Source of the DNA: Myxococcales bacterium
GTDB taxonomy: Bacteria > Myxococcota_A > Polyangia > Fen-1088
Reading direction: 5' to 3'
Assembly: GCA_003153015.1 (NCBI GenBank)
Contig: PMBS01000254.1
Span: 9,568 to 73,567, forward strand
Length of the DNA: 64,000 bases
The translations under genes were made by a program, and so were the position numbers. Below are positions 1-64,000 of the stretch, piece after piece; the first letter of the stretch is position 1, and each line of letters begins with the position of its first letter. The notes under the pieces were generated by a model. The model was not told the DNA's origin. It searched no databases and saw nothing but the letters and a program-made list of their open reading frames with translations.

Positions 1-248
1 TGCGTAGCGTGAGCGACGAAAGGCTCACTGAAACCGAGCTCCATTCCGACAAGAAATTTCGACAGAAGACATCGGGCCAGGATTCGATCCAACGAACCAC
101 TTCGAGCCAGGCGATCCGGCTTGCGCTCTTGCACGGCCGTGGGTTGCTGCAGGGGCTTCGAACATAGCGCATTGGGCAATTATACGCCTTCGGCCAAAGT
201 CCAGCATATTCCACTCCATGGCATCTATTTCACCATGCAATCTCCCTT

Positions 249-842
249 CTACTCCATCACGCCCGCGTCCGCGCCCGCCAGAACCACTGCCCCCTGGCGC
301 AAGACCTGGACGCTCTCGCCGCGCACGCGGGCCAGGGTGCTGGGCTGGCCTCCGGGGGTAGTGCCGCCGTCGAGGATCAAGAAGCGCGGCGAACTAAAGT
401 AAACGGCGACCTCGCTGGCGGTGCGGGGTGGGGCTGCGCCTGCGGGGTTGGCGCTAGTGGCGGTGATGGGGCGGCCCGCGGATTCGACCAACGCTTGCGC
501 AAGTGGGTGCGGCGACACCCGAACTGCCACGCAGCCCTCAGTCACGATCGACGCGGGCACGCCCGGTCGCGCGGGCAGGGCCAGGGTCAGCGGGCCGGGC
601 CAGTAGCGCGCCATCAAACGCTCGGCCGTCGGCGAAATCTCGACACACAAAGATGCCAGCATCTCGCGCCCTGAAACCAGGAGCGAGAAGGCCTTCTCTG
701 CCGCGCGTCCTTTTAGGGCGCGCAACTTGGACAGTGCGCTCTCATTGAGGGCGTCGACCGCCAGGCCGTAGAAGGTCTCGGTTGGAAAGGCGACGACTTC
801 GCCGCGAGCAATGGCCGCGGCTGCTGCAGCGATGTCTACCAC
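249..842 (-). CDS. tsaC: L-threonylcarbamoyladenylate synthase (YrdC/Sua5 family)
   Basis: 197 aa ORF with YrdC/Sua5 motifs (FPTETFYGL, PGPLTL, SANPAG); its start overlaps the purE stop by 7 nt, consistent with an operon. Confidence 0.75.
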   Translation of the reverse strand: MVDIAAAAAAIARGEVVAFPTETFYGLAVDALNESALSKLRALKGRAAEKAFSLLVSGREMLASLCVEISPTAERLMARYWPGPLTLALPARPGVPASIVTEGCVAVRVSPHPLAQALVESAGRPITATSANPAGAAPPRTASEVAVYFSSPRFLILDGGTTPGGQPSTLARVRGESVQVLRQGAVVLAGADAGVME

Positions 843-1339
843 TTCTCGCGCACTTCTGCGTCGGCCTCCAAAACCTTCTGCAGCCGCGCCTCGCGCTCGC
901 CCGCCACGGCCTTGGCCAGCTTGGCATCGCCGAGCGCGATTATCTGTGCGGCCAGCAATCCCGCGTTCTCCGCGCCGCCAATGGCCACAGTGGCCACCGG
1001 AATTCCTGGGGGCATCATGGCGGTGGACAGAAGCGCGTCCATGCCTTGCAAGCTGCCGGCCACAATGGGCACGCCAATCACCGGGTGGGTGGTGTGTGCG
1101 GCCACTGCGCCGGCCAAGTGGGCTGCGCCGCCCGCGCCGCAGATGAAGACCTTGGTGCCTGCCTTAGCCGTGTCGCGCACATACGCCGCGGTCTGCTCGG
1201 GCGTGCGATGGGCGGACAGCACGCGCACGTCTACGCTCAGGCCGAGCTTGCGGCAGGTTTGCGCCGCTGGTTTCATGATCTCGAGGTCGGATTTCGACCC
1301 CATAAGAACGGCTACGTCGCTTCCTAGCTTTCCGCTCAT
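836..1339 (-). CDS. purE: N5-carboxyaminoimidazole ribonucleotide mutase
   Basis: PurE-like sequence (KLGSDVAVLMGSKSDLEIM, SAHRTP, class I PurE motifs). Start taken at the internal Met giving MSGKLGSD, with an ATGA overlap with the purD stop. Confidence 0.85.
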   Translation of the reverse strand: MSGKLGSDVAVLMGSKSDLEIMKPAAQTCRKLGLSVDVRVLSAHRTPEQTAAYVRDTAKAGTKVFICGAGGAAHLAGAVAAHTTHPVIGVPIVAGSLQGMDALLSTAMMPPGIPVATVAIGGAENAGLLAAQIIALGDAKLAKAVAGEREARLQKVLEADAEVREKW

Positions 1340-2655
1340 GTTCGTCCTCGCAGGCCAATGTCTTTTCGAAAATGCATGCCTCTCCACCCAATACGGTCGA
1401 TTCCGGCGTACGCCCGTGCGCGCGCCTCATCCAAGTCCACGCCCCGCGCGGTCACGCCCAGCACGCGGCCGCCACTGGTGAGCAGGCGCTGTCCGTCACG
1501 CTTGGTGCCGGCGTGAAACACGACCAAGTCTGTGCCCTCGCCGGCGAGCTGGCCGTCCTCAGCCAAGCCGTCGATCGCGTCGCCGCTGCGCACTTTGCCG
1601 GGATAGCCCGCGGCTGCCAGCACCACGCACACCGCGATGCCGGGCGACCAGGTCGGTGAGCCGCCCGGCAGCTTGCCCTGGGCTGCGTGGAGCAACCAAG
1701 GCAAAAGGTCATCTTGCATGCGCGGCAATACCACCTGAGTTTCGGGATCGCCGAAGCGGCAGTTCCACTCGATGACCATGGGTCCGCGCTCAGGGGTCAG
1801 CATCAGCCCGCCGTAGAGCAGCCCGCAAAACGGCCGGCCCATGGCAGCCATGGCGGCCACGGTGGGCGCAAAGATGGTTCGGGCAATGCGCTCGGTGAGA
1901 GTCGCGTCCACCAGAGGCGAGGGCGAATAGGCGCCCATGCCACCGGTATTGGGCCCGCGATCCCCGTCGAACACCGCCTTGTGATCCTCGGCCGTGGCCA
2001 GCAACACGAAGCGCTCGCCATCGCACAGGGCCATCATGGAACACTCGCGGCCAAAGAGCCGCTCCTCGATCACCACGGCGGCGCCCGCCTCGCCGAAGCT
2101 GCGGTCTAGCAGCATGGCGCGGGCCGCGGCCTTGGCCTCGTCGTGGCTCGACGCGACCACCACGCCCTTGCCCGCGCACAGCCCGTCAGCCTTGACCACC
2201 ACGTCGCCGGGCTGACCGTCGATGAACGCCTCGGCCGCGGCGAGGTCATTGAAGCTGCCGTAGGCCGCGGTAGGCACTTGGGCGCGCTTCATCAGGTCCT
2301 TGGCGAATCGTTTCGATCCCTCGATCTCGGCGGCTGCCTGCGACGGGCCGAAAAACGCAATCCCCCGCTTGGCAAAGGCATCGCCCAGTCCCTTGGCCAG
2401 GGCCGCTTCCGGGCCGCACACCACGAAATCAATGCGTTCGCGCTCGGCCAGCGCCAGCAGATCAGCCACCGCCTCGGAACCCACCGGCGCCAGGGTGACC
2501 TTGCCAGCGCCCGGCCCCTTGCCGCGGCCAAGGGCCTCGATGCCGGGGTTGCCTGGCGCAGCCACCAGGTGAGCGCAAAGCGGGCTCTGCAGCAGCTTCC
2601 AGGCCAGGGCGTGCTCGCGCCCGCCTGAGCCGACGAGGAGAATCCTATGTTGCAT
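1336..2655 (-). CDS. purD: phosphoribosylamine--glycine ligase
   Basis: N-terminus [24 protein letters not shown]-grasp body and PurD C-terminal domain; start placed at Met 32 of the track ORF. Confidence 0.9.
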
Positions 2656-2973
2656 CTGGAGATTCGTCAGAGGGGTCGACAACCGATAGCCCTGCGGACT
2701 TTGCCTTGTCGGCACGAGACGCCGGGGTGCTTCCGGCCGGCCGGGCATCCAGCATGAAGTGCGGCTCGCGAATCACGGCGAAGCGGCCACCCAACATGAA
2801 CGCCGGGGTTCTGACTGCGGGTGGTGAAACGGCTGGCGCCATCCAGGAACGCACGACCGGTATGCTCTTGCTGGACGACTGCTTGGGCTGCAGGCCCTTT
2901 GACTGTCGACTGTCGTTAGTCAACTGCCGACTCCTTCCTGACCTCGTCAATAACGAAGTCGCAACCGATCCCA

Positions 2974-4527
2974 CTAGTGCCGGAAGTGGCGCTCGCCGGT
3001 GAAGACGAGTGCAAGCTTGTGTTCATCAGCCGCGGCGATGACTTCGGCGTCGCGCACGGATCCGCCGGGCTCGATAATGGCAGTGACGCCGGCCTTGGCA
3101 GCTTCGTCCACGCCGTCGCGGAAGGGGAAGAAGGCGTCGGAGGCGAGCACCGAGCCGGCCAAGGAGGAGCGCGCCTTGGATACCGCCAGCTTGACCGAGT
3201 CCACGCGCGACATCTGGCCCGCGCCCACGCCCAGGGTGCGGCCGCCGCCCACGAACACGATGGCGTTGGACTTCACGTGCTTGGCCACGCGCCAGCCGAA
3301 GTCGAGGTCAGCCAGCTCCTGCGCAGTGGGCTTGCGCGCAGATACGATCTTGCCCGCCGAGGCCGCGCAGGTGGTGATGTCGCTCGATTGCACCAGCATG
3401 CCACCCGAGATGGCGCGCAGGTCGAGTTGCCCGGCTACGCCGGGCGCCAACTTGGCGCGCAGCAAGCGCAGGTTCTTCTTGCCGGAAAAGACCTGCAAAG
3501 CTTCGGGTGTGTAATCGGGCGCCACCACGCATTCGAGAAAACCTTCGCCCATCATGCGCGCCAGATCCGCGTCGGCGGTGCGGTTGAAGGCCACGATGCC
3601 GCCAAAGGCAGACGCGGGGTCGGTTTCCTTGGCCAAGCGAAAGGCTTCATTGACACCCTTGTCGGACACGGCGATGCCGCAAGGGTTGGTGTGTTTGATG
3701 ATGCACGCCGCGGGGGTTTCAAATTCCGCACACAGCTTCATGGCTGCGTCCAGGTCGAGCAGGTTGTTGTAGGAAAGCTCCTTGCCCTGCAGCACCTCGG
3801 CCTTGGCCAGCGACATTCCCGAAGGCGCGTCCCATGAATAGAAGGCGGCCTTCTGGTGGGGGTTCTCGCCGTAGCGGAGCACGCGCTCCAGGTGCAGCGA
3901 GGGGTGCATGGTGGCGGGGAAATCCGAGGCGACACTGCCGTTGTCCGCCAGACGGCCGAGGTGGCTGGCGATGGCACCGTCGTAGGCAGCGGTGTGGGCA
4001 AAGGCCTTGCGGCAAAGCTGGAAGCGTAGGGCGGCCGAAACCTCACCCTTGCTTTCGATCTCGCCCAGCACGCGGTCGTAGTCCTTGGGATCGACTACTA
4101 CGGCCACGCGTTCGTGGTTCTTCGCCGCCGAGCGCACCATGGCCGGGCCGCCGATGTCGATGTTTTCGATGACCTCGTCGAAGGCCGCCCCGCGCGCCAC
4201 GGTCTCGCGGAATGGGTACAGATTCACCACCACCAGATCGATGGGATCGATCTTGTGCTCCTTCATCTGCTTTTCATGCTCGGGCGTGGGCCGGCCCAGG
4301 ATGCCGCCGTGCACGCGCGGGTGTAGCGTCTTCACCCGGCCGTCGAGCATCTCGGGGAAGCCGGTGAAGTCGCTCACGTCGCGCACGGTGAGCCCGGCTT
4401 CGCGCAGCGAGCGCGACGTGCCACCGGTGGAGAGAATCTCGACACCCAGCTTGGCCAACCGGCGGCCGAGATCCACAACGCCGGTCTTGTCGGAAACCGA
4501 GATGAGGGCGCGCGTCACCTTGCTCAT
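2974..4527 (-). CDS. purH: bifunctional AICAR formyltransferase / IMP cyclohydrolase
   Basis: 517 aa with MGS-like N-terminal domain (ALISVSDKTGVV) and AICARFT domain motifs; full length. Confidence 0.9.
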   Translation of the reverse strand: MSKVTRALISVSDKTGVVDLGRRLAKLGVEILSTGGTSRSLREAGLTVRDVSDFTGFPEMLDGRVKTLHPRVHGGILGRPTPEHEKQMKEHKIDPIDLVVVNLYPFRETVARGAAFDEVIENIDIGGPAMVRSAAKNHERVAVVVDPKDYDRVLGEIESKGEVSAALRFQLCRKAFAHTAAYDGAIASHLGRLADNGSVASDFPATMHPSLHLERVLRYGENPHQKAAFYSWDAPSGMSLAKAEVLQGKELSYNNLLDLDAAMKLCAEFETPAACIIKHTNPCGIAVSDKGVNEAFRLAKETDPASAFGGIVAFNRTADADLARMMGEGFLECVVAPDYTPEALQVFSGKKNLRLLRAKLAPGVAGQLDLRAISGGMLVQSSDITTCAASAGKIVSARKPTAQELADLDFGWRVAKHVKSNAIVFVGGGRTLGVGAGQMSRVDSVKLAVSKARSSLAGSVLASDAFFPFRDGVDEAAKAGVTAIIEPGGSVRDAEVIAAADEHKLALVFTGERHFRH

Positions 4528-4639
4528 GGGCTGGTTTCTATCACAGCCGCGAGCGTCGATGGGAGGTCACATTAAAACGGAACGAGATCGCCAGGTTGGC
4601 GGATGAGCGCCTGCGCAGCCGGGCGGCTTGCGCCCGCGC

Positions 4640-5044
4640 TCAGGCCGGCGAGCGCCGATCCGCGTTCCGTGCCCCCACGCCATCGGCTCGCGGCGAACCC
4701 TCGTCCGACAGCAGAAGCTCAGCAATCCGCTGGTGCGTGAGCGCGCTGACCACCATGGGATCTGGTGTTTCAGTTATTCTCCAACCGCTTTCGACTGGCA
4801 CCAGGGAGAGCTGCGTGGCGTCGGTCGCGTCGGGGGAAGCATCACCTACGTTCCAGTCGCTGTTCCGGCGCTCCGTCCACGGATCGTCTGCGGGTTGCGT
4901 GGTGTCCGACTGGCTAGGGGGAGCGTCGCCCACGTTCCAGCCGTCGCTCCGGCGTTCCGTCCGCCATGGATCGTCTTCGGCGAGAGAAGTGATCACGCAG
5001 GCTTCTTGTAGAATTCTCATGCCTGATCCGTACTCCGATTGCAA
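4640..5044 (-). CDS. hypothetical acidic protein with internal 29-aa tandem repeat (DDPW-TERR-SDGWNVGDA)
   Basis: 134 aa ORF; the protein repeat matches a ~87-nt tandem duplication at ~4845-4975; no recognisable family. Confidence 0.4.
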   Translation of the reverse strand: MQSEYGSGMRILQEACVITSLAEDDPWRTERRSDGWNVGDAPPSQSDTTQPADDPWTERRNSDWNVGDASPDATDATQLSLVPVESGWRITETPDPMVVSALTHQRIAELLLSDEGSPRADGVGARNADRRSPA

Positions 5045-5481
5045 AAAGTCGTCGGCGCCGTCTTGGCAACATTTGCGTGGCGCGCCTGTGACACGGGCTG
5101 GGACTTGATGTCGCCTATTGGAACACGGCGCAGCGCGATGCGTCTAATTCAATGTGCCGGTTGTGCAAGAGTTTTCCATCACGTCACCTGTTCGTTTCCG
5201 GAGCTCGCCAAACTCTGCCCCATGAGATCGGAACGCCGTTTGGCCGCCAGCCGGGTTGACCGGGCACATGTCCCGACCGGCCCTCCAGCCGTGCGCCGGA
5301 TTCCAGTTGCCCGAGCCGACGACACGCCTGGTGTTTCCGTGCTCAGCAGGACGCTAGCCAGGACAATCATAACACCTTCGCGCCCCAAGATCGCCTCGCG
5401 TCGCACGAGTCTCGGTTGCCTGGCCGAGGACGCGCCTCGCTGCGACTGGACGGCCGCGGCTCGCACAGGAGTTCACCTATC

Positions 5482-6198
5482 ATGACTGAGCAGGTGTGCA
5501 TTGACCGAGAATACCAGGATGACGTTCGGCGCTTGCGTGTACAACTGATCATGATGGGCGGTCGGGTCGAAACCCTCCTCGGCGCCAGCGTAAGGGCACT
5601 CACCGAGCGCGACCCCGAACTGGCCCACCGAAGCGTCGAGTCCGATTGCGCGGTCGAACAACACGAGATCGCGGTCGATTGCCTCTGCCGCAGAATTCTC
5701 GCGCGTCGCCAGCCGTTGGCCTCGGATCTGCGCTTCGTCACGAGTTCGCTCAGACTCGCGACCGATCTTGAGCATATTGCCGATCTGGGCGTCAGCATAG
5801 GACGGTGCGCGCTCGATCTGTGCGCCGAGGCGCCACTCCAACCCGAAGTGGGCCTTCCTCGCATGGCCACCGAGGTCGAGTCTATGTTGCACGAAGCCCT
5901 CGATGCGTTCGTCACGTCCGATGCAAGCAAAGCCGAGAAGGTCATCGCTCGTGACCGGTTAGTTGGCAACCTTTCCGCCCAGATCTTTTGCGAATTGCTT
6001 ACCCACGTAGGCGAGAACACTCAATGCATCACGCGGGTTTTGCGGCTGCAGTCAGCCGTCAAGTACGTTGAGCGCGTCGCAGACCATGTCGCCAACCTAT
6101 GCAAGATCGTCGCATTGATCGTTGGCGGAGAAGGTGCTCGCGACGCCGACAACTCGGGAGATTCTATTCGTGCTGTTCCGAACCACGAAAGAAACTGA
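5482..6198 (+). CDS. phoU: phosphate signalling complex protein PhoU
   Basis: Two PhoU repeats (DxxxDxLEL-type helices: RDPELAHRSVESD; LATDLEHIADLG; VERVADHVANL). Start placed at MTEQ rather than the upstream Met. Confidence 0.85.
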   Translation: MTEQVCIDREYQDDVRRLRVQLIMMGGRVETLLGASVRALTERDPELAHRSVESDCAVEQHEIAVDCLCRRILARRQPLASDLRFVTSSLRLATDLEHIADLGVSIGRCALDLCAEAPLQPEVGLPRMATEVESMLHEALDAFVTSDASKAEKVIARDRLVGNLSAQIFCELLTHVGENTQCITRVLRLQSAVKYVERVADHVANLCKIVALIVGGEGARDADNSGDSIRAVPNHERN

Positions 6199-6214
6199 AG
6201 AGACTCGCAGCCTG

Positions 6215-7057
6215 ATGACCCGAACTCCGACGGGCCACGGCGCGCAGCCCACGCGTGCCCCGCAGCCGCTTAGCGCGGAGACGGCGCGCCGGTGCAAGGC
6301 TCGAGTCCTGCTGGTGGAGGACGAGGCGGATCTGGCCACCAGCCTCTCCTACAATCTGGAAGCGGCCGGCTACCAGGTGTCGAGCGCGATGGACGGCACA
6401 GCGGCACTGCGGCTGGCGACTGCCCAACCACCGGACATCGTTCTGCTGGATCTCATGCTGCCCGACATATCGGGACTGGAGGTGTGCCGACGGATTCGCG
6501 CCAGCGGCCAGACGCCTCAGCCGATCGTGATCATGGTTACCGCACGCGGTGAAGAGGTCGACCGCGTGGTGGGATTCGAGGTGGGTGCTGATGACTACTT
6601 GGTCAAGCCGTTCAGCGTACGCGAGTTGCTCCTCCGCATGGAGGCGCGGCAGCGCGCCCAAAGCGTTGCCGACGAGCACGAGCACGTCGGCACAGCCGGA
6701 GCTGCGCCGGGCAAGGCTCGCATCACCATCGGCAACCTCGAGGTTGACTCCGACTCCCACCAGGTCTTCGTCAATGGCAGCGAGGTTCACGTGAGTGCGC
6801 TCGAGATGCGTCTTCTGTTGCACCTTTTGGCAGTGCCAGGGAAAGTCCGCTACCGACGCGAGCTGCTGACCGAGGTGTGGGGCTACCACCCGGAGGTCTC
6901 CAGTCGGACTCTGGACACCCACGTGAAACGACTGCGCCAGAAGCTGGGCGAGGTCGGTGCCTACATCCATACGGTTCGCGGGGTGGGCTATCGCATCGTC
7001 GCACAGTCCGCCACGTCTGAGCCGCGCAAGCGAGATCCGGAAGGCAACAAAGGCTGA
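6215..7057 (+). CDS. OmpR/PhoB-family response regulator (paralog 1)
   Basis: Receiver domain (VLLVEDE, DIVLLDLMLPD, VKPF) plus winged-helix domain (LTEVWGYHPEVSSRTLDTHVKRLRQKLG, GVGYRI); start uncertain (Met at 6122 or 6215). Confidence 0.8.
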   Translation: MTRTPTGHGAQPTRAPQPLSAETARRCKARVLLVEDEADLATSLSYNLEAAGYQVSSAMDGTAALRLATAQPPDIVLLDLMLPDISGLEVCRRIRASGQTPQPIVIMVTARGEEVDRVVGFEVGADDYLVKPFSVRELLLRMEARQRAQSVADEHEHVGTAGAAPGKARITIGNLEVDSDSHQVFVNGSEVHVSALEMRLLLHLLAVPGKVRYRRELLTEVWGYHPEVSSRTLDTHVKRLRQKLGEVGAYIHTVRGVGYRIVAQSATSEPRKRDPEGNKG

Positions 7058-8787
7058 CAAAGATCGCGGCCAGTCGGGGCGATGGCATCGCGGGACAGGC
7101 CCAGCAGCGAAGCCAACGTGCGGGTGAAGGCATCGAAGCGTAGCGGTTCCGTGACCAACGTGCCTGCGGGCACACGGCCCGGCGCCCGCAGGTAGAGCGG
7201 CACGCTGCGGTCGAAGCGGCGGGGCGAACCGTGGTTGGTGCCCAGACCCGGATCGAGCTCGGCATCGAAGAAATCGTCCTGGTCCAGCTCGACGAAAAGG
7301 TCTGCGGCTACCTCGACCGGAAGCGACCGGCACAAGAGAGCGTCTGCGCGATCCGGGGAACAGGTGCGGGCGACCTGACGCACGTCCAGCACGGTGCGCA
7401 CGCGGAAGGACTGGCGCAAAGCCTTCTGGGCCACGCGGACGAGCCGCGCCTGATCTGCCGGCGCGACGGACGGCTTGGTCAGGTAGACAAAGGGGCCAGC
7501 CACGCCAGCAACCCAAGGTCCGGGACCGCCAAATTCGCGGGTCAAGGCACTGTCCAGAACCTCGCGCACGGTGTGTCCGGCTGCTGTGGAGCCGGCCTTG
7601 GCAGCTCCGCGCAGACGTCGAGTGGGGGCACAGGGTCGTTGCCAGGGGTCTGGGCTGGCGCACCAGGAGCGCTCGGCCGGCGCCAATTCAGGCAATGGGT
7701 TGATGCCGTGATCGCCGGTAAGGATGACGGCATAGGCGGTCGCGCCCACGGTCGCGTCGAGGAACGAGAAGAACCGCGCCAAGGCCTGGTCGAGCCGCAG
7801 CAGCTCGTCCCATGCCTCCCAAGACTGTGGCCCAAAGAGATGCCCGATGTAGTCGTTGGCGGAGAGCGACAGCGCAAGGAAGATAGGCTTGGAGGAATTC
7901 GCCGGATCGTTTACCGCCGCCTCCGCTAGCCCGAGTACGAGGTCGTCACCGAAGGGCGTGGAGCGCAGGGCCTCCGCCGATGAAACCGCGTGAGGGAAGT
8001 GATTCCCGAGAATGTGCGTCGATTCGCCCGGGTGAGCATCATTCGGGTAGGCATGTCGTGCGACCCACGCGCGCTCCTCCCCTTCCAGGGTCCAGGGTTT
8101 TTGCAGCAGTTTGGCCAAAGCCCCGCCGCCTCCGGCGTTTGCCGCCCATTCCGGCAGTTGCCCGTCCCCGGCAAACGGATTTGAACTGACCATGCGGGCC
8201 GACTTGGTGTCGAGCCACAGCACGAGGTCGGGATTGCGGCCGCCGCCAAACAACGCGCCACGATCTTTGAGAGAGAAACTGAATATGCGTCCCTTCGGAT
8301 GCGCTGCGCGCCACAGGTCAGCAACTGTGGCCACGTCCGAACGGAGGACTATGAGTGAGCTGCCCTCACCCTGCACAGACGTGCTGTCGGCAGCAACCAG
8401 GCGCGTGGCGCGATCACGAAGAATCGACACCTTGTCGACGTCACCCGGCCGGAGAATCTCGTTCGAGTAGATTCCGGTCTCGCGCGGCACACGCCCGGTG
8501 TACAGCGCCGCATGCCCGGGCGCGGTCTCGGTGACCGCATGCTGGAACTCCATTTCGCGCCCATAGAGTCCCTCGCGGCTCAGGCGGGTAAAGCCGCCGT
8601 TCGCAGGCAACTCTTGCGCCCGCTCTGCCATCACCCACGCCGCCAGTTGATCCACCACGATCGCCACCACCACGCGATAGCCTGTCCCGCCTGCCGGGCC
8701 AGTGGAAACCAGCTCACGTGTGGCATGGCACGTGGACAGGGCCGGCAGGGCGAGCGTGAGCGCGAGAAACCCAGATCTACTCATTGC
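6988..8787 (-). CDS. alkaline phosphatase / phosphodiesterase-family metalloenzyme (secreted)
   Basis: Signal peptide MSRSGFLALTLALPALS and alkaline-phosphatase-superfamily core (ILTGDHG, LSLSANDYIGH). Its 3' end overlaps the convergent response regulator by ~70 nt. Confidence 0.7.
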   Translation of the reverse strand, partial: AMSRSGFLALTLALPALSTCHATRELVSTGPAGGTGYRVVVAIVVDQLAAWVMAERAQELPANGGFTRLSREGLYGREMEFQHAVTETAPGHAALYTGRVPRETGIYSNEILRPGDVDKVSILRDRATRLVAADSTSVQGEGSSLIVLRSDVATVADLWRAAHPKGRIFSFSLKDRGALFGGGRNPDLVLWLDTKSARMVSSNPFAGDGQLPEWAANAGGGGALAKLLQKPWTLEGEERAWVARHAYPNDAHPGESTHILGNHFPHAVSSAEALRSTPFGDDLVLGLAEAAVNDPANSSKPIFLALSLSANDYIGHLFGPQSWEAWDELLRLDQALARFFSFLDATVGATAYAVILTGDHGINPLPELAPAERSWCASPDPWQRPCAPTRRLRGAAKAGSTAAGHTVREVLDSALTREFGGPGPWVAGVAGPFVYLTKPSVAPADQARLVRVAQKALRQSFRVRTVLDVRQVARTCSPDRADALLCRSLPVEVAADLFVELDQDDFFDAELDPGLGTNHGSPRRFDRSVPLYLRAPGRVPAGTLVTEPLRFDAFTRTLASLLGLSRDAIAPTGRDLCQPLLPSGSRLRGSDVADCATMR

Positions 8788-9287
8788 GTGCGACCGGAGG
8801 GAGCGCCTGGCGAACTCCCGGGGCAATCCATTGAAACGGCTCGACTTGAGTTGTCCTGGACAAGCTCGCTGCCAGCGCGACGAAATGCCCATGCCGGCGG
8901 CGGTCTCCCATCAGCGGCGAAAGGAACGAAGCCACAGCGGCCAAGCAACAAGAAAAAGCGCGTCCCAATCCCAGGCACACGGCATGCGTTTGCCTCGAAA
9001 TCGCTGTGGAAGCTGCCACAGATCACGAAGTCAAAACCTGGCAAGCGAGGTGACGCGTGATCCGCCACCATGCTCCACGCGGCGGATGGCTCATCAAGCG
9101 CGATCACTCGGAACCCTCTGGCGCGAAGCACTCGGCTCATCCAGCGTCGGGACTCTGCGTCCTGCAGTGCGACCAAGATCCGGGAAGACGGCTGGACACT
9201 GACCGGTTGGCCACCGTTGTCGTTGAATGCGCGGGTATTGAAATCTCTGCATGCGATGGAAGTGGGTGTGAGAGTCGAGGTCGCCAT
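8781..9287 (-). CDS. possible degenerate receiver-domain protein upstream of the phosphatase
   Basis: Frame continues upstream of the phosphatase start with a 4-7 nt overlap. Translation has a CheY-like pattern (ILVALQDAES...GFRVIAL...FDFVICG) but the acidic pocket is degenerate; only the C-terminal ~168 aa from an internal ATG is reported. Confidence 0.3.
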   Translation of the reverse strand: MATSTLTPTSIACRDFNTRAFNDNGGQPVSVQPSSRILVALQDAESRRWMSRVLRARGFRVIALDEPSAAWSMVADHASPRLPGFDFVICGSFHSDFEANACRVPGIGTRFFLLLGRCGFVPFAADGRPPPAWAFRRAGSELVQDNSSRAVSMDCPGSSPGAPSGRTQ

Positions 9288-9552
9288 GGGTCTGGTCCTT
9301 TCGCTTGACCAAGTATTGGCCAACTCCCCAGTCACGCTCGTGGCACCTCGGTGACAAGTCGGAAGAGAAACCGGGTTGGCGTCCTCCACCTTGCTCTGGT
9401 GGCGAGGGCGAAAGCGTCCGAACCGGGTCTCGCAAATGTCGCGCAACGGTAACGCTGTGTTCACGGAGACCCCGCTATGTTGGGTTTGGGTTCCACAGCT
9501 ACTACCCAACCTGCGAACCACAGTCAACCGAACCCGTGATTTGGAGGAGGAA

Positions 9553-9849
9553 ATGAACGACCCAAATGCAAATTCGCACGAAAAGCCGAGCAATTGCGTC
9601 CCTGGCGAGCGGGAAAGAAGGAACGTGCCGGCCGTCATTCCGAACAAGAATCCATGGGACGACAACGAACCCACTTGGCCGGGGACGGAGTACGACGACG
9701 ATGAGGCCGTGGCCGACGGGATGTGCGACGACGACAATGACCCGCCTTGGCCGTGGATGTCTGCGCTTCTCGCCTCTCCGCAACCGTCGCTGTGGGACGA
9801 AGCCATCGCCAGGATCCTCGCCTCCAAGTCCCGCAGCGACTCGGTCTAA
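9553..9849 (+). CDS. small acidic Trp/Asp-rich hypothetical protein
   Basis: ATG preceded by a perfect GGAGGAGG Shine-Dalgarno; 98 aa; local GC lower than surroundings; no family recognised. Confidence 0.45.
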   Translation: MNDPNANSHEKPSNCVPGERERRNVPAVIPNKNPWDDNEPTWPGTEYDDDEAVADGMCDDDNDPPWPWMSALLASPQPSLWDEAIARILASKSRSDSV

Positions 9850-9856
9850 TCGCCTA

Positions 9857-9873
9857 GGGAGCCAGGGTTCCCA
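9857..9873. repeat. REP-like palindromic repeat copy (GGGAGCCagAGGGTTCCCA variant)
   Basis: Imperfect inverted repeat of the same family as 9928, 10071 and 59331. Confidence 0.6.
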
Positions 9874-9927
9874 TGATCGCGTAGGCGAAGGCGGGCTTAG
9901 CCCGCCGGAGCCAGAGCGCGGGAGGGT

Positions 9928-9952
9928 GTGGGAACCCTTTCAGGGTTCCCAC
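9928..9952. repeat. REP-like perfect palindrome GTGGGAACCCT-ttc-AGGGTTCCCAC
   Basis: 11-bp perfect stem with 3-nt loop read directly; preceded by a second palindrome GGCGGGCttaGCCCGCC at ~9890-9907. Confidence 0.7.
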
Positions 9953-10070
9953 ATCAAAAGTGGGCCACCCAGGTCCAGGAGATTGCGACGAACCCAGGCG
10001 GCCCACAAATCCGACACGCGGGATAGCCTCCCGCGTGTAACGCCTCCGTCACGGATCGGACAACTATTGG

Positions 10071-10100
10071 CATGGGAACCCGCGCAGGGTTCCCGCGATG
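10071..10100. repeat. REP-like palindromic repeat copy (ATGGGAACCCgcgcAGGGTTCCCgc)
   Basis: Same GGGAACCC/GGGTTCCC inverted-repeat core. Confidence 0.65.
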
Positions 10101-10137
10101 GTGCGCGGCGAGCAAAGCTCGCCGGCTCCCCACGCGA

Positions 10138-12375
10138 CTATGACAGCAACGTGGGCTTGCCGAGCAGAGCGGGCAGCGCGCCAGTCGCTGCGGTCTTCGC
10201 CGGGCTTTCGCGCCCCGCCGCCACATATTCGTCCGTGCCCTCCCTCTGAGCCGGCGGCGTTGCCTCGGATTGCCTCGCCAGTTCAATGAAGCGATGCTGG
10301 CTGCGCCGCAATGGATCGCCATTCCCAGTGCGTAGACGTGTATAGGTCCCGTCGGGCAGCAACATGCGCGTCTTCACGTTGTCCTCCAGGCTGATGGTCA
10401 AGATTTCGTCGATCAAGCGGTCGCGGAGCGATTCGTCGTCGACCGGAAACATGACCTCAACACGACGAATGAAGTTGCGCGGCATCCAGTCGGCCGACGA
10501 CAGGTACACCTCACGCCGGCCGCCGGCGTGAAAGTGGAAGATGCGGGCGTGCTCGAGAAAGCGGTCGACCACGCTCAGCACGCGGATGTTCTCGCTCATG
10601 CCTGGAATTCCGGGCCGCAGGCAACAGATCCCGCGCACCAGCAGGTCGATCGACACCCCGTTCTGCGATGCCCGATACAGGGCGCGGATGACGTCCGGGT
10701 CGACCAGTGCATTCATCTTGGCCACGATGCGGCCTGAATGACCGTACATCCGCTCGCGCTCGATGAGTTCGACAATGCGCTCGGCAAGGCCCAGCGGTGC
10801 CACGGTAAAACGCTTCCACGAGGGCGGAGCGGAATATCCAGTCAGCAAATTGAACATGGCCCCGGTGTCGTCGGCAAAAGCCTCGCGCGCAGTGAAAAGC
10901 GAAATGTCCCCGTAGGTGCGAGCGGTAAGCGAATTGTAGTTCCCCGTCGAAAGATGCACGTAGCGACGGATGGCATCCCCCTCGCGGCGCACAACTAACG
11001 ATGCTTTGCAGTGGGTCTTCAGTCCCACCACCCCGTACACCACGTGCACACCCGCCTCTTCCAGCACGCGTGCCCAGGTGATGTTCCGTCTCTCGTCGAA
11101 GCGCGCCCGCAGCTCGATCATGGCGGTAACCTGCTTGCCATTCTCTGCGGCCCGGGTCAGCGCGGTGACGATAGGCGAATCGGCGCTGGTCCGGTACAAG
11201 GTCTGCTTGATGGCAAGAACGTCGGGGTCGTTGGCCGCCGCGGACACGAAATCCACCACGTGATCGAACGATTCGTACGGGAGGTGCAAGAGCACATCGT
11301 GCTCGGAAATGACCCGAAACATGTCCGCGTCGAGAAAGGCCGCGACTGGCTGAGGAGAAAACGCCTCGTCCCTGAAATCCCGCAACTCGTCGCGCGTGGC
11401 CAGCGGAGCCAGATCGGCCAGGTGGAGCGGTCCCTCCGCGGGGTAGACGTCATCCGGCTGCAAGTGCAGTGCCTTGCGCAGAAAGCTCTCTACCTCCGAC
11501 GGCGTGTCATGTGCGAGTTCCAGGCGCACTGCCTGGTTACGCTCGCGGCGACGCAGCTCACGCTGGATGGTCTTCAGCAGATCGTCCGCCTCGTCTTCAT
11601 CCACCGACAGGTCGAAATCGCGTGTCACGCGGAAGCAATGGCAGCCCATCACGCGAAAGCCGGGAAACAGCTCGCCCACGTGCATGGCAATCACGTCCTC
11701 GAGCAGGACGAAGGCGGCCCGATGGGGCGAGGACGGCGGGATCTCCACCAGGCGTTTCAGCACCGCCGGCACTTGCACAACCGCGAAAATGCGCGAGCGG
11801 CGAGCCACGCGCTGGCTCTCCTTGCGCAGGACAATGGCCAGGTTGAGGCTGCGGTTGCGCAGCACCGGAAAGGGGTGGCCCTGGTCCACCGCGAGCGGCG
11901 TCAGCACCGGCCACACGTTACGGCTGAAGTGCGCGTTCAGGAACCCCTTCTGCTCGGGGTTGAGTTGGTCAGGCGCCAGGATGGCCAGGCCCGCTTTGGC
12001 GGTCAGTTGGGGCGCGACAAAGTCGCGGAAGTTGCGGTACAGGGCCGCCACCATGTCGTGAGTGCGCGAGGAGATCGCCGCGAGCTGCTCTCCAGGCAAC
12101 ATCCCGTCTGCACCACTGTCGGCCACACCGCCGGCCAGCAACTGCTTGAGCCCGGCGACCCGCACCATGAAGAACTCGTCCAGGTTGGACGCCACGATGC
12201 CCTGGAACTTGCAACGTTCGGCCAGCGGCACATTCGGGTCACACGCCTCTTCCAATACGCGTCCGTTGAACTCCAACCAGGACAGTTCGCGATTGATGAA
12301 GTGGTGCGGGCACACATCGCTCCCTGCGCTGCCGAGCGCGTGGTCAGTCGAAGCAGAATGGCGCTTGGAAGACAA
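10138..12375 (-). CDS. ppk1: polyphosphate kinase 1
   Basis: 745 aa with PPK N-terminal (FINRELSWLEFNGRVLEEA), PLD-like C1/C2 domains (HxK motifs, VYLSSADWMPRN). Confidence 0.9.
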   Translation of the reverse strand: MSSKRHSASTDHALGSAGSDVCPHHFINRELSWLEFNGRVLEEACDPNVPLAERCKFQGIVASNLDEFFMVRVAGLKQLLAGGVADSGADGMLPGEQLAAISSRTHDMVAALYRNFRDFVAPQLTAKAGLAILAPDQLNPEQKGFLNAHFSRNVWPVLTPLAVDQGHPFPVLRNRSLNLAIVLRKESQRVARRSRIFAVVQVPAVLKRLVEIPPSSPHRAAFVLLEDVIAMHVGELFPGFRVMGCHCFRVTRDFDLSVDEDEADDLLKTIQRELRRRERNQAVRLELAHDTPSEVESFLRKALHLQPDDVYPAEGPLHLADLAPLATRDELRDFRDEAFSPQPVAAFLDADMFRVISEHDVLLHLPYESFDHVVDFVSAAANDPDVLAIKQTLYRTSADSPIVTALTRAAENGKQVTAMIELRARFDERRNITWARVLEEAGVHVVYGVVGLKTHCKASLVVRREGDAIRRYVHLSTGNYNSLTARTYGDISLFTAREAFADDTGAMFNLLTGYSAPPSWKRFTVAPLGLAERIVELIERERMYGHSGRIVAKMNALVDPDVIRALYRASQNGVSIDLLVRGICCLRPGIPGMSENIRVLSVVDRFLEHARIFHFHAGGRREVYLSSADWMPRNFIRRVEVMFPVDDESLRDRLIDEILTISLEDNVKTRMLLPDGTYTRLRTGNGDPLRRSQHRFIELARQSEATPPAQREGTDEYVAAGRESPAKTAATGALPALLGKPTLLS

Positions 12376-12408
12376 GGTTTAGGTCTTGCTCCGCGTTGAG
12401 ACCACCTT

Positions 12409-12436
12409 CTGTGACAATTCTGTGAACTCTTGTGAT
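12409..12436. promoter_or_regulatory. candidate Pho-box-like element: three ~11-bp phased direct repeats (CTGTGACaatt CTGTGAActct TGTGAT)
   Basis: Lies 35-60 bp upstream of the ppk1 start on the coding side; its reverse complement contains TTGTCAC/AGTTCAC half-sites resembling the E. coli CTGTCAT Pho box. Confidence 0.45.
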
Positions 12437-12469
12437 GCCCGCCAACCCTGCGTGTTACTGAGCATCTGT

Positions 12470-13969
12470 TCAAGCCACTTCGACCCGCAAACGGCGGCGA
12501 AATACCTGGCGAAACAGCGATGCCTCGCGCATCACGTCCCACATCTCCAGATCCATGGTTCCTCGCGCGGCCAGAGTCAAGACGATCTCGTGCGGCCGGA
12601 CTCGGGCCGTCAAACGTCGCACCGGCCGGGCGTGACTGCGATCGAGCGAGTCTGCCACACGCAGCAGGGTCGCCAGCTTGCGCACGATTACGGCCTCGCT
12701 GCGCGACAGCCCCGCCATGCCGCTGTGGTGGAGGTCAGGGTGGCTTCTGCGGTGATAGCGTGCGATGCGCGCAACCAGATCGCGCTCGCGGTCGGCCAAG
12801 CCCGGAATGTCCGTATTACGCACCAGATACTCCGTGTGACGATGGTGCTTCTGATAGTTCACGGAATTGCCGATGTCGTGCAACCACGCGGCTGCCTCCA
12901 AATACGGACGAACTGCGGCCGGCAAGCGGTGAATCTGCGGGATCTGATCGAACAGGGCCAACGCCAGCGTGGCGACCTGGCGTGCGTGCGCCTCATCGAA
13001 CTGAAACCGGCGCCCAAGCGCAAGCGCCTCATCAGCCAGAGAACGGTCGCGCTGACTGGTGTTGCGACGGTTGAGCAAATCGACCAGCAAACCGTCGCGT
13101 AGGCCTCGATCGACGGCCGTCACCGCATCCAGTGAAAGCCGGCGCGCCAGCGCCTCCAGAATCACAGCGCCAGCGAGCACAATATCGGCACGGGCTGGGT
13201 CAAAACGCTGCCGTCGCTCGCGCGGGCTCATGACCGCCAGTTCCTCGACCGCGCGGCCCAGTTGCTTGACCGTGGCCTGGTTGCTGCCTTCGGCCGCCGT
13301 GTAGTCAACCACCGCCCGGATCGAGCCCGAACTGCCCAACGCCACGCGGGGCGCGCCGGGGAGAACCTTGGGCAGCGACTCGGCCATGGCTTCCCGAGCA
13401 TAACCGCGCGCTAGTCGAAGCTGCTTGCTTGTGGTGGTGTGGGCCAACTTGAACAGCTCGGTCAGGCGAACTGCGCCCATCGCCAGACTCCAGAGGTGGG
13501 TGGGTCGGTCGCCCAACGCCACCGCCACCTCAGTCGATCCCCCGCCGATATCAACACACAGTGATCGGGTTTTGGGCGGCTTGCCGTGCAAGACGCCCAG
13601 GCAAATAAGTCGTGCCTCTTCTTTGCCTGAGATGATCTCCAGATCCAGCTTCGCCTCGCGTTGCACGCGCCGGACGATCTCGTCGCGGTTGCGCGCCTCA
13701 CGCAAGGCACTGGTCGCCACCGCGCGCACCCGAGCGCGATAGCGGCGGCACAGGGATCCATAGCGCCGCAGGGTGGCCACCAACCGCTCGACGGCCGGTC
13801 CCGGAATCGCGCCTCGCATGAACACGTCCTGTCCTGGCCGCACCGGATCCCGTTCCTGATGAGTGATCTCGATACTGCCGTCGGGCAAAGCGCGGCCCAT
13901 CTGCAAGCGCACGGCGTTGGCGCCTACGTCTACGGCTGCGATGATGGAATCAGTTCCTGGTGCTCTCAC
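12470..13969 (-). CDS. ppx: exopolyphosphatase / Ppx-GppA family with C-terminal HD domain
   Basis: Ppx/GppA N-terminus (IAAVDVGANAVRL, ASKH fold motifs) and HD domain. A GTG start at 13969 gives a normal N-terminus; the upstream ATG at 14083 would run through the shared promoter region. Confidence 0.8.
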   Translation of the reverse strand: MRAPGTDSIIAAVDVGANAVRLQMGRALPDGSIEITHQERDPVRPGQDVFMRGAIPGPAVERLVATLRRYGSLCRRYRARVRAVATSALREARNRDEIVRRVQREAKLDLEIISGKEEARLICLGVLHGKPPKTRSLCVDIGGGSTEVAVALGDRPTHLWSLAMGAVRLTELFKLAHTTTSKQLRLARGYAREAMAESLPKVLPGAPRVALGSSGSIRAVVDYTAAEGSNQATVKQLGRAVEELAVMSPRERRQRFDPARADIVLAGAVILEALARRLSLDAVTAVDRGLRDGLLVDLLNRRNTSQRDRSLADEALALGRRFQFDEAHARQVATLALALFDQIPQIHRLPAAVRPYLEAAAWLHDIGNSVNYQKHHRHTEYLVRNTDIPGLADRERDLVARIARYHRRSHPDLHHSGMAGLSRSEAVIVRKLATLLRVADSLDRSHARPVRRLTARVRPHEIVLTLAARGTMDLEMWDVMREASLFRQVFRRRLRVEVA

Positions 13970-14014
13970 GGTGCAAGGCTCCGGCTTGGCTAATCGCCCC
14001 TTGAGGCGTTGTAC

Positions 14015-14043
14015 GAAATTATGACAGGGCAACGTGACAAACC
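14015..14043. promoter_or_regulatory. candidate Pho box (minus-strand reading TTGTTGC-TTGTCAC-CTGTCATaatttc)
   Basis: CTGTCAT is identical to the E. coli half-site; half-sites at 11- and 13-bp spacing. Sits in the divergent region between ppx (minus) and response regulator 2 (plus). Confidence 0.45.
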
Positions 14044-14163
14044 AGCAACAATCGGACGGGCCGGCTCGTCTCCCTTTCCCCATGACCGTCCGCGAGATGG
14101 GAGAAGCACGAAAGTTTCAGCAACTTCACCGTCCCGTAACCTTGGGGCCGTAGCCTGTCGGCA

Positions 14164-14955
14164 ATGGTTGAATCCAGTCGTCGACCCTTGCCCCGCATCC
14201 TGGTCGTCGAGGACGAAGTCGACATCAGCGCCTCGTTGTCGTACAGCCTGAAGGCAATGGGCTATGAAGTGCAGGTCGCGGAACGTGGCGAGGCGGCGCT
14301 GGAGGCGTTGGCCAGCTTTCGTGCCGACTTGGTTCTGCTGGACATCATGCTGCCCGACATATCGGGATTCGATGTCTGCCGCCGCATACGAGCAGCGACT
14401 AGTGGTGTCCAGCCCGTGGTGATCATGCTGACCGCCAAGAGCCAGGAACTGAACCGCGTGGCCGGCTTCGAGGTGGGCGCCGACGATTATGTGACCAAGC
14501 CGTTCAGCATCCGCGAGCTCATGCTGCGCATTGAGGCGCGACTCAAGGCGCGACGGCCAGCGGCTGAGCCGGCCCCGGGATCGAAAGGCGCCAAGAACCC
14601 GGAAGACGAAGCGCGGGTGAAAGTGGGCCCGCTGGAAATCGACCGGGCTGAGCACCGCGTGTTCGTGTCCGGCGAGGAAGTCCGGGTTAGTCCACTGGAG
14701 ATGCGCCTTCTGCTTTTCCTGGTGCGAACCCCGGGCAAGATGCGTACGCGCAAGGAACTGCTGACCGAGGTTTGGGGCTACCATCCGGAGGTATCCAGCC
14801 GCACTCTGGACACGCATGTAAAACGCATCCGTGACAAGTTCGGCGCTTCCGGCGATCTCATTCAGACGGTGCGCGGGGTGGGCTATCGCTTGGCTGTGCA
14901 TGCAGAGCCGGCGGCACAGAAACCAGCAACGGCCACCCCAACGCGCAAAGGCTGA
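14164..14955 (+). CDS. OmpR/PhoB-family response regulator (paralog 2)
   Basis: 263 aa, receiver plus winged helix; highly similar to paralogs 1 and 3 (shared LLDIMLPDISGFDVCRRIRA, VAGFEVGADDYVTKPFS, LLTEVWGYHPEVSSRTLDTHVKRIRDKFG). Confidence 0.85.
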   Translation: MVESSRRPLPRILVVEDEVDISASLSYSLKAMGYEVQVAERGEAALEALASFRADLVLLDIMLPDISGFDVCRRIRAATSGVQPVVIMLTAKSQELNRVAGFEVGADDYVTKPFSIRELMLRIEARLKARRPAAEPAPGSKGAKNPEDEARVKVGPLEIDRAEHRVFVSGEEVRVSPLEMRLLLFLVRTPGKMRTRKELLTEVWGYHPEVSSRTLDTHVKRIRDKFGASGDLIQTVRGVGYRLAVHAEPAAQKPATATPTRKG

Positions 14956-14985
14956 AGAGGCAATGATGTGCGCAGCCGACGCATC

Positions 14986-15774
14986 TCACCTGCGCCGGGC
15001 GACGCTGCCCGGCGGATCGTGGCGACGGACCCGCTGCTGTGGCTTGGCCAGGCGATAGCCTACGCCATGCACTGTCTGGATCATCCACGCCATGGGCCCG
15101 AACTTGTCGCGGATGCGTTTGATATGGGTGTCGAGGGTACGACTGGAAACATCAGGGCGGTAGCCCCAGACCTCAGTCAGCAACTCGCGGCGCGTGTGCA
15201 TCTTGCCCGGCGAACTGGCCATGTATGCCAGCAGGCGCATTTCTTGGGCGCTGAAGCTGATCTCTTCACCCGCAAGAAAAACCCGGTGGCCTGCTTGATC
15301 GATCTCCAATGGTCCCAGGGTCAGGCGCTCGTCAGTCGTATGCTGGCCCCGGAGTTCGCCGACAGCAGCCAGCTCGGCGGTTTGGCGCGCCCGCAGCCGC
15401 ACCTCGATGCGCAACATCAGCTCGCGCAGGCTGAACGGCTTGGTCACAAAGTCGTCCGCTCCAACCTCGAAACCTGCTACCCGGTCACTTTCTCCGGTCT
15501 TGGCGGTCAGAATGACCACGGCTGGTTGCCGGGCCACCGCGCTGGCACGGATTCGACGACAAACCTCGAAGCCGGAGCAATCGGGCAGGCTGATGTCCAG
15601 CAAGACCAGGTCAGGGCACAAATCGGGAAACGCACGCATGGCCTCTTCACCAGTGCCGACGACCTGCACCTTGTAACCCGCAGCCTCGAGAATGTACGAC
15701 AGCGAACCGCTCAGATTAGGCTCGTCTTGCACGACGAGAATGCGCACGGGCGCCTGGGATGAGATCCCGAGCAT
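14986..15774 (-). CDS. OmpR/PhoB-family response regulator (paralog 3)
   Basis: Convergent with paralog 2; same domain architecture; start placed at MLGISSQ (internal Met). Confidence 0.8.
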   Translation of the reverse strand: MLGISSQAPVRILVVQDEPNLSGSLSYILEAAGYKVQVVGTGEEAMRAFPDLCPDLVLLDISLPDCSGFEVCRRIRASAVARQPAVVILTAKTGESDRVAGFEVGADDFVTKPFSLRELMLRIEVRLRARQTAELAAVGELRGQHTTDERLTLGPLEIDQAGHRVFLAGEEISFSAQEMRLLAYMASSPGKMHTRRELLTEVWGYRPDVSSRTLDTHIKRIRDKFGPMAWMIQTVHGVGYRLAKPQQRVRRHDPPGSVARRR

Positions 15775-15901
15775 GCGGCGACCATATTCGGGGTACCATG
15801 GAGATCGTGTTACAGCACTGCAACGTGATTGTGAATGCAATGTGGAGCCCATGGGCGTCATCGAGCGAATGCGTACCGCGCCATAGGAATGCGACGCGCG
15901 A

Positions 15902-16849
15902 CTACTGCGTCACCTTGATCTTGTATTGCTTGAAAGTCGTGCCACCGCGTGAATCGCGCAGCACGAGCCACAGGTAGACCGGCATTGCCGTATCCGGGGC
16001 CTTCCAGGTATTGCTGGTCGAGATTGCGACTTCGGTGCCTGCCACACCCGTGCGGTCGTGTTCAAACGACCCGGACGTGGCAAACCAGGACATGTACAAA
16101 CTCTCGGTTTGATCCACCAGCGCGTCGCCGCTCGGGTTGAGGACCGGGAACGTCTCGGCCGAGCTCGCCGTGAACCTTGCCTCGAAGACGACCGATTCGC
16201 CCGGCGACACGATCTGGGTGTCGAAATCGAGGTTCAGCCGGGAACCGTCGGCCCTGACAACATCGGTGGAGGCGATGCCGGGATCGTTGTTCGGTTGGTA
16301 CCGCGTGTTGTATTCGTCGACAATAGTCGTTGGAGCATTGGCCAGATTGCAGGCAATTCGCTCAAAGGCAAATCCGGTCAGGCTGCCGGTCGCTAGATCA
16401 GGGAATTTCACCCGAACCGGCAAGTAGTAGCCGCCGGTGCTATCCGGATCGCGCGGTCTGATCGCCGGCTGTCCCGCCGAAGGCGGGGGCGCAATGGGGC
16501 CGAACAGGGTGCAGGCGTTGGTGAGGACCGGGGTCTCGAAGGTCTGTCCCGTGGTCGGGCCAGGCGCGGGAGGATTGCAGGCACTGGCCACCGAATTGTT
16601 CTCGGCCGGGGGTTTGGGTGTCTCGCAAACATCCCAGCCTGCGGTGGCGTCGGTCACAGTTCCCGCGGGCGATGCAAGCAAGAAGGAGTACACCACGTCG
16701 GCCCCTGGCTTGGACTCGGGGGGCTCGCCCCTCACCGCGAGAAGAGCGTAGTCGGTGACGAGCGAGGGAGCCTGCCCCACCTCGGGCTTGCACCCGAGCA
16801 CGGTGCTGGCAAGAGCGACCACAAGAAGAGGTTGTTTTGCGTAGGCCAT
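15902..16849 (-). CDS. lipoprotein of unknown function (paralog of 53535..54557)
   Basis: Signal peptide with lipobox (ASTVLGC); start abuts the stop of the upstream TonB-dependent receptor; shared motifs GGYYLPVRV and WYATAGSFEHD with the cassette-B paralog. Confidence 0.7.
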   Translation of the reverse strand: MAYAKQPLLVVALASTVLGCKPEVGQAPSLVTDYALLAVRGEPPESKPGADVVYSFLLASPAGTVTDATAGWDVCETPKPPAENNSVASACNPPAPGPTTGQTFETPVLTNACTLFGPIAPPPSAGQPAIRPRDPDSTGGYYLPVRVKFPDLATGSLTGFAFERIACNLANAPTTIVDEYNTRYQPNNDPGIASTDVVRADGSRLNLDFDTQIVSPGESVVFEARFTASSAETFPVLNPSGDALVDQTESLYMSWFATSGSFEHDRTGVAGTEVAISTSNTWKAPDTAMPVYLWLVLRDSRGGTTFKQYKIKVTQ

Positions 16850-19501
16850 CTAGAACTCCAGGCGTGCACCCGCAACCGCAAGTATCGGCAGTCCGATGAT
16901 GTAGCTTCGCTGCTTGTAGTCCTGACTGTAAATAGTCTCCTCGGGATTCTTGCGATTAGTAACGTTTTGCACGTCGATGAACATGCTCAGCTTCGTCCGC
17001 CGCATGACGAATGCCTTTTCGCCACGGAGATCCAGTTGGTAGAAGGCCGGGATGCGAATGGAGTTGTGCGCTCCGAAGACGGGCTCATAGTAGCCGTTTC
17101 TGCCGAGATAGCTGTCCACCACCGGTGTGCGCGGCATCCCGCTGGAGTAGCGAAAACGTCCACCTACCACGAAGTCCCTGCCCAACTCGTAGCTGGCGAG
17201 GAGAGCCAGCACGTGGGTCTGGTCATAGTCGAACAAGCGAAATGCCTGATCAGGATGATCGCGGCGCTCGCTGCGTGACAGGGTGTAGGTCGCCCAGCCG
17301 AAGAAGCCCTTGAACAGTTCCTGTCGAAGCAGAACTTGGAGTCCAAACACGCGACCGGTTCCATCCTGGGCCAGCGCCTGTCCCACTGGCGGGGATGGAC
17401 TTTCGCTGCGTGAGACGAGGTCGTACAGTTTCTTGTAGAAACCCACGGATTCCAAGGTCAAGGTCGGACGCAGCTTGAACGAGAACCCACCGGTCAGGTG
17501 TACGGCATATGACCCCACAATTGACGGGTTGCCGAATACCGGGGACATGTCCGCGGGATCGGGCGGCTGGCCGTATACTCCCGCGCCGCTGGTGAGGGTG
17601 AGCTTGGGGGTAGGTCGCCACGCGATCTGCAAACGCGGATTGGGAAAGTTGCGCAGCACCGGGACGCTAATCGGATTGGGGGGAGCGTCGAGCCGAGAAT
17701 AGCCGACCGGGGGCGCGATATTGCTGAACGGAAGGCGATGATCCCCTTCGATCCAAGTGGGTTCGAAACGCAAGCCCGGCGTCACGGTCCAGTTGCCGAG
17801 CTTGATGTCCACCGTGGCATAGCTGGCCACGCTGAAGACAGTCACGTTCCAGTTGTCGGATGCGGTCTCGGATGGGGGGCGTTGGCCGAAGACGACGATG
17901 TCTCCTTCCCGGGGCGGCTGGTTCACTGAACCGTTCCGGCTGAGTTGGACTTGCTGTCCCTGTACATCCATGCCGACCAAGAGCACCGCCGTCGGATGAA
18001 TGCGCCGGCGCAGACTTCCGCGCAAAGCGTAGGACAAGGTCTGCGTGTCGAGCTGCGTGCTTTCATCGCCGAAAGTGTCTCGCTCGGCATTGTGGTCGAT
18101 GCCCATCGAGGGAGTCACGCGCACGCTGGAGCCATCGTCGAACAAGCGGCTGTAGCTGACGAAGATGCGGCGAAAAGAGGTGTCATTGTTCTGCGTGCGC
18201 AGATCTGCGGGGTCGCTGGCCGGAATGGTTCGTTGCAGGTGATCGTCCGACGCGAGAAAAGTCGCGGCGATCTCCTCGTCCTTGCGCAGGCTCAGGGAGG
18301 CCCGCGCCTGGTAGTCGTCGTAGCGCGGGATAGGAAATGAGTCGCCGATGTCGGCCGAGGTGACTCCCGATATCACGCGGTCGAGGTAGCTGATACGTCC
18401 AGCCACGGCCAAGCGCAGCCGTGGGGTCACTGCGGCTGACACCTCGGCCGAGGTGTCCATGATGTCGCCGGCAACATAGCCGTGCACGCCGGACGGGGGA
18501 AGCTGGCCGAGTTCGATGCGCACCAGACCGCCCAGCCCGCGTCCGTAGTCGGCGCCGTACGCCCCGGGCGAGAGATCGATGGACTTGACCAGATCGGAGT
18601 TCACCGTCGAGCGTAGACCGCCCATGTGGTACAGGCTGGGAATCTCCACCCCCTCAACCACCACCCTGGTCTCCTTGGGCGAGGAGCCCCAGACCACAAG
18701 CTGGCCTGAACCGAAGCTGGCGCGTCCCACCCCCGGCAGGTTCTGCACAACCTTGAGGGTGTCGCCCTGCGTGCCAGGAACCTTGCGCGCCTCTTCGGTG
18801 CGGATGCGGGTTTCCACCGCCTCCTTCTTGATGCGGGCCGCACGTACGATGACTTCCTCGTCGACGTCTTCCTCCCTCTGTTCGACGTAGTACTTCATGG
18901 TGCGCTTCTGGCTCGGCCGGATGGTTTCGTCGGTCAGCACAGTGACGAGCCGCGGATGTCGGATCTCAACCTTGTGCGCGCCAGGAGGCAGATCAGTGAA
19001 CGAGAAGGCCCCGGCCGCATCGGTCTTGGTGGCCAAGTCCAGGTCCTTGATACGCACGGTCACATCGGCCATGGGCTGCTTTTTGAATCGATCCAGAACC
19101 ACGCCCTCGAAGTTCACCTGTGGTCCGAGTGACACCATCTTGGTCACAATGGTGAAGTCGTAGCGGTAAGTGATCTTGACGGGAATGGCTTGTCCTCCGG
19201 CCTCCGCCGGGGTGAAGAGGAACTGCCGGGCAGCAGCAACCGCGGCGCTGTCGAAATCGGACCCGCCGCTTTCGACAACCTCGACCCCGCCCACCTTGCC
19301 GTCGTCCCCCACCTCGATCGAAAGCAGCACGCGTGCGGTGATGCCGGCGTCGTGCTTGTCCTTGGGGTATTCGGCCGGGACGAAATGAATCAGGCGCGGG
19401 GGCTTGGTGATGGCGACCGTTTCATCGGCACGCGAAGGCCCCGGGCAGACCGGGAACCCGGCGCCCACCAGAGCGGCCACAAAGACAAGGCGGTGGTGCA
19501 A
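16850..19501 (-). CDS. TonB-dependent receptor-like outer-membrane protein with N-terminal TonB-C-like domain and carboxypeptidase-regulatory-like domain
   Basis: 883 aa with signal peptide. The TonB_C signature (AEYPKDK...ARVLLSIEVGDDGKV...SGGSDFDSAAVAAARQFLFTPAE...PVKITYRYDF) is followed by a CarboxypepD_reg-like beta-sandwich, a plug-domain motif (GTQGDTLKVVQNLPGVGR) and a long barrel ending in C-terminal Phe. Confidence 0.8.
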   Translation of the reverse strand: MHHRLVFVAALVGAGFPVCPGPSRADETVAITKPPRLIHFVPAEYPKDKHDAGITARVLLSIEVGDDGKVGGVEVVESGGSDFDSAAVAAARQFLFTPAEAGGQAIPVKITYRYDFTIVTKMVSLGPQVNFEGVVLDRFKKQPMADVTVRIKDLDLATKTDAAGAFSFTDLPPGAHKVEIRHPRLVTVLTDETIRPSQKRTMKYYVEQREEDVDEEVIVRAARIKKEAVETRIRTEEARKVPGTQGDTLKVVQNLPGVGRASFGSGQLVVWGSSPKETRVVVEGVEIPSLYHMGGLRSTVNSDLVKSIDLSPGAYGADYGRGLGGLVRIELGQLPPSGVHGYVAGDIMDTSAEVSAAVTPRLRLAVAGRISYLDRVISGVTSADIGDSFPIPRYDDYQARASLSLRKDEEIAATFLASDDHLQRTIPASDPADLRTQNNDTSFRRIFVSYSRLFDDGSSVRVTPSMGIDHNAERDTFGDESTQLDTQTLSYALRGSLRRRIHPTAVLLVGMDVQGQQVQLSRNGSVNQPPREGDIVVFGQRPPSETASDNWNVTVFSVASYATVDIKLGNWTVTPGLRFEPTWIEGDHRLPFSNIAPPVGYSRLDAPPNPISVPVLRNFPNPRLQIAWRPTPKLTLTSGAGVYGQPPDPADMSPVFGNPSIVGSYAVHLTGGFSFKLRPTLTLESVGFYKKLYDLVSRSESPSPPVGQALAQDGTGRVFGLQVLLRQELFKGFFGWATYTLSRSERRDHPDQAFRLFDYDQTHVLALLASYELGRDFVVGGRFRYSSGMPRTPVVDSYLGRNGYYEPVFGAHNSIRIPAFYQLDLRGEKAFVMRRTKLSMFIDVQNVTNRKNPEETIYSQDYKQRSYIIGLPILAVAGARLEF

Positions 19502-20236
19502 TCAATCCCCCAGCTCAAAACGGCGGGCCAAGACATAGGTCCCTCCCGCGACCGGCTTGCCACAGGCCATGGCTGGCCGGAAGCGCCACTGTTTGACCGC
19601 GGCCACCGCGGCCGCGTCGAGTTCGGGGGAGACGCTGGCCAGCACCTCGACCGCCATCACCGAGCCGTCCGCGCCGACCACGATCTTCAGCTTGAGCTTG
19701 CCTTCGATCCCCTCGGAGCGTGCTGCAGCCGTGTACTCGATCTCGGTCTTGAATACGGGCTCAGGCTTGGAAGGCTCGTCCGTGCAGCGCTCCTCGATGT
19801 TCGGCCCTGCCCCCAGCTCCTGGCGCTGGCGGTGGTGATGCGCCTCGGGTTCGAAGGTGGCCACCTTGGTGGGCGCCACGGCCTGGGGGGCCCGCACGAT
19901 CGGGATTGCCACGGCATCGCCGATATCCTCGTTGCTCATGGCGATCTCGGTCGGCATGACCATGGTAGCCACCTTGGCTGCCGCAACTGGGGCCGCGACC
20001 GGCATGAGCTTGGGCGCGGCCGCGAGTTTCTGCTCCTTCGGCTTCGCATCCACCTTGGCCAGCTTGGGCGGAGCCTTGGGCTTGAGCGGCGCCTCCTTCT
20101 TCTTCTTCTTCTTGGCCTCCTCCTGCAACTGCACAACGTAGGTCTTGCCCGAGGCGCGGTGTTGCGATGCCGTGAGCAGGGCAAACGCAAACCCGGCGTG
20201 AATGACCATCGAAATAGCGACCGTGGACTTCTTCAC
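19502..20236 (-). CDS. tonB: TonB family energy transducer
   Basis: N-terminal TM, Lys/Pro/Ala-rich spacer, C-terminal TonB_C domain. Confidence 0.75.
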   Translation of the reverse strand: MKKSTVAISMVIHAGFAFALLTASQHRASGKTYVVQLQEEAKKKKKKEAPLKPKAPPKLAKVDAKPKEQKLAAAPKLMPVAAPVAAAKVATMVMPTEIAMSNEDIGDAVAIPIVRAPQAVAPTKVATFEPEAHHHRQRQELGAGPNIEERCTDEPSKPEPVFKTEIEYTAAARSEGIEGKLKLKIVVGADGSVMAVEVLASVSPELDAAAVAAVKQWRFRPAMACGKPVAGGTYVLARRFELGD

Positions 20237-20280
20237 GGCAAGACCTCACGACTGGGCAGCAAGTGGCAGAGCAATGTCCG

Positions 20281-20700
20281 CTACTCGCCTCCCACCTGCA
20301 TGACGTTGATTGCGAACTTTGTGACACCGGCGACTTTGGCGAGATCCATGACGTGAACCACCTGGCCGTGGGCCGCCTCTTTGTCAGCGCTGATGACCAC
20401 GCTGATTTCCGGATCGGCCGCCACCACCTCCTTCATGTGGCCTCCCAATTCTTGTTCGGTGACCGGCTGTTCGTTCCAGCGCAGCTCTCCATTCTTGAAC
20501 AACTGCACGGTGTTGGGCTTTTCCGCGGTGCCGTCGCTCATCTTTGCCCTGGGCAGGCTGACCTTCAGGGTCTGCGCCACGATGTATGTCGACGCCACCA
20601 TCAGGATGACCAACAACACCAGGCATACATCGACCAGCGGGGTCACATTGATGGCGGAAATCGTCTTGGCCCGCCCCACACCTGCCATCGTGCCAGCCAT
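20281..20700 (-). CDS. exbD: biopolymer transport protein ExbD/TolR
   Basis: 139 aa with single TM (INVTPLVDVCLVLLVILMV) and ExbD periplasmic domain. Confidence 0.8.
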   Translation of the reverse strand: MAGTMAGVGRAKTISAINVTPLVDVCLVLLVILMVASTYIVAQTLKVSLPRAKMSDGTAEKPNTVQLFKNGELRWNEQPVTEQELGGHMKEVVAADPEISVVISADKEAAHGQVVHVMDLAKVAGVTKFAINVMQVGGE

Positions 20701-21437
20701 CAGCCATTCACCTCGGCCGGGCGCAGCCTGGGAGACTCCCCGATCTCATCCAGCGCGGCAGCTGATGCCTTGTGCGTGTTCTTCGGGTTCCTGGTCGACT
20801 TCATGACCGCCAAGACCTGATTGGCGAGGGCGGCCGAGTTTTCTTCGATGTCATTGCACTTCTTCTGGAACAGGTTGAAGGCGACCACCGCGGGAATGGC
20901 GACCAAGATGCCGATGGCGGTGGCGATGAGGGCCTCGGAGATGCCGCTCATCACGTTGCCCATGCCGCCCGCGCCACCCGCGGCGGCCATGTTGGCCGAG
21001 GCAGCCCCCAATTCCTTGAAAGCCGCAACCACGCCGAGCACAGTGCCGAACAGGCCAATGAATGGGGCGTTGTTGCCCAGGGTGCCGAGGAATATGAGCC
21101 CGCTCTCGAAGACCTTGCGGCGTTGGCGGATGCCTTTCTGCACGATCTCCTGCAGGGAATCGGGACCGTCGGCGTAGTAGTCCAGGGCGTCGCGCAGGAT
21201 CTCGGCCTCGACGGCCCGCATTTCCTCCAGCTCCCGCTTGGCACCGGCCACATCCCCGGCGCGCAGTCGCTTAGCCAACGCATTGCCGGTCGCGATCATG
21301 TCCAGGCGCCGCTTGCGGAAGTACCACCAGCGCTCGATCACCACGCCGACCGAATAGACCGACAGCGCGAGCAGAATGTAGAGGACCGCGGCAGCCCCGG
21401 TTTGGGCAACAAATACCAGTTTGTGCATCAGCAGCAT
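20700..21437 (-). CDS. exbB: MotA/TolQ/ExbB proton-channel protein
   Basis: 245 aa, three TM segments, conserved C-terminal TM2/3 region (GLIFLGTLGNNAPFIGLFGTVLGV...SEALIATAIGILVAIPAV). Confidence 0.8.
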   Translation of the reverse strand: MLLMHKLVFVAQTGAAAVLYILLALSVYSVGVVIERWWYFRKRRLDMIATGNALAKRLRAGDVAGAKRELEEMRAVEAEILRDALDYYADGPDSLQEIVQKGIRQRRKVFESGLIFLGTLGNNAPFIGLFGTVLGVVAAFKELGAASANMAAAGGAGGMGNVMSGISEALIATAIGILVAIPAVVAFNLFQKKCNDIEENSAALANQVLAVMKSTRNPKNTHKASAAALDEIGESPRLRPAEVNG

Positions 21438-21453
21438 GGGTCACCTTTCCTTT

Positions 21454-22374
21454 TTAGTAGTCAAACACCTGCGCCTGTACTCCCGCCCCCTGTCCGTGGG
21501 GAAAACGTGTGTCGAGATCGGTCGATTGTCCGGAAGCTTGCAACAGGGGGTCGACCCCGTTGTTGGTGAAGACGCGAACCAGCCAGCGCGCGGTGGTCTC
21601 GGCGCACAGAGAGAAAGTGTCGACGCGCACGATGTAGCGTCCATTGGGAGCCGTGGTGGGGAAGATCACATTCTCCGCCCGGCGCCCGTCGATCACACAC
21701 GTGCTGTTGGAGTCGAAATCGAGGTAGCCCGCCTGCTTTCCGTCGTCGACACTCGCGCCGACTGTCCCGAGCGGCAGACCAGATGGCTTTCGCGACCAGA
21801 TCTCGTTTACCCCTGCATCCCCATCGCTGGGCAACTGCACGTGCAGGTCGAGATCGGCTTCAGTGTCCCAATCCAGGCTGATGACCAGGGCGCCCGCGGT
21901 CCGCGGCTGGTCCATGGTCATCGGTTGCAACCTCGCCGGCCCCACCTGTCCATCGCGCGTGGTGGCGCGAAAGGCCAGAAACAGATTGCCGGCGTCCCCT
22001 CCAGAGGGCGTTCGCGGGGAGAAGGACGCAGAGAATGAAAAGGTGTAGTTGCCGGTGACGTTATAGTCGATGTCCTGCACGGGCACGACCCAGTGACCCA
22101 CGTCGCCCTGCAACCCAACGAGCACCGCGGTCGAGTTGGGGCCGACGCTGCCCGATATCTTCTTGTTGGCAACGCCCGGGAATAGGTTGGGGTTTTGCAT
22201 CGTTATATTTGCGACTGCTGGCGCAGGATCGCGATCGATGGTGTCAATGGGACCAGGAATGTATTGCGCGCCCTGGATCCTGAACAGCGCCTGCTGGCCA
22301 GAACTCGGGTCAGTGCCGGAACAGCCCCCGCAGAGCAGTCCAGCCGCAAGAAGACTGAGCGCGAGAGGGCGCAT
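21454..22374 (-). CDS. lipoprotein of unknown function (paralog of 49919..50860)
   Basis: Lipobox LLCGGC; shares motifs (ALVISLDWD..DLDLHVQ, YIVRVD.FSLC) with the cassette-B paralog. Confidence 0.65.
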   Translation of the reverse strand: MRPLALSLLAAGLLCGGCSGTDPSSGQQALFRIQGAQYIPGPIDTIDRDPAPAVANITMQNPNLFPGVANKKISGSVGPNSTAVLVGLQGDVGHWVVPVQDIDYNVTGNYTFSFSASFSPRTPSGGDAGNLFLAFRATTRDGQVGPARLQPMTMDQPRTAGALVISLDWDTEADLDLHVQLPSDGDAGVNEIWSRKPSGLPLGTVGASVDDGKQAGYLDFDSNSTCVIDGRRAENVIFPTTAPNGRYIVRVDTFSLCAETTARWLVRVFTNNGVDPLLQASGQSTDLDTRFPHGQGAGVQAQVFDY

Positions 22375-24056
22375 CAGAAGGCGACCTCCGTGCGCAGGGT
22401 GAACGCGTTGTTCTTCAAATCCGCCGGCATGCCACTGGCATTCCGGCCCTGGTTATCGAACACCCAGTCGTACTGGGCCACCAGCCGGCCGGACAGCGCA
22501 CCCGCCTTTCCGATCAACGCAACTGCCGCCGACACCGTCGAAATCGCCTGGCTGGAGGGAACCAGCACCCCTGCCTGGCGGTCGGTGCTGTCCAAGTCGG
22601 GATTGTAGTAGTCGTAGCGCAATCCCAGCTTGAAATGCCGGCCCAGCTCCTGGACAGCAGCCACGTAGTAGCCCCACTCGCGCAGATCGCGACCGAGCGG
22701 ACCATAGGGATCGGCAATCAAGAATCCCCGATCCAGATTGTTGGCACGGGCAAGCTCGGCGTAAATCGTTGTGCTGGCGTTGTTCCAATAGCGCAGCGAA
22801 ACCAGAGCATCTACGCCAATCGCATTGCGGCTGAAGTTCTGCGATGGCTGACCCGAGGTTCCTGGCGACACGATCAACTCGTTGGAATCGTACCGGCCGT
22901 TCTCGTTGAGATCCTGCCAAGTCAAAGTCGGTTTTGTGGGAGGCGCTCCCTTGTGGAATCCCTTGCCGGTCAGGCCCGAGAATCCCGCCTGGACCGACAC
23001 CTCGTCCGAGATTTGGGACACAATCCCAAGTCGCCCTGTGATGTCTTTGGCCTGGTTGGGATCGCGCACGGGGAAGGTGTTCTCGCCTAGCGGCTCGCCG
23101 TTCTGCACCGCTAGGGCATAGCGAACGAAGCGCCAGCCGCCTGACAGTCGCAGCCCCAGGTCGTACTCGCCCGGGAAAAGCGCCCTCACAAAGGCGCTGC
23201 GTTCGGCGAAGAGCCTGTCACGATCGCTCTGCAGCACCTCGAAGCCGAACGGAATCTTGAAAAGTCCTGCGGTCAGGCCCACCAGCGGGATGGAACCACC
23301 CGGCCATTTGACCGTGGCCTCCACATTCATGGGCCGCACCTGGGCACCGTTGACTGTGTTGGCGTCGATCTCGACGACTCCGGCGAAATACCTCTGGTCC
23401 ACCGCCGTGCTCAGGCGCGCGCGACGGAGCAGGAATCGATTGTCATTCAGCGGGGCGCCGGTGGAGGTATTGAGCTGGTCTTCTGAAGTCTGCCTTACGT
23501 TGAGATCGGCCTGCACAAAGCCAGAAATCGTGAGCCATTCTAGTCTTGTCAGGCGAGGGTCGGCCTTCACCGCAACTTCGACTTCAGCGCGCGCGTTGGC
23601 CTGGGCACGCGCCTCGGCTGCCTTGCGCTCCGCCTGCTCCTCGGTCAGCTTGCGCTGGAATTCCTCGCGCAGGCTGGCCAGCTCGGCGCGTTGCTGCGCC
23701 AACTGGGCGGCAATGTCCTCCGTCTCTCTGCGAGGCTCGTCGCTGGTTGTCGGAGGGTTGTCGGCCGGAACCGGATCCGGCACCTGGGCAAAAGGGGGAG
23801 TCTGCCCAAGTGCCGGTCTCGCAAGCGCGAGCGGTGCCCCAGCGCAAAGCAGTCCCAGAACCAGGGCCCGCTTCTTTGGCCAGCCGAGTCGTAGCCAGAT
23901 GGGCGCGGCTGGCTTGCGGAAAACGCTAGGGTACACCGTTGCTTCTCTCGAATCTACATGGCCGAGCAGCTTGGATAGGCGATCGGCGGATTGGGACCGG
24001 GATCGAGCGCGGATACAGTGGACGGCACGGGCGCGTTGATGATGGCAACGTGGCAT
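22374..24056 (-). CDS. outer-membrane beta-barrel porin-like protein with N-terminal coiled-coil (possibly phosphate-selective porin O/P family); start uncertain
   Basis: Charged coiled-coil region followed by alternating beta-strand pattern, ending in terminal Phe (LRTEVAF). Paralog of 48336..49919. The annotated ATG overlaps the upstream small lipoprotein by ~100 nt, so the true start is probably a non-ATG codon near 23956. Confidence 0.55.
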   Translation of the reverse strand: MPRCHHQRARAVHCIRARSRSQSADRLSKLLGHVDSREATVYPSVFRKPAAPIWLRLGWPKKRALVLGLLCAGAPLALARPALGQTPPFAQVPDPVPADNPPTTSDEPRRETEDIAAQLAQQRAELASLREEFQRKLTEEQAERKAAEARAQANARAEVEVAVKADPRLTRLEWLTISGFVQADLNVRQTSEDQLNTSTGAPLNDNRFLLRRARLSTAVDQRYFAGVVEIDANTVNGAQVRPMNVEATVKWPGGSIPLVGLTAGLFKIPFGFEVLQSDRDRLFAERSAFVRALFPGEYDLGLRLSGGWRFVRYALAVQNGEPLGENTFPVRDPNQAKDITGRLGIVSQISDEVSVQAGFSGLTGKGFHKGAPPTKPTLTWQDLNENGRYDSNELIVSPGTSGQPSQNFSRNAIGVDALVSLRYWNNASTTIYAELARANNLDRGFLIADPYGPLGRDLREWGYYVAAVQELGRHFKLGLRYDYYNPDLDSTDRQAGVLVPSSQAISTVSAAVALIGKAGALSGRLVAQYDWVFDNQGRNASGMPADLKNNAFTLRTEVAF

Positions 24057-24385
24057 TGATCCACAGTCAGGCCGGTGCAGATGTCGACTGTAGGCCCGCC
24101 GTCGTTGGGAGTGACGGCGGGAACGTCCGTCCCGGTGACCATGTCAGAAGCGCCGTCTGGCGGGCTGATGGAGGGGCCGTCCACGCTCGCATCCGCCACA
24201 GCGCCACCCATTCCACCCGCGGCATCAATGCCAGCTCCACCGGAGCCAGAAACGCCGCCCGTGGCGATCGCACCGCCGCTGCCGATGCTCGCGACGTCTG
24301 TGTTATTGGTGCTGCTGCAAGCAACCCAGCCGGCCAGTACCAGTACCAGTGCCAGTGCCAGTGTAGAAGTCTTATAGAGATTCAT
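23954..24385 (-). CDS. small Gly/Ala-rich lipoprotein
   Basis: Signal peptide with lipobox (LAGWVAC); same position as the 88-aa lipoprotein 48073..48336 in cassette B. Confidence 0.5.
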   Translation of the reverse strand: MNLYKTSTLALALVLVLAGWVACSSTNNTDVASIGSGGAIATGGVSGSGGAGIDAAGGMGGAVADASVDGPSISPPDGASDMVTGTDVPAVTPNDGGPTVDICTGLTVDQCHVAIINAPVPSTVSALDPGPNPPIAYPSCSAM

Positions 24386-25665
24386 TGTGCATTTCCTCCA
24401 ATAGGCGACTCACAATAACCGGTCTGGCAGCGGGTGCCAGGCACCGTCGTACAGTCAGCATCGCTGGTACAATGGGTGGTGCAGGTGCCAGGCGCCGACT
24501 GCACCAACTTGGCCGCCTCGAAGGCGCAGGTGCAGGAAACCTGTGGGTGGTAGGGCGAGAACTTGCCGCCGTCCTTGTCGATCTTGACCTTCATGGCGCA
24601 CTGGGGAACGTCGCCCCCGAGCGCGACCGTATTGACATACTTGATGTTCTGGGTGTCGGTGGGGTCGATGGGCACAGCACCGGTCAGCCAGTCGATAACC
24701 AATTTCGCATTGGCCGCGGGCGCCGGGGCCCCGCCGTCGGTCGCGACCAACGGAACGAAGAAATGCAGGGGGCCCTGGATCATGTAGTGGCCGTCGCGAA
24801 CATTCTTCAGGTCAGTGGCAATGGCAGTCGAGTCGGGGTAGTAGGCCTTGGTCTGCCCGATGCCGCGAAAGGCAACCGCGTTGAGATTGGCCCTCTGGCC
24901 CGCGTAGATGTCCGCGGCCACGAAGCCGATCCCATTTTGCTGATAGTTCGGATTCAGGAGAGATTGCACCATGACGCCGCTTGATCCGTTTGGAGCGCCC
25001 TTGAATGCGCTTTCCGGGACGCCGATGTTCCTGGCAACGAGAATCTGGGTGCCTGAGGTCTGGCTACGCTGCTGAATGGCGTTCTCGTTGGCGAAAGGGG
25101 GAACCCCGCTTTGGGTGCCGCAGCCCCAGATGGCAGCGGCCTGTTGGGAGGAGAGTGCCGTGGTGGTGTAGTTGGCCTTGGGCACGACGATGAGCATCGC
25201 CTGCTCCGGACCGGCCCATTCCCCGATGTTGGCGGGCTTGTCAACGTTCTGGCATGAGGAAAAGGCGACGTCGGAAACCCCGATGGCGGCAAAGGTATTG
25301 TTAGATAGGGTACATGAGTTTTGCACCACCTTGGTGCTATCCGTGGGGTCGGCAGTGTAGTAGTGGGGCGTGGTCGACAGCGGACTCAGGACTGGATTGT
25401 CCGGAGAGGGAGAAACCGCGAGCACGCCGTTACACGAAGAGATGGGGGAATAGATGATGGAGATCCCCTGCTTCGCTTTGATCTGCACCGCGAGCTGGCC
25501 GAGGATGGGCTCGAAAGCGCTGCTGCCCGCCATGTAGACGGGGTTGCCCAGCACGGTGGTGTCGGCGCAAGCCACCGTGGTTGAGCCCTGGGCCAGGGCG
25601 GTGGACGCAGCAAGGAGAAATCCTGCCGCGCCCGTCAAAGCTACGATCTGTTTTCTGTAGGTCAT
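24382..25665 (-). CDS. divergent PstS-like (PBP_like_2) substrate-binding protein with Cys-rich C-terminal extension
   Basis: Signal peptide; periplasmic-binding-fold motifs (YMAGSSAFEPIL, ISIIY, GVSDVAFSS); Cys-rich tail (CTCAFEAAKL..CTTHCTSDADCTT..CQTGYC). Paralog of 46781..48046. Confidence 0.6.
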   Translation of the reverse strand: MTYRKQIVALTGAAGFLLAASTALAQGSTTVACADTTVLGNPVYMAGSSAFEPILGQLAVQIKAKQGISIIYSPISSCNGVLAVSPSPDNPVLSPLSTTPHYYTADPTDSTKVVQNSCTLSNNTFAAIGVSDVAFSSCQNVDKPANIGEWAGPEQAMLIVVPKANYTTTALSSQQAAAIWGCGTQSGVPPFANENAIQQRSQTSGTQILVARNIGVPESAFKGAPNGSSGVMVQSLLNPNYQQNGIGFVAADIYAGQRANLNAVAFRGIGQTKAYYPDSTAIATDLKNVRDGHYMIQGPLHFFVPLVATDGGAPAPAANAKLVIDWLTGAVPIDPTDTQNIKYVNTVALGGDVPQCAMKVKIDKDGGKFSPYHPQVSCTCAFEAAKLVQSAPGTCTTHCTSDADCTTVPGTRCQTGYCESPIGGNAQ

Positions 25666-25742
25666 GGCAATCCTGCCTCCATTTCAGACCCGGCAAACCC
25701 GGGCCGCGGTGGGACCATAGCGAGATACCCGGCGAGCGACTG

Positions 25743-25781
25743 CGACGGATTTGCGTCGGATTTGTGACGGAAGCGCAACAG
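25743..25781. promoter_or_regulatory. 11-bp phased direct repeats (minus-strand GTCACAAATCC GACGCAAATCC GTCGC)
   Basis: Lies ~80-115 bp upstream of the cassette-A PstS-like gene start, in the divergent region shared with the small MYXO-CTERM ORF. Confidence 0.4.
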
Positions 25782-25928
25782 AAGAGACTACGGAGCTTGG
25801 GACGCAGTGCGAGTGGTCAACCTAGCCGGGAGTGTCGCGCAACGGTCGCGAATGGTTTGCCGAGACTTGGCAACCCTGCACCCAATTGCAGCGCGGGCAA
25901 TCTGCCTCCCGCCATCACGCAGGCTACG

Positions 25929-26171
25929 ATGTATGTCTCGGTCGCCACGCCCAGCGGGGAGGCCGAGTTGCGCAGCTTGTCGCCTGACGACATGCAGGGC
26001 GCGTGCGAAGTCTATCCCATCGCCAACAACTTCGTCTGCCTCCCTCCGTCTGGATCCGGGTCGACCTCAGGAGGATGTTCATACGCGAGGCAGCCAAGGG
26101 GTGACTCCATCGCCGGTGCGCTCGCGCTCCTCGCGCTGGCCCTGGTGTTCCGCGCTCGGCGCTCAGACTAG
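25929..26171 (+). CDS. small ORF ending in a MYXO-CTERM-like sorting tail (GGCS...RGD..AGALALLALALVFRARRSD)
   Basis: C-terminus has Cys motif, hydrophobic helix and Arg cluster typical of the myxobacterial MYXO-CTERM signal. No N-terminal signal peptide from this ATG, so the true start may be elsewhere. Confidence 0.3.
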   Translation: MYVSVATPSGEAELRSLSPDDMQGACEVYPIANNFVCLPPSGSGSTSGGCSYARQPRGDSIAGALALLALALVFRARRSD

Positions 26172-26245
26172 GCGAAGGGTCGCTGGATCATGGCGGCGGG
26201 CAGTCCGCCAGCGCTTCTTTCGTCCGCGCGCTGACTGCCCCACCC

Positions 26246-26872
26246 CTACTTGCTGGCGCCTGCCCCACAGGTCAGGAATGGCTTGACCGGGTTTTTCCTA
26301 ATCGCCTTCTTGGTGCTCCCGTCGAGGATGTCGATGATCATCCTCTGCAACGCAGGAGTTGCATTCGGCGCGTTCTCGACTACCTTGAGTGTCGACTTCA
26401 CCTTGGCCGCGGTGTAGTTCGAGGCCAGCCGCATGCTCCAGTGGAGGAACCCGGGCGCCACGGCGTAGTACAGCGCCCATTCCCCTGCATCACTCTTCGC
26501 TACTCGGGAGAGCCTCTTGAGGCAGTCCAGGTAGGCATCGAAATCCAGACACTCCAGGGTCAGGGTCGCTAGCTCCACTTGGGAGGGAGAGGCTTTCGGG
26601 CTGCAGCGCAAGTAGCGTTCAATCTCGAAGAGCGTCGATTTCGGGCTTGCCGCCCACTTGCGAAAGGTAGCGTCCTTGCTCCACAGCTCCCGCGGATTCT
26701 GCCCGGACTCCTCGGATCGCGACAGGAGGCTCTTGATTCCCTCGGCAAAAGCGAGTGTCGTGGGCAAGCTGCACTCCGCGGGCAAATCCCCCTTTGCAGG
26801 TTCGTTCGCCGAGACGGCGTAGGCGAGGAGCGAGGCGATGACAAGGATTGGGAAACCGACTGTGGTGCGCAT
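26246..26872 (-). CDS. secreted hypothetical protein
   Basis: 208 aa with N-terminal signal peptide (MRTTVGFPILVIASLLAYAVSA); no family recognised. Confidence 0.45.
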   Translation of the reverse strand: MRTTVGFPILVIASLLAYAVSANEPAKGDLPAECSLPTTLAFAEGIKSLLSRSEESGQNPRELWSKDATFRKWAASPKSTLFEIERYLRCSPKASPSQVELATLTLECLDFDAYLDCLKRLSRVAKSDAGEWALYYAVAPGFLHWSMRLASNYTAAKVKSTLKVVENAPNATPALQRMIIDILDGSTKKAIRKNPVKPFLTCGAGASK

Positions 26873-27052
26873 GACAAGCGTGCTTTGGTTATGGGGCGTC
26901 CCACCATTTTGCCAGACCTCCTTGCGACCGGCAAAACACGAAGGCTCGCCTCAATCCCGCGATGGCTGCAGCAGGTCTTGGCCCGGCGTGGCGGGAGCCG
27001 GCGCGGCGAAGCGAACGGCCGCTGAACGCGATGGATTTGCTACGGGGGAGGC

Positions 27053-27080
27053 CGTGACTTGCCTGTCACATAGTTGTAAC
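27053..27080. promoter_or_regulatory. candidate Pho box (cGTGACttgc CTGTCACatag TTGTAACgaat)
   Basis: Half-sites CTGTCAC and TTGTAAC spaced exactly 11 bp, 70-90 bp upstream of the SBBP lipoprotein gene at 27152; closely resembles the element upstream of pstS (61848). Confidence 0.5.
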
Positions 27081-27151
27081 GAATTCTTCTCTATTGCCAT
27101 CGCCAAAGGCGCCTAAAAGAGGCTGCCATTTCCACTGCGTTTCCTGGCCAA

Positions 27152-29170
27152 GTGCAACCTCACAAAGCGATGCTTTCGCGACCTTCTCCACTTCACCACA
27201 TTGTTGCGACGGCTGGTCTATGTCTTCTCGGCGCGGCAAGTTGTAGCAAGAACAGCGGCTCGCCGGTCGTCGATGCTGCCTTCGGGCCAGACGCGGGTCT
27301 CGTTGACGCTCCGACCTGCCCCGCGTCCTGCGACGACAACAACCCGTGCACGGTGGATAGCTGCGATCCCACCACGTACCAGTGCGTTCACGCCAACGTT
27401 CCCGACGGTACGAGCTGCCAAGGCAAGCCCTGCACGACGAACAGCATCTGCCAGGGCGGGCTCTGCCTCGATGGACCGTTCAAGAAATGCACGGTGGCGA
27501 GCGATCAATGCCACGTGGCCGGCCCGTGTAGCCCCAAGACTGGCGACTGCACCAGCGAAAATGCACCCGAAGGGAAGACTTGCGACGATGGCAACTTGTG
27601 CACCTACGCCGACCAGTGTAAGGCCGGCGTGTGCGTCGGGACTCCGCTCGTGTGCCCCACCACCTGCGACCCGGCCACGGGTTCTTGCCCAGGCGGTTTC
27701 CCCACGGCGCTCCTAGATCGGTTGATTGACAACGCATCTTGGCCGGTCAACAGTGGCGCGATTCTCAGATCACCTGACGGACAGATCTTTGCTGCCGGGG
27801 CCTATGTGAAACAGATCGATCTTGGGTCGGGTCCCATTGTCCAGAACCAAGATCCAACTTTCGGGGCCGCCGACACAGACGTCTTTCTTGCTAGGTTGGA
27901 TCCGTCCGCGCTCAAGGCCACTTGGGCCGTGACGTTCGTCGGGCCCAGGGATCAGTCCGTGACCTCCTTCGCGGTGGACGGAGCCGGCCACTTGGGCGTG
28001 ATAGGTCCCCTGATGGGTTCCATCACGGTGGCCGGCAATGAACTGGAGGCGCTGAGGCCCGGGGACCAGTACATCCTGGGCGCCAGCACCGCGGATGGCA
28101 GTGGCTTGTGGGTGCGGCGGGTGAACCTGCAGAGCGGGACGGAAGACAGCCGAACCGTTGGCCTTCGCGCGATAGCGGGCGACCCCAATGGCAGCTCCTT
28201 CGTGGTTTGTGGGACGGTAGCGTGCGCAACCGGACCCATGCGGGGGGATGCTGGTCCTGATCCCAATCCGGCCAAAGACTTTTCGTCTTCGCTTGCCTGC
28301 AAGGGCGGTACTGATTTGGTTGTGGCGCGTATTGATAGCAGCACGCCCGACGCTGGCACCAACACCGGCAATGGGACGATCGTCTGGGCGGATGAGGTGG
28401 GCGGCATCAATGATGAGTATTGTGGAACGCTGACCATGGATGCCCAATCGAACACCTACGTCGTCGGCACGTATCGATTCGGAAGCGAAGTGGCGTTCGG
28501 AAGCACAACCCTGCCGATGGTGGACTCCGCAGGCTCGACGGCGTGGATGTACCTGGCCAAGCTGGGTCCCGACAACAAGTGGATTTGGGCGAAGCGCATT
28601 GGCTCGGGCGCGCAGTCCATCACACCTACCGCTATTCTCGCTGTTGACAATGTCGACGGCGCCAGCAGTGACGTCATCGTGGCTGGAACGATCGAAGTAG
28701 GGTCCCTGTTGTTTTCGACGGACAACGTGGGCGTTGTGCTGGACTCGCCCAATTTCATGGCCCGGTTCGATGGGTCGACGGGGGAGGAGCTTCGTTGGGT
28801 CAAAGGGATGGCCGTGGTCGTGAACAGTATGGCGGCGGACGGGGGGCACATCCTGGCTACCGGCAGCTATAGCGCCGCCGGCAACCTGGGGTCGGCTTCC
28901 TTGTCCCCGCCCTTGAAAACAGGTGCGTTCATCGCGGAGATTGATGGCAGCAACGGCGCGGTCGTGGCCGCCAAGGGGTACGGGTCGTCGCAGTACCTCA
29001 ACAGCGGCGCTGGCGTTGTTGCGATCACCGGTGCGGCTGGGTCGAGTGAGACCGGTAGCGTCTTGCTGCTCTCCTACGCGTCGCAAGTGGATCTGGGACC
29101 TCCCATCGGCGTCTTGCGAGCCACCGCGACCGCAAGCACGGCCAGTTGCCTGGCCAGGATCGCCCCATGA
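27152..29170 (+). CDS. lipoprotein with Cys-rich N-terminal module and SBBP beta-propeller repeats
   Basis: Lipobox LLGAASC. Cys-rich module (CPASCDDNNPCTVDSC...CDDGNLCT) also occurs in the 42949 gene. Repeated D.{2}GN.Y.{2}G motifs (DAQSNTYVVGTY etc.) typical of SBBP repeats. Confidence 0.7.
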   Translation: MQPHKAMLSRPSPLHHIVATAGLCLLGAASCSKNSGSPVVDAAFGPDAGLVDAPTCPASCDDNNPCTVDSCDPTTYQCVHANVPDGTSCQGKPCTTNSICQGGLCLDGPFKKCTVASDQCHVAGPCSPKTGDCTSENAPEGKTCDDGNLCTYADQCKAGVCVGTPLVCPTTCDPATGSCPGGFPTALLDRLIDNASWPVNSGAILRSPDGQIFAAGAYVKQIDLGSGPIVQNQDPTFGAADTDVFLARLDPSALKATWAVTFVGPRDQSVTSFAVDGAGHLGVIGPLMGSITVAGNELEALRPGDQYILGASTADGSGLWVRRVNLQSGTEDSRTVGLRAIAGDPNGSSFVVCGTVACATGPMRGDAGPDPNPAKDFSSSLACKGGTDLVVARIDSSTPDAGTNTGNGTIVWADEVGGINDEYCGTLTMDAQSNTYVVGTYRFGSEVAFGSTTLPMVDSAGSTAWMYLAKLGPDNKWIWAKRIGSGAQSITPTAILAVDNVDGASSDVIVAGTIEVGSLLFSTDNVGVVLDSPNFMARFDGSTGEELRWVKGMAVVVNSMAADGGHILATGSYSAAGNLGSASLSPPLKTGAFIAEIDGSNGAVVAAKGYGSSQYLNSGAGVVAITGAAGSSETGSVLLLSYASQVDLGPPIGVLRATATASTASCLARIAP

Positions 29171-29187
29171 GCGGGACGGCCAGCGAG

Positions 29188-29205
29188 GTGTAACAAATCC
29201 GACAC
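29188..29205. promoter_or_regulatory. imperfect palindrome GTGTAACAAATCCGACAC related to the perfect palindrome at 35782
   Basis: Shares the GTGT....TCCGACAC arms; lies ~80 bp upstream of the SBBP lipoprotein gene at 29284. Confidence 0.35.
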
Positions 29206-29283
29206 GAGAAATTCATAAATACCTCACCCGACACTGCCATGGGCGGGGGTATCTACGCATGACAACTATTCCCGGGCAGGGAC

Positions 29284-31212
29284 TTGACCAACAGCGAGGA
29301 AAACATGATTCGATATGCACAAGGAATACTTACCGTTCGCGGCCGGAAGCTAGGCACTCTCGTCTTGACTGGCGCGGTCGCCGCTTTCGCTTTGGCTGGA
29401 TGCAGCAGCGGTAGTAGTGAAAATCCGGGGAACCCGAAGGATGCAAGCCCGCCCAAGCAAGACACGGCGCAGCCTCCTGCAGATGTCGGCACGGGCGGCA
29501 CCGGGGGCGGGATGGGCGGTGCGGGAGGGGCCGGGGGCATGGATGCGTCACCGGATCGAGCCCCTCTAGGCGGAGCCGACAGTGGTGTTGATGCGGCCCC
29601 GGCCGATCGGCTCCCTGTCAACCCGGACGTTGCTGCTGGCGAGGCTGGCGCACCGGATGGGCTCTCGCCCAACCTAGACGTTCCTGCTGGCGATGCTGGC
29701 GCACCCGACGCGCTCCTGCCGAAGGACGTTCTCGCCAGCGATGCTGGCGCACCCGACGCGCCCTCGCCCAAGGACGGTCTCGCCCCCGATGGCGGCGGAA
29801 CCGCGTCGGATGGTGGCGGCGGGGAGGCAGGCTCCGGCACGTGCCCAAGTCCTGTGCATGCCTGGGCCTATCCGGTTGGGCAGTTCAACTCAATTGCTTG
29901 GGACCGGGACGGAAGCCTGGTTACCACAGCCTTGTTCAATTTCTCTACCACGAGCTTCGCCGGCCACCCGGTGACCAACGCGGGCGGCTCCGACCTGCTG
30001 GTCGCCAAGCTCGATCCTGCCACCGGCAACGCGACTTGGGTATTCACCGCTGGTGATTCCAACGATCAGACTGGCTACAAAGTGGAAGTGACCAGTAGTA
30101 ATTTGGCTGTGATTGGAAACTTCACCGGGACCCTGGACATCGATCCCGTGAATGGTGTGATTCCGCCGATTGTCAATGCAGGCACCACGCCAGTCGACTT
30201 CATCGTGGGCCTGAATGACAGCGACGGCACAGGGGCATGGTCCAAGAAGGTCGACCTGGGTGGGGGCCAGCTTTCTGCAGTGGCGGGCAACCGGGGCAAG
30301 GACTACTTCCTTGTTTGCGGCGCAGCGGCGAAGAAACCGACCACTCTCGCGGCGAGTGGAACGCTGGGCGGTGGGCAGGACGTGATCGTGGCTGCGATCA
30401 AGGCCAGCGATGGCACCGTCGTGTGGGCCAAGCTGTTCGGGGGCGCTATGGATCAAGCGTGCTACGCCGCAGCCCTTGATGACAGCGGAAATGCCTACTT
30501 CGCTGGCAGCTACGCCGGGACTCTCGACTTCGGGCTCGGCGCCCTCACGCCTGCCCCGACTGGTGCCAGTGATCAAATCGCCTGGGTGGCCAAGCTGAGC
30601 GGAGCGGACGGGACCGCCATCGCGACCAACACCTTCGGCACGTCGGGCCAGGTGAGACCCGAGAGCATGACGCTCGACCCTCAAGGTGCCTTGATCGTGA
30701 CTGGCGGGATCGGCGCGGCGGCGACCTTCGGGGATCGAACCTTGACCCCTTCCGGCAAAACGGATGCGTTTGTTGCCAAGCTCAGCCCATCCACCTTGGT
30801 TCCCTTGTGGGCGCGGAACATGGGCGGCAGCGGCACGGCCGTAGCCAGTGGCAAAGGCGCAGGGGTGGATTCGGCTGGCAACGTCACAGTGGTGGGCACT
30901 TTCAATGTTTCTCTCAAGGTGGGCCCGGGCGATGCGGCGTTGGTGCCCGCCGCGCAGGTCTCCGAGACCTGGGTGGCTACGCTGAACGGCACCGACGGGC
31001 AGACCCTGTGCGCCCATGGCTACGGGGATTCTTCGTCGACTGGCGGCGGGGCGTATGCCATCGCAATCAACCCTGGCGCTGCCGGGGCCAACAAGGATCG
31101 CGCGGCCATCGTCGGCTTCTTCGGCAAGGTCATCGACTTTGGTGCCCCGACCACGGCGCTGAGCGCGGTGGCGCAGAACACCCCGGTCACCGCGTATCTG
31201 CTAGAGATGTAG
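29284..31212 (+). CDS. lipoprotein with low-complexity Ala/Pro/Asp linker and SBBP beta-propeller repeats
   Basis: RBS GAGGAAAAC before ATG; lipobox LAGC; repeats DDSGNAYFAGSYAGTLDFG, DSAGNVTVVGTF. Confidence 0.7.
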   Translation: MTNSEENMIRYAQGILTVRGRKLGTLVLTGAVAAFALAGCSSGSSENPGNPKDASPPKQDTAQPPADVGTGGTGGGMGGAGGAGGMDASPDRAPLGGADSGVDAAPADRLPVNPDVAAGEAGAPDGLSPNLDVPAGDAGAPDALLPKDVLASDAGAPDAPSPKDGLAPDGGGTASDGGGGEAGSGTCPSPVHAWAYPVGQFNSIAWDRDGSLVTTALFNFSTTSFAGHPVTNAGGSDLLVAKLDPATGNATWVFTAGDSNDQTGYKVEVTSSNLAVIGNFTGTLDIDPVNGVIPPIVNAGTTPVDFIVGLNDSDGTGAWSKKVDLGGGQLSAVAGNRGKDYFLVCGAAAKKPTTLAASGTLGGGQDVIVAAIKASDGTVVWAKLFGGAMDQACYAAALDDSGNAYFAGSYAGTLDFGLGALTPAPTGASDQIAWVAKLSGADGTAIATNTFGTSGQVRPESMTLDPQGALIVTGGIGAAATFGDRTLTPSGKTDAFVAKLSPSTLVPLWARNMGGSGTAVASGKGAGVDSAGNVTVVGTFNVSLKVGPGDAALVPAAQVSETWVATLNGTDGQTLCAHGYGDSSSTGGGAYAIAINPGAAGANKDRAAIVGFFGKVIDFGAPTTALSAVAQNTPVTAYLLEM

Positions 31213-31298
31213 GGTGAAGCAGGGCGGGGCGCTCGATGGGACCGTAATCCAGCGGCTGTAGGCCATACCCCCCAACCATCTACGAGACGAATACCGCC

Positions 31299-33629
31299 GT
31301 GGCATCCAGCAAATCGCCACTTCACCATGGCCGCTTACCGGCGTCCATCATCGTCTTCTTGGGGCTGGCCGCTTCTTGCAAGAGCACGCCCCAAGAAAAG
31401 ATCGATGCCGGTCAGCGCAGGTATTGCAGCGCTTCGCTGGACGGGGGATCGGACGTCCGTGTCCGCGAGAGTGGAACAACCGACTTGTCCACCGATTCGC
31501 CTGACCTGGGCTCGGGCAACGAGGTCAGCACTCCGGATTTGTCGCCCCCGGCAGTCGACGGTCGCGCAGCGGACTCGGCTGAGGCGGGCGGTGGCGACAG
31601 CCGCGGTGGCGGGATAGATCTGGCCTTGTCGGATGCGCGGGACCGGGCGAATGAGGTGGGCGGCACGGGTGGCAGCACCGGCGAAGGCGGCAGTACTGGC
31701 ACGGGAGGCAGTGGTGGCGAGGGTGGCAGTACTGCCACTGGTGGCACCAGCGGCAGCGGTGGTACCGGCGATGCGCGTGGGCTCGACGCACCCTCGATCA
31801 GCGGCGGCGATGGCGGCGGCGACGTTTCCGTTGACCGCGGTTCGCCAGACCTGGCTCGGGATGCGCCGGCGGCCGATGTGGGCAGCGTCTATGACGTCTA
31901 TGACGTGCAAAGTGTCTACGACGCCTACCCGGATGCACCGGCAGATGCGCCCATGGCCGCTGATGTGGGCGCGGTCACGGACGCGCCCACAGTCGTGGAT
32001 CTCGGTCCCGACGCCGCCCCTGACGGCGCTGCCCTGACCTGCAGCACCGGCGGGGTGAGTTGGGCCAAGGCCTGGGACCCCCGCACGGTCAGCTTGATCA
32101 GGTCGGCGGTGTCTCCCGCCGGGATCCCGTGGGCTACCGGCTATTTTAGTGCAGCCACGGACTTTGGCACGGGAACACCGCTGCCGTCTTCCGCCAGCGG
32201 GGACACCGATGCATTCTTGGTCAAGCTGGACCCTTTGTCGGGGCTGGCCACTCAGGCCTTCAGCTTCAGCGATCCCAGCGGCAGAGACCAGATTGGGACC
32301 GGAGTAGCGGTCGCCCAGCCGGGAAACGTGGTGGTCACCGGCAATTACTACGGTGAAATCGACTTCACAGCGGTTGGCAGCGGCGATACCGGCACCAGCG
32401 GTGTTGACTATCTGGCGAAATCATCTGTCGTCCAGGCAGCCGCCATGAACTTCTACATTGTGGTGGATGGCGCGTCGTCTGGTCAGTACGTGACGCCTAT
32501 CAAGGCGCACAACATCGACGTGGGCACGGGCGCGATCGTGGCCGTCGCGTCCAACCCCAGCCAGAATAGCGTCGCTTTTTGCGGCAAGACCAGCAGGCTT
32601 GTCGATGCCTACACCACGGGCGCCAGCAACACTGGGTTGCGCACCGCTGGCAACTATGGCACGGGCGGCACCGGCCTTGCCGCTGCCACCTACGGCGGGA
32701 GCATGGACATCGTGGTAGCCGTGATCGACGCGAGCAACGACCCGAACAGCGTCGGCAAAGTCATCTGGGGCAGGCAGTTTGGTGGCGCAGGCGACCAGGC
32801 CTGTGAGTCCGTGGCCATGGACAGCGCCGGCAACGTGGCCATTGCCGGTAGCTACAATGGGACCTTGTTCTTCGACCCGACGAATGCGGCTCTCCAACTC
32901 GACGCTGGGAGCACCAGCGGCTCTCTCGCGCTTCCGTTCGTGGCCGTTCTGGACCCGAACGGGACGCCAGTACACGCCGCGAGCTGGGGCACCAGCGGCC
33001 TCTCGGATGTCAATGGCATAGCGTTTGATAGCAGCTCGCCAGCCAATATCGTCATCGGGGGATCCCTCGGTGCCACCATCACCATGACCATCAACTCCCA
33101 GCCGGTGCAGGTTGTCGACCTGGGCAAGACAGACGGCTTTGTGGCCAAGCTGAACTCCAGCCTGGTTCCGCAGTGGGCCATGTCGTTCGGCGACGCCGCC
33201 TACGATCAGAAGGTCCACGCTTTGGCCCTGTCGTCGAGCGGCAACGTGTTCATCGGTGGAAACTTTGAGGGCACGCTCAACGGGCTCAACGGTCTGACTT
33301 CAAACGGCAACGCCACGTACGACGCCTTCAGCGCGGAGCTCTCTGGGGCTGACGGCTCCGTGGTCTGCGCGCAACCGTACGGGGATGCCGAAGGGACACA
33401 GGATGTCTTTGCGCTTACTGTGGCCAGTGCCGCGACCGGGCCTTTGGCCGACTCTGTGATGATCGGCGGAAGTTTCAGCAACACCATCGCGCTGGGCTCC
33501 GCCACCCTGTGGAGTCCAGGCAACGTCTGCACTGTGCAAGCGGACTGCAAGAGCGGCGCGAGCTGTAGCAACGGGCACTGCGCAAGTGCCGGCACTAGCA
33601 GGAGCTTCATAGCCCGCCTTGGCCCCTAG
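31299..33629 (+). CDS. lipoprotein with Gly/Ser/Thr-rich linker and SBBP beta-propeller repeats
   Basis: Lipobox LAASC; C-terminal ~430 aa ~80% identical to the C-terminus of 42949..46467, with near-identical nucleotide stretches. Confidence 0.7.
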   Translation: MASSKSPLHHGRLPASIIVFLGLAASCKSTPQEKIDAGQRRYCSASLDGGSDVRVRESGTTDLSTDSPDLGSGNEVSTPDLSPPAVDGRAADSAEAGGGDSRGGGIDLALSDARDRANEVGGTGGSTGEGGSTGTGGSGGEGGSTATGGTSGSGGTGDARGLDAPSISGGDGGGDVSVDRGSPDLARDAPAADVGSVYDVYDVQSVYDAYPDAPADAPMAADVGAVTDAPTVVDLGPDAAPDGAALTCSTGGVSWAKAWDPRTVSLIRSAVSPAGIPWATGYFSAATDFGTGTPLPSSASGDTDAFLVKLDPLSGLATQAFSFSDPSGRDQIGTGVAVAQPGNVVVTGNYYGEIDFTAVGSGDTGTSGVDYLAKSSVVQAAAMNFYIVVDGASSGQYVTPIKAHNIDVGTGAIVAVASNPSQNSVAFCGKTSRLVDAYTTGASNTGLRTAGNYGTGGTGLAAATYGGSMDIVVAVIDASNDPNSVGKVIWGRQFGGAGDQACESVAMDSAGNVAIAGSYNGTLFFDPTNAALQLDAGSTSGSLALPFVAVLDPNGTPVHAASWGTSGLSDVNGIAFDSSSPANIVIGGSLGATITMTINSQPVQVVDLGKTDGFVAKLNSSLVPQWAMSFGDAAYDQKVHALALSSSGNVFIGGNFEGTLNGLNGLTSNGNATYDAFSAELSGADGSVVCAQPYGDAEGTQDVFALTVASAATGPLADSVMIGGSFSNTIALGSATLWSPGNVCTVQADCKSGASCSNGHCASAGTSRSFIARLGP

Positions 33630-33741
33630 CACGACTGATTGAGATTCTCCCGTCGCGGTCGCTGCTACGGCCCCCGCCCGCTGCCTCAGAGAATATGGCT
33701 TGGCAAAGGCGAGCCGGGGGTGATTATCATCGCGGCGTCCG

Positions 33742-35595
33742 ATGCCGAACCGATGGCTCATAGCCGCCCTGGCAGGATTGCTGCTGCTAACCGTGGTGGT
33801 CTATGCGCCAGGGCTTCACGGCGAGTTCCAATTCGATGACGTGCGTGCGGTGCAGTTCAACCAGAGTATTCGCCGCTTCGACAACTTCACTCACGCCCAG
33901 TCGCTCATGGACATGGTTCGGGGTAGGCGCGTCCTCACCGATCTTACCTTTGCCATCGATTACCATATTGCGGGCAACGATCCATTTGCATTTCACGCGA
34001 CCAATTTGGGCATTCACCTCGCTGTCATTCTGCTGGTGTTCTTCTTCACGCGCAGGATGCTCAAGCTCAGCGGTGCCTTGGGCGGCGATTTCTTGGCTTT
34101 GGCGGTGACTGCGGTATTCGCGTTGCATCCGCTGCAGACCCAGGCGGTGGCCTACGTCTCGCAACGGGCAGAGTCGCTGGCTTCTGCCTTCTACCTAGCC
34201 TCACTTCTGTCGTTGTTGGCGGCCGAGCGGCGCGGACGTTGCGCGGCTGGCGCCAGGCTCTACGCCGCTTCGTTTGCCTTGTTCGCGCTCGGGCTCGGCG
34301 CCAAAGTCATCGTGGCCACTCTTCCCGTCGCCTATCTATTGATGGGACTTCTGCCCGGTCCCCATGGCCTGCTGGCGCGCCGGTTGCGACGACTGGCGCT
34401 GGCCGCACCCTTTCTTGCCTACGCGCTGTTGACGACGGTTTTGACGGTGCCGAACTTGAAAGGAGAGGATGCGGGTTTCTTCATCCCGTTCATGCCACCG
34501 GGCCGCTATTTTCTGACCCAGTTGCACGTTCTCGTGACCTATCTGCGCCTGCTCTTTTGGCCGGCTGGCCAAAATGTGGATTGGGACTTCCCAGTGGCGC
34601 GCGGCCTGGCCGATCCAGCCGTACTCGGCTCTGGCTTTCTTCTCATCGTCCTGCTTGCGGGCGCGGGAATTCTCTTCTTCCGATGCCACTCGCGCACGGA
34701 CAGGGCAGGCGCGGCGGGACGAGCGGCCGGGTTTGGCGTGGCCTGGTTCTTTCTCGTCCTGGCCCCCACTTCCAGCGTGGTGCCCCTCGCCGACGTCGTG
34801 ATGGAGCATCGGCTCTATCTCGCATCTTGGGGCGTGCTTTTTGCAGTGGCAGTGCCGGCCACCGGCTTCGCCGCGCGCCTGCACCTGCAGGGCCTTTCGC
34901 GTTTCGGGGTGGCCGCGGTGGTGGGGCTATGCGCAGTTCTCGCCATGACCACTTACCTTCGCGTCGGGTTGTGGAGGTCGAAACTGCAGCTCTGGTCGGA
35001 CGCGGTGGCGAAGTCACCGCACAAGGCGCGCACACACCTTGGATTAGGGAATGCCTATCGTCTGGCAGGCCAGTTCCAACCGGCCATCGACGAGTATATG
35101 AACGCGCTGAATCTGGCGGGCAATGACCCGACTTGGGTGCGAAACAGCATCCGCGAAAAGCTTGCCGCGGCTCTGCTGTGGCAGGCACGTAGTGAAGAGG
35201 CCATCGCCGCGCTCCAGGCGGGCTTGGCAGAGGATCCGAACCACAGCGCCTTGCTCGGTACCCTGGCCATGGCCTATCTGCAGCGACACGAGCTGGCGCA
35301 GGCCGAGGCGGCGGCAGAGCAATCTGTGCGCACGTCTCCCAGACCTGCATCCTCCCTGCTCGTGTTGGGCATGGTTCGCACGCAGAGGGGCGACCAGGCG
35401 GGTGCGACAGACGCATTCGCACGAGCGGTGAAATTGGAACCCGACGAGTTGCAGGGGAGCCGCCTGCTCGCCCAGGCGTATCGCGCGCAGGGGCGCACCC
35501 GGGAGGCTTGCGATGTCTTGCGCTCCTTCCGAGAGCCGAACCTGGAGCAGCATGAGCAATTGCAGCAGGCAATGGCAGGCTGCCCGCCCCGCTGA
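33742..35595 (+). CDS. TMTC/PMT-like (GT-C fold) membrane glycosyltransferase with C-terminal TPR repeats
   Basis: N-terminal YAPGLHGEFQFDDVRAVQFN motif, characteristic of the DUF1736/TMTC family, at the first TM; ~10 predicted TM helices; TPR-like C-terminus (NAYRLAGQFQPAIDEYMNAL, LAQAYRAQGR). Confidence 0.6.
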   Translation: MPNRWLIAALAGLLLLTVVVYAPGLHGEFQFDDVRAVQFNQSIRRFDNFTHAQSLMDMVRGRRVLTDLTFAIDYHIAGNDPFAFHATNLGIHLAVILLVFFFTRRMLKLSGALGGDFLALAVTAVFALHPLQTQAVAYVSQRAESLASAFYLASLLSLLAAERRGRCAAGARLYAASFALFALGLGAKVIVATLPVAYLLMGLLPGPHGLLARRLRRLALAAPFLAYALLTTVLTVPNLKGEDAGFFIPFMPPGRYFLTQLHVLVTYLRLLFWPAGQNVDWDFPVARGLADPAVLGSGFLLIVLLAGAGILFFRCHSRTDRAGAAGRAAGFGVAWFFLVLAPTSSVVPLADVVMEHRLYLASWGVLFAVAVPATGFAARLHLQGLSRFGVAAVVGLCAVLAMTTYLRVGLWRSKLQLWSDAVAKSPHKARTHLGLGNAYRLAGQFQPAIDEYMNALNLAGNDPTWVRNSIREKLAAALLWQARSEEAIAALQAGLAEDPNHSALLGTLAMAYLQRHELAQAEAAAEQSVRTSPRPASSLLVLGMVRTQRGDQAGATDAFARAVKLEPDELQGSRLLAQAYRAQGRTREACDVLRSFREPNLEQHEQLQQAMAGCPPR

Positions 35596-35781
35596 GCCAG
35601 GCTTCTGCCCGCTTCACCGACTCGCCGCGCCCGCGCCAGTTCCAGCTCGCCTGACTCTGACTGCGGCAGGCGCCGATTTTCTGTCGCTGATGGGGAGGTC
35701 GTCACCAAGGATCTCGGCTGGTGACGAGCAAGGCGGCGAGCGCAACCCGTGTTTGGCCGCTGGCTTGCGAGGCGGCCTTCA

Positions 35782-35799
35782 GTGTCGGAATTCCGACAC
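35782..35799. promoter_or_regulatory. perfect 18-bp palindrome GTGTCGGAATTCCGACAC
   Basis: Read directly; lies in the intergenic region ~180 bp upstream of the PKD-like lipoprotein gene (35979) and next to an AT-rich stretch at ~35850-35890. Confidence 0.5.
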
Positions 35800-35978
35800 C
35801 CGAAGACGTCAGCTTTCCGTCGGGGAGAGATACATCCTGCGAGATTACTCATGCAGAAAATAGTAAGCAATATTTCTAAACATCCATGGCCGATGATCCG
35901 AACCTCCTTCTGTGACCGCTGGTTCGCAGTTCAGCAAACAGCACGAGCGCTGTGCCCCGCGACAGGAGGAGTTCCACC

Positions 35979-36731
35979 ATGCCCCATGCTCTTCGCGGAA
36001 GTGTTCTTCTGGCCCTGGTCATCGCTGTGACTCTGGGATGTGAAGGCCAGCCGCCGACAGACAGCCCGACACAACCTGCACTCAATAGCGCGCCCCTCTC
36101 GGCAACCGAGCCTGACCAAGGCACCGGCAAGGTTGAAATCGTGGTCAACTCCCCGCCGCGGGTGGATAGCATGACGAGTTCACCTGGACATGTGGCGAGC
36201 CACGCTCCCGTCACCCTGCAGGTCACGGCCAGCGACCCTGACCACGACCCGCTGGTCTTCGCGTGGACCAGCACCTGTCCCGGCACGTTCGATCGAACGG
36301 ATCGGGATCAGGTGACCTTCATCACCGGCACCCTGGCCACCGGCGCGGATTGCGCCTTCCAGGTTTCGCTGAGTGATGGCCATGGCGGAACCGCCACCGG
36401 CACGCTCGTCCTGTCGGCCGCCGTGCCGGTGATCAACATTGCCCCGACCATGGGCATCGTCTACCAGTCGACCGACGCTGCCGACGTGGGGGAGGTCGTC
36501 CTGTTGCACGCAAGTGCGACCGACCCGGAAGGCCAACCGCTGACCTGGATGTGGAAGGCCAGCGACGGCGCATTTTCGGATCAAGTCGACCAGGTCGGAT
36601 CTAGCGACGTGCGCTGGACCGCGCCCGCAACCCCAGGCGTCCGCTGCACCATAACCGCGACCGCCACGGACCCAGGAGGAGCCAGCGCATCCTGGGCCTT
36701 CAAGGTCCAGGTTCAGGGCGGGGGCGGATAG
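35979..36731 (+). CDS. lipoprotein with PKD/Ig-like repeats
   Basis: Lipobox TLGC; repeated modules with TASDPDHDPLVFAWTS / SATDPEGQPLTWMWKAS motifs. Confidence 0.6.
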   Translation: MPHALRGSVLLALVIAVTLGCEGQPPTDSPTQPALNSAPLSATEPDQGTGKVEIVVNSPPRVDSMTSSPGHVASHAPVTLQVTASDPDHDPLVFAWTSTCPGTFDRTDRDQVTFITGTLATGADCAFQVSLSDGHGGTATGTLVLSAAVPVINIAPTMGIVYQSTDAADVGEVVLLHASATDPEGQPLTWMWKASDGAFSDQVDQVGSSDVRWTAPATPGVRCTITATATDPGGASASWAFKVQVQGGGG

Positions 36732-36811
36732 CGGCTAGCCGGCGTCAAATCGCGGACCGTGCTCGATGATGCCGGTTTCCCTGGACGTACCGTTGGTGAG
36801 ACCTGCGCGGT

Positions 36812-38239
36812 CTACGGATGGTTGGCCGGGGTCAGCGAGAAGTTGAAGGACGACTGCAGATTCGACGCTGCGCTGGTCGCGCTGACCGTGACCACCACAT
36901 CGCTCGCCGCATTCTCGGCACCATCAGGAGCGGTCCAGGTGGCTGCGGTGGCAAAAGCCGGGTCGAGACCCATCGCCACCGGATCCCCCGCAACCGGGGC
37001 CGAGGCCGACGAGGCGGACCAGACAAAGCTCAATTGCCCGCCGGCAGGATCGGACGCCATGGCAGCGAAGGTCACTAGGCTCCCGCCGGTGGCAATGTCC
37101 CGTGATTGATAGGCAATGCCAAAGACCGGCGGCGTTTGCGCCACTACGGGATGGGTGGCGGCCAGGGTCAGACTGGCGGTGGAAACGTTCTTGACGAAGC
37201 TCGTACCCGGCCAGTACCCATCGCTTACCGCCACCAGGAAAGTACAAGAGGTGGTTCCCGCTGCTGTGCCGCTGACGGTGAACAGGGTCGAAGGCTCGGT
37301 CGGGGTTGCGAATTGGACTGTGCAGGGAGAAGCGGACGGTACGGTCCAAGAGTAGCTCAGAGTGTCGTTCTCCGGATCGGTGGCCTGAACTGCCATTACG
37401 CCGCTGGTCGGGCCGTCAACGGAGATCTGGGCGGGGTCGGCAGTGAGGACGTTGATGACGGGGGCGCCATTGAAGACCACCGAGACCCTGGCGCCCCCGA
37501 CTCCATCCGCGGTCGTCACGCTGACCACGAAAATCGCACTGTTGGCAAGGCCAAAGGCGTCCTTGACCACGAGAGTGATCGAGCATTTTTCATTTGCCTG
37601 CGGAGCTGTCCAGGTCGCCTGGGATTCGGAAGGATGGGCGAAATCCGTCCCTGAGACTGTGTGGACATCGGATATCGCGCCACATGCGGTCGCGGGAACC
37701 CAACTGAAAGCCAGCGTGGCGGTTTGGCCCGGATCCGGATCGTGCGCCGTGGCCCCGACCGTGATGTGGCCGCCCGGCTTGACTGAACTGGCAGACAGCG
37801 TGATCGCATCAATAAGGGGGCTGGAATTGTGGAAGGGCGACGGCTGTTCGATCTCGTTGAGGTAGATGATAACCGTGGTTGTGTGGCCCTTGCTGATGAC
37901 CACACCGGCCGCCACCCCGTGCGCGATGATCTTGCTGCCAGCCCCAAACGCTTCAGCGGTAAACACGTAGTCAGCCGCCACCGCCAGATTGCTAAGCACG
38001 GCCGAGAATTGATCGCCCTTGGCCGCCAGCGCCACTTTCATGGGACTTGAAAGTACACTGGGGGATTGTACCGTCAGCCTCACTTCGACCACGGGCAACG
38101 CGGTCAATGCGTGCGCCGTGACCTCGGCCGCCCCGCCGGCCGGGGAGGACGACTGGCAAGCGAGGAATGGTGATGCGCCGAGCGCAATCAGTAGCGCCAC
38201 CGCAGCCAGAATGCGCGATATTGATTCCGGCTGTGGCAT
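36812..38239 (-). CDS. lipoprotein with PKD/Ig-like repeats
   Basis: Lipobox FLAC; repeats TAHDPDPGQTATLAFSWV, QATDPENDTLSYSWTV; last gene of the minus-strand operon 40506 to 36812. Confidence 0.6.
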   Translation of the reverse strand: MPQPESISRILAAVALLIALGASPFLACQSSSPAGGAAEVTAHALTALPVVEVRLTVQSPSVLSSPMKVALAAKGDQFSAVLSNLAVAADYVFTAEAFGAGSKIIAHGVAAGVVISKGHTTTVIIYLNEIEQPSPFHNSSPLIDAITLSASSVKPGGHITVGATAHDPDPGQTATLAFSWVPATACGAISDVHTVSGTDFAHPSESQATWTAPQANEKCSITLVVKDAFGLANSAIFVVSVTTADGVGGARVSVVFNGAPVINVLTADPAQISVDGPTSGVMAVQATDPENDTLSYSWTVPSASPCTVQFATPTEPSTLFTVSGTAAGTTSCTFLVAVSDGYWPGTSFVKNVSTASLTLAATHPVVAQTPPVFGIAYQSRDIATGGSLVTFAAMASDPAGGQLSFVWSASSASAPVAGDPVAMGLDPAFATAATWTAPDGAENAASDVVVTVSATSAASNLQSSFNFSLTPANHP

Positions 38240-38242
38240 TTC

Positions 38243-39760
38243 CTACTGGGCTACACGGGTGGGAATCTCGCGCAGGTCGTTTGAACCAATGCCCAACTGA
38301 CCCGCCGAATTGTCGCCCCAGCACCACAGCGAGCCACCCGTGGCCAACGCGCAGGCGTGGGTGACGCCTGCGGCCACCATGGCCCAGGTCTGCCCGGATG
38401 TGACGACGGCAACCGGCGTGCTCCTCAAATTGACGGTGTTGTCCCCCAGTTGCCCCGAACTGTTGCTGCCCCAGCACCAGAGGGTACCGTCCAGCATGAT
38501 GGCACACGTGTGGGACTGACCGGCCGACACGCTCTGCCAGGTGGTGCCCGCGACCTGCACCGGATCGCTGGTTTGCGAGGTGGGGAGCACAGGAATGCTG
38601 TCGTTGCCCAGTTGGCCGGAGAGGTTCCCGCCCCAACACCAAAGGGTTCCATCGGGCTTGGTCGCGCAAGAGTGGTACAGGCCCGTCGTCACCTGCGCCC
38701 AGGTTCCGCTCAGCTGAACCGGTGACCAGGGGAACTGCGACTTGGTGCCAACCTCCAGATTGGCATTGAGGCCCCAGCACCAAAGGGTTCCGTCGGTCTT
38801 GACGGCGCACGCGTGCAAGTAGTTCGCACTTACCTGGCTCCAGCCTTGCCCGGTGACGTGAATGGGGACGGCACTCGAATTCGTGTCGCCGGTTCCGAGC
38901 GTGCCATTGGTATTGTCACCCCAGCACCAGAGGGTGCCGTCCTGCTTGATTGCGCAGGTTGAATACAGGCCGGCGGCCACGCTTTGCCAGGGCCCCCCGG
39001 GCACATCCGCCTGTCCAGCCGCTGCAGATCCAGGGACCGCCCCCAGTTGACCTGAACCGTTGTTGCCCCAACAGGACAGCGTGGCCTGGTTGCTCACCGC
39101 ACAGGAGTGGCTCTGTCCGCAAGCCACCTGATTCCACGCAGCACCCCCCACTGCGACCGGGGTCAAGCGGTTGAAGGTGCTGGGCAAGAGAAGTTGACCG
39201 TAGGTGTTGCTGCCCCAGCACCAGAGACTGCCATTCGAGCGGATTGCGCAGGTGCTCTCCTTGCCCACGGCCACCTGGGCAAAGGGAACGCCGCCGCCTG
39301 CGGTCGATTCCGGCGGGCCGGTAGTCCCGGCGTCGGGATACCCGGACTGACCGCTATCCACAGAACCTGAGGATGCCGGCGCAGTGGCAAGCGCAGCTAA
39401 TTGCACATTCAGGTCAATTCGTCCGCCCGCGACGACTTGACCGCTGACTGTGCCAGAACCCACGAGGGTGAACTTGTTGTCGATCGCCTCGACCTGCACC
39501 TGGATGGCACCACTGCGCGAACTTGGCAAGATCAACACCAGCGTGCTGGGAAACCCTAGCTCGCCAGCAGCGGTTTCGGGAATGATCTTCTGGAACTGGG
39601 CGGTGCCCGGGTTGCTGACGGTCACGCGAAGCTGGTAGACGCGAGGAACGTCGCAGTTCACGTCTGTGTGAAGCACCAAATACGAGTCCTTTTCGGACTG
39701 GCACGAAAGGCTGCACAGAACGACCGCTGCCGTGGAAAAGGTGGCCAGACGCGAAATCAT
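38243..39760 (-). CDS. RCC1-repeat (beta-propeller) protein
   Basis: At least 7 repeats of the form ..H[ST]CA.....LWCWG.N..GQLG; ATGA overlap with the upstream TPR gene. Confidence 0.7.
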   Translation of the reverse strand: MISRLATFSTAAVVLCSLSCQSEKDSYLVLHTDVNCDVPRVYQLRVTVSNPGTAQFQKIIPETAAGELGFPSTLVLILPSSRSGAIQVQVEAIDNKFTLVGSGTVSGQVVAGGRIDLNVQLAALATAPASSGSVDSGQSGYPDAGTTGPPESTAGGGVPFAQVAVGKESTCAIRSNGSLWCWGSNTYGQLLLPSTFNRLTPVAVGGAAWNQVACGQSHSCAVSNQATLSCWGNNGSGQLGAVPGSAAAGQADVPGGPWQSVAAGLYSTCAIKQDGTLWCWGDNTNGTLGTGDTNSSAVPIHVTGQGWSQVSANYLHACAVKTDGTLWCWGLNANLEVGTKSQFPWSPVQLSGTWAQVTTGLYHSCATKPDGTLWCWGGNLSGQLGNDSIPVLPTSQTSDPVQVAGTTWQSVSAGQSHTCAIMLDGTLWCWGSNSSGQLGDNTVNLRSTPVAVVTSGQTWAMVAAGVTHACALATGGSLWCWGDNSAGQLGIGSNDLREIPTRVAQ

Positions 39761-40506
39761 GGCGAGACCCGAATCGCACCGTAGGTTGAAAGGGGAACCT
39801 GGTTTTCGGGACGGGTAAACCACCAGGCCGCCGCGCCGCCAGCAGCCAGCGCAACACCCACCGACGTCCAGAACCACCACCGGCGATATACCGGGCGCCG
39901 GGTTGGCTCGACCGGCGCGGCCGGCTCGGACGAGAGTGACAGGCCAACCGCCGGCGGGGGCGGCGGGGGCCGGGGAGTCAGCACGACCGGCGGTGGCTCA
40001 GCAGCTTCGGCCTGCAGATCCTCCAGCGGGGGCGGTGCCAGATCCCGCCCGGCTGGAGCCGGCGCGGTCATCAAGTTGTCCAGTTGCTTGTCTTGTTGTT
40101 TCTCTTGGCCGCCCCGATCCGCCGGTCGATTGAGCACGAACGAGGTGATGGTCTCGATCTCTGCCGCGGCTCGCTCGAGCTGCGTCCGGTATTTCGGCAT
40201 CGAACCGGCGGCACGAAGGAAGGAGCTGTATGACGCCAGAGCCTTCTCGGGCTTGCCGGCCAGACGATACGCCTGCCCCAGACTATAGAGGAGCATTGGA
40301 TCCTGGGTCAGGGTGTAGGCCTGCGAGAGATGCTCGATGGCTTCGTCGTACCGGCCCAGATTGAGCGCGACCATTCCCTTGGCGCGCTCGGCGCCAGCGA
40401 TCGAGCTTTCGCCCGATCCTTTGGCCAGTACCGACGGGCAGGGAAGCGCGAGCAGCAACGCCACGGCGAGCAGATGAAGCCGCAGCCACAGAGGACAGGA
40501 ACGCAT
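39757..40506 (-). CDS. membrane-anchored TPR-repeat protein
   Basis: Strong RBS GGAGGTG 7 nt before ATG at 40506; signal/TM; TPR-like helices; Pro-rich linker and C-terminal TM (WWFWTSVGVALAAGGAAAWWF). Confidence 0.6.
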   Translation of the reverse strand: MRSCPLWLRLHLLAVALLLALPCPSVLAKGSGESSIAGAERAKGMVALNLGRYDEAIEHLSQAYTLTQDPMLLYSLGQAYRLAGKPEKALASYSSFLRAAGSMPKYRTQLERAAAEIETITSFVLNRPADRGGQEKQQDKQLDNLMTAPAPAGRDLAPPPLEDLQAEAAEPPPVVLTPRPPPPPPAVGLSLSSEPAAPVEPTRRPVYRRWWFWTSVGVALAAGGAAAWWFTRPENQVPLSTYGAIRVSP

Positions 40507-40576
40507 GACGGGACACCTCCACAATGCAAGACGCAATATCGAATGGAGGAAGCGCCGGATCAAGCAAGGATCGCGT

Positions 40577-40594
40577 ATGTGACAGGAGTGTCAC
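40577..40594. promoter_or_regulatory. ATGTGACagga GTGTCAC - 11-bp phased half-sites (also an inverted repeat)
   Basis: Lies ~280 bp upstream of the PstS-like gene at 40871. A second element, CGTCAGTTATCCGTTGCG at 40720-40742, resembles (as reverse complement) the element at 46662-46698 upstream of the cassette-B PstS-like gene. Confidence 0.35.
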
Positions 40595-40870
40595 CCTTCC
40601 TTTGCAAAGAGTTAACAAATCGAGGTCATCGACGTCGATGACGCTAGCAACTGAAAGCTGCGACTTCCGTCGGTGCGTTCGCTCTGGGTTGTGCGGGGCA
40701 GCGAGGGATTTCGCAAGAGCGTCAGTTATCCGTTGCGAATGGTTGGCAAAGCCCTCACACACATCCCGCTTGCAAGCTGCTATTCAGTGTGCCGCCGGAA
40801 TAGGGGAAGCGGCCAAGGGGGTGCGCGACCAAGCCGGCGCGGAAAACGAACGATTCAAGGAGGCAGCAAA

Positions 40871-42694
40871 ATGTCAACAGCATGGAATCGCATCATGAGG
40901 ATGCTCGGGGTGGCCATCCCGACATCGATCGCCGTCTTGGCGATGGCAAGCGGCGCCGCCTGGGCGCAGGAAACCTGCCCTAGCACCGCACTCGACCCGA
41001 ATACTGTGCCAATGGCGCCCGACCCGGGGTACATGGATCCAAACGTCGCTGCGGCCTGCAACGCCACATACGGTGCTGGTCACGGGTGCTTCCGCTTGGA
41101 CGGGTCGGACACTCTGACTGATGTCGTCCACAACGCGATCAACGCCTCGGGGGCGTGCATCAGCTATCACAACATCGGCTCGGGACAGGCCGAAACCAAC
41201 ATGCTAGCCGGGGCCGGTACTGGAAGCGGCACCGTCAACCAGGGAATCGGCCCGATGTCGCGGAATTTCAAGGTCAGCGTGGCCAACGACAATACTGCTT
41301 TGGGCGCCGTAGTTAACCCGACCTGGGTCGCATACGACCCGCAGGTGGTCGCGCTGGACGCTGGTGTCTTCACTTTCTACAAGCGGGTCGGTGGCGCTGT
41401 CAATCTTGACAATGTCAAAGGCTGGCCGGCCGCCTGCGCTAGCGCTTCCTATTGTCAGTCCGCCATAACCTCCGGCGTCGTCCCTCTGGCGGTCCTTATG
41501 AGTGGCAAGCCCACCTCCGGGGCCAAGAGCCTGGCGACCACGGCCGAGTGCGCGGATCCTTGCCGGGTTTGCCTGGTTGAGTGGCTCGGCAGTCAGAGCG
41601 TTGAGGGTGTACCCATCGAACACATCCTCCGCCGCGATGACAAGTCCGGTACGCAGGACACCTTCCGCGAGATGACCAATGTCGACCGCTGGTGCAACGG
41701 CAAGTCCGAGGGCAATATCAACCATGCCGGCAGCAACTTGCTCAACGAGGACCTGGATCCCATCCGGCGCGACTGCATGGCCGGGCCCACCGGCGCGTTG
41801 GCGGCGACCCGTTGCACCTACTACCCGACCGGCCAGAGCTGTCTGAGCGGAGATGCTAACATCCCGGCAAACGGATCGATCGTCATCAGAGGTGTCACTC
41901 TCGCGAACACGTACAGTGAAGCCCTCAAGTGTACCCAGGGGCTTGTCGTGGCGATTTCGGAGAACGATCCTCCTCCCGCGACTGACATCACCACGTCGAT
42001 TGGACTCCGGGTTGAGTTCGGGGCCGGCCTGGCGCAAGGCTCAATCATTGGGATGACAGGGCTAGCTGGCGATCTTAGTGGGTTGGGGGCCCATGCGGCG
42101 GGCGCCGCGATAAACGTTCCGGTCGCCATCGACGGCATCACCCCGACCAATCACGACAACATCTACTTCGGAACCTACAAGTTCTCGCGGCGTTTGTTCC
42201 TGCAGCGGAACCCCGGCTTCACCGATGCCAACCGAAGCGCGGGCGAGGCGGCGGGCCGAACGGCGGAAGAGACCAAGCTCTACAACTGGGCGCAAGGCCA
42301 TACCTGTCCCCTGGCGACGCTGGCCACCAACGCGGGATTCCTCGGGAAACTGCGTAGTGGCGGCTGCGGCGATGACTGCAGCACCGGTCAGAATCCAAGC
42401 ACGCTCAGCTGCTTGAAGGGTGATCCAGGAATCGGCACGCCCAAGCAGAACATCGGCGCGGAGACCGGGTCGAATCATGCCTGCAACGCGTCCTATCCGT
42501 GCGTCGCGAACGGTACAGTGGGCACCGGTACCCCGATCAGCTGCGGTGTCACGGGTAGCACCAGCTGCCCGAATATCCCGGTTCTGGCCAGCGGCGCCCC
42601 GGGCTCCGCTTGCAGCATGAACGAAAAATGCTCAGGCAGCAATTGCGCGATCGCTGCCGGCGAGGTGGGTGGCTGCTGCGGTTCGTGCCCATAA
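40871..42694 (+). CDS. PstS-like (PBP_like_2) substrate-binding protein with long Cys-rich C-terminal region (third paralog)
   Basis: Signal peptide; motifs IGSGQAETN...GTGSGTVNQGIGPMSRNFK and RRDDKSGTQDTFREMTN match the phosphate-binding-protein fold; C-terminal ~120 aa Cys/Gly/Ser-rich. Confidence 0.55.
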   Translation: MSTAWNRIMRMLGVAIPTSIAVLAMASGAAWAQETCPSTALDPNTVPMAPDPGYMDPNVAAACNATYGAGHGCFRLDGSDTLTDVVHNAINASGACISYHNIGSGQAETNMLAGAGTGSGTVNQGIGPMSRNFKVSVANDNTALGAVVNPTWVAYDPQVVALDAGVFTFYKRVGGAVNLDNVKGWPAACASASYCQSAITSGVVPLAVLMSGKPTSGAKSLATTAECADPCRVCLVEWLGSQSVEGVPIEHILRRDDKSGTQDTFREMTNVDRWCNGKSEGNINHAGSNLLNEDLDPIRRDCMAGPTGALAATRCTYYPTGQSCLSGDANIPANGSIVIRGVTLANTYSEALKCTQGLVVAISENDPPPATDITTSIGLRVEFGAGLAQGSIIGMTGLAGDLSGLGAHAAGAAINVPVAIDGITPTNHDNIYFGTYKFSRRLFLQRNPGFTDANRSAGEAAGRTAEETKLYNWAQGHTCPLATLATNAGFLGKLRSGGCGDDCSTGQNPSTLSCLKGDPGIGTPKQNIGAETGSNHACNASYPCVANGTVGTGTPISCGVTGSTSCPNIPVLASGAPGSACSMNEKCSGSNCAIAAGEVGGCCGSCP

Positions 42695-42754
42695 CAGTAG
42701 ACGAACACCGCCTGATGTTGGGCACTTTGGAGGCGTGGCGAGTCGGGGTCGGGG

Positions 42755-42783
42755 CCTTGCCTCCCGCACAGCGGGAGGCAAGG
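42755..42783. other. 13-bp perfect-stem hairpin CCTTGCCTCCCGC-aca-GCGGGAGGCAAGG
   Basis: Read directly; no flanking T-tract. Followed by a partial copy of the GGGAACCC REP-like core (gtggggtggggaacccgg). Confidence 0.6.
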
Positions 42784-42860
42784 CGGTGTGGGGTGGGGAA
42801 CCCGGCACTGGCGCAGGATGCTGCGGGCGCAGTGCGAATAGCCAAGACTTAGCGTATTCA

Positions 42861-42920
42861 CCAATCAACGAATCAACCAACCAGTCAGTCAATCAACCAA
42901 CCAGTCAGTCAGTCAGTCAA
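42861..42920. repeat. low-GC simple-sequence region: tandem 20-bp repeat (aatcaaccaaccagtcagtc x2) extended by (CAGT)4
   Basis: Read directly; lies between the putative promoter and the AAGGAGGA RBS of the 1172-aa lipoprotein gene. Confidence 0.7.
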
Positions 42921-42948
42921 CGAGAACAGAGAATCAAGGAGGATCCAA

Positions 42949-45900
42949 ATGGCTACTAAGCGAATGACATGGATGGCAGCCGCGCTCGGCGCGGTCGCCC
43001 TGAGTGGCATGGTGAGCTGTAACGGTAAGGGTGGTAAGGAAGCGGGCGCGGCGGCGGTCGGCGTGAGCGGCCAGGCATTGACCCTCGGCGACGTCAAGTC
43101 GGTCAGCGTTACCGTCACGGGCGGGATCGCCAACCCGCTGACTGTTCCCCTCGTCGGGAATTCGAACGTTCCCCCCACGCAATACTCCGCATTGATCAGC
43201 GACCTGCCCATCGGCTGCAACTACGTCTTCACCGCCACGGCCACGAACACCGCCGGCGCCACAATCTATCAGGGCGTCGCGAGCGGCCAGTGCATCACGA
43301 AGAACCAGACCGCGAACATCATCATCGACATGAACGACACGACGACGCACGTAACCGTGGATGACGAGGCCCCGTTCATCGACTCGATCACGGACACAGC
43401 CGCCTGTGTCGCGGTCGGCGACACCGTCACCATCAAGGCCACCGCCCACGATAGCGATCCCGGCGACACGGCTGGCATGACGTTCGTGTGGAGCGTTCCG
43501 AGCTGCGGTACCCTCAGCACGCCGGTCAACACGGTCGGCACCGACACCACCCCAGGCACTTCGACGGTTGTCTTCACGGCGGTCACCAACAACGTCAACT
43601 GCCAGGTCAACCTGGTGGTGAAGGACGCGCGGATGCCCACGACTTTGCAGACCACCGCGGTGGTCGCAATCTCGATCGGCGACGCTTGCGCGTACGGCAA
43701 TGCCAAGATCACGGCCATCCCGGACACCTGCCCGGCCATCACCGGCCTGACCTCCAGCGCATCGCCCTTGGTCACCGGTGTTCCCACGACCCTGACGGTG
43801 ACCGCCTCGGACTCGGATGGCGACGCCCTCAGCTATCACTGGACCTCTGACTGCAATCCCACCAACGGCCTCGGTCACTTCCTTGGCGCCAACCCTGCTT
43901 CTGCCACTGGAAATCCAGTGCAATTCGTCTACGACAGCGCCCTCAGCGGACCGGACTGCATCTTCACCGTGACCGTGGACGACGGCACGTGGACGAGCGG
44001 ACAGTTGCAAGGCCAAACCAAGTGCTCGGTCATCACCCACATGAGCCTGCCGGCACAGTCGACCGGGTACCATCAGGCGGACGCCTGCACGTTCGGCTAC
44101 GACTACATGTCGACGAATACCGTAGGCGATGGCGACCAGGTGACGATCGAGATCGCCGCCCCATGCTCGAACCCGGTTTGGTCGGCTGGAACGCCGATTC
44201 CGGCTGGGAACCTCACCGCGCCCTTCACCACTGGCGTCACCTTCATCGCCCCAACCGGCGCGGGTGCTAACGGCGCTACCGTGACCGTGACCTGCCCGGA
44301 CTGCGGGGGAGGCACGCTGCACACCTTCACCATGATCGGGGTGAACTCCTTCTGCACTCAACCTGGCGTCAGCGAAGGCGCGGACTGCACCTTGACGGCT
44401 CAGCTCAGCGACAAGTGCATCCTGACGGCTGCGTGCCACGCTGGGCAGTGCCAGCAGACGAGCTACCATGCTCCATGCGGGCCAAGCGGCGTCGCGTGCC
44501 AGGATTACGTGTGCCAGAAGACCACCGGTCAGTGCGCCAACCAGCCCTCGGCCGACGGCACTGATTGCACCGACGGCCTCGCCTGCGACGGAACCGCCGA
44601 CAAGTGCGCTGGCGGCGCCTGCCACCCGACGGGAACCCCGGTGTCCTGCCCCGCGACCGGCAATCCCTGCATGGTTAACGCCTGCACCGAGCCGAACGGC
44701 TCGTGCGTGGCCGCCGCCGCGCCTAGCGGCACGGCCTGCGACGACGGCAACGCCTGCACCGGCACGGTCGTAACCGCGCCGAGCGGGACCACCCCCGGGA
44801 CCTCTGCTGACTTCTGCAACGCCAACGGCGTGTGCGTCGGCTCGGGTGCGACTGTTGCCTGCCCGTCGGGCGACGTCTGCACGGCGGTTAGCGGCAGCGA
44901 CACCCAGTACACCTGCCCGGTCAAGGTCTGCATGGGCCCGGCCAACGCGGTCTCCGTCAGCACCCCTCTGATGTTCGGCATGGGCGTCGCTCCCGATGCT
45001 ACGCTTTGGACCACGGGCTCGTTCGCCAACTTCTCCACCAACCCGATCAACTTCGGCGCTGGCCCCGTCTATTCCTCTGGTGGCTCGGACGTCTACCTCA
45101 ACAAGGTGTCTGCGACCGGGCTGACTGCAAGCCAGACCTTCACCTTTGGCTACCAGGGCGGCGGCGACCAGGTCGGGACCGGTGTGGCGGTTGCCTCCAC
45201 CAACAACGTTGGCCTCATCGGGAACTACTACACCGAGGTCGACTTCGACCCGATCAGGTCTGGCGACCCAGCCTACAACGGCGGCGGCGGCCCGATTGAC
45301 AACTTCGACTTCCTTGCGAAGTCCTCGTTGGTCCAAGCCGCGGCCATGAACTTCGTCCTGGTCGCCAGTGGTGCGTCAACCATGCCGGAAATCACGCCCC
45401 TCAAGGCCCACAACATCGATGTGGGCACGGGCGCGATCGTGGCCGTCGCATCCAACCCCAGCCAGAACAAGATCGCGATCTGTGGCAAGAGCATGAGGCT
45501 TGTCGGCGCCTACAACGCGGCCACTACCAACACTGGATTGCTCACCGCTGGCAACTATGGCACGGGCGGCAGCGGCACCACCGCCGCCGTCGCCGGCGGC
45601 AGCATGGACATCGTGGTAGCCGTGATCGACGCGAGCAACGACCCGAACAACGTCGGCAAGGTCCTCTGGGGCAGGCAGTTTGGTGGCGCAGGCGACCAGG
45701 CCTGTGAGTCCGTGGCCATGGACAGCGCCGGCAACGTGGCCATTGCCGGTAACTACAATGGAGTCTTGAACTTCCACCCGACGAATACTGCTCTCCAACT
45801 CACCAAGTCTGGTGGGAGCACCAGCGGCGCTCTCGCGCTTCCGTTCGTGGCCGTTCTGGACCCCAACGGGACGCCAGTGCAGGCCATGGACTGGGGCACC

Positions 45901-46467
45901 AGTGGCGCGTCGGATGTCAATGGCATAGCGTTTGATAGCAGCGGCAATGTCGTCATCGGGGGAGCCCTCGGTGCCACCATCGCCATGCCCAAAGCCGACG
46001 CCACCTTGATCACGGTTACCGACCTGGGCAAGACCGACGGCTTCGTGGCCAAGCTGAACCCCAACCTGTCTGCGCAGTGGGCGATGTCGTTCGGCGACGC
46101 CAGCTACGCCCAGGCGGTCAAGTCGTTGGCCCTATCGTCGAGCGGCGACGTATTCATCGGTGGGAATTTCGAGGGCACGCTCAACGGGCTGAACGGCCTG
46201 GTTTCAAACGGCAATGCCACGCTCGACGCGTTCAGCGCCGAGCTCTCTGGAACTGACGGCTCGGTGCTGTGCGCGCAAGAGTATGGCGATACTCAAGGGA
46301 CGCAATCGGTCAACTTCGTCACCGTGGCGAATGCCGCGACCGGGTCCTTGGCCAACAACGTGGTGTACGGTGGCAGCTACTCGAACACGATCACCTTCGG
46401 GACGTTCACCCTCAACACGGGAAGCGCCGGTACGGGCTGGAACTTCCTCGCTCGCCTGATTCCGTAG
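42949..46467 (+). CDS. giant lipoprotein: PKD/Ig-like repeats + Cys-rich module + SBBP beta-propeller repeats
   Basis: RBS AAGGAGGA; lipobox GMVSC; N-terminal repeats like those in 35979/36812/55295; Cys-rich module like 27152; C-terminal ~430 aa near-duplicate of the 31299 gene. Confidence 0.7.
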   Translation: MATKRMTWMAAALGAVALSGMVSCNGKGGKEAGAAAVGVSGQALTLGDVKSVSVTVTGGIANPLTVPLVGNSNVPPTQYSALISDLPIGCNYVFTATATNTAGATIYQGVASGQCITKNQTANIIIDMNDTTTHVTVDDEAPFIDSITDTAACVAVGDTVTIKATAHDSDPGDTAGMTFVWSVPSCGTLSTPVNTVGTDTTPGTSTVVFTAVTNNVNCQVNLVVKDARMPTTLQTTAVVAISIGDACAYGNAKITAIPDTCPAITGLTSSASPLVTGVPTTLTVTASDSDGDALSYHWTSDCNPTNGLGHFLGANPASATGNPVQFVYDSALSGPDCIFTVTVDDGTWTSGQLQGQTKCSVITHMSLPAQSTGYHQADACTFGYDYMSTNTVGDGDQVTIEIAAPCSNPVWSAGTPIPAGNLTAPFTTGVTFIAPTGAGANGATVTVTCPDCGGGTLHTFTMIGVNSFCTQPGVSEGADCTLTAQLSDKCILTAACHAGQCQQTSYHAPCGPSGVACQDYVCQKTTGQCANQPSADGTDCTDGLACDGTADKCAGGACHPTGTPVSCPATGNPCMVNACTEPNGSCVAAAAPSGTACDDGNACTGTVVTAPSGTTPGTSADFCNANGVCVGSGATVACPSGDVCTAVSGSDTQYTCPVKVCMGPANAVSVSTPLMFGMGVAPDATLWTTGSFANFSTNPINFGAGPVYSSGGSDVYLNKVSATGLTASQTFTFGYQGGGDQVGTGVAVASTNNVGLIGNYYTEVDFDPIRSGDPAYNGGGGPIDNFDFLAKSSLVQAAAMNFVLVASGASTMPEITPLKAHNIDVGTGAIVAVASNPSQNKIAICGKSMRLVGAYNAATTNTGLLTAGNYGTGGSGTTAAVAGGSMDIVVAVIDASNDPNNVGKVLWGRQFGGAGDQACESVAMDSAGNVAIAGNYNGVLNFHPTNTALQLTKSGGSTSGALALPFVAVLDPNGTPVQAMDWGTSGASDVNGIAFDSSGNVVIGGALGATIAMPKADATLITVTDLGKTDGFVAKLNPNLSAQWAMSFGDASYAQAVKSLALSSSGDVFIGGNFEGTLNGLNGLVSNGNATLDAFSAELSGTDGSVLCAQEYGDTQGTQSVNFVTVANAATGSLANNVVYGGSYSNTITFGTFTLNTGSAGTGWNFLARLIP

Positions 46468-46507
46468 TGGGTAGATTGGAAGGTTAGCCGGGAAAGGCCG
46501 GCTGGTT

Positions 46508-46540
46508 GAAGGGGCGTCCAGAAATGGGCGCCCCTTTTTC
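46508..46540 (+). terminator. rho-independent terminator (GAAGGGGCG..loop..CGCCCCTTTTTC)
   Basis: GC stem followed by T5 immediately after the 42949..46467 gene. Confidence 0.7.
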
Positions 46541-46780
46541 TATATGCGGGCACAAGCGCAAGGACTCGGTGTCCAAAGAGGGGGGCGGCGAAACGCCGGG
46601 GCGCGTGGTCAGCAGGGACAGACCGGGACGACTCCTCGACGGAAAAGCGACTCGACAGGAATTGTCACGCAACGGAATAGTGACGGAAAAGCGACAAGAG
46701 CGCGCACATAACCATTTCTGTTGACCCCACGATTTGCCGATTGCTATAGGCACTCCATCCTCGAACCACGCGGAGGCCCG

Positions 46781-48046
46781 ATGAATCGCCCGAAAAGCTC
46801 TCGTATTGTCGGATTCTGCGTACTTGCCGCCCTGGCCGGCTCGTCTCGCTTGGCCCGGGCTCAGGGTGTTGACTGTCCGACTACGGCGGATACAGTCTAC
46901 ATGGCCGGCACGACCGCGGTCATCCCGGTCATCCGCCTCATGGGTGCAAGGCTGAAAAAGGTCGGCGTAACCCTGCTCTGGAACGAGAACAGCGAGGGTT
47001 GCGGCTCGGTCTACACGCTTACGAGGGCGACGAGTGCAGGTCAAAGGAGCGTGTTCACGCAGTACACCGAGGACCCCAATCAACCGGGCAAGGTCTATCC
47101 CACCAACTGCAACGGAGCTCTTGGCAAGATGCCGGATCTCGTGATCAACGACGTCGCGTGGACGAGTTGTGCGGCAGCGTACTCCGCCAATCCGTCGGCA
47201 CCTCCCCCTCCGCTACCAACGGGTTTCGCCGAGTTCCCGGGGCCGGTGCAGGGATTGGTGCCCATCGTCGCCATGGGCTTCATCCAATACAACGACATCA
47301 CGGTTGAGGAGCTGGCGGACCTGTACATCTGCCTTTCCAAGGGAAACATCCTGACTTTCACGTCCGACCAATTCATCTATGACTACAATTCCGTGACTAG
47401 TGGGATGCGCGAGTTGTTCGCCCGGGGGCTCGGGTTGCCCAATGCTTCTCCGTTGGTGACGGGCGCCGGCAGCACAATTAGCGCTGAGTCCATGGTGACG
47501 GGCTGCGTTTCGCCCGCGACCTCACCGGACCAAACCATCGGCTACACATCGACGGAGTACTACGACCAGTACCGCGATCGGGTGCGCGCGCTCAAGGTGC
47601 GCGGGGTGAATCAGAAACTCGCCTACTGGCCCGACTCGGACATGGCTGCGACCGACAAGCTCAACATCCGCGAGGGCCGCTATACCCTGCAAGGCCCGCT
47701 CCGATTGGTGGCTGCGGTGGACAGCAAAGGTGTGCCGACCCCCGAGGTGGCAAAACATGTCATCGATTGGTTCCAGGGAAATCCCGTGGATCCAGCCCTG
47801 CAGCTTCCCTTCGACATCAACGAGATCTACGCGCAACGAGGCGTGGTTCCCCAGTGCGCGATGAAGGTGAAAACAGAGGCGGACAAGCCGGTGTTCAGCC
47901 ACTATAGCCCGCTCCAGCCCTGTCATTGCAGCTTCCAGTTCTTGGCCACCGGCAAGACGAGTTGCGCGGCCTGCACGGGCACGGATGCATCGGCTTGCCC
48001 GGACAAGCAAGTGTGCAGCCACGGATACTGCGAGCCAGTCCAGTAG
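46781..48046 (+). CDS. divergent PstS-like substrate-binding protein with Cys-rich C-terminal extension (paralog of 24382..25665)
   Basis: Signal peptide (IVGFCVLAALAGSSRLARAQG); shared motifs VYMAGT, QCAMKVK, C-terminal CHCSF..CAACTGTDASAC..CSHGYC. Confidence 0.6.
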   Translation: MNRPKSSRIVGFCVLAALAGSSRLARAQGVDCPTTADTVYMAGTTAVIPVIRLMGARLKKVGVTLLWNENSEGCGSVYTLTRATSAGQRSVFTQYTEDPNQPGKVYPTNCNGALGKMPDLVINDVAWTSCAAAYSANPSAPPPPLPTGFAEFPGPVQGLVPIVAMGFIQYNDITVEELADLYICLSKGNILTFTSDQFIYDYNSVTSGMRELFARGLGLPNASPLVTGAGSTISAESMVTGCVSPATSPDQTIGYTSTEYYDQYRDRVRALKVRGVNQKLAYWPDSDMAATDKLNIREGRYTLQGPLRLVAAVDSKGVPTPEVAKHVIDWFQGNPVDPALQLPFDINEIYAQRGVVPQCAMKVKTEADKPVFSHYSPLQPCHCSFQFLATGKTSCAACTGTDASACPDKQVCSHGYCEPVQ

Positions 48047-48072
48047 GCATGCACGATCAAGAGGAGAAACAG

Positions 48073-48336
48073 ATGCGCGGACAACTGCTACGGGGCCTGT
48101 TCATGGGCCTCTTTCTGGCCGGGTGTGGTTCGGGAAACCCCGGACCCCAGGTGGATGGGCCACCACCACCACCACCACCGGACGCGCCGTCCGTGATTCT
48201 CGACAACCCTGACGCCGGTTGCGACGAGGACGCAGTGGGCGAGGACTACTTCATCAAGAATTGTACTCCGGGCGGAGGCGGGACACAGGTGTTGCGCCAG
48301 AATCCGGTTCCCTACCAGACCTGCAAGACGCTTTGA
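48073..48336 (+). CDS. small lipoprotein (Pro-rich)
   Basis: RBS GAGGAG; lipobox FLAGC; its stop overlaps the porin start (TGATG). Confidence 0.55.
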   Translation: MRGQLLRGLFMGLFLAGCGSGNPGPQVDGPPPPPPPDAPSVILDNPDAGCDEDAVGEDYFIKNCTPGGGGTQVLRQNPVPYQTCKTL

Positions 48337-49919
48337 TGGGCATGTTGTTCATGAAGTTGGGGCAGGACTCTTGCCCGCGGAAATGCCTAGGTACCGCGGT
48401 CTTCCTGGTGGGCCTGGCCGTCACAAGCTGGGCAAGCCCGGTTTCCGCGCAGGTTGGTGCAAGGAAGCCGAAAGAGCCCGCGCCTGATCCGATGGCCGAG
48501 ATAGAGAAGGTCAAGGCGGAATTCGAGCAACGCCTTGCCGACGGGGAGGCTGCGGCCAAGGCGCGCGAGGAAGCCATCCGCAAGGAACAGGCGGCTGCGG
48601 TCGAGGCCGCACGGGATGAGGCGGACAAGCGCGTGACCGCGGATCGCAACGAGCGCCAGGCCGAAGTCCTGCGCCTGCAAAAGGCACTGGATGAGGCGGC
48701 CGCGCGCGAGGATGCGCGCGAGCGCAACGCGCCGCCTGCGGTGAAGGCGGGCATGGCCGGTGTATCGCTCTACAGCTATGTGCAGGCCGACTATCAAGTG
48801 CGCCAATCGTCTGAGGATCAGCTTGACCCCGGAAGTGGCCAGCCGCTCAACCAGGACCGGTTTTTCATCCGGCGTGCCCGCCTGGGTGTGACCCTGGATC
48901 GGCGATTCGGCGAGGGTCGGCTGGAGATCGACGGCAACACGGTCAACGGACCTCAGTTGCGGCTGTTCGACGTGGAAGCCTCGGCGAAATGGCCAGGCCG
49001 GGGCGATGGCGCCCCGCCCGTGGCCATGGGAACCATTGGATTGTTCAGGATTCCGTTCGGGCGCGAGGTGCCGCAAGATGACCGCCGGCGCTTCTTCATG
49101 GAACGCAGCACGGCGGCCCGAGCACTGTTCCCGGGCGAGGCCGACCTGGGCGCCAGGGTGGGTGGTGGGTGGCGCTTTGTCCGGTATGTCCTGGCGGTGA
49201 TGAACGGTCAGCCACTGGGCAGCAGCGCGTTTGCCGGGCTGGATCCCAATCATCAGAAAGATCTGGTTGGGCGTCTGGGGGTCGAGGACTCGCGGGGTCG
49301 GATCGATTTTGCGGGCGGGGTATCCGGGCTGCGCGGCACGGGATTCCACCCGGGAACGACCGCGACCAAACCGACGCTGCAATGGAATGATTCGAACGAC
49401 GACGGTATCGTCAACGTTGGCGCAGGGGAGGTGAACGGAGTTCCCGGCGTGGCAGCGGGGACGTCGTCCAACTACACCCGTTTCGCATTCGGGGCGGATC
49501 TGGCCCTGTCGCTGCGTTTGCCGCACCAACTGAAGACGAGTCTGGAGGCGGAGTTCTTTCTGGCCAACGATCTGGATCGCGGAGTGTCTCCCGCCGATCC
49601 ACAGGGAACCTTGGGCCGAAGCATGCGCGAGCTCGGCTACTACCTGGCCTTGATCCAGGAATTCGGGCGCTGGCGGCTGGGTGTCCGATACGACTACTAC
49701 AACCCTGATCAAGACTCGAACAAGATAGCCAAGGGCAACCCTGTCCCCACCGACGTGACCTACTCCACTTTGGCCGTGGCCGCGGCCTGCGTGGCGCCCT
49801 GGGGCAGGTTGATTGTCGAGTACGACCGCAACCAGAACCATCTGGGCATCAACACATCAGGCATGCCTGCCAATCTGGGCGACAACGCCCTGCTCATTCG
49901 TGGCGAGGTGAGTTTCTGA
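48336..49919 (+). CDS. outer-membrane beta-barrel porin-like protein with N-terminal coiled-coil (possibly phosphate-selective porin O/P family)
   Basis: Signal peptide; coiled-coil region; beta-strand-rich body ending IRGEVSF; paralog of 22374..24056 (shared FVQADLNVRQTSEDQL / YVQADYQVRQSSEDQL). Confidence 0.6.
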   Translation: MGMLFMKLGQDSCPRKCLGTAVFLVGLAVTSWASPVSAQVGARKPKEPAPDPMAEIEKVKAEFEQRLADGEAAAKAREEAIRKEQAAAVEAARDEADKRVTADRNERQAEVLRLQKALDEAAAREDARERNAPPAVKAGMAGVSLYSYVQADYQVRQSSEDQLDPGSGQPLNQDRFFIRRARLGVTLDRRFGEGRLEIDGNTVNGPQLRLFDVEASAKWPGRGDGAPPVAMGTIGLFRIPFGREVPQDDRRRFFMERSTAARALFPGEADLGARVGGGWRFVRYVLAVMNGQPLGSSAFAGLDPNHQKDLVGRLGVEDSRGRIDFAGGVSGLRGTGFHPGTTATKPTLQWNDSNDDGIVNVGAGEVNGVPGVAAGTSSNYTRFAFGADLALSLRLPHQLKTSLEAEFFLANDLDRGVSPADPQGTLGRSMRELGYYLALIQEFGRWRLGVRYDYYNPDQDSNKIAKGNPVPTDVTYSTLAVAAACVAPWGRLIVEYDRNQNHLGINTSGMPANLGDNALLIRGEVSF

Positions 49920-50860
49920 TGAGGAGCGTAATCAGCGGTCTGCTGGCGGTCTGGTCTCTGTGCGCTTTGTCGGCACCCGCTTGTCAGTGGTCTTCGGACT
50001 CGTTTTCGGGTTTGACCTCGGTGATACGGGTGCAAGGCGGCCAGGCGATGCGTGGTTCCATTGCAGGGCCAACCGATACCATCTCGGCCCAAGCGACTCT
50101 GTCACCCCGGGACTACACGATCTTTCCCGGTGAGAGCAACAAGTCGATCAAGGGGACGGTTGAGGCTGACGCCCACGCGGTTGCGCTGGGCGTGGCCGGG
50201 GACGATGCCTATTGGCTGGTGCCAGCCCTGAGCCCGGACAATCCATTGGATCCGCAGTACTTCAACTTCACCGCCAGCCTCTCGTTGTCGCCCGCGCTGG
50301 CAAGTAGCCCGCTGCTGCAGGACAACCAAGATGGCACGTGGACGCTTCCCCTGTCCTATCGTGCGGTTGACGATGCGGGGAACTTCGGGTCGGCGAGGGT
50401 TCAGCCGCTGATTATGGACGCGCTGGGGCCCAAGGGCGCATTGGTCGTGTCTCTCGACTGGGACGCGCCAGTCGATCTGGATCTGCACGTGCAGACCCCG
50501 ATCCCCGCCAATAATAGGGCGGGTTTCGTCATTGTCTGGGCCAAGCAGCGCAGCGCGGAACCCAACCTCCCGGATGGCGGCGTGGATGGCAACCTGGATT
50601 TCGATTCCAACGAGGATTGCCAGATCGATGGGCGCGATCGCGAGAACGTGGTGTGGACAGGGCAGCCGCCCTCCGGCCACTACATCGTGCGGGTGGATGC
50701 CTTTTCATTGTGCGGGCAGGTGTCGGCCGCCTGGCACGCCCTTGCCTACTCCCCGCAGGGAACCGTGGGCGAGGCCTCGGGCGTGCTCACCGATGCCTCC
50801 ACCCGCGAGGCTCCGACCGCGGGCGCCGGCCTGACCGCCTTCGAGTTCGACTACCCGTAG
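49919..50860 (+). CDS. lipoprotein of unknown function (paralog of 21454..22374)
   Basis: ATG overlaps the porin TGA; signal peptide. Confidence 0.6.
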   Translation: MRSVISGLLAVWSLCALSAPACQWSSDSFSGLTSVIRVQGGQAMRGSIAGPTDTISAQATLSPRDYTIFPGESNKSIKGTVEADAHAVALGVAGDDAYWLVPALSPDNPLDPQYFNFTASLSLSPALASSPLLQDNQDGTWTLPLSYRAVDDAGNFGSARVQPLIMDALGPKGALVVSLDWDAPVDLDLHVQTPIPANNRAGFVIVWAKQRSAEPNLPDGGVDGNLDFDSNEDCQIDGRDRENVVWTGQPPSGHYIVRVDAFSLCGQVSAAWHALAYSPQGTVGEASGVLTDASTREAPTAGAGLTAFEFDYP

Positions 50861-50871
50861 GTTCCGCAAGC

Positions 50872-53535
50872 ATGCGTCTTCTCGCAGTTGCCGCCACCTG
50901 GTTTCTTGCGGCAGGGATTTCCCTGGCAGCGCGGGGCGAGTCTCCGCCGGGCGAGGCGGGGGAGCCCGGCAAGGGCTTGCATCCGCCCAAGCTGCTGAAG
51001 TTCGTCGAAGCGGTCTACCCTGAAGACAAGCGCGCCGTCGGCGCAGGCGCCAAGGTGGTGCTGTCCATCGAGGTGGAGGACAGCGGACGGGTGGGAAACG
51101 TGGAGGTGGTGGTACCCGCCGGTCCCGATTTCGACGCGGCGGCAGTGGCCGCGGCCCGGCAGTTCGAGTTCGAGCCCGCCACGCTGGACGGAACGCCGGT
51201 GCCGGTGAAAATCCAGTACGCGTACAAGTTCGTGGTCAAGGAAGTGCTGGTGCCGGTAGGCCTGCAGGTCAACCTGGAAGGCGTGGTCCTGGATCGGTTC
51301 AGCAAGGCTCCCTCACGCGGGGTGAAGGTCAGAATCGTGGATTTGGGGGTCGACGCGTCCACCGACCAGGATGGTGCTTTTGCCTTCACCGACGTGCCAC
51401 CGGGCCCGCACGTGATCGAGCTGTCATCGCGCGAGCTGGTGACCATCAAGACAGAAGAGGTCATCACCAAAGGCAAGAAGAAGTCGGTCAAGTACATGGT
51501 CGAGGCCAAAGAAGCCGACGTGGACGAAGAAGCAGTGGTACGCGCGCCGCGTATCAAGAAGGAAGTGGTTGAGACACGGGTGCGCACCGAAGAGGCCAAG
51601 CGCGTCCCCGGCACCCAGGGCGACACGCTCAAGGTGGTGCAGAATTTGCCCGGCGTGGGCCGCTCGGCCTTCGGCTCGGGTGCACTCATCGTGTGGGGAT
51701 CGGCACCGCAGGACACGCGAGTCAACGTCGACGGGGTGGAGATTCCGGTGCTGTACCACGTGGGCGGCATGCGTTCGACCATCAACGCGGATCTAGTGCG
51801 TTCCATCGACCTGTCGCCCGGCTCGTTCGGGGCCGACTACGGCCGTGGCCTGGGCGGGTTGGTGCGCATCGACCTGCTGGACCCCGGGCACGAGGGCGTG
51901 CACGGCTACCTGGCCGCGGATGTGATGGACGTCTCCGGCATGGTCAGGGCCGCCATCACGCCCAATCTTCGGGTGGCCGTGTCTGGCCGCCAGGGCTATC
52001 TCGACCAAACCCTCAAGGCGGCGGTGTCCAAGGACGTGGGCGATTTCTTCCCCATTCCTCGCTACGACGACTATCAAGCGCGGGTCTCGGCCACCCTGGG
52101 CAAGGACGAGGAACTCTCCGCGACCTTCCTGGCTTCCGACGATCACCTGACCCGTACCGTTCCTTCATCGGATCCATTGGAATACAAGAAACAGGACCAG
52201 AATCTGCTCTACCGGCGCTTCATGGTGCGCTACACGCGCCTGTTTGCGGACGGTTCCAGCATTGCCGTCACGCCATCCTTGGGCTACGACCAGAACCAGC
52301 AGCAGTGGAGTTTCGGCGGCACCCCCCTCCTGCTCGACACCACCACCTGGCAGTACGCGCTGCGCGCCTCGTACCGACGGCGGGTCACGGGCAAGATCAT
52401 TCTTTCCACGGGCCTGGATTTCCAGGGGCGCAGCAGCACCTCTGACCGGGTTGGGTCCCTGGAGTTGCCGGCCCGCGAGGGTGACGTCACCGTCTTCGGC
52501 CAGTCGCCGGGGACCGATCTTGCGTCCGATCGCTGGAAGGTCAATCTGCTGTCAGCCGCGGCCTACGTCTTCGCGGAGATCAATATCGGCCGCCTGACTC
52601 TGACCCCGGGATTCCGGTTCGAGCCCACGGTGATCGATGGTAGCCTGCGGCTGCCCCACAGCTATCAGGCGCCGGACATCGGGTACCGGCGAATGGATCT
52701 AGCCCGGAATCCTTCATTCGGACCACTGAGCTGGATGCCCAATCCAAGACTGTCGGCTGCCTACCGGGCCACCCACAAGCTGACCTTCACGGCAGGCGCC
52801 GGCATCTACGGCCAGCCACCTACGGTCGAGGATCTGAGTCCGGTCTTCGGCAATCCGAATCTGTCAAGCTCGTCCGCGATTCACGCCAGTGGAGGCGGTT
52901 CTTACAAGCTGACGGGAACCCTGGTCTTCGAGGTCGTGGGATTCTACAAGCGTCTTTACGACCTGGTGGCGCGCAGCGGATTGCCGTCGCCGCCAGTGGG
53001 CCAGTCCCTGCAGCAGACTGGCATCGGCCACAGCTATGGCGGGCAGGCGCTATTGCGGCAGGAGCTGGCCAAGGGGTTCTTCGGCTGGTTCACCTATTCG
53101 CTCATCCGCAGCGAGCGCAAGGATCGACCGACGAGCAACTGGCGCCTGTTTGACTACGACCAGACCCATGTACTCGCGCTGCTGGCCAGCTACGAGATCA
53201 CCCGCGGTTTTCTGGCCGGCGCGCGCTTTCGCTACACCACGGGCGCGCCGCGAACGCTGGTCGTAGGAGCCTACTTCAATGCTACGTCTCAGCAGTACGA
53301 GCCCATCTTCGGGGCGCAGAACTCGATTCGCCTTCCCGGATTCTACTCGCTCGACGTTCGGCTGGAGAAGGCCTTCGTGCTTCGGCGTCTCAAGTTCAAC
53401 GTCTTCGCCGACGTGCAGAATGTGACCAATCGGAAGAACCCCGAGGAAATCATCTACAGTGCCGACTACAGCCAGCGCAGCTACATCACGGGGTTGCCGG
53501 TTCTGGCGGTGGTTGGCATGCGAATGGAGTTCTGA
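50872..53535 (+). CDS. TonB-dependent receptor-like outer-membrane protein with N-terminal TonB-C-like domain (paralog of 16850..19501)
   Basis: Signal peptide; TonB_C-like region; plug motif GTQGDTLKVVQNLPGVGR identical to paralog; C-terminal F. Confidence 0.8.
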   Translation: MRLLAVAATWFLAAGISLAARGESPPGEAGEPGKGLHPPKLLKFVEAVYPEDKRAVGAGAKVVLSIEVEDSGRVGNVEVVVPAGPDFDAAAVAAARQFEFEPATLDGTPVPVKIQYAYKFVVKEVLVPVGLQVNLEGVVLDRFSKAPSRGVKVRIVDLGVDASTDQDGAFAFTDVPPGPHVIELSSRELVTIKTEEVITKGKKKSVKYMVEAKEADVDEEAVVRAPRIKKEVVETRVRTEEAKRVPGTQGDTLKVVQNLPGVGRSAFGSGALIVWGSAPQDTRVNVDGVEIPVLYHVGGMRSTINADLVRSIDLSPGSFGADYGRGLGGLVRIDLLDPGHEGVHGYLAADVMDVSGMVRAAITPNLRVAVSGRQGYLDQTLKAAVSKDVGDFFPIPRYDDYQARVSATLGKDEELSATFLASDDHLTRTVPSSDPLEYKKQDQNLLYRRFMVRYTRLFADGSSIAVTPSLGYDQNQQQWSFGGTPLLLDTTTWQYALRASYRRRVTGKIILSTGLDFQGRSSTSDRVGSLELPAREGDVTVFGQSPGTDLASDRWKVNLLSAAAYVFAEINIGRLTLTPGFRFEPTVIDGSLRLPHSYQAPDIGYRRMDLARNPSFGPLSWMPNPRLSAAYRATHKLTFTAGAGIYGQPPTVEDLSPVFGNPNLSSSSAIHASGGGSYKLTGTLVFEVVGFYKRLYDLVARSGLPSPPVGQSLQQTGIGHSYGGQALLRQELAKGFFGWFTYSLIRSERKDRPTSNWRLFDYDQTHVLALLASYEITRGFLAGARFRYTTGAPRTLVVGAYFNATSQQYEPIFGAQNSIRLPGFYSLDVRLEKAFVLRRLKFNVFADVQNVTNRKNPEEIIYSADYSQRSYITGLPVLAVVGMRMEF

Positions 53536-54557
53536 TGAAACGGGCAAACATCGGAGCCATGGTTCTGTTGGTTCTGCTTGCTGCCTGCAAGCCGCAGGTG
53601 GGGCCGCCCATTTCTCTGATCAGCGGGCCCGCGATCCTGGCTGTGAAAGGCGAGCCTGCTGAGGTCGATCCCAAGGCCGCGGATCCGACCGTCCACTACG
53701 AGGCGTTGGCCGTGGACATGGGCGGTCGCGTCCCCGCGCCCAACGCTGACATAACCTCACCTCTGCTCTGGTCCATCTGCAACAGGCCCAAGCCACCGAC
53801 CGAGAGCAACTCGGTGAGTGCCGCCTGCCTGGACGAAAATGCCTTGCCCGGCACAGCCGGGGACTCGCCCGATACCTACTCTGCACCCGCCCCGTTAGAC
53901 TCGTGCACCCTGTTTGGTCCGCAGATACCGCAATCCCCAGAGGGCCAGCCACCCATCCGGCCGCGGGATCCCGACGTCACCGGTGGGTACTACTTGCCGG
54001 TGCGGGTGAGTCTGTCAGTTCCGGAGGAATTGCGTCGCGCGGGGATGGCCACCGAAGATTCCGTGATCGGCTTCCAGCTACAGCGCATCTACTGCGGCCT
54101 AGCCAATGCGCCGGGCCAGTATGTATACCAGTACGGCAAGGACTACACGCCCAACCAAAACCCGGTGATTGCCTCGCTAACCCTGCAGCAGCCCGGTGCT
54201 GATCCGGTCGAGGTTCCTCCGATTTCGGCCGGAGGCGCGGCGTTCCCGGTTGCGGCTGGGCAGACGGTCTCGTTGACGGTTAGCTGGCCTGCCGAGTCGG
54301 TGGAAAACTACCCCGCCTGGGATGTACTCACTCGCACACTTCCCAATCACTACGAAGCCATGCGGGTTTCTTGGTACGCGACGGCGGGGTCATTTGAACA
54401 CGACATCACCGGGCGCAGCGAATCAGAATTTGAAACCCTCTTCGCCGAGAATACTTGGACGCCCGGCGCTCCGGGGCCGGTTCACCTGTGGGTGGTGCTA
54501 CACGACAGCCGTGGCGGAACGGATTTCGCCGGCTACGATCTCGACGTCACGCCCTGA
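53535..54557 (+). CDS. lipoprotein of unknown function (paralog of 15902..16849)
   Basis: ATG overlaps the receptor TGA; lipobox LLAAC. Confidence 0.65.
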   Translation: MKRANIGAMVLLVLLAACKPQVGPPISLISGPAILAVKGEPAEVDPKAADPTVHYEALAVDMGGRVPAPNADITSPLLWSICNRPKPPTESNSVSAACLDENALPGTAGDSPDTYSAPAPLDSCTLFGPQIPQSPEGQPPIRPRDPDVTGGYYLPVRVSLSVPEELRRAGMATEDSVIGFQLQRIYCGLANAPGQYVYQYGKDYTPNQNPVIASLTLQQPGADPVEVPPISAGGAAFPVAAGQTVSLTVSWPAESVENYPAWDVLTRTLPNHYEAMRVSWYATAGSFEHDITGRSESEFETLFAENTWTPGAPGPVHLWVVLHDSRGGTDFAGYDLDVTP

Positions 54558-54712
54558 GGTCGTCGATCGCCGCGGACGGGATTTGCTAGACCCTGCCAAG
54601 TGAACGAATTGTGACAACTCAGGGCCTGAAGGCGTAACACAAGCGTAACAGACGCGAACCGCTAAACAGGGATTATCCACGCGCGGCACAGGAGAATGCC
54701 GGCCTGAGACTC

Positions 54713-55075
54713 GTGCATCCCATTGACCATTTCTGGCTGAGAGCGTTGGCGCTAGGTGCGGCTGCGGTGGCAACATCTGTGAGCTGCGCCAGGCCGACAC
54801 CGAATGACACGGGAGCGGCGAACGTCACGGTACAGGCCGTGCGGACCAGCGATGTAACTTCGGTGATTGTCACGGTGGCGGGTTCGGTGCTGCCGGTGCC
54901 GCTGGCGATTCCCCTAGTCCATTCCGGCAACCAGTTCTACGGGCTGGCAGGCGACCTCCCGGTGGGCGCCGGCTACACCTTCACAGCCTCGGCCATCGAC
55001 GGCTCCACGCCGCCGGTCGTTTCCCTGTTGTTGCCCGGCGAGGATTCGAACCCGCATACCATGCGGGGGCGGTGA
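54713..55075 (+). pseudogene. truncated N-terminal fragment paralogous to the start of the 55295 lipoprotein gene
   Basis: 120-aa ORF with signal/lipobox-like N-terminus and a PKD/Ig-like module similar (~35% identity) to the N-termini of 55295 and 42949. Reading frame terminates inside a tRNA-like sequence. Confidence 0.45.
55033..55067 (-). other. tRNA-like fragment (minus strand ...CCCGC-atGGTat-GCGGGTTCGAATCC...)
   Basis: Contains canonical T-loop sequence GGTTCGAATCC and a perfect 5-bp stem / 7-nt loop with GGT at the anticodon position. No D-arm or acceptor pairing is found, so not a complete tRNA. Confidence 0.35.
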
Positions 55076-55294
55076 CTCTCCCTAGTCTGACGTCGCTGGC
55101 CACGTCGAGCGCCGCAGATTAACGCCCACGACCTGAGACAGTCCTCGCTGCGCGGCAACCCCACGACACCCAGTTGTCGCAATTGTCACAACTTGGCCGC
55201 TAGCGTTTTCTCTTTCTTTGCGTAGTCGTCGCGTGCGGGGCGCGGATGGAGGCATAGGCTGCGCCCGGTTCGCTATTTCCACCGGAGGATTACC

Positions 55295-58192
55295 ATGTTG
55301 CAACTTCGCTCTCATCGTTCCGCCTTGTTGCCCCTCGGGGCGCTCGCCATCGCCGCGGCGCTCTCGGCGTGTGGCCAGGACAACCAACCCTCGGTCAGCA
55401 CGGGGTCAGCCGAGGTGAGCGTCCAACCGCTCAGCTCCGTGCCGCTCGGCCAGGTCACCGTCACGATCACCGGTCCTGCTCTGCCCAACCCGAAACCCGT
55501 GATTCTCTCCGCCCAGGGTTCGGGTGGCAGCTACGGCGCCCTGATTTCTTCGCTGCCGGTTGGCAGCAACTACACGTTCACGGTCAGTGCCACCGATACC
55601 AGCGACGTCGTCGCATACGTCGGACAAGCTACCAACGTAGCCATTCTGCACAATCACGTGACCACGGTTGTGATCACCGCCCAACCCGTCCAACCGCCTG
55701 CTCCCTTCGTGAACACGGTCCCGGTCATCGATTCTCTTGTCGTGTCATCTACCAACATCGCTCCGGGCGAAACCATCACCGCCAAGGTCACGGCCCATGA
55801 TGACCAGCCCAGCGACACCATCACCTTTGCCTGGTCGGCCAACCCCGCCAGCGGCAGCTTCTCCGCCCCCACCGCAACCACCACCGCCTGGACCGCGCCT
55901 TCCACCGAGGGTGACGTGACGCTTGCCATTCAGGTGCAGGATGATCACGGCGCCACCACATCCGCCTCCATCGTGATTCACGTATCCAACTCCAATGGCA
56001 AGGGTCAGGCCGACGTCAATGTCACGTTCAACAACTGGCCCGTAGTGACGGATGTCCTTGCCACGCCCGGCTGGATTGCCCTCGGCGCACCCGTATCCCT
56101 GTCGGTGACGGCCAGCGATTCGGATGGCGACACGCTCAGCTACCTGTGGAGCACCGGCACTACCTGCACCTCGGGCAGCTTCACCAACGCCACCTCCGCC
56201 ACCACCATGTTCATTCTGCCGGCCTCCGCCCCGGACGGGTACTGCGAATTCGACGTCGCGGTAAGCGATGGGCACGGCGGATCCGCCCACGGCACGATGT
56301 ATCTCCCGGTGGGAGCGCCTGCTTCCATCATCGCTCCGGCCATCGTCGACGCTGCGCAATCAGCCTCGGTCGTTGATCCGTCCAGCACGGTTCTGTTCTC
56401 GGTAGAGGCGATGGACCCGCAGGCCAGCACCATGACCTTCGTGTGGTCGACAACGGGGGGCACGCTCTCCGGACAGTCCGACACCGGCACCACCTCGCAG
56501 GTGACCCTGACCGCGCCTGCCACCGCGTCCAGCGATGTGGTGGTTTCCGTGGTGGTGACCGACGCGGTGGGCGCCAGCAAGCAGTACGACTTCTCCGCGC
56601 ACACCGCGGCCGTAACCACGGCCTGCACGCCGCCTGCTTCGACGGCATGGAAATTCGGAATGATGTCGGATACGCAGTGGACGACTGCGGATCCAGCGGG
56701 TCAGAACCCGACCACCGTGTCGGTGTCGATCATCAATCAGCTCAACCCGATCTTCATCCAGGCGGGCGTCAAGTTCGTCATCCAGGTGGGTGACCTCGCC
56801 GACACCGGCAACGACGCCGACGAGATCGTGCGCGCCCAGGCCGCTCAGCCGCTCTACGACGCTGGCATCGGCTTCTACCCGATGCGCGGTAACCACGAAA
56901 CCTACGGCACGGCCAATAGCTTCGCCATCCCGGTGTTCCAGACGAGCTACCCGCAGACGCGTGGCCTGAGCAACACCTTCGGCGCCACGAACTTCAGCAG
57001 CCCGACTTCGCTCAGCACCGAGCTCGACGGCATGACCTACTCGTTCGACTACAACAACGCCCGCTTCGTGATCCTCGATACCTGGGCCACGCCGAGCATC
57101 GATATCTCCGCGGCGGGATACTCCTACGGCTACTCGGTCGCGCAGCAGCAACCGTGGATCAACAGCCGGCTCGACAAGACCACGCGCGGCACCGACCATG
57201 CCTTCGTGTTGTCCCACCAGCCGCTCATGGCGGAGAGCCACCAGGACACCATGTTCCAGGGCTACACCAACGCCAACCCGGACATGCAGAACGCCTTCTA
57301 CGCCAGCCTGCAGAGCAACAACGTCAAGTACTTCCTGGCCGGCCACGACCACATGAACCAGCATTCGATCATGGCGAGCCCCGATGGACTGTCGAGCGTG
57401 CACGAGATCATCGGCGCCTCGGACAGCAGCAAGTTCTACACGCCATCGGCCGTCTCGGGCGCGAACTGGTTCGGGCAGAAGGTGCGCGAGACCCCTGTGG
57501 CGCAAGAGCTGTACACGGTCGGCTACTACATCTTCACGGTGGATGGGCCGAACGTGACGGTGGACTTCTACTCCGACAGCCACGGCAACTGGAAGTCGGA
57601 CGCCAGCTATCCGATGGGTGCCGGAAATGCCAGCTATCCTATCAACATCACTCCGGTCCTCACCTTCGCCAAGAAGCAAACCTTCGGCTACAGCCAGAAC
57701 GGAGCCGAGTTCCTGGTTGCTGAGGGAGCTTCCTATCCCACCACGCCGTTCACCTTCTCCGGCACCACGGCGCAGTTTCTCGCCGGCACCAATACCAGCA
57801 CGGCGATGGATTACATAAGCCGCAAGCTTACCCATGCCGTGGACATCGGTTGGGACGCCGCCACCTGCGCCACCTCGAGCGCCATCCTGTCCTTGTGGGG
57901 CACGACGGATATTGGCAGCAGCAGTGGCGACACGATCGCCCTGTCGATGTCCTTTGACCGCAACAGCGTCAGTGATGCCACGCTGGTCAGTGGCAACTTC
58001 GGCTTGGCCGCCGTGGACAGCGCGGGCAACCTGACCGGCGCGGTCGCGCAGAACGTGGGTGGAGCACCGAACTTCGTGTTCGGCCCCTGGAACGCGCGCT
58101 ACACCCTCGGCACCTACGGCGTCGACCCCGACACCAATACCGTGTGGGCCGTGGTTAATCACGCCGGGCGCTTCGCCGCAGGTCGGTTCTAA
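55295..58192 (+). CDS. lipoprotein with N-terminal PKD/Ig-like repeats and C-terminal calcineurin-like metallophosphoesterase domain
   Basis: Lipobox LSAC; metallophosphoesterase motifs (GDLADTG, GNHE, GHDH) in the C-terminal half. Confidence 0.7.
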   Translation: MLQLRSHRSALLPLGALAIAAALSACGQDNQPSVSTGSAEVSVQPLSSVPLGQVTVTITGPALPNPKPVILSAQGSGGSYGALISSLPVGSNYTFTVSATDTSDVVAYVGQATNVAILHNHVTTVVITAQPVQPPAPFVNTVPVIDSLVVSSTNIAPGETITAKVTAHDDQPSDTITFAWSANPASGSFSAPTATTTAWTAPSTEGDVTLAIQVQDDHGATTSASIVIHVSNSNGKGQADVNVTFNNWPVVTDVLATPGWIALGAPVSLSVTASDSDGDTLSYLWSTGTTCTSGSFTNATSATTMFILPASAPDGYCEFDVAVSDGHGGSAHGTMYLPVGAPASIIAPAIVDAAQSASVVDPSSTVLFSVEAMDPQASTMTFVWSTTGGTLSGQSDTGTTSQVTLTAPATASSDVVVSVVVTDAVGASKQYDFSAHTAAVTTACTPPASTAWKFGMMSDTQWTTADPAGQNPTTVSVSIINQLNPIFIQAGVKFVIQVGDLADTGNDADEIVRAQAAQPLYDAGIGFYPMRGNHETYGTANSFAIPVFQTSYPQTRGLSNTFGATNFSSPTSLSTELDGMTYSFDYNNARFVILDTWATPSIDISAAGYSYGYSVAQQQPWINSRLDKTTRGTDHAFVLSHQPLMAESHQDTMFQGYTNANPDMQNAFYASLQSNNVKYFLAGHDHMNQHSIMASPDGLSSVHEIIGASDSSKFYTPSAVSGANWFGQKVRETPVAQELYTVGYYIFTVDGPNVTVDFYSDSHGNWKSDASYPMGAGNASYPINITPVLTFAKKQTFGYSQNGAEFLVAEGASYPTTPFTFSGTTAQFLAGTNTSTAMDYISRKLTHAVDIGWDAATCATSSAILSLWGTTDIGSSSGDTIALSMSFDRNSVSDATLVSGNFGLAAVDSAGNLTGAVAQNVGGAPNFVFGPWNARYTLGTYGVDPDTNTVWAVVNHAGRFAAGRF
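58106..58192. repeat. direct repeat copy 1 (3' end of phosphoesterase gene)
   Basis: ~85% identical to 59127..59213 including the stop codon. Confidence 0.7.
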
Positions 58193-58223
58193 CCAGCAGC
58201 AGCAGCGAGCCTAGAAATCCAAC

Positions 58224-58268
58224 GCGGCCCTGGCGCCTTCACCGCTGCCAGGGCCGCATTCATTTTTG
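58224..58268 (+). terminator. bidirectional-looking terminator hairpin GCGGCCCTGGC-loop-GCCAGGGCCGC followed by T-rich run
   Basis: 11-bp perfect stem between convergent genes 55295..58192 and 58276..58989. Confidence 0.65.
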
Positions 58269-58275
58269 CGGCGCT

Positions 58276-58989
58276 CTACCAGTCGGCCAGAAATCCATCC
58301 AGTCGCGTCCCGTCATATCCGACCAGCAAGCGACCGCGCACGTCGAGGATGGGCACCCGGTCAGCCGGAATTCCGAAACGCGAGGCTTTCTGTTGCAACT
58401 CGCGAGCAGCGGAAGGGTCATTCTCGATGTCTTTGGCGATGAAGGGTATGAGATTGGTGACCAGGTACCGGCGCGCCGCCTCGCAGGCCTCGCACCACGA
58501 CGTGCCGTACAGGATCACGATGGGCGGCTCGCCCGAAGGCCCAGCCCGTTCGGGCTGGGCGGGCAAAGGCGGGCGGTGCGGACCCGCAAGCCGGCAGGAA
58601 TCGCCGGATGGCAACTGGGCCAGCGCGCCGGTCTCGAATGCCTCGCGCAACATCACCCGCGGCTGTGTCTTTCCCTTGGCGAGCAATTCGCGCAGGTCGA
58701 TGACCTCGACATTGGAATTGTTCCGTCGCTGGGCCTCGCCTTTGGCCCGGCCCATGATCCGCACCAGTCGCCGGACCGCTTCGGGCACCTTCTCGGCGCT
58801 GTCGGTCGTGGCGAACATTCCGCTCGGTTCGACGTAGGTAAAGAACAGCGGCGAATCCCTGCTTACCTCGCGCGGTGGCAGCTCGGCCCGGGCCGCGGGC
58901 GGCGGCGGCGCGCCTTTCTTGCAAGCGCTTACGAGAACGAAGAACGCAAAGACCGTGTGGGCTCGAGAGCCCGGCCGATGGAACCACAT
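58276..58989 (-). CDS. glutaredoxin-like lipoprotein (thioredoxin fold, CxxC)
   Basis: Lipobox LVSAC; C-terminal domain ILYGTSWCEACEAARRYL...VPILDVRGRLLVGY typical of glutaredoxin/NrdH-like proteins. Confidence 0.55.
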   Translation of the reverse strand: MWFHRPGSRAHTVFAFFVLVSACKKGAPPPPAARAELPPREVSRDSPLFFTYVEPSGMFATTDSAEKVPEAVRRLVRIMGRAKGEAQRRNNSNVEVIDLRELLAKGKTQPRVMLREAFETGALAQLPSGDSCRLAGPHRPPLPAQPERAGPSGEPPIVILYGTSWCEACEAARRYLVTNLIPFIAKDIENDPSAARELQQKASRFGIPADRVPILDVRGRLLVGYDGTRLDGFLADW

Positions 58990-59093
58990 ACGCAGGAGTC
59001 TACCCGCGGTCGCGATAGTGCGCCGTCCGCTCGATGCAGGTAGGAGGTTCAAGTCGCTTTTCGTTCCGGCGAGGGTTCGCCCATTTGTCCGAC

Positions 59094-59213
59094 ATGGAAT
59101 ATGTCGACTACGTCCTCATTGTCCCGCTCGGCACCTACGGCGTGGATCCCGACACCAACACCGTGTGGGCCGTTTTGAATCACGCGGGTAGCCTCGCGGC
59201 CACCCGATTCTAG
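59094..59213 (+). pseudogene. 39-aa remnant duplicating the C-terminus of the phosphoesterase gene (…LGTYGVDPDTNTVWAVLNHAG…RF*)
   Basis: Direct repeat of 58106..58192 at nucleotide and protein level. Confidence 0.6.
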
Positions 59214-59330
59214 TCAGCACTGTAGTCGCGTGGGGAGCCCGCCGGCTTTGCCGGCGGCGCACCATCGCGCGAAGCCGAGCGAAGCGAGCGGGGAGGAGGT
59301 GGCAGGTGGGGCGCCGGGGGGCCGGAGGGT

Positions 59331-59355
59331 ATGGGAGCCCTCTCAGGGTTCCCAT
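59331..59355. repeat. REP-like palindromic repeat copy (ATGGGAGCCCtctcAGGGTTCCCAT)
   Basis: Same family as 9857/9928/10071; followed at 59374-59400 by a terminator-like hairpin (CGGACCaccgGGTCCGgggcTTTGTTTT). Confidence 0.6.
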
Positions 59356-59404
59356 ATCAGTAGACAAAGCCTCGGACCACCGGGTCCGGGGCTTTGTTTT
59401 GGGT

Positions 59405-59430
59405 GCAGGATGTCGTCGGTTCAGATCCGG
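59405..59430. repeat. direct repeat copy 1 (GCAGGATGTCGTCGGTTCAGATCCGG)
   Basis: ~85% identical to 61137..61164; contains a T-arm-like CGG-TTCAGAT-CCG. Confidence 0.5.
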
Positions 59431-59725
59431 CCGCCCCGACAGCGTCGCAGCCTGCACCCTCGCAGCCCGTAGCAGGCTCGGCGAAGCCAGCGACACCACC
59501 AGCAAGCGCGTCCGGACAGCGACCCGTCGGTGATGGTTCTGGTCTCGGTCAGGTGGCTGGCCGCACATGCTGGGTGATCAAGACCCGTTGAGGCCCGTTG
59601 AGGGGCGCGGTTGCCTGTCGCCTGAACGTCTGTATCATCCCGTCATGGTTTCACAGCAACCGCCAGTAGTGGCGCGCTCTGCGATACGGAGCGGGCGCAG
59701 AATGGTCGACGGGACCCTCTAAGAG

Positions 59726-60544
59726 GTGATCGGTGTGAAGATTTCGCTCAAGCTGACCCTGTTCCTGGCTGGCGTCGTCGCGCTTTTCGTAGGACTGGCT
59801 GACGCTTTGATCGGGCAGACCCGGGCCTTGGTTGCCAGCTACGATGAACTGTTGAAGACCTCCGTCAAGCAGGCTGACTTGGCTCGCGTCACGCAGGTCG
59901 ACTTCAAGAAGCAGGTGCAAGAGTGGAAGGACATCCTGTTGCGCGGCCACAATCCGCAAGACCTGGCGAAGTACAGCAGGCAATTCCACGAAGCCGAGGC
60001 GAGGGTTCATGAGAATTCCGTCGCACTCAGCAAACAGCTCAAAGACCCGGCGGCAAGTCAGCTTCTTGCCGAATTCGTCGTCCAGCACGACGCTCTCGGC
60101 AAGAAGTACCAGGAGGCGTACGACACGTATGTCGGAAGCGGCTTCGATTTCAAAGCGGCAGACAAGATGGTACGTGGCATGGATCGACAGCCGACCAACC
60201 TGTTCGACCAGGTCGTGGCGCGGCTGGCAGCGCAAACCGAGCGGTCGGTGAAGGCACAGCAGGCGGTCGCGGCGCACAAGCAGATCCTCGCCCTTGCGAT
60301 TGCAGGAGGCTCCTTGCTGCTCCTCACCGTCGCCGGCCTGCTCGTGGTCCACAACGTGACGTCGCGGCTTGGTTGTCTCAAGGTGATATCGGACAAGTTG
60401 GCGAAAGGTAAAATTGCTGGCTTGGCCATCGAGATCGCCGGCAACGACGAGGTTGGTGAATTCGGCCAAAGCCTCAAGGGCGTCCAGGCCGAAATCGAGG
60501 AGCTAGCGACGGCGAAGACAGGCCAATCGACGATACTGTCCTAG
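59726..60544 (+). CDS. standalone membrane sensor: four-helix-bundle (4HB_MCP-like) periplasmic domain + HAMP domain, no output domain
   Basis: TM1 (LKLTLFLAGVVALFVGL), ~180-aa helical periplasmic region, TM2 (ILALAIAGGSLLLLTVAGLLVV) and HAMP (LAKGKIAGLAIEIAGNDEVGEFGQSLKGVQAEIEEL), then a stop. Confidence 0.55.
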   Translation: MIGVKISLKLTLFLAGVVALFVGLADALIGQTRALVASYDELLKTSVKQADLARVTQVDFKKQVQEWKDILLRGHNPQDLAKYSRQFHEAEARVHENSVALSKQLKDPAASQLLAEFVVQHDALGKKYQEAYDTYVGSGFDFKAADKMVRGMDRQPTNLFDQVVARLAAQTERSVKAQQAVAAHKQILALAIAGGSLLLLTVAGLLVVHNVTSRLGCLKVISDKLAKGKIAGLAIEIAGNDEVGEFGQSLKGVQAEIEELATAKTGQSTILS

Positions 60545-60553
60545 CGCATAGGT

Positions 60554-61108
60554 GTGGAAGATCACGCCATGAACGGATCAAGGGCATACTTCGCAATGGG
60601 CTTGGTGGTGCAAGCCGCGGCCTGCGCTGCCGTCCAGGCGCCGGTCGCGAGACCACCACGCTGCACCGAAAAGCCCACTGCTGAAACGCCTTCCCGTATC
60701 GACTCCACCTCAGGAGAGAACGGAGAGGCGGTTCTCAATGCAAAGCGATGGAAGTTCGCCATTTTCTTCAATCGGGTGAAAACGAAGGTGAAAGCGCACT
60801 GGAAGCCAGTCGAGGAGTACCGGCGCCGCGATCCCGATGGCACACTCTACGGTTACCAGGACCGGACCACTCTCTTGCACGTGTGCCTGCGGGCCGACGG
60901 TTCGCTGGATCAGATCACAATCGAACGCTCGTCGGGCCTCGAATTTCTCGACGAACTCGCCGAGGAAACCTTCCAAAAGGCGCAGCCCTTTGGCGAGCCG
61001 CCGTGCCAACTGATTGGGAGCACGGGCCTGGTTCAATTCCAGTTCGGGTTCCACTTGGAGGTGGCGCAGCCCGCGGTGAAAGTCCCCGAGTCCGCCCCTG
61101 CACCTTAG
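60554..61108 (+). CDS. TonB-C-terminal-domain-like protein
   Basis: Hydrophobic N-terminus; C-terminal region (WKPVEEY...DGTLYGYQDRTTLLHVCLRADGSLDQITIERSSGLEFLDELAEETFQKAQPFGEPP) fits the TonB_C pattern; 10 nt downstream of the HAMP gene. Confidence 0.45.
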   Translation: MEDHAMNGSRAYFAMGLVVQAAACAAVQAPVARPPRCTEKPTAETPSRIDSTSGENGEAVLNAKRWKFAIFFNRVKTKVKAHWKPVEEYRRRDPDGTLYGYQDRTTLLHVCLRADGSLDQITIERSSGLEFLDELAEETFQKAQPFGEPPCQLIGSTGLVQFQFGFHLEVAQPAVKVPESAPAP

Positions 61109-61136
61109 TCTGCGTGTCGACGGCATCCAGCGCGTC

Positions 61137-61164
61137 AGCAAGGATGTCGTCGGTTCAAGTTCGG
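61137..61164. repeat. direct repeat copy 2 (GCAAGGATGTCGTCGGTTCAAGTTCGG)
   Basis: Pairs with 59405..59430, bracketing the HAMP + TonB_C-like gene pair. Confidence 0.5.
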
Positions 61165-61643
61165 TCCCTCGGGCTAAGGATCGAGCGCAGGGTACTGACC
61201 GTTTTGAGATTGAGATTGGACCAGCGGTCGACGGGCAAGATGCATTCCGCGAGCGCGGTTGTCGCGAGCTCGACGCGCTCACCCGTCAAGGTCGAGACCA
61301 AGTTCTCGAGGCCGGGATTGTGCCCCACTACCATCACCCGCTCGGACGACCTTGCGTGCGAGCGAATCTCGCGAAGGATCGCGGCCGGCTCGGCGAGATA
61401 GAGCGCATCCAGAAAATCGACGGGCGCGTCGAGCTTTGCGCCTTGGGCGAAGAGCTTGATCGTTTCTCGCGCGCGCGTCGCGGTCGAGCAGAGCACGCGC
61501 TCGGGGAGCAGATTCTTTTCGCGGGCGAGTTCGCCCATGCGGCGAGCGTCCTTTCGGCCGCGCGAGGTGAGCCTGCGCTGCTCGTCCGGGACGGGCTCGT
61601 CGTGGCCAGACTTCGAGTGCCGGAGAACAAAGAGCGTTCGCAC
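61155..61643 (-). CDS. sixA: phosphohistidine phosphatase SixA (histidine phosphatase superfamily)
   Basis: 162 aa with N-terminal RHSKS (RHG motif variant) and VVGHNPGL. Confidence 0.7.
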   Translation of the reverse strand: MRTLFVLRHSKSGHDEPVPDEQRRLTSRGRKDARRMGELAREKNLLPERVLCSTATRARETIKLFAQGAKLDAPVDFLDALYLAEPAAILREIRSHARSSERVMVVGHNPGLENLVSTLTGERVELATTALAECILPVDRWSNLNLKTVSTLRSILSPRDRT

Positions 61644-61847
61644 GCATCCATGGTCCGCCGGGTCGCCTCCAGATGCAATCCCGAAGGCCGGGAGTCCAGA
61701 TCCGCTCTTGGCGGGCCACCGCGGACGAAGGCGTCGCGGACGCTCATCTGGCCGAGCACAGTCCGCGCATGCGGCGGCACGGGACAGGATCCGTAGCGAG
61801 ATTCAAGTCTTGCGCCAACTCCACGACGCAGGCCGGGATCCTTTGAT

Positions 61848-61865
61848 TTGTAACGTAACTGGCAC
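61848..61865. promoter_or_regulatory. candidate Pho box TTGTAACgtaa CTGGCAC (11-bp phased)
   Basis: Lies 90-107 bp upstream of pstS in an AT-richer stretch; same half-site family as 27063-27080. Confidence 0.5.
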
Positions 61866-61954
61866 ATCCGCTTGAACCTCGAAGACCCAGACTGCTGAGC
61901 GGAAGGTGGGACGTCTCCCGCCTCGTATTTCAAGACGCACGAAAGGGTAGCCGC

Positions 61955-63022
61955 ATGATCAAGCTAGAATCCATAGGACTGCTCGCCGCCGCCTTCGGCT
62001 TGACACTGCTGAGTGGAGGAGCGCTTGCGGGCGAAGCGAGCACCATCTCTGGTGCCGGAGCGACGTTCCCCTACCCGGTCTACTCGAAGTGGGCCGACAC
62101 ATACGCGAAAGAGACGCACATCAAGTTGAACTACCAGGCCATCGGATCGGGCGGCGGTATCAAACAGATCACCGAAGGGACGGTTGATTTCGGTGCTTCC
62201 GATGCGCCGCTGACACCCGAGGATTTGGACAAGGCCGGCCTGATCCAGTTTCCGGTGGTCATGGGTGGGGTGGTTCCGGTGATCAATGTCGCCGGCATCA
62301 AAGCGGGCGAATTGAAGCTGGCGCCGGATGTGCTGGCGGACATTTTCCTGGGCAAGATCAAGAAGTGGAATGACCCACGGCTGGTGCAGAGCAACCCTGG
62401 TCTCAAGCTGCCCGACACGGCGGTGACCGTGGTGCACCGGTCGGACGGCTCCGGTACGACCTGGATCTTCACGAACTATCTGGCCAAGGTCAGCCCCGAA
62501 TGGTCCAAGGCGGTCGGCAGCGACAAATCGGTTGCCTGGCCGACTGGTGTAGGGGGCAAGGGAAACCAGGGCGTAGCCTCATATGTTCAGCGCATCAACG
62601 GCGCCATTGGCTATGTCGAATCGGCCTATGCCATCCAGAATCACATGGCCCACGCCAAGCTCAGGAACCACGACGGCAGGTTCGTCGATCCCACGGATGA
62701 CAGTGTGCAGGCCGCTGCCAAGGGCGCTGACTGGACACACGCTCGCAGCTTCTACATGGTTCTCACCGATCAGGCGGGCGCTGCCTCGTGGCCCATCACG
62801 GGCGCCTCCTTTGTTCTGGTTCACCGCCAACAGAAGGACGCTGATACCGGTCGGGCGGTGCTGCGCTTCTTCGATTGGGGCTACCGCAACGGCGGCGCGG
62901 CGGCAAAGGAGCTCGGCTACATCCCGATGCCGGCGAGCGTGGTGGACCTGGTCGAGAAGACCTGGGAAAAGGATCTGAAGGACGCCGGCGGCCAGAAGCT
63001 CTGGCCGGCCAGCAAGAAGTAG
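61955..63022 (+). CDS. pstS: phosphate ABC transporter substrate-binding protein
   Basis: Signal peptide plus canonical PstS motifs ([42 protein letters not shown]). Confidence 0.9.
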
Positions 63023-63057
63023 GGCAGACGTCCCCAAGCGAATCGGCTAGTGGCATC

Positions 63058-64000
63058 GTGAGCTCGGTCGGCGCAGCGACGCAGGAAAGCCAGAGCGAGC
63101 CTCCCGAATCGGTCGGCCCATTGGCCGCGGGAGTTCGCTTGCGCTCGCCTGCCGATCGGTTCTTTCGCGGACTGACCGGATTCTTCGCGCTGCTGGTCTT
63201 GCTTTCCGTCTTTGGGATGCTGGTCACCCTTCTCGTAGGATCGTGGCCAGCCCTGAGGACCTTCGGACCGAAGTTCCTTGCCAGCAAGGAATGGAACCCG
63301 GTCACCGGCCAGTTTGGGGCACTGGCCCCGCTGTACGGCACCGTGATCACCTCGCTGATCGCGCTGCTGGTGGGCGTTCCGGTCAGCTTCGGGATTGCCC
63401 TGGTGATCACTGAACTCGCACCGCGCTGGCTGAAGCGGCCCATCGGTGTAGCCATCGAGCTTCTGGCAGCCATTCCCAGCATCATCTACGGCATGTGGGG
63501 CCTGTTCGTGTTCGCGCCGGCGTTTGCGGCACACCTGCAACCTTGGCTGACAGAACACATCGGGTCGTGGCCGATCCTGGGTCTGCTTTTCGAAGGCCCG
63601 CCCATGGGGATTGGCATGCTCACCGCCGGGCTCATTTTGGCCATCATGATTATTCCCTTCATGGCGGCGGTGATGCGTGACGTGTTCGAGACCGTGCCCG
63701 CGTCTTTGCGCGAATCCGCCTATGCACTTGGCTGCACGACCTGGGAGGTCGTGTGGCGCGTGATCTTGCCCTACACCCGCGTGGGGGTCATTGGCGGCAT
63801 CATGTTGGGCCTAGGCCGGGCCCTGGGCGAGACCATGGCCGTCACGTTCGTCATCGGTAACGCCCACGACATTCACCTGTCGCTCTTCATGCCAGGCAAC
63901 ACCATATCGTCGACCTTGGCCAATGAGTTCACTGAGGCAGTCACGCCACTTTACACATCGTCGCTGCTCGCGTTGGGGCTTGTGCTCTTTGTGCTGACCC
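63058..64000 (+). CDS. pstC: phosphate ABC transporter permease PstC (partial; 3' end beyond window)
   Basis: Open frame from a GTG at 63058 with TM segments and the ABC permease EAA-like region ([14 protein letters not shown]). Not in the ORF track because there is no ATG/stop in the window; start is approximate. Confidence 0.7.

Follow-up and report, generated by a model that had tools for sequence, protein, structure and literature searches.

The short open reading frame (ORF) at 54713..55075, on the plus strand of the 64,000-nucleotide stretch of Polyangia DNA analysed here (the window), raises the question of how a lipoprotein gene came to be cut short next to a string that resembles part of a tRNA. 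The initial annotation had suggested that the two are connected, the tRNA-like string marking an old integration junction at which a paralog was truncated. Comparison with related loci leads us to a different reading: the ORF is very likely a pseudogene stump created by a lineage-specific deletion, lying beside a much older orphan tRNA-Gln scar that did not cause the truncation. The features of the site on which this reading is built are as follows, in window coordinates.

54558..54712, plus strand: upstream (promoter/operator) region of the lipoprotein paralog, conserved in relatives, with the near-palindrome AATTGTGACAACT at 54607-54619 and TGTCAC-type repeats
54713..55019, plus strand: codons 1-102 of the lipoprotein paralog, a signal-peptide-like N-terminus with Cys25 and then an incomplete first module
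55019..55020, no strand: junction of deletion 1, ~3455 bp in the coordinates of relative L090 (11462 to 14917), with microhomology of at most 1-2 nt
55020..55071, plus strand: leftover spacer between paralog stop and kinase start, aligned to the spacer of relatives
55028..55052, minus strand: orphan fragment of a tRNA-Gln 3' end, exact over the 21-mer 55032-55052 and 24/25 when the discriminator A and a CCA-like CAA are included
55051..55067, no strand: hairpin CCCGCAT-ACC-ATGCGGG (plus strand), not derived from a tRNA, overlapping the end of the tRNA-like stretch
55072..55103, plus strand: remnant of a hybrid histidine kinase, a GTG start and ~10 codons (VTLPSLTSLAT), aligned to the called kinase starts of L090 (14970) and others
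55104..55147, no strand: 44 nt holding the junction of deletion 2, with ~3.9 kb lost
55148..55294, plus strand: upstream DNA native to the 965-aa gene, containing AATTGCGACAACT on the minus strand (55172-55184) and AATTGTCACAACT at 55181-55193
55295..58192, plus strand: intact 965-aa lipoprotein with PKD/Big_9 and calcineurin-like metallophosphatase parts, carrying the shared N-terminal module

The existence of the ORF was confirmed; it begins with GTG and encodes 120 aa. Residues 8-98 of the product match the N-termini of both the 1172-aa gene at 42949..46467 (44% identity, E 3e-13) and the 965-aa gene (43% identity, E 8e-10), in agreement with the original description of the ORF as a truncated paralog of the starts of these two genes. 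Over its first 102 residues the product shares 73% identity with the start of the 1243-aa ortholog in L090 (residues 1-102, E 8e-39), and the match stops exactly at residue 102. Only these 102 codons are homologous to anything, and the last 18 codons (VSLLLPGEDSNPHTMRGR, then the stop) are former spacer read out of context. The TGA stop (55073-55075) overlaps the GTG called as the kinase start in relatives and lies 5 nt beyond the tRNA-like string (55038-55068) within which the ORF had been said to end. At the other end, a basic and hydrophobic N-terminus runs up to ...ATSVSC at Cys25, a candidate, non-canonical lipobox in a region that aligns with ...GMVSC of the 1172-aa paralog.

The ORF had also been credited with a PKD/Ig-like module. 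Pfam does not bear this out: the 120-aa product matched no family at E<=0.01, and the PKD/Big_9 matches of the 965-aa protein occur at residues 262-336, outside the module that the proteins share. This shared N-terminal module runs ~25 residues further (...ELYHGSVTNQVIRKNTTANIVIDMNQ) both in P0002, an ORF of contig L007, and in the 1172-aa paralog of the window, so the stump was cut inside its first module. Since the module stops ~25 residues short of its end, the 120-aa product most likely has no function, and the ORF would be a pseudogene. The locus has the features of a pseudogene formed by deletion, in that relatives have a full-length ortholog at this position and homology breaks off inside the gene.

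The 340-aa protein encoded upstream occurs on numerous metagenome contigs from soil, peat and wood, and its homologues carry the source name 'Polyangia bacterium'; the more distant relatives used for synteny show 74-86% protein identity. Their gene order is 1172-aa gene ... TonB-dependent receptor, 340-aa gene, large paralog, kinase, regulator and 965-aa ortholog. The large paralog measures 1243, 1183 or 1380 aa, apart from two lineages in which it has 561 or 589 aa, the kinase is a hybrid histidine kinase (HisKA, HATPase_c, Response_reg, Hpt), and the regulator is a Response_reg plus HD-GYP (HD_5) protein; in this ancestral order the spacer between paralog and kinase is about 85-140 bp long. 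Blastn of the window against L090 gave three collinear blocks.

Window 53509-55019: L090 9975-11462
Window 55019-55103: L090 14917-15001, 84% identity
Window 55173-57290: L090 18911-21029

The same three-block pattern was obtained against L092, L093 and L100, to all of which the short middle block also aligns, as it does to L118 (93% over 44 nt). Deletion 1 corresponds to the ~3.45 kb gone from the window between paralog codon 103 and ~30 nt beyond the paralog stop (L090 stop at 14887). Deletion 2 took away ~3.9 kb that began at kinase codon 12 and stopped near the end of the HD-GYP regulator gene, leaving an 85-bp island of spacer and kinase start, with the tRNA-Gln fragment inside it, between both gaps. 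The right junction of deletion 2 is placed within the 44 nt at 55104-55147, which may be filler DNA or, given the shared GCCGCAGA, what is left of a diverged regulator tail; L104 17504-17533 matches window 55148-55178 at 94%. These alignments show an ancestral order with a full-length paralog, followed by two deletions in the window's lineage, and the synteny comparison that had been proposed as a check resolves the truncation as a lineage-specific deletion of ~3.45 kb, not an integration boundary. The independent contig L007 also stops matching at window 55019, where its P0002 continues the module. L007 is a foldback contig, probably an assembly artefact; it was used only for ~620 bp past the breakpoint and was rejected as evidence for an inverted duplication.

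Of the paralog, the promoter region, the start codon, the signal sequence and 102 codons are still in place. Translation would enter the old spacer and end at a fortuitous TGA over the former kinase start codon. Illegitimate end joining or slippage during replication is the inferred cause of the deletions, whether they happened in one complex event or in two.

The regions upstream of the stump and of the 965-aa gene also carry short repeats. Blocks GTGAACGAATTGTGACAAC, GCGTAACAGACGCG, GGATTATCC and GGGAGAATGCCGGC of 54558..54712 are common to L090, L092, L093, L094 and L100. Near-identical inverted copies of a motif had been reported at 54627 and 55176; the 13-mers are real, and both the direct and the inverted relationship hold, but they are located at 54607-54619 and 55181-55193, with a third copy on the minus strand at 55172-55184. 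These 13-mers are near-palindromes. Assignment to canonical Pho boxes was tried and set aside on spacing: the motif pair ahead of the ORF fits a TGTCAC repeat of 11 nt, and the period of the pair ahead of the 965-aa gene is 9 nt; any assignment is tentative.

The tRNA-like string is a separate matter, and in this case the original reading was borne out, in that the T-loop-like string on the minus strand is a genuine partial copy of tRNA-Gln, not a gene. The window has a single copy of GGTTCGAATCC (55042-55052, minus strand), and the 21-mer GGTTCGAATCCTCGCCGGGCA (55032-55052, minus strand) is exactly a tRNA-Gln 3' end, comprising the T-loop, the 3' strand of the T-stem and the 3' strand of the acceptor stem. 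A scan of one genome per species (GTDB representatives, 596 Gb) returned 82 stretches matching the 21-mer, compared with a chance expectation estimated at ~0.3 (596 Gb x 2 strands / 4^21). ARAGORN, applied to 60 of the 82 loci, placed nearly all matches at the 3' end of a tRNA-Gln(TTG/CTG) gene. Genes matching the fragment thus exist in other phyla, with hosts that include Dehalococcoidia, Actinomycetota, Planctomycetota, Omnitrophota, Latescibacterota and Gemmatimonadota; no Myxococcota genome is among the 82 matches, and the host genome is outside that collection. Some of the matching genes continue into a discriminator A and CCA, and over 55028-55052 the window (...GGGCA-A-CAA) agrees at 24 of 25 positions.

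On the 5' side of the T-stem GG, no similarity was found between the window and the 82 tRNA-Gln genes. A complete or degenerate tRNA gene at 54950-55150 was rejected on this ground and on two negative searches: ARAGORN called no tRNA or tmRNA gene over the whole 64-kb window, and Rfam gave no tRNA match at the gathering score, nor at E<=10 in 54500-55400. The string is accordingly a remnant, as the check for a complete tRNA gene had been meant to establish. The adjoining hairpin had been likened to an anticodon arm, an interpretation that we discarded: its GCGGG arm occupies the position of the 5' strand of the T-stem, its loop triplet is not that of Gln, and it is absent from tRNA-Gln. Relatives carry CCGCGCAT-ACC-ATGCGCGG at the hairpin position. 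As for its origin, the fragment is most likely either a displaced att-type piece of tDNA or the last remnant of a tRNA-Gln gene.

Relatives also provide an opportunity to date the fragment with respect to the truncation. Every relative that retains the spacer has the homologous stretch at the orthologous position, in states that range from near-exact to erased (L097). There the stretch lies ~40 nt past the native stop of the paralog and ~20 nt before the kinase start, and in L090/L091, L100, L093, L094, L111 and L118 it stands downstream of the stop of a paralog whose 3' end is intact. In L118, specifically, the paralog ORF exceeds 1291 aa and runs to its native stop; 30 nt further on begins a spacer 93% identical to window 55019-55062. 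Scanning metagenomes for a degenerate pattern built on the conserved left portion of the spacer brought in additional lineages, and the forms of the fragment are listed below.

Window: plus-strand TTGCCCGGCGAGGATTCGAACC, exact
L104, L111, L117, L119: plus-strand ...GGATTCGA-CC, one base missing
L118: plus-strand ...GGATTCG--CC, two bases missing
L090, L092, L100, L102, L106, L112: TTTCCCGTCGAGGACTGAACC and variants, 5 differences
L093, L094, L127, L122: further decayed, 6-8 differences
L097: no recognisable fragment, erased

Since these relatives have the fragment alongside a paralog whose 3' end is intact, it predates the truncation; it appears to be older than the clade and is unrelated to the loss of the paralog. 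Since the near-exact form occurs in several separate lineages, the exact tRNA-Gln sequence is likely the ancestral state, from which the other forms would have decayed. A recent 'refreshing' of the exact match in the window's lineage was considered and dropped, the bases in question being shared by L104, L111, L118 and L119. In neighbor-joining (NJ) trees of the flanking genes the window groups with L097 and is nested among lineages with decayed fragments. Strict parsimony on the NJ flanking-gene tree would make some of the tRNA-matching bases in the window derived. Recombination among the lineages that bear the spacer is possible.

The paralog itself has fared variably across the clade. Full-length forms span 1183-1380 aa. 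In L097 the paralog is 561 aa long with its C-terminal part replaced, and in L092 it is 589 aa long; L104 retains a 168-aa C-terminal stump. L102, L103 and L106 have lost it almost wholly, the loss extending in L102 and L103 to the N-terminal half of the kinase, and in L110 and L122 a different, divergently oriented gene set has taken its place. By these gene structures, the same paralog has decayed independently in other lineages.

Against this background, several other accounts of the site can be weighed. The original proposal, in which an element targeting a tRNA 3' end recombined here and a partial-tRNA junction truncated the paralog, is extremely improbable. It draws on a real tRNA-Gln 3' end that is as long as a typical att core, on a deletion junction (55019/55020) only 12 nt outside the 21-mer (8 nt outside the CCA-like tail), on orphan tRNA-Gln 3' fragments in other genomes (L012, L023 and L080), and on the established principle that islands leave a displaced tDNA fragment (PMC4383910). 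However, many relatives hold the fragment at the same site past an intact paralog stop, and the junction falls outside the tRNA-identical block. The hallmarks of an island boundary (PMC4383910), namely a regenerated tRNA together with an integrase and bounded variable DNA, did not turn up either. Pfam detected no integrase or transposase domain in ~40 long ORFs of the window, nearly all that it has, and the precomputed Pfam lists of relatives contain no integrase or transposase. No cognate tRNA partner is present in the 64-kb window, which extends 9 kb on the relevant higher-coordinate side, and no tRNA gene lies within 10 kb at any related locus. Searches for a second copy of the fragment, and hence a direct repeat, were negative in the window at <=3 mismatches and in the Polyangia loci at <=4 edits, the orthologous site excepted. 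No compositional island surrounds the site in the window, whose G+C content is ~63%; the genes on both flanks are chromosomal genes syntenic across relatives; and no presence/absence DNA bounded at the fragment was found, the rearrangement junctions lying scattered 9-27 nt outside it. The locus is best described as a decayed stretch of Polyangia (Myxococcota) chromosome, not an integration junction. A weaker form of the idea, that the tRNA-Gln-like stretch is a recombination hot spot (a pseudo-attB or fragile site) that seeded rearrangements including the deletion in the window, is also very unlikely. Four independent junctions (window, L097, L122 and L110) do fall within ~20 nt of one another (L100 12062-12080), just past the 3' end of the fragment, but they are scattered and outside the tRNA-identical core, unlike the pattern of a site-specific recombinase; no integrase is nearby, and the breaks of L102/L106 and L104 are elsewhere. 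In addition, the L097, L110 and L122 junctions lie just upstream of a strongly conserved block (CGTCACNAATCTGTTGCCCTSTTGTT). Because the kinase is intact in three of the four lineages with clustered junctions, selection keeping the block upstream of the kinase would be a simpler explanation of the clustering than a hot spot.

That block, which makes up the left part of the spacer, shows stronger conservation than the surrounding coding DNA and probably carries signals for the kinase operon. One could suppose that the tRNA-like stretch is itself kept by selection as a cis element of this operon, whether as promoter or operator, as a structured leader RNA, or as a sequence that pairs with the tRNA-Gln 3' end; we regard this as highly improbable. 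The acceptor-side half (TTGTTGCCCG) does lie within the best-conserved block of the spacer, and the sense strand of the operon in the window is perfectly complementary to 21 nt of tRNA-Gln. Yet the T-loop half varies freely between lineages and is erased in L097, and the kinase that the element would serve is deleted in the window. The search for a structured RNA, terminator or promoter in the spacer was equally negative: the folding energy of the window spacer equals that of shuffled controls on both strands (z -0.13 and 0.27), the covariation term from alifold of the spacer alignment is ~0, Rfam gave no match, and no sigma-70-like promoter or terminator consensus was found in the spacer. Taken more broadly, the notion of the antisense tRNA-Gln copy as an element maintained throughout the clade, be it an attachment or fragile site that drives rearrangements or a leader that pairs with tRNA-Gln, seems to us decidedly improbable. 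It is unlikely, too, that the 120-aa ORF is a working small lipoprotein gene and not a dead stump. Its upstream region and start codon are conserved, its putative signal sequence with Cys25 is intact, and gene callers, including those of metagenome annotators, report it as a gene. Nevertheless, the last ~25 residues of the shared module are cut off, the 18 C-terminal residues are translated spacer, and a single cluster of near-identical 120-aa proteins was found among 5.8 billion sequences. Six contigs from the same population are identical to the window over 54558-55294; every available copy of the window's allele has the same DNA sequence, so nothing indicates that the ORF has been maintained through time.

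A pseudogene stump beside an older scar can be set against known systems on both counts. The fragment resembles the displaced tDNA of Islander-type islands (PMC4383910) in being a lone intergenic copy of 21-25 nt that runs from the T-loop to the 3' end of tRNA-Gln, i.e. of the typical length and part. It differs from the islands described there in that the cognate tRNA, an integrase, island-like genes, a compositional shift and bounded polymorphism are all missing from the site. The fragment here is fixed and decaying across the whole clade, and it may at most be the fossil of such an integration. The stump, for its part, behaves like an internal-deletion pseudogene: a full-length ortholog is in place in relatives, homology ends at codon 102, the frame runs into formerly intergenic DNA, and neighboring genes were lost in the same region. 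The sole oddity is the presence of two gaps around a retained piece of 85 bp. With the variable surface lipoproteins, for which the examples are the window's 1172-aa and 965-aa genes and the 1183-1380-aa PKD/RCC1-repeat orthologs of relatives, the stump shares the putative signal sequence with its cysteine and the first module of ~100 residues, but it lacks the K319L-like PKD and RCC1 repeats seen in relatives and the metallophosphatase of the 965-aa gene.

For annotation, the ORF at 54713..55075 should be flagged as a gene remnant and not as a small lipoprotein gene, and the tRNA-like string is unsuited to calling the boundary of a genomic island. The locus is an ordinary case of known processes and leaves current understanding unchallenged. 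It illustrates that a tDNA fragment can outlast every trace of the event from which it originated, and that a large variable lipoprotein and its adjoining two-component genes can be quickly lost or remodelled among close soil Polyangia.

Junctions of rearrangement from four independent lineages all fall inside ~20 nt (the equivalents of 12062-12080 in L100, a related Polyangia metagenome locus), located between the stop of the lipoprotein paralog and the tRNA-Gln-like fragment.

Clustered junctions
Window 55019/55020, within the truncated ORF
L097 ~3218, related Polyangia locus
L122, related Polyangia locus
L110 ~3068, related Polyangia locus

Further evidence for turnover of cyclic-di-GMP-related genes at the locus comes from one relative, L104, in which the HD-GYP regulator is separated from the metallophosphatase ortholog by an additional EAL-GGDEF gene (15660-17492). 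Separately, the window holds a pair of oppositely oriented, paralogous gene clusters, 15902-25665 (minus) and 42949-54557 (plus). Both encode a TonB-dependent receptor, a Porin_O_P-like protein and three further proteins, of 427/441 aa, ~310 aa and 315/340 aa; a cluster-2-like gene set directly adjoins the kinase operon in L110 and L122.

The spacer also carries a hairpin before the kinase start, CCCGCAT...ATGCGGG at window 55051-55067, which reads CCGCGCAT...ATGCGCGG in the orthologous spacer of the relatives L090, L092 and L093, so that both arms have changed with pairing kept. The hairpin is not retained in L094- and L104-type lineages, and the spacer containing it folds overall no better than shuffles.

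Orphan tRNA-Gln 3′ fragments also occur in Dehalococcoidia and Schlesneria genomes, and are candidate att remnants outside Myxococcota. ARAGORN found no tRNA gene on L012 or L023, and the orphan status of L080 was judged by the sequence upstream of the match.

Orphan tRNA-Gln 3′ fragments
L012 ~7023-7043
L023 ~7469-7489
L080 ~207-227

Among metagenome contigs matching the window, L007 (1-15495; ENA ERZ25039473 contig_76373) is a foldback symmetric about ~10750, in which 3568-10130 and 11369-15482 match one window segment twice in opposite orientations; the structure is probably an artefact of long-read assembly.

A search for Pho-box-like direct repeats of the form TGTCAC-N5-TGTCAC (11-nt period, ≤2 mismatches) returned 15 in the window versus 3.65 in shuffles, the majority intergenic and 5′ of genes, including the truncated ORF.

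TGTCAC-N5-TGTCAC repeats
Window 54616, 54650, 10036, 12427, 27053-27070, 40578-40595, 46696, 61849

The 13-mers described in the initial annotation as inverted copies may belong to this motif class, an assignment that is tentative because the period is 9 nt in the pair that precedes the 965-aa gene.

The window carries pstS/pstC-like genes and also encodes Ppx/GppA and polyphosphate kinase, a type I phosphodiesterase, a PhoB-type response regulator, Porin_O_P-like porins, two TonB-dependent receptors and the metallophosphatase lipoprotein.

Example coordinates of the apparent phosphate-scavenging neighbourhood
Window 10138-12375, 12470-14083, 14986-15861, 6988-8892, 22374-24056, 55295-58192, 61955-63022

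Judged by these encoded genes, window 1-64000 looks like a phosphate-scavenging neighbourhood.
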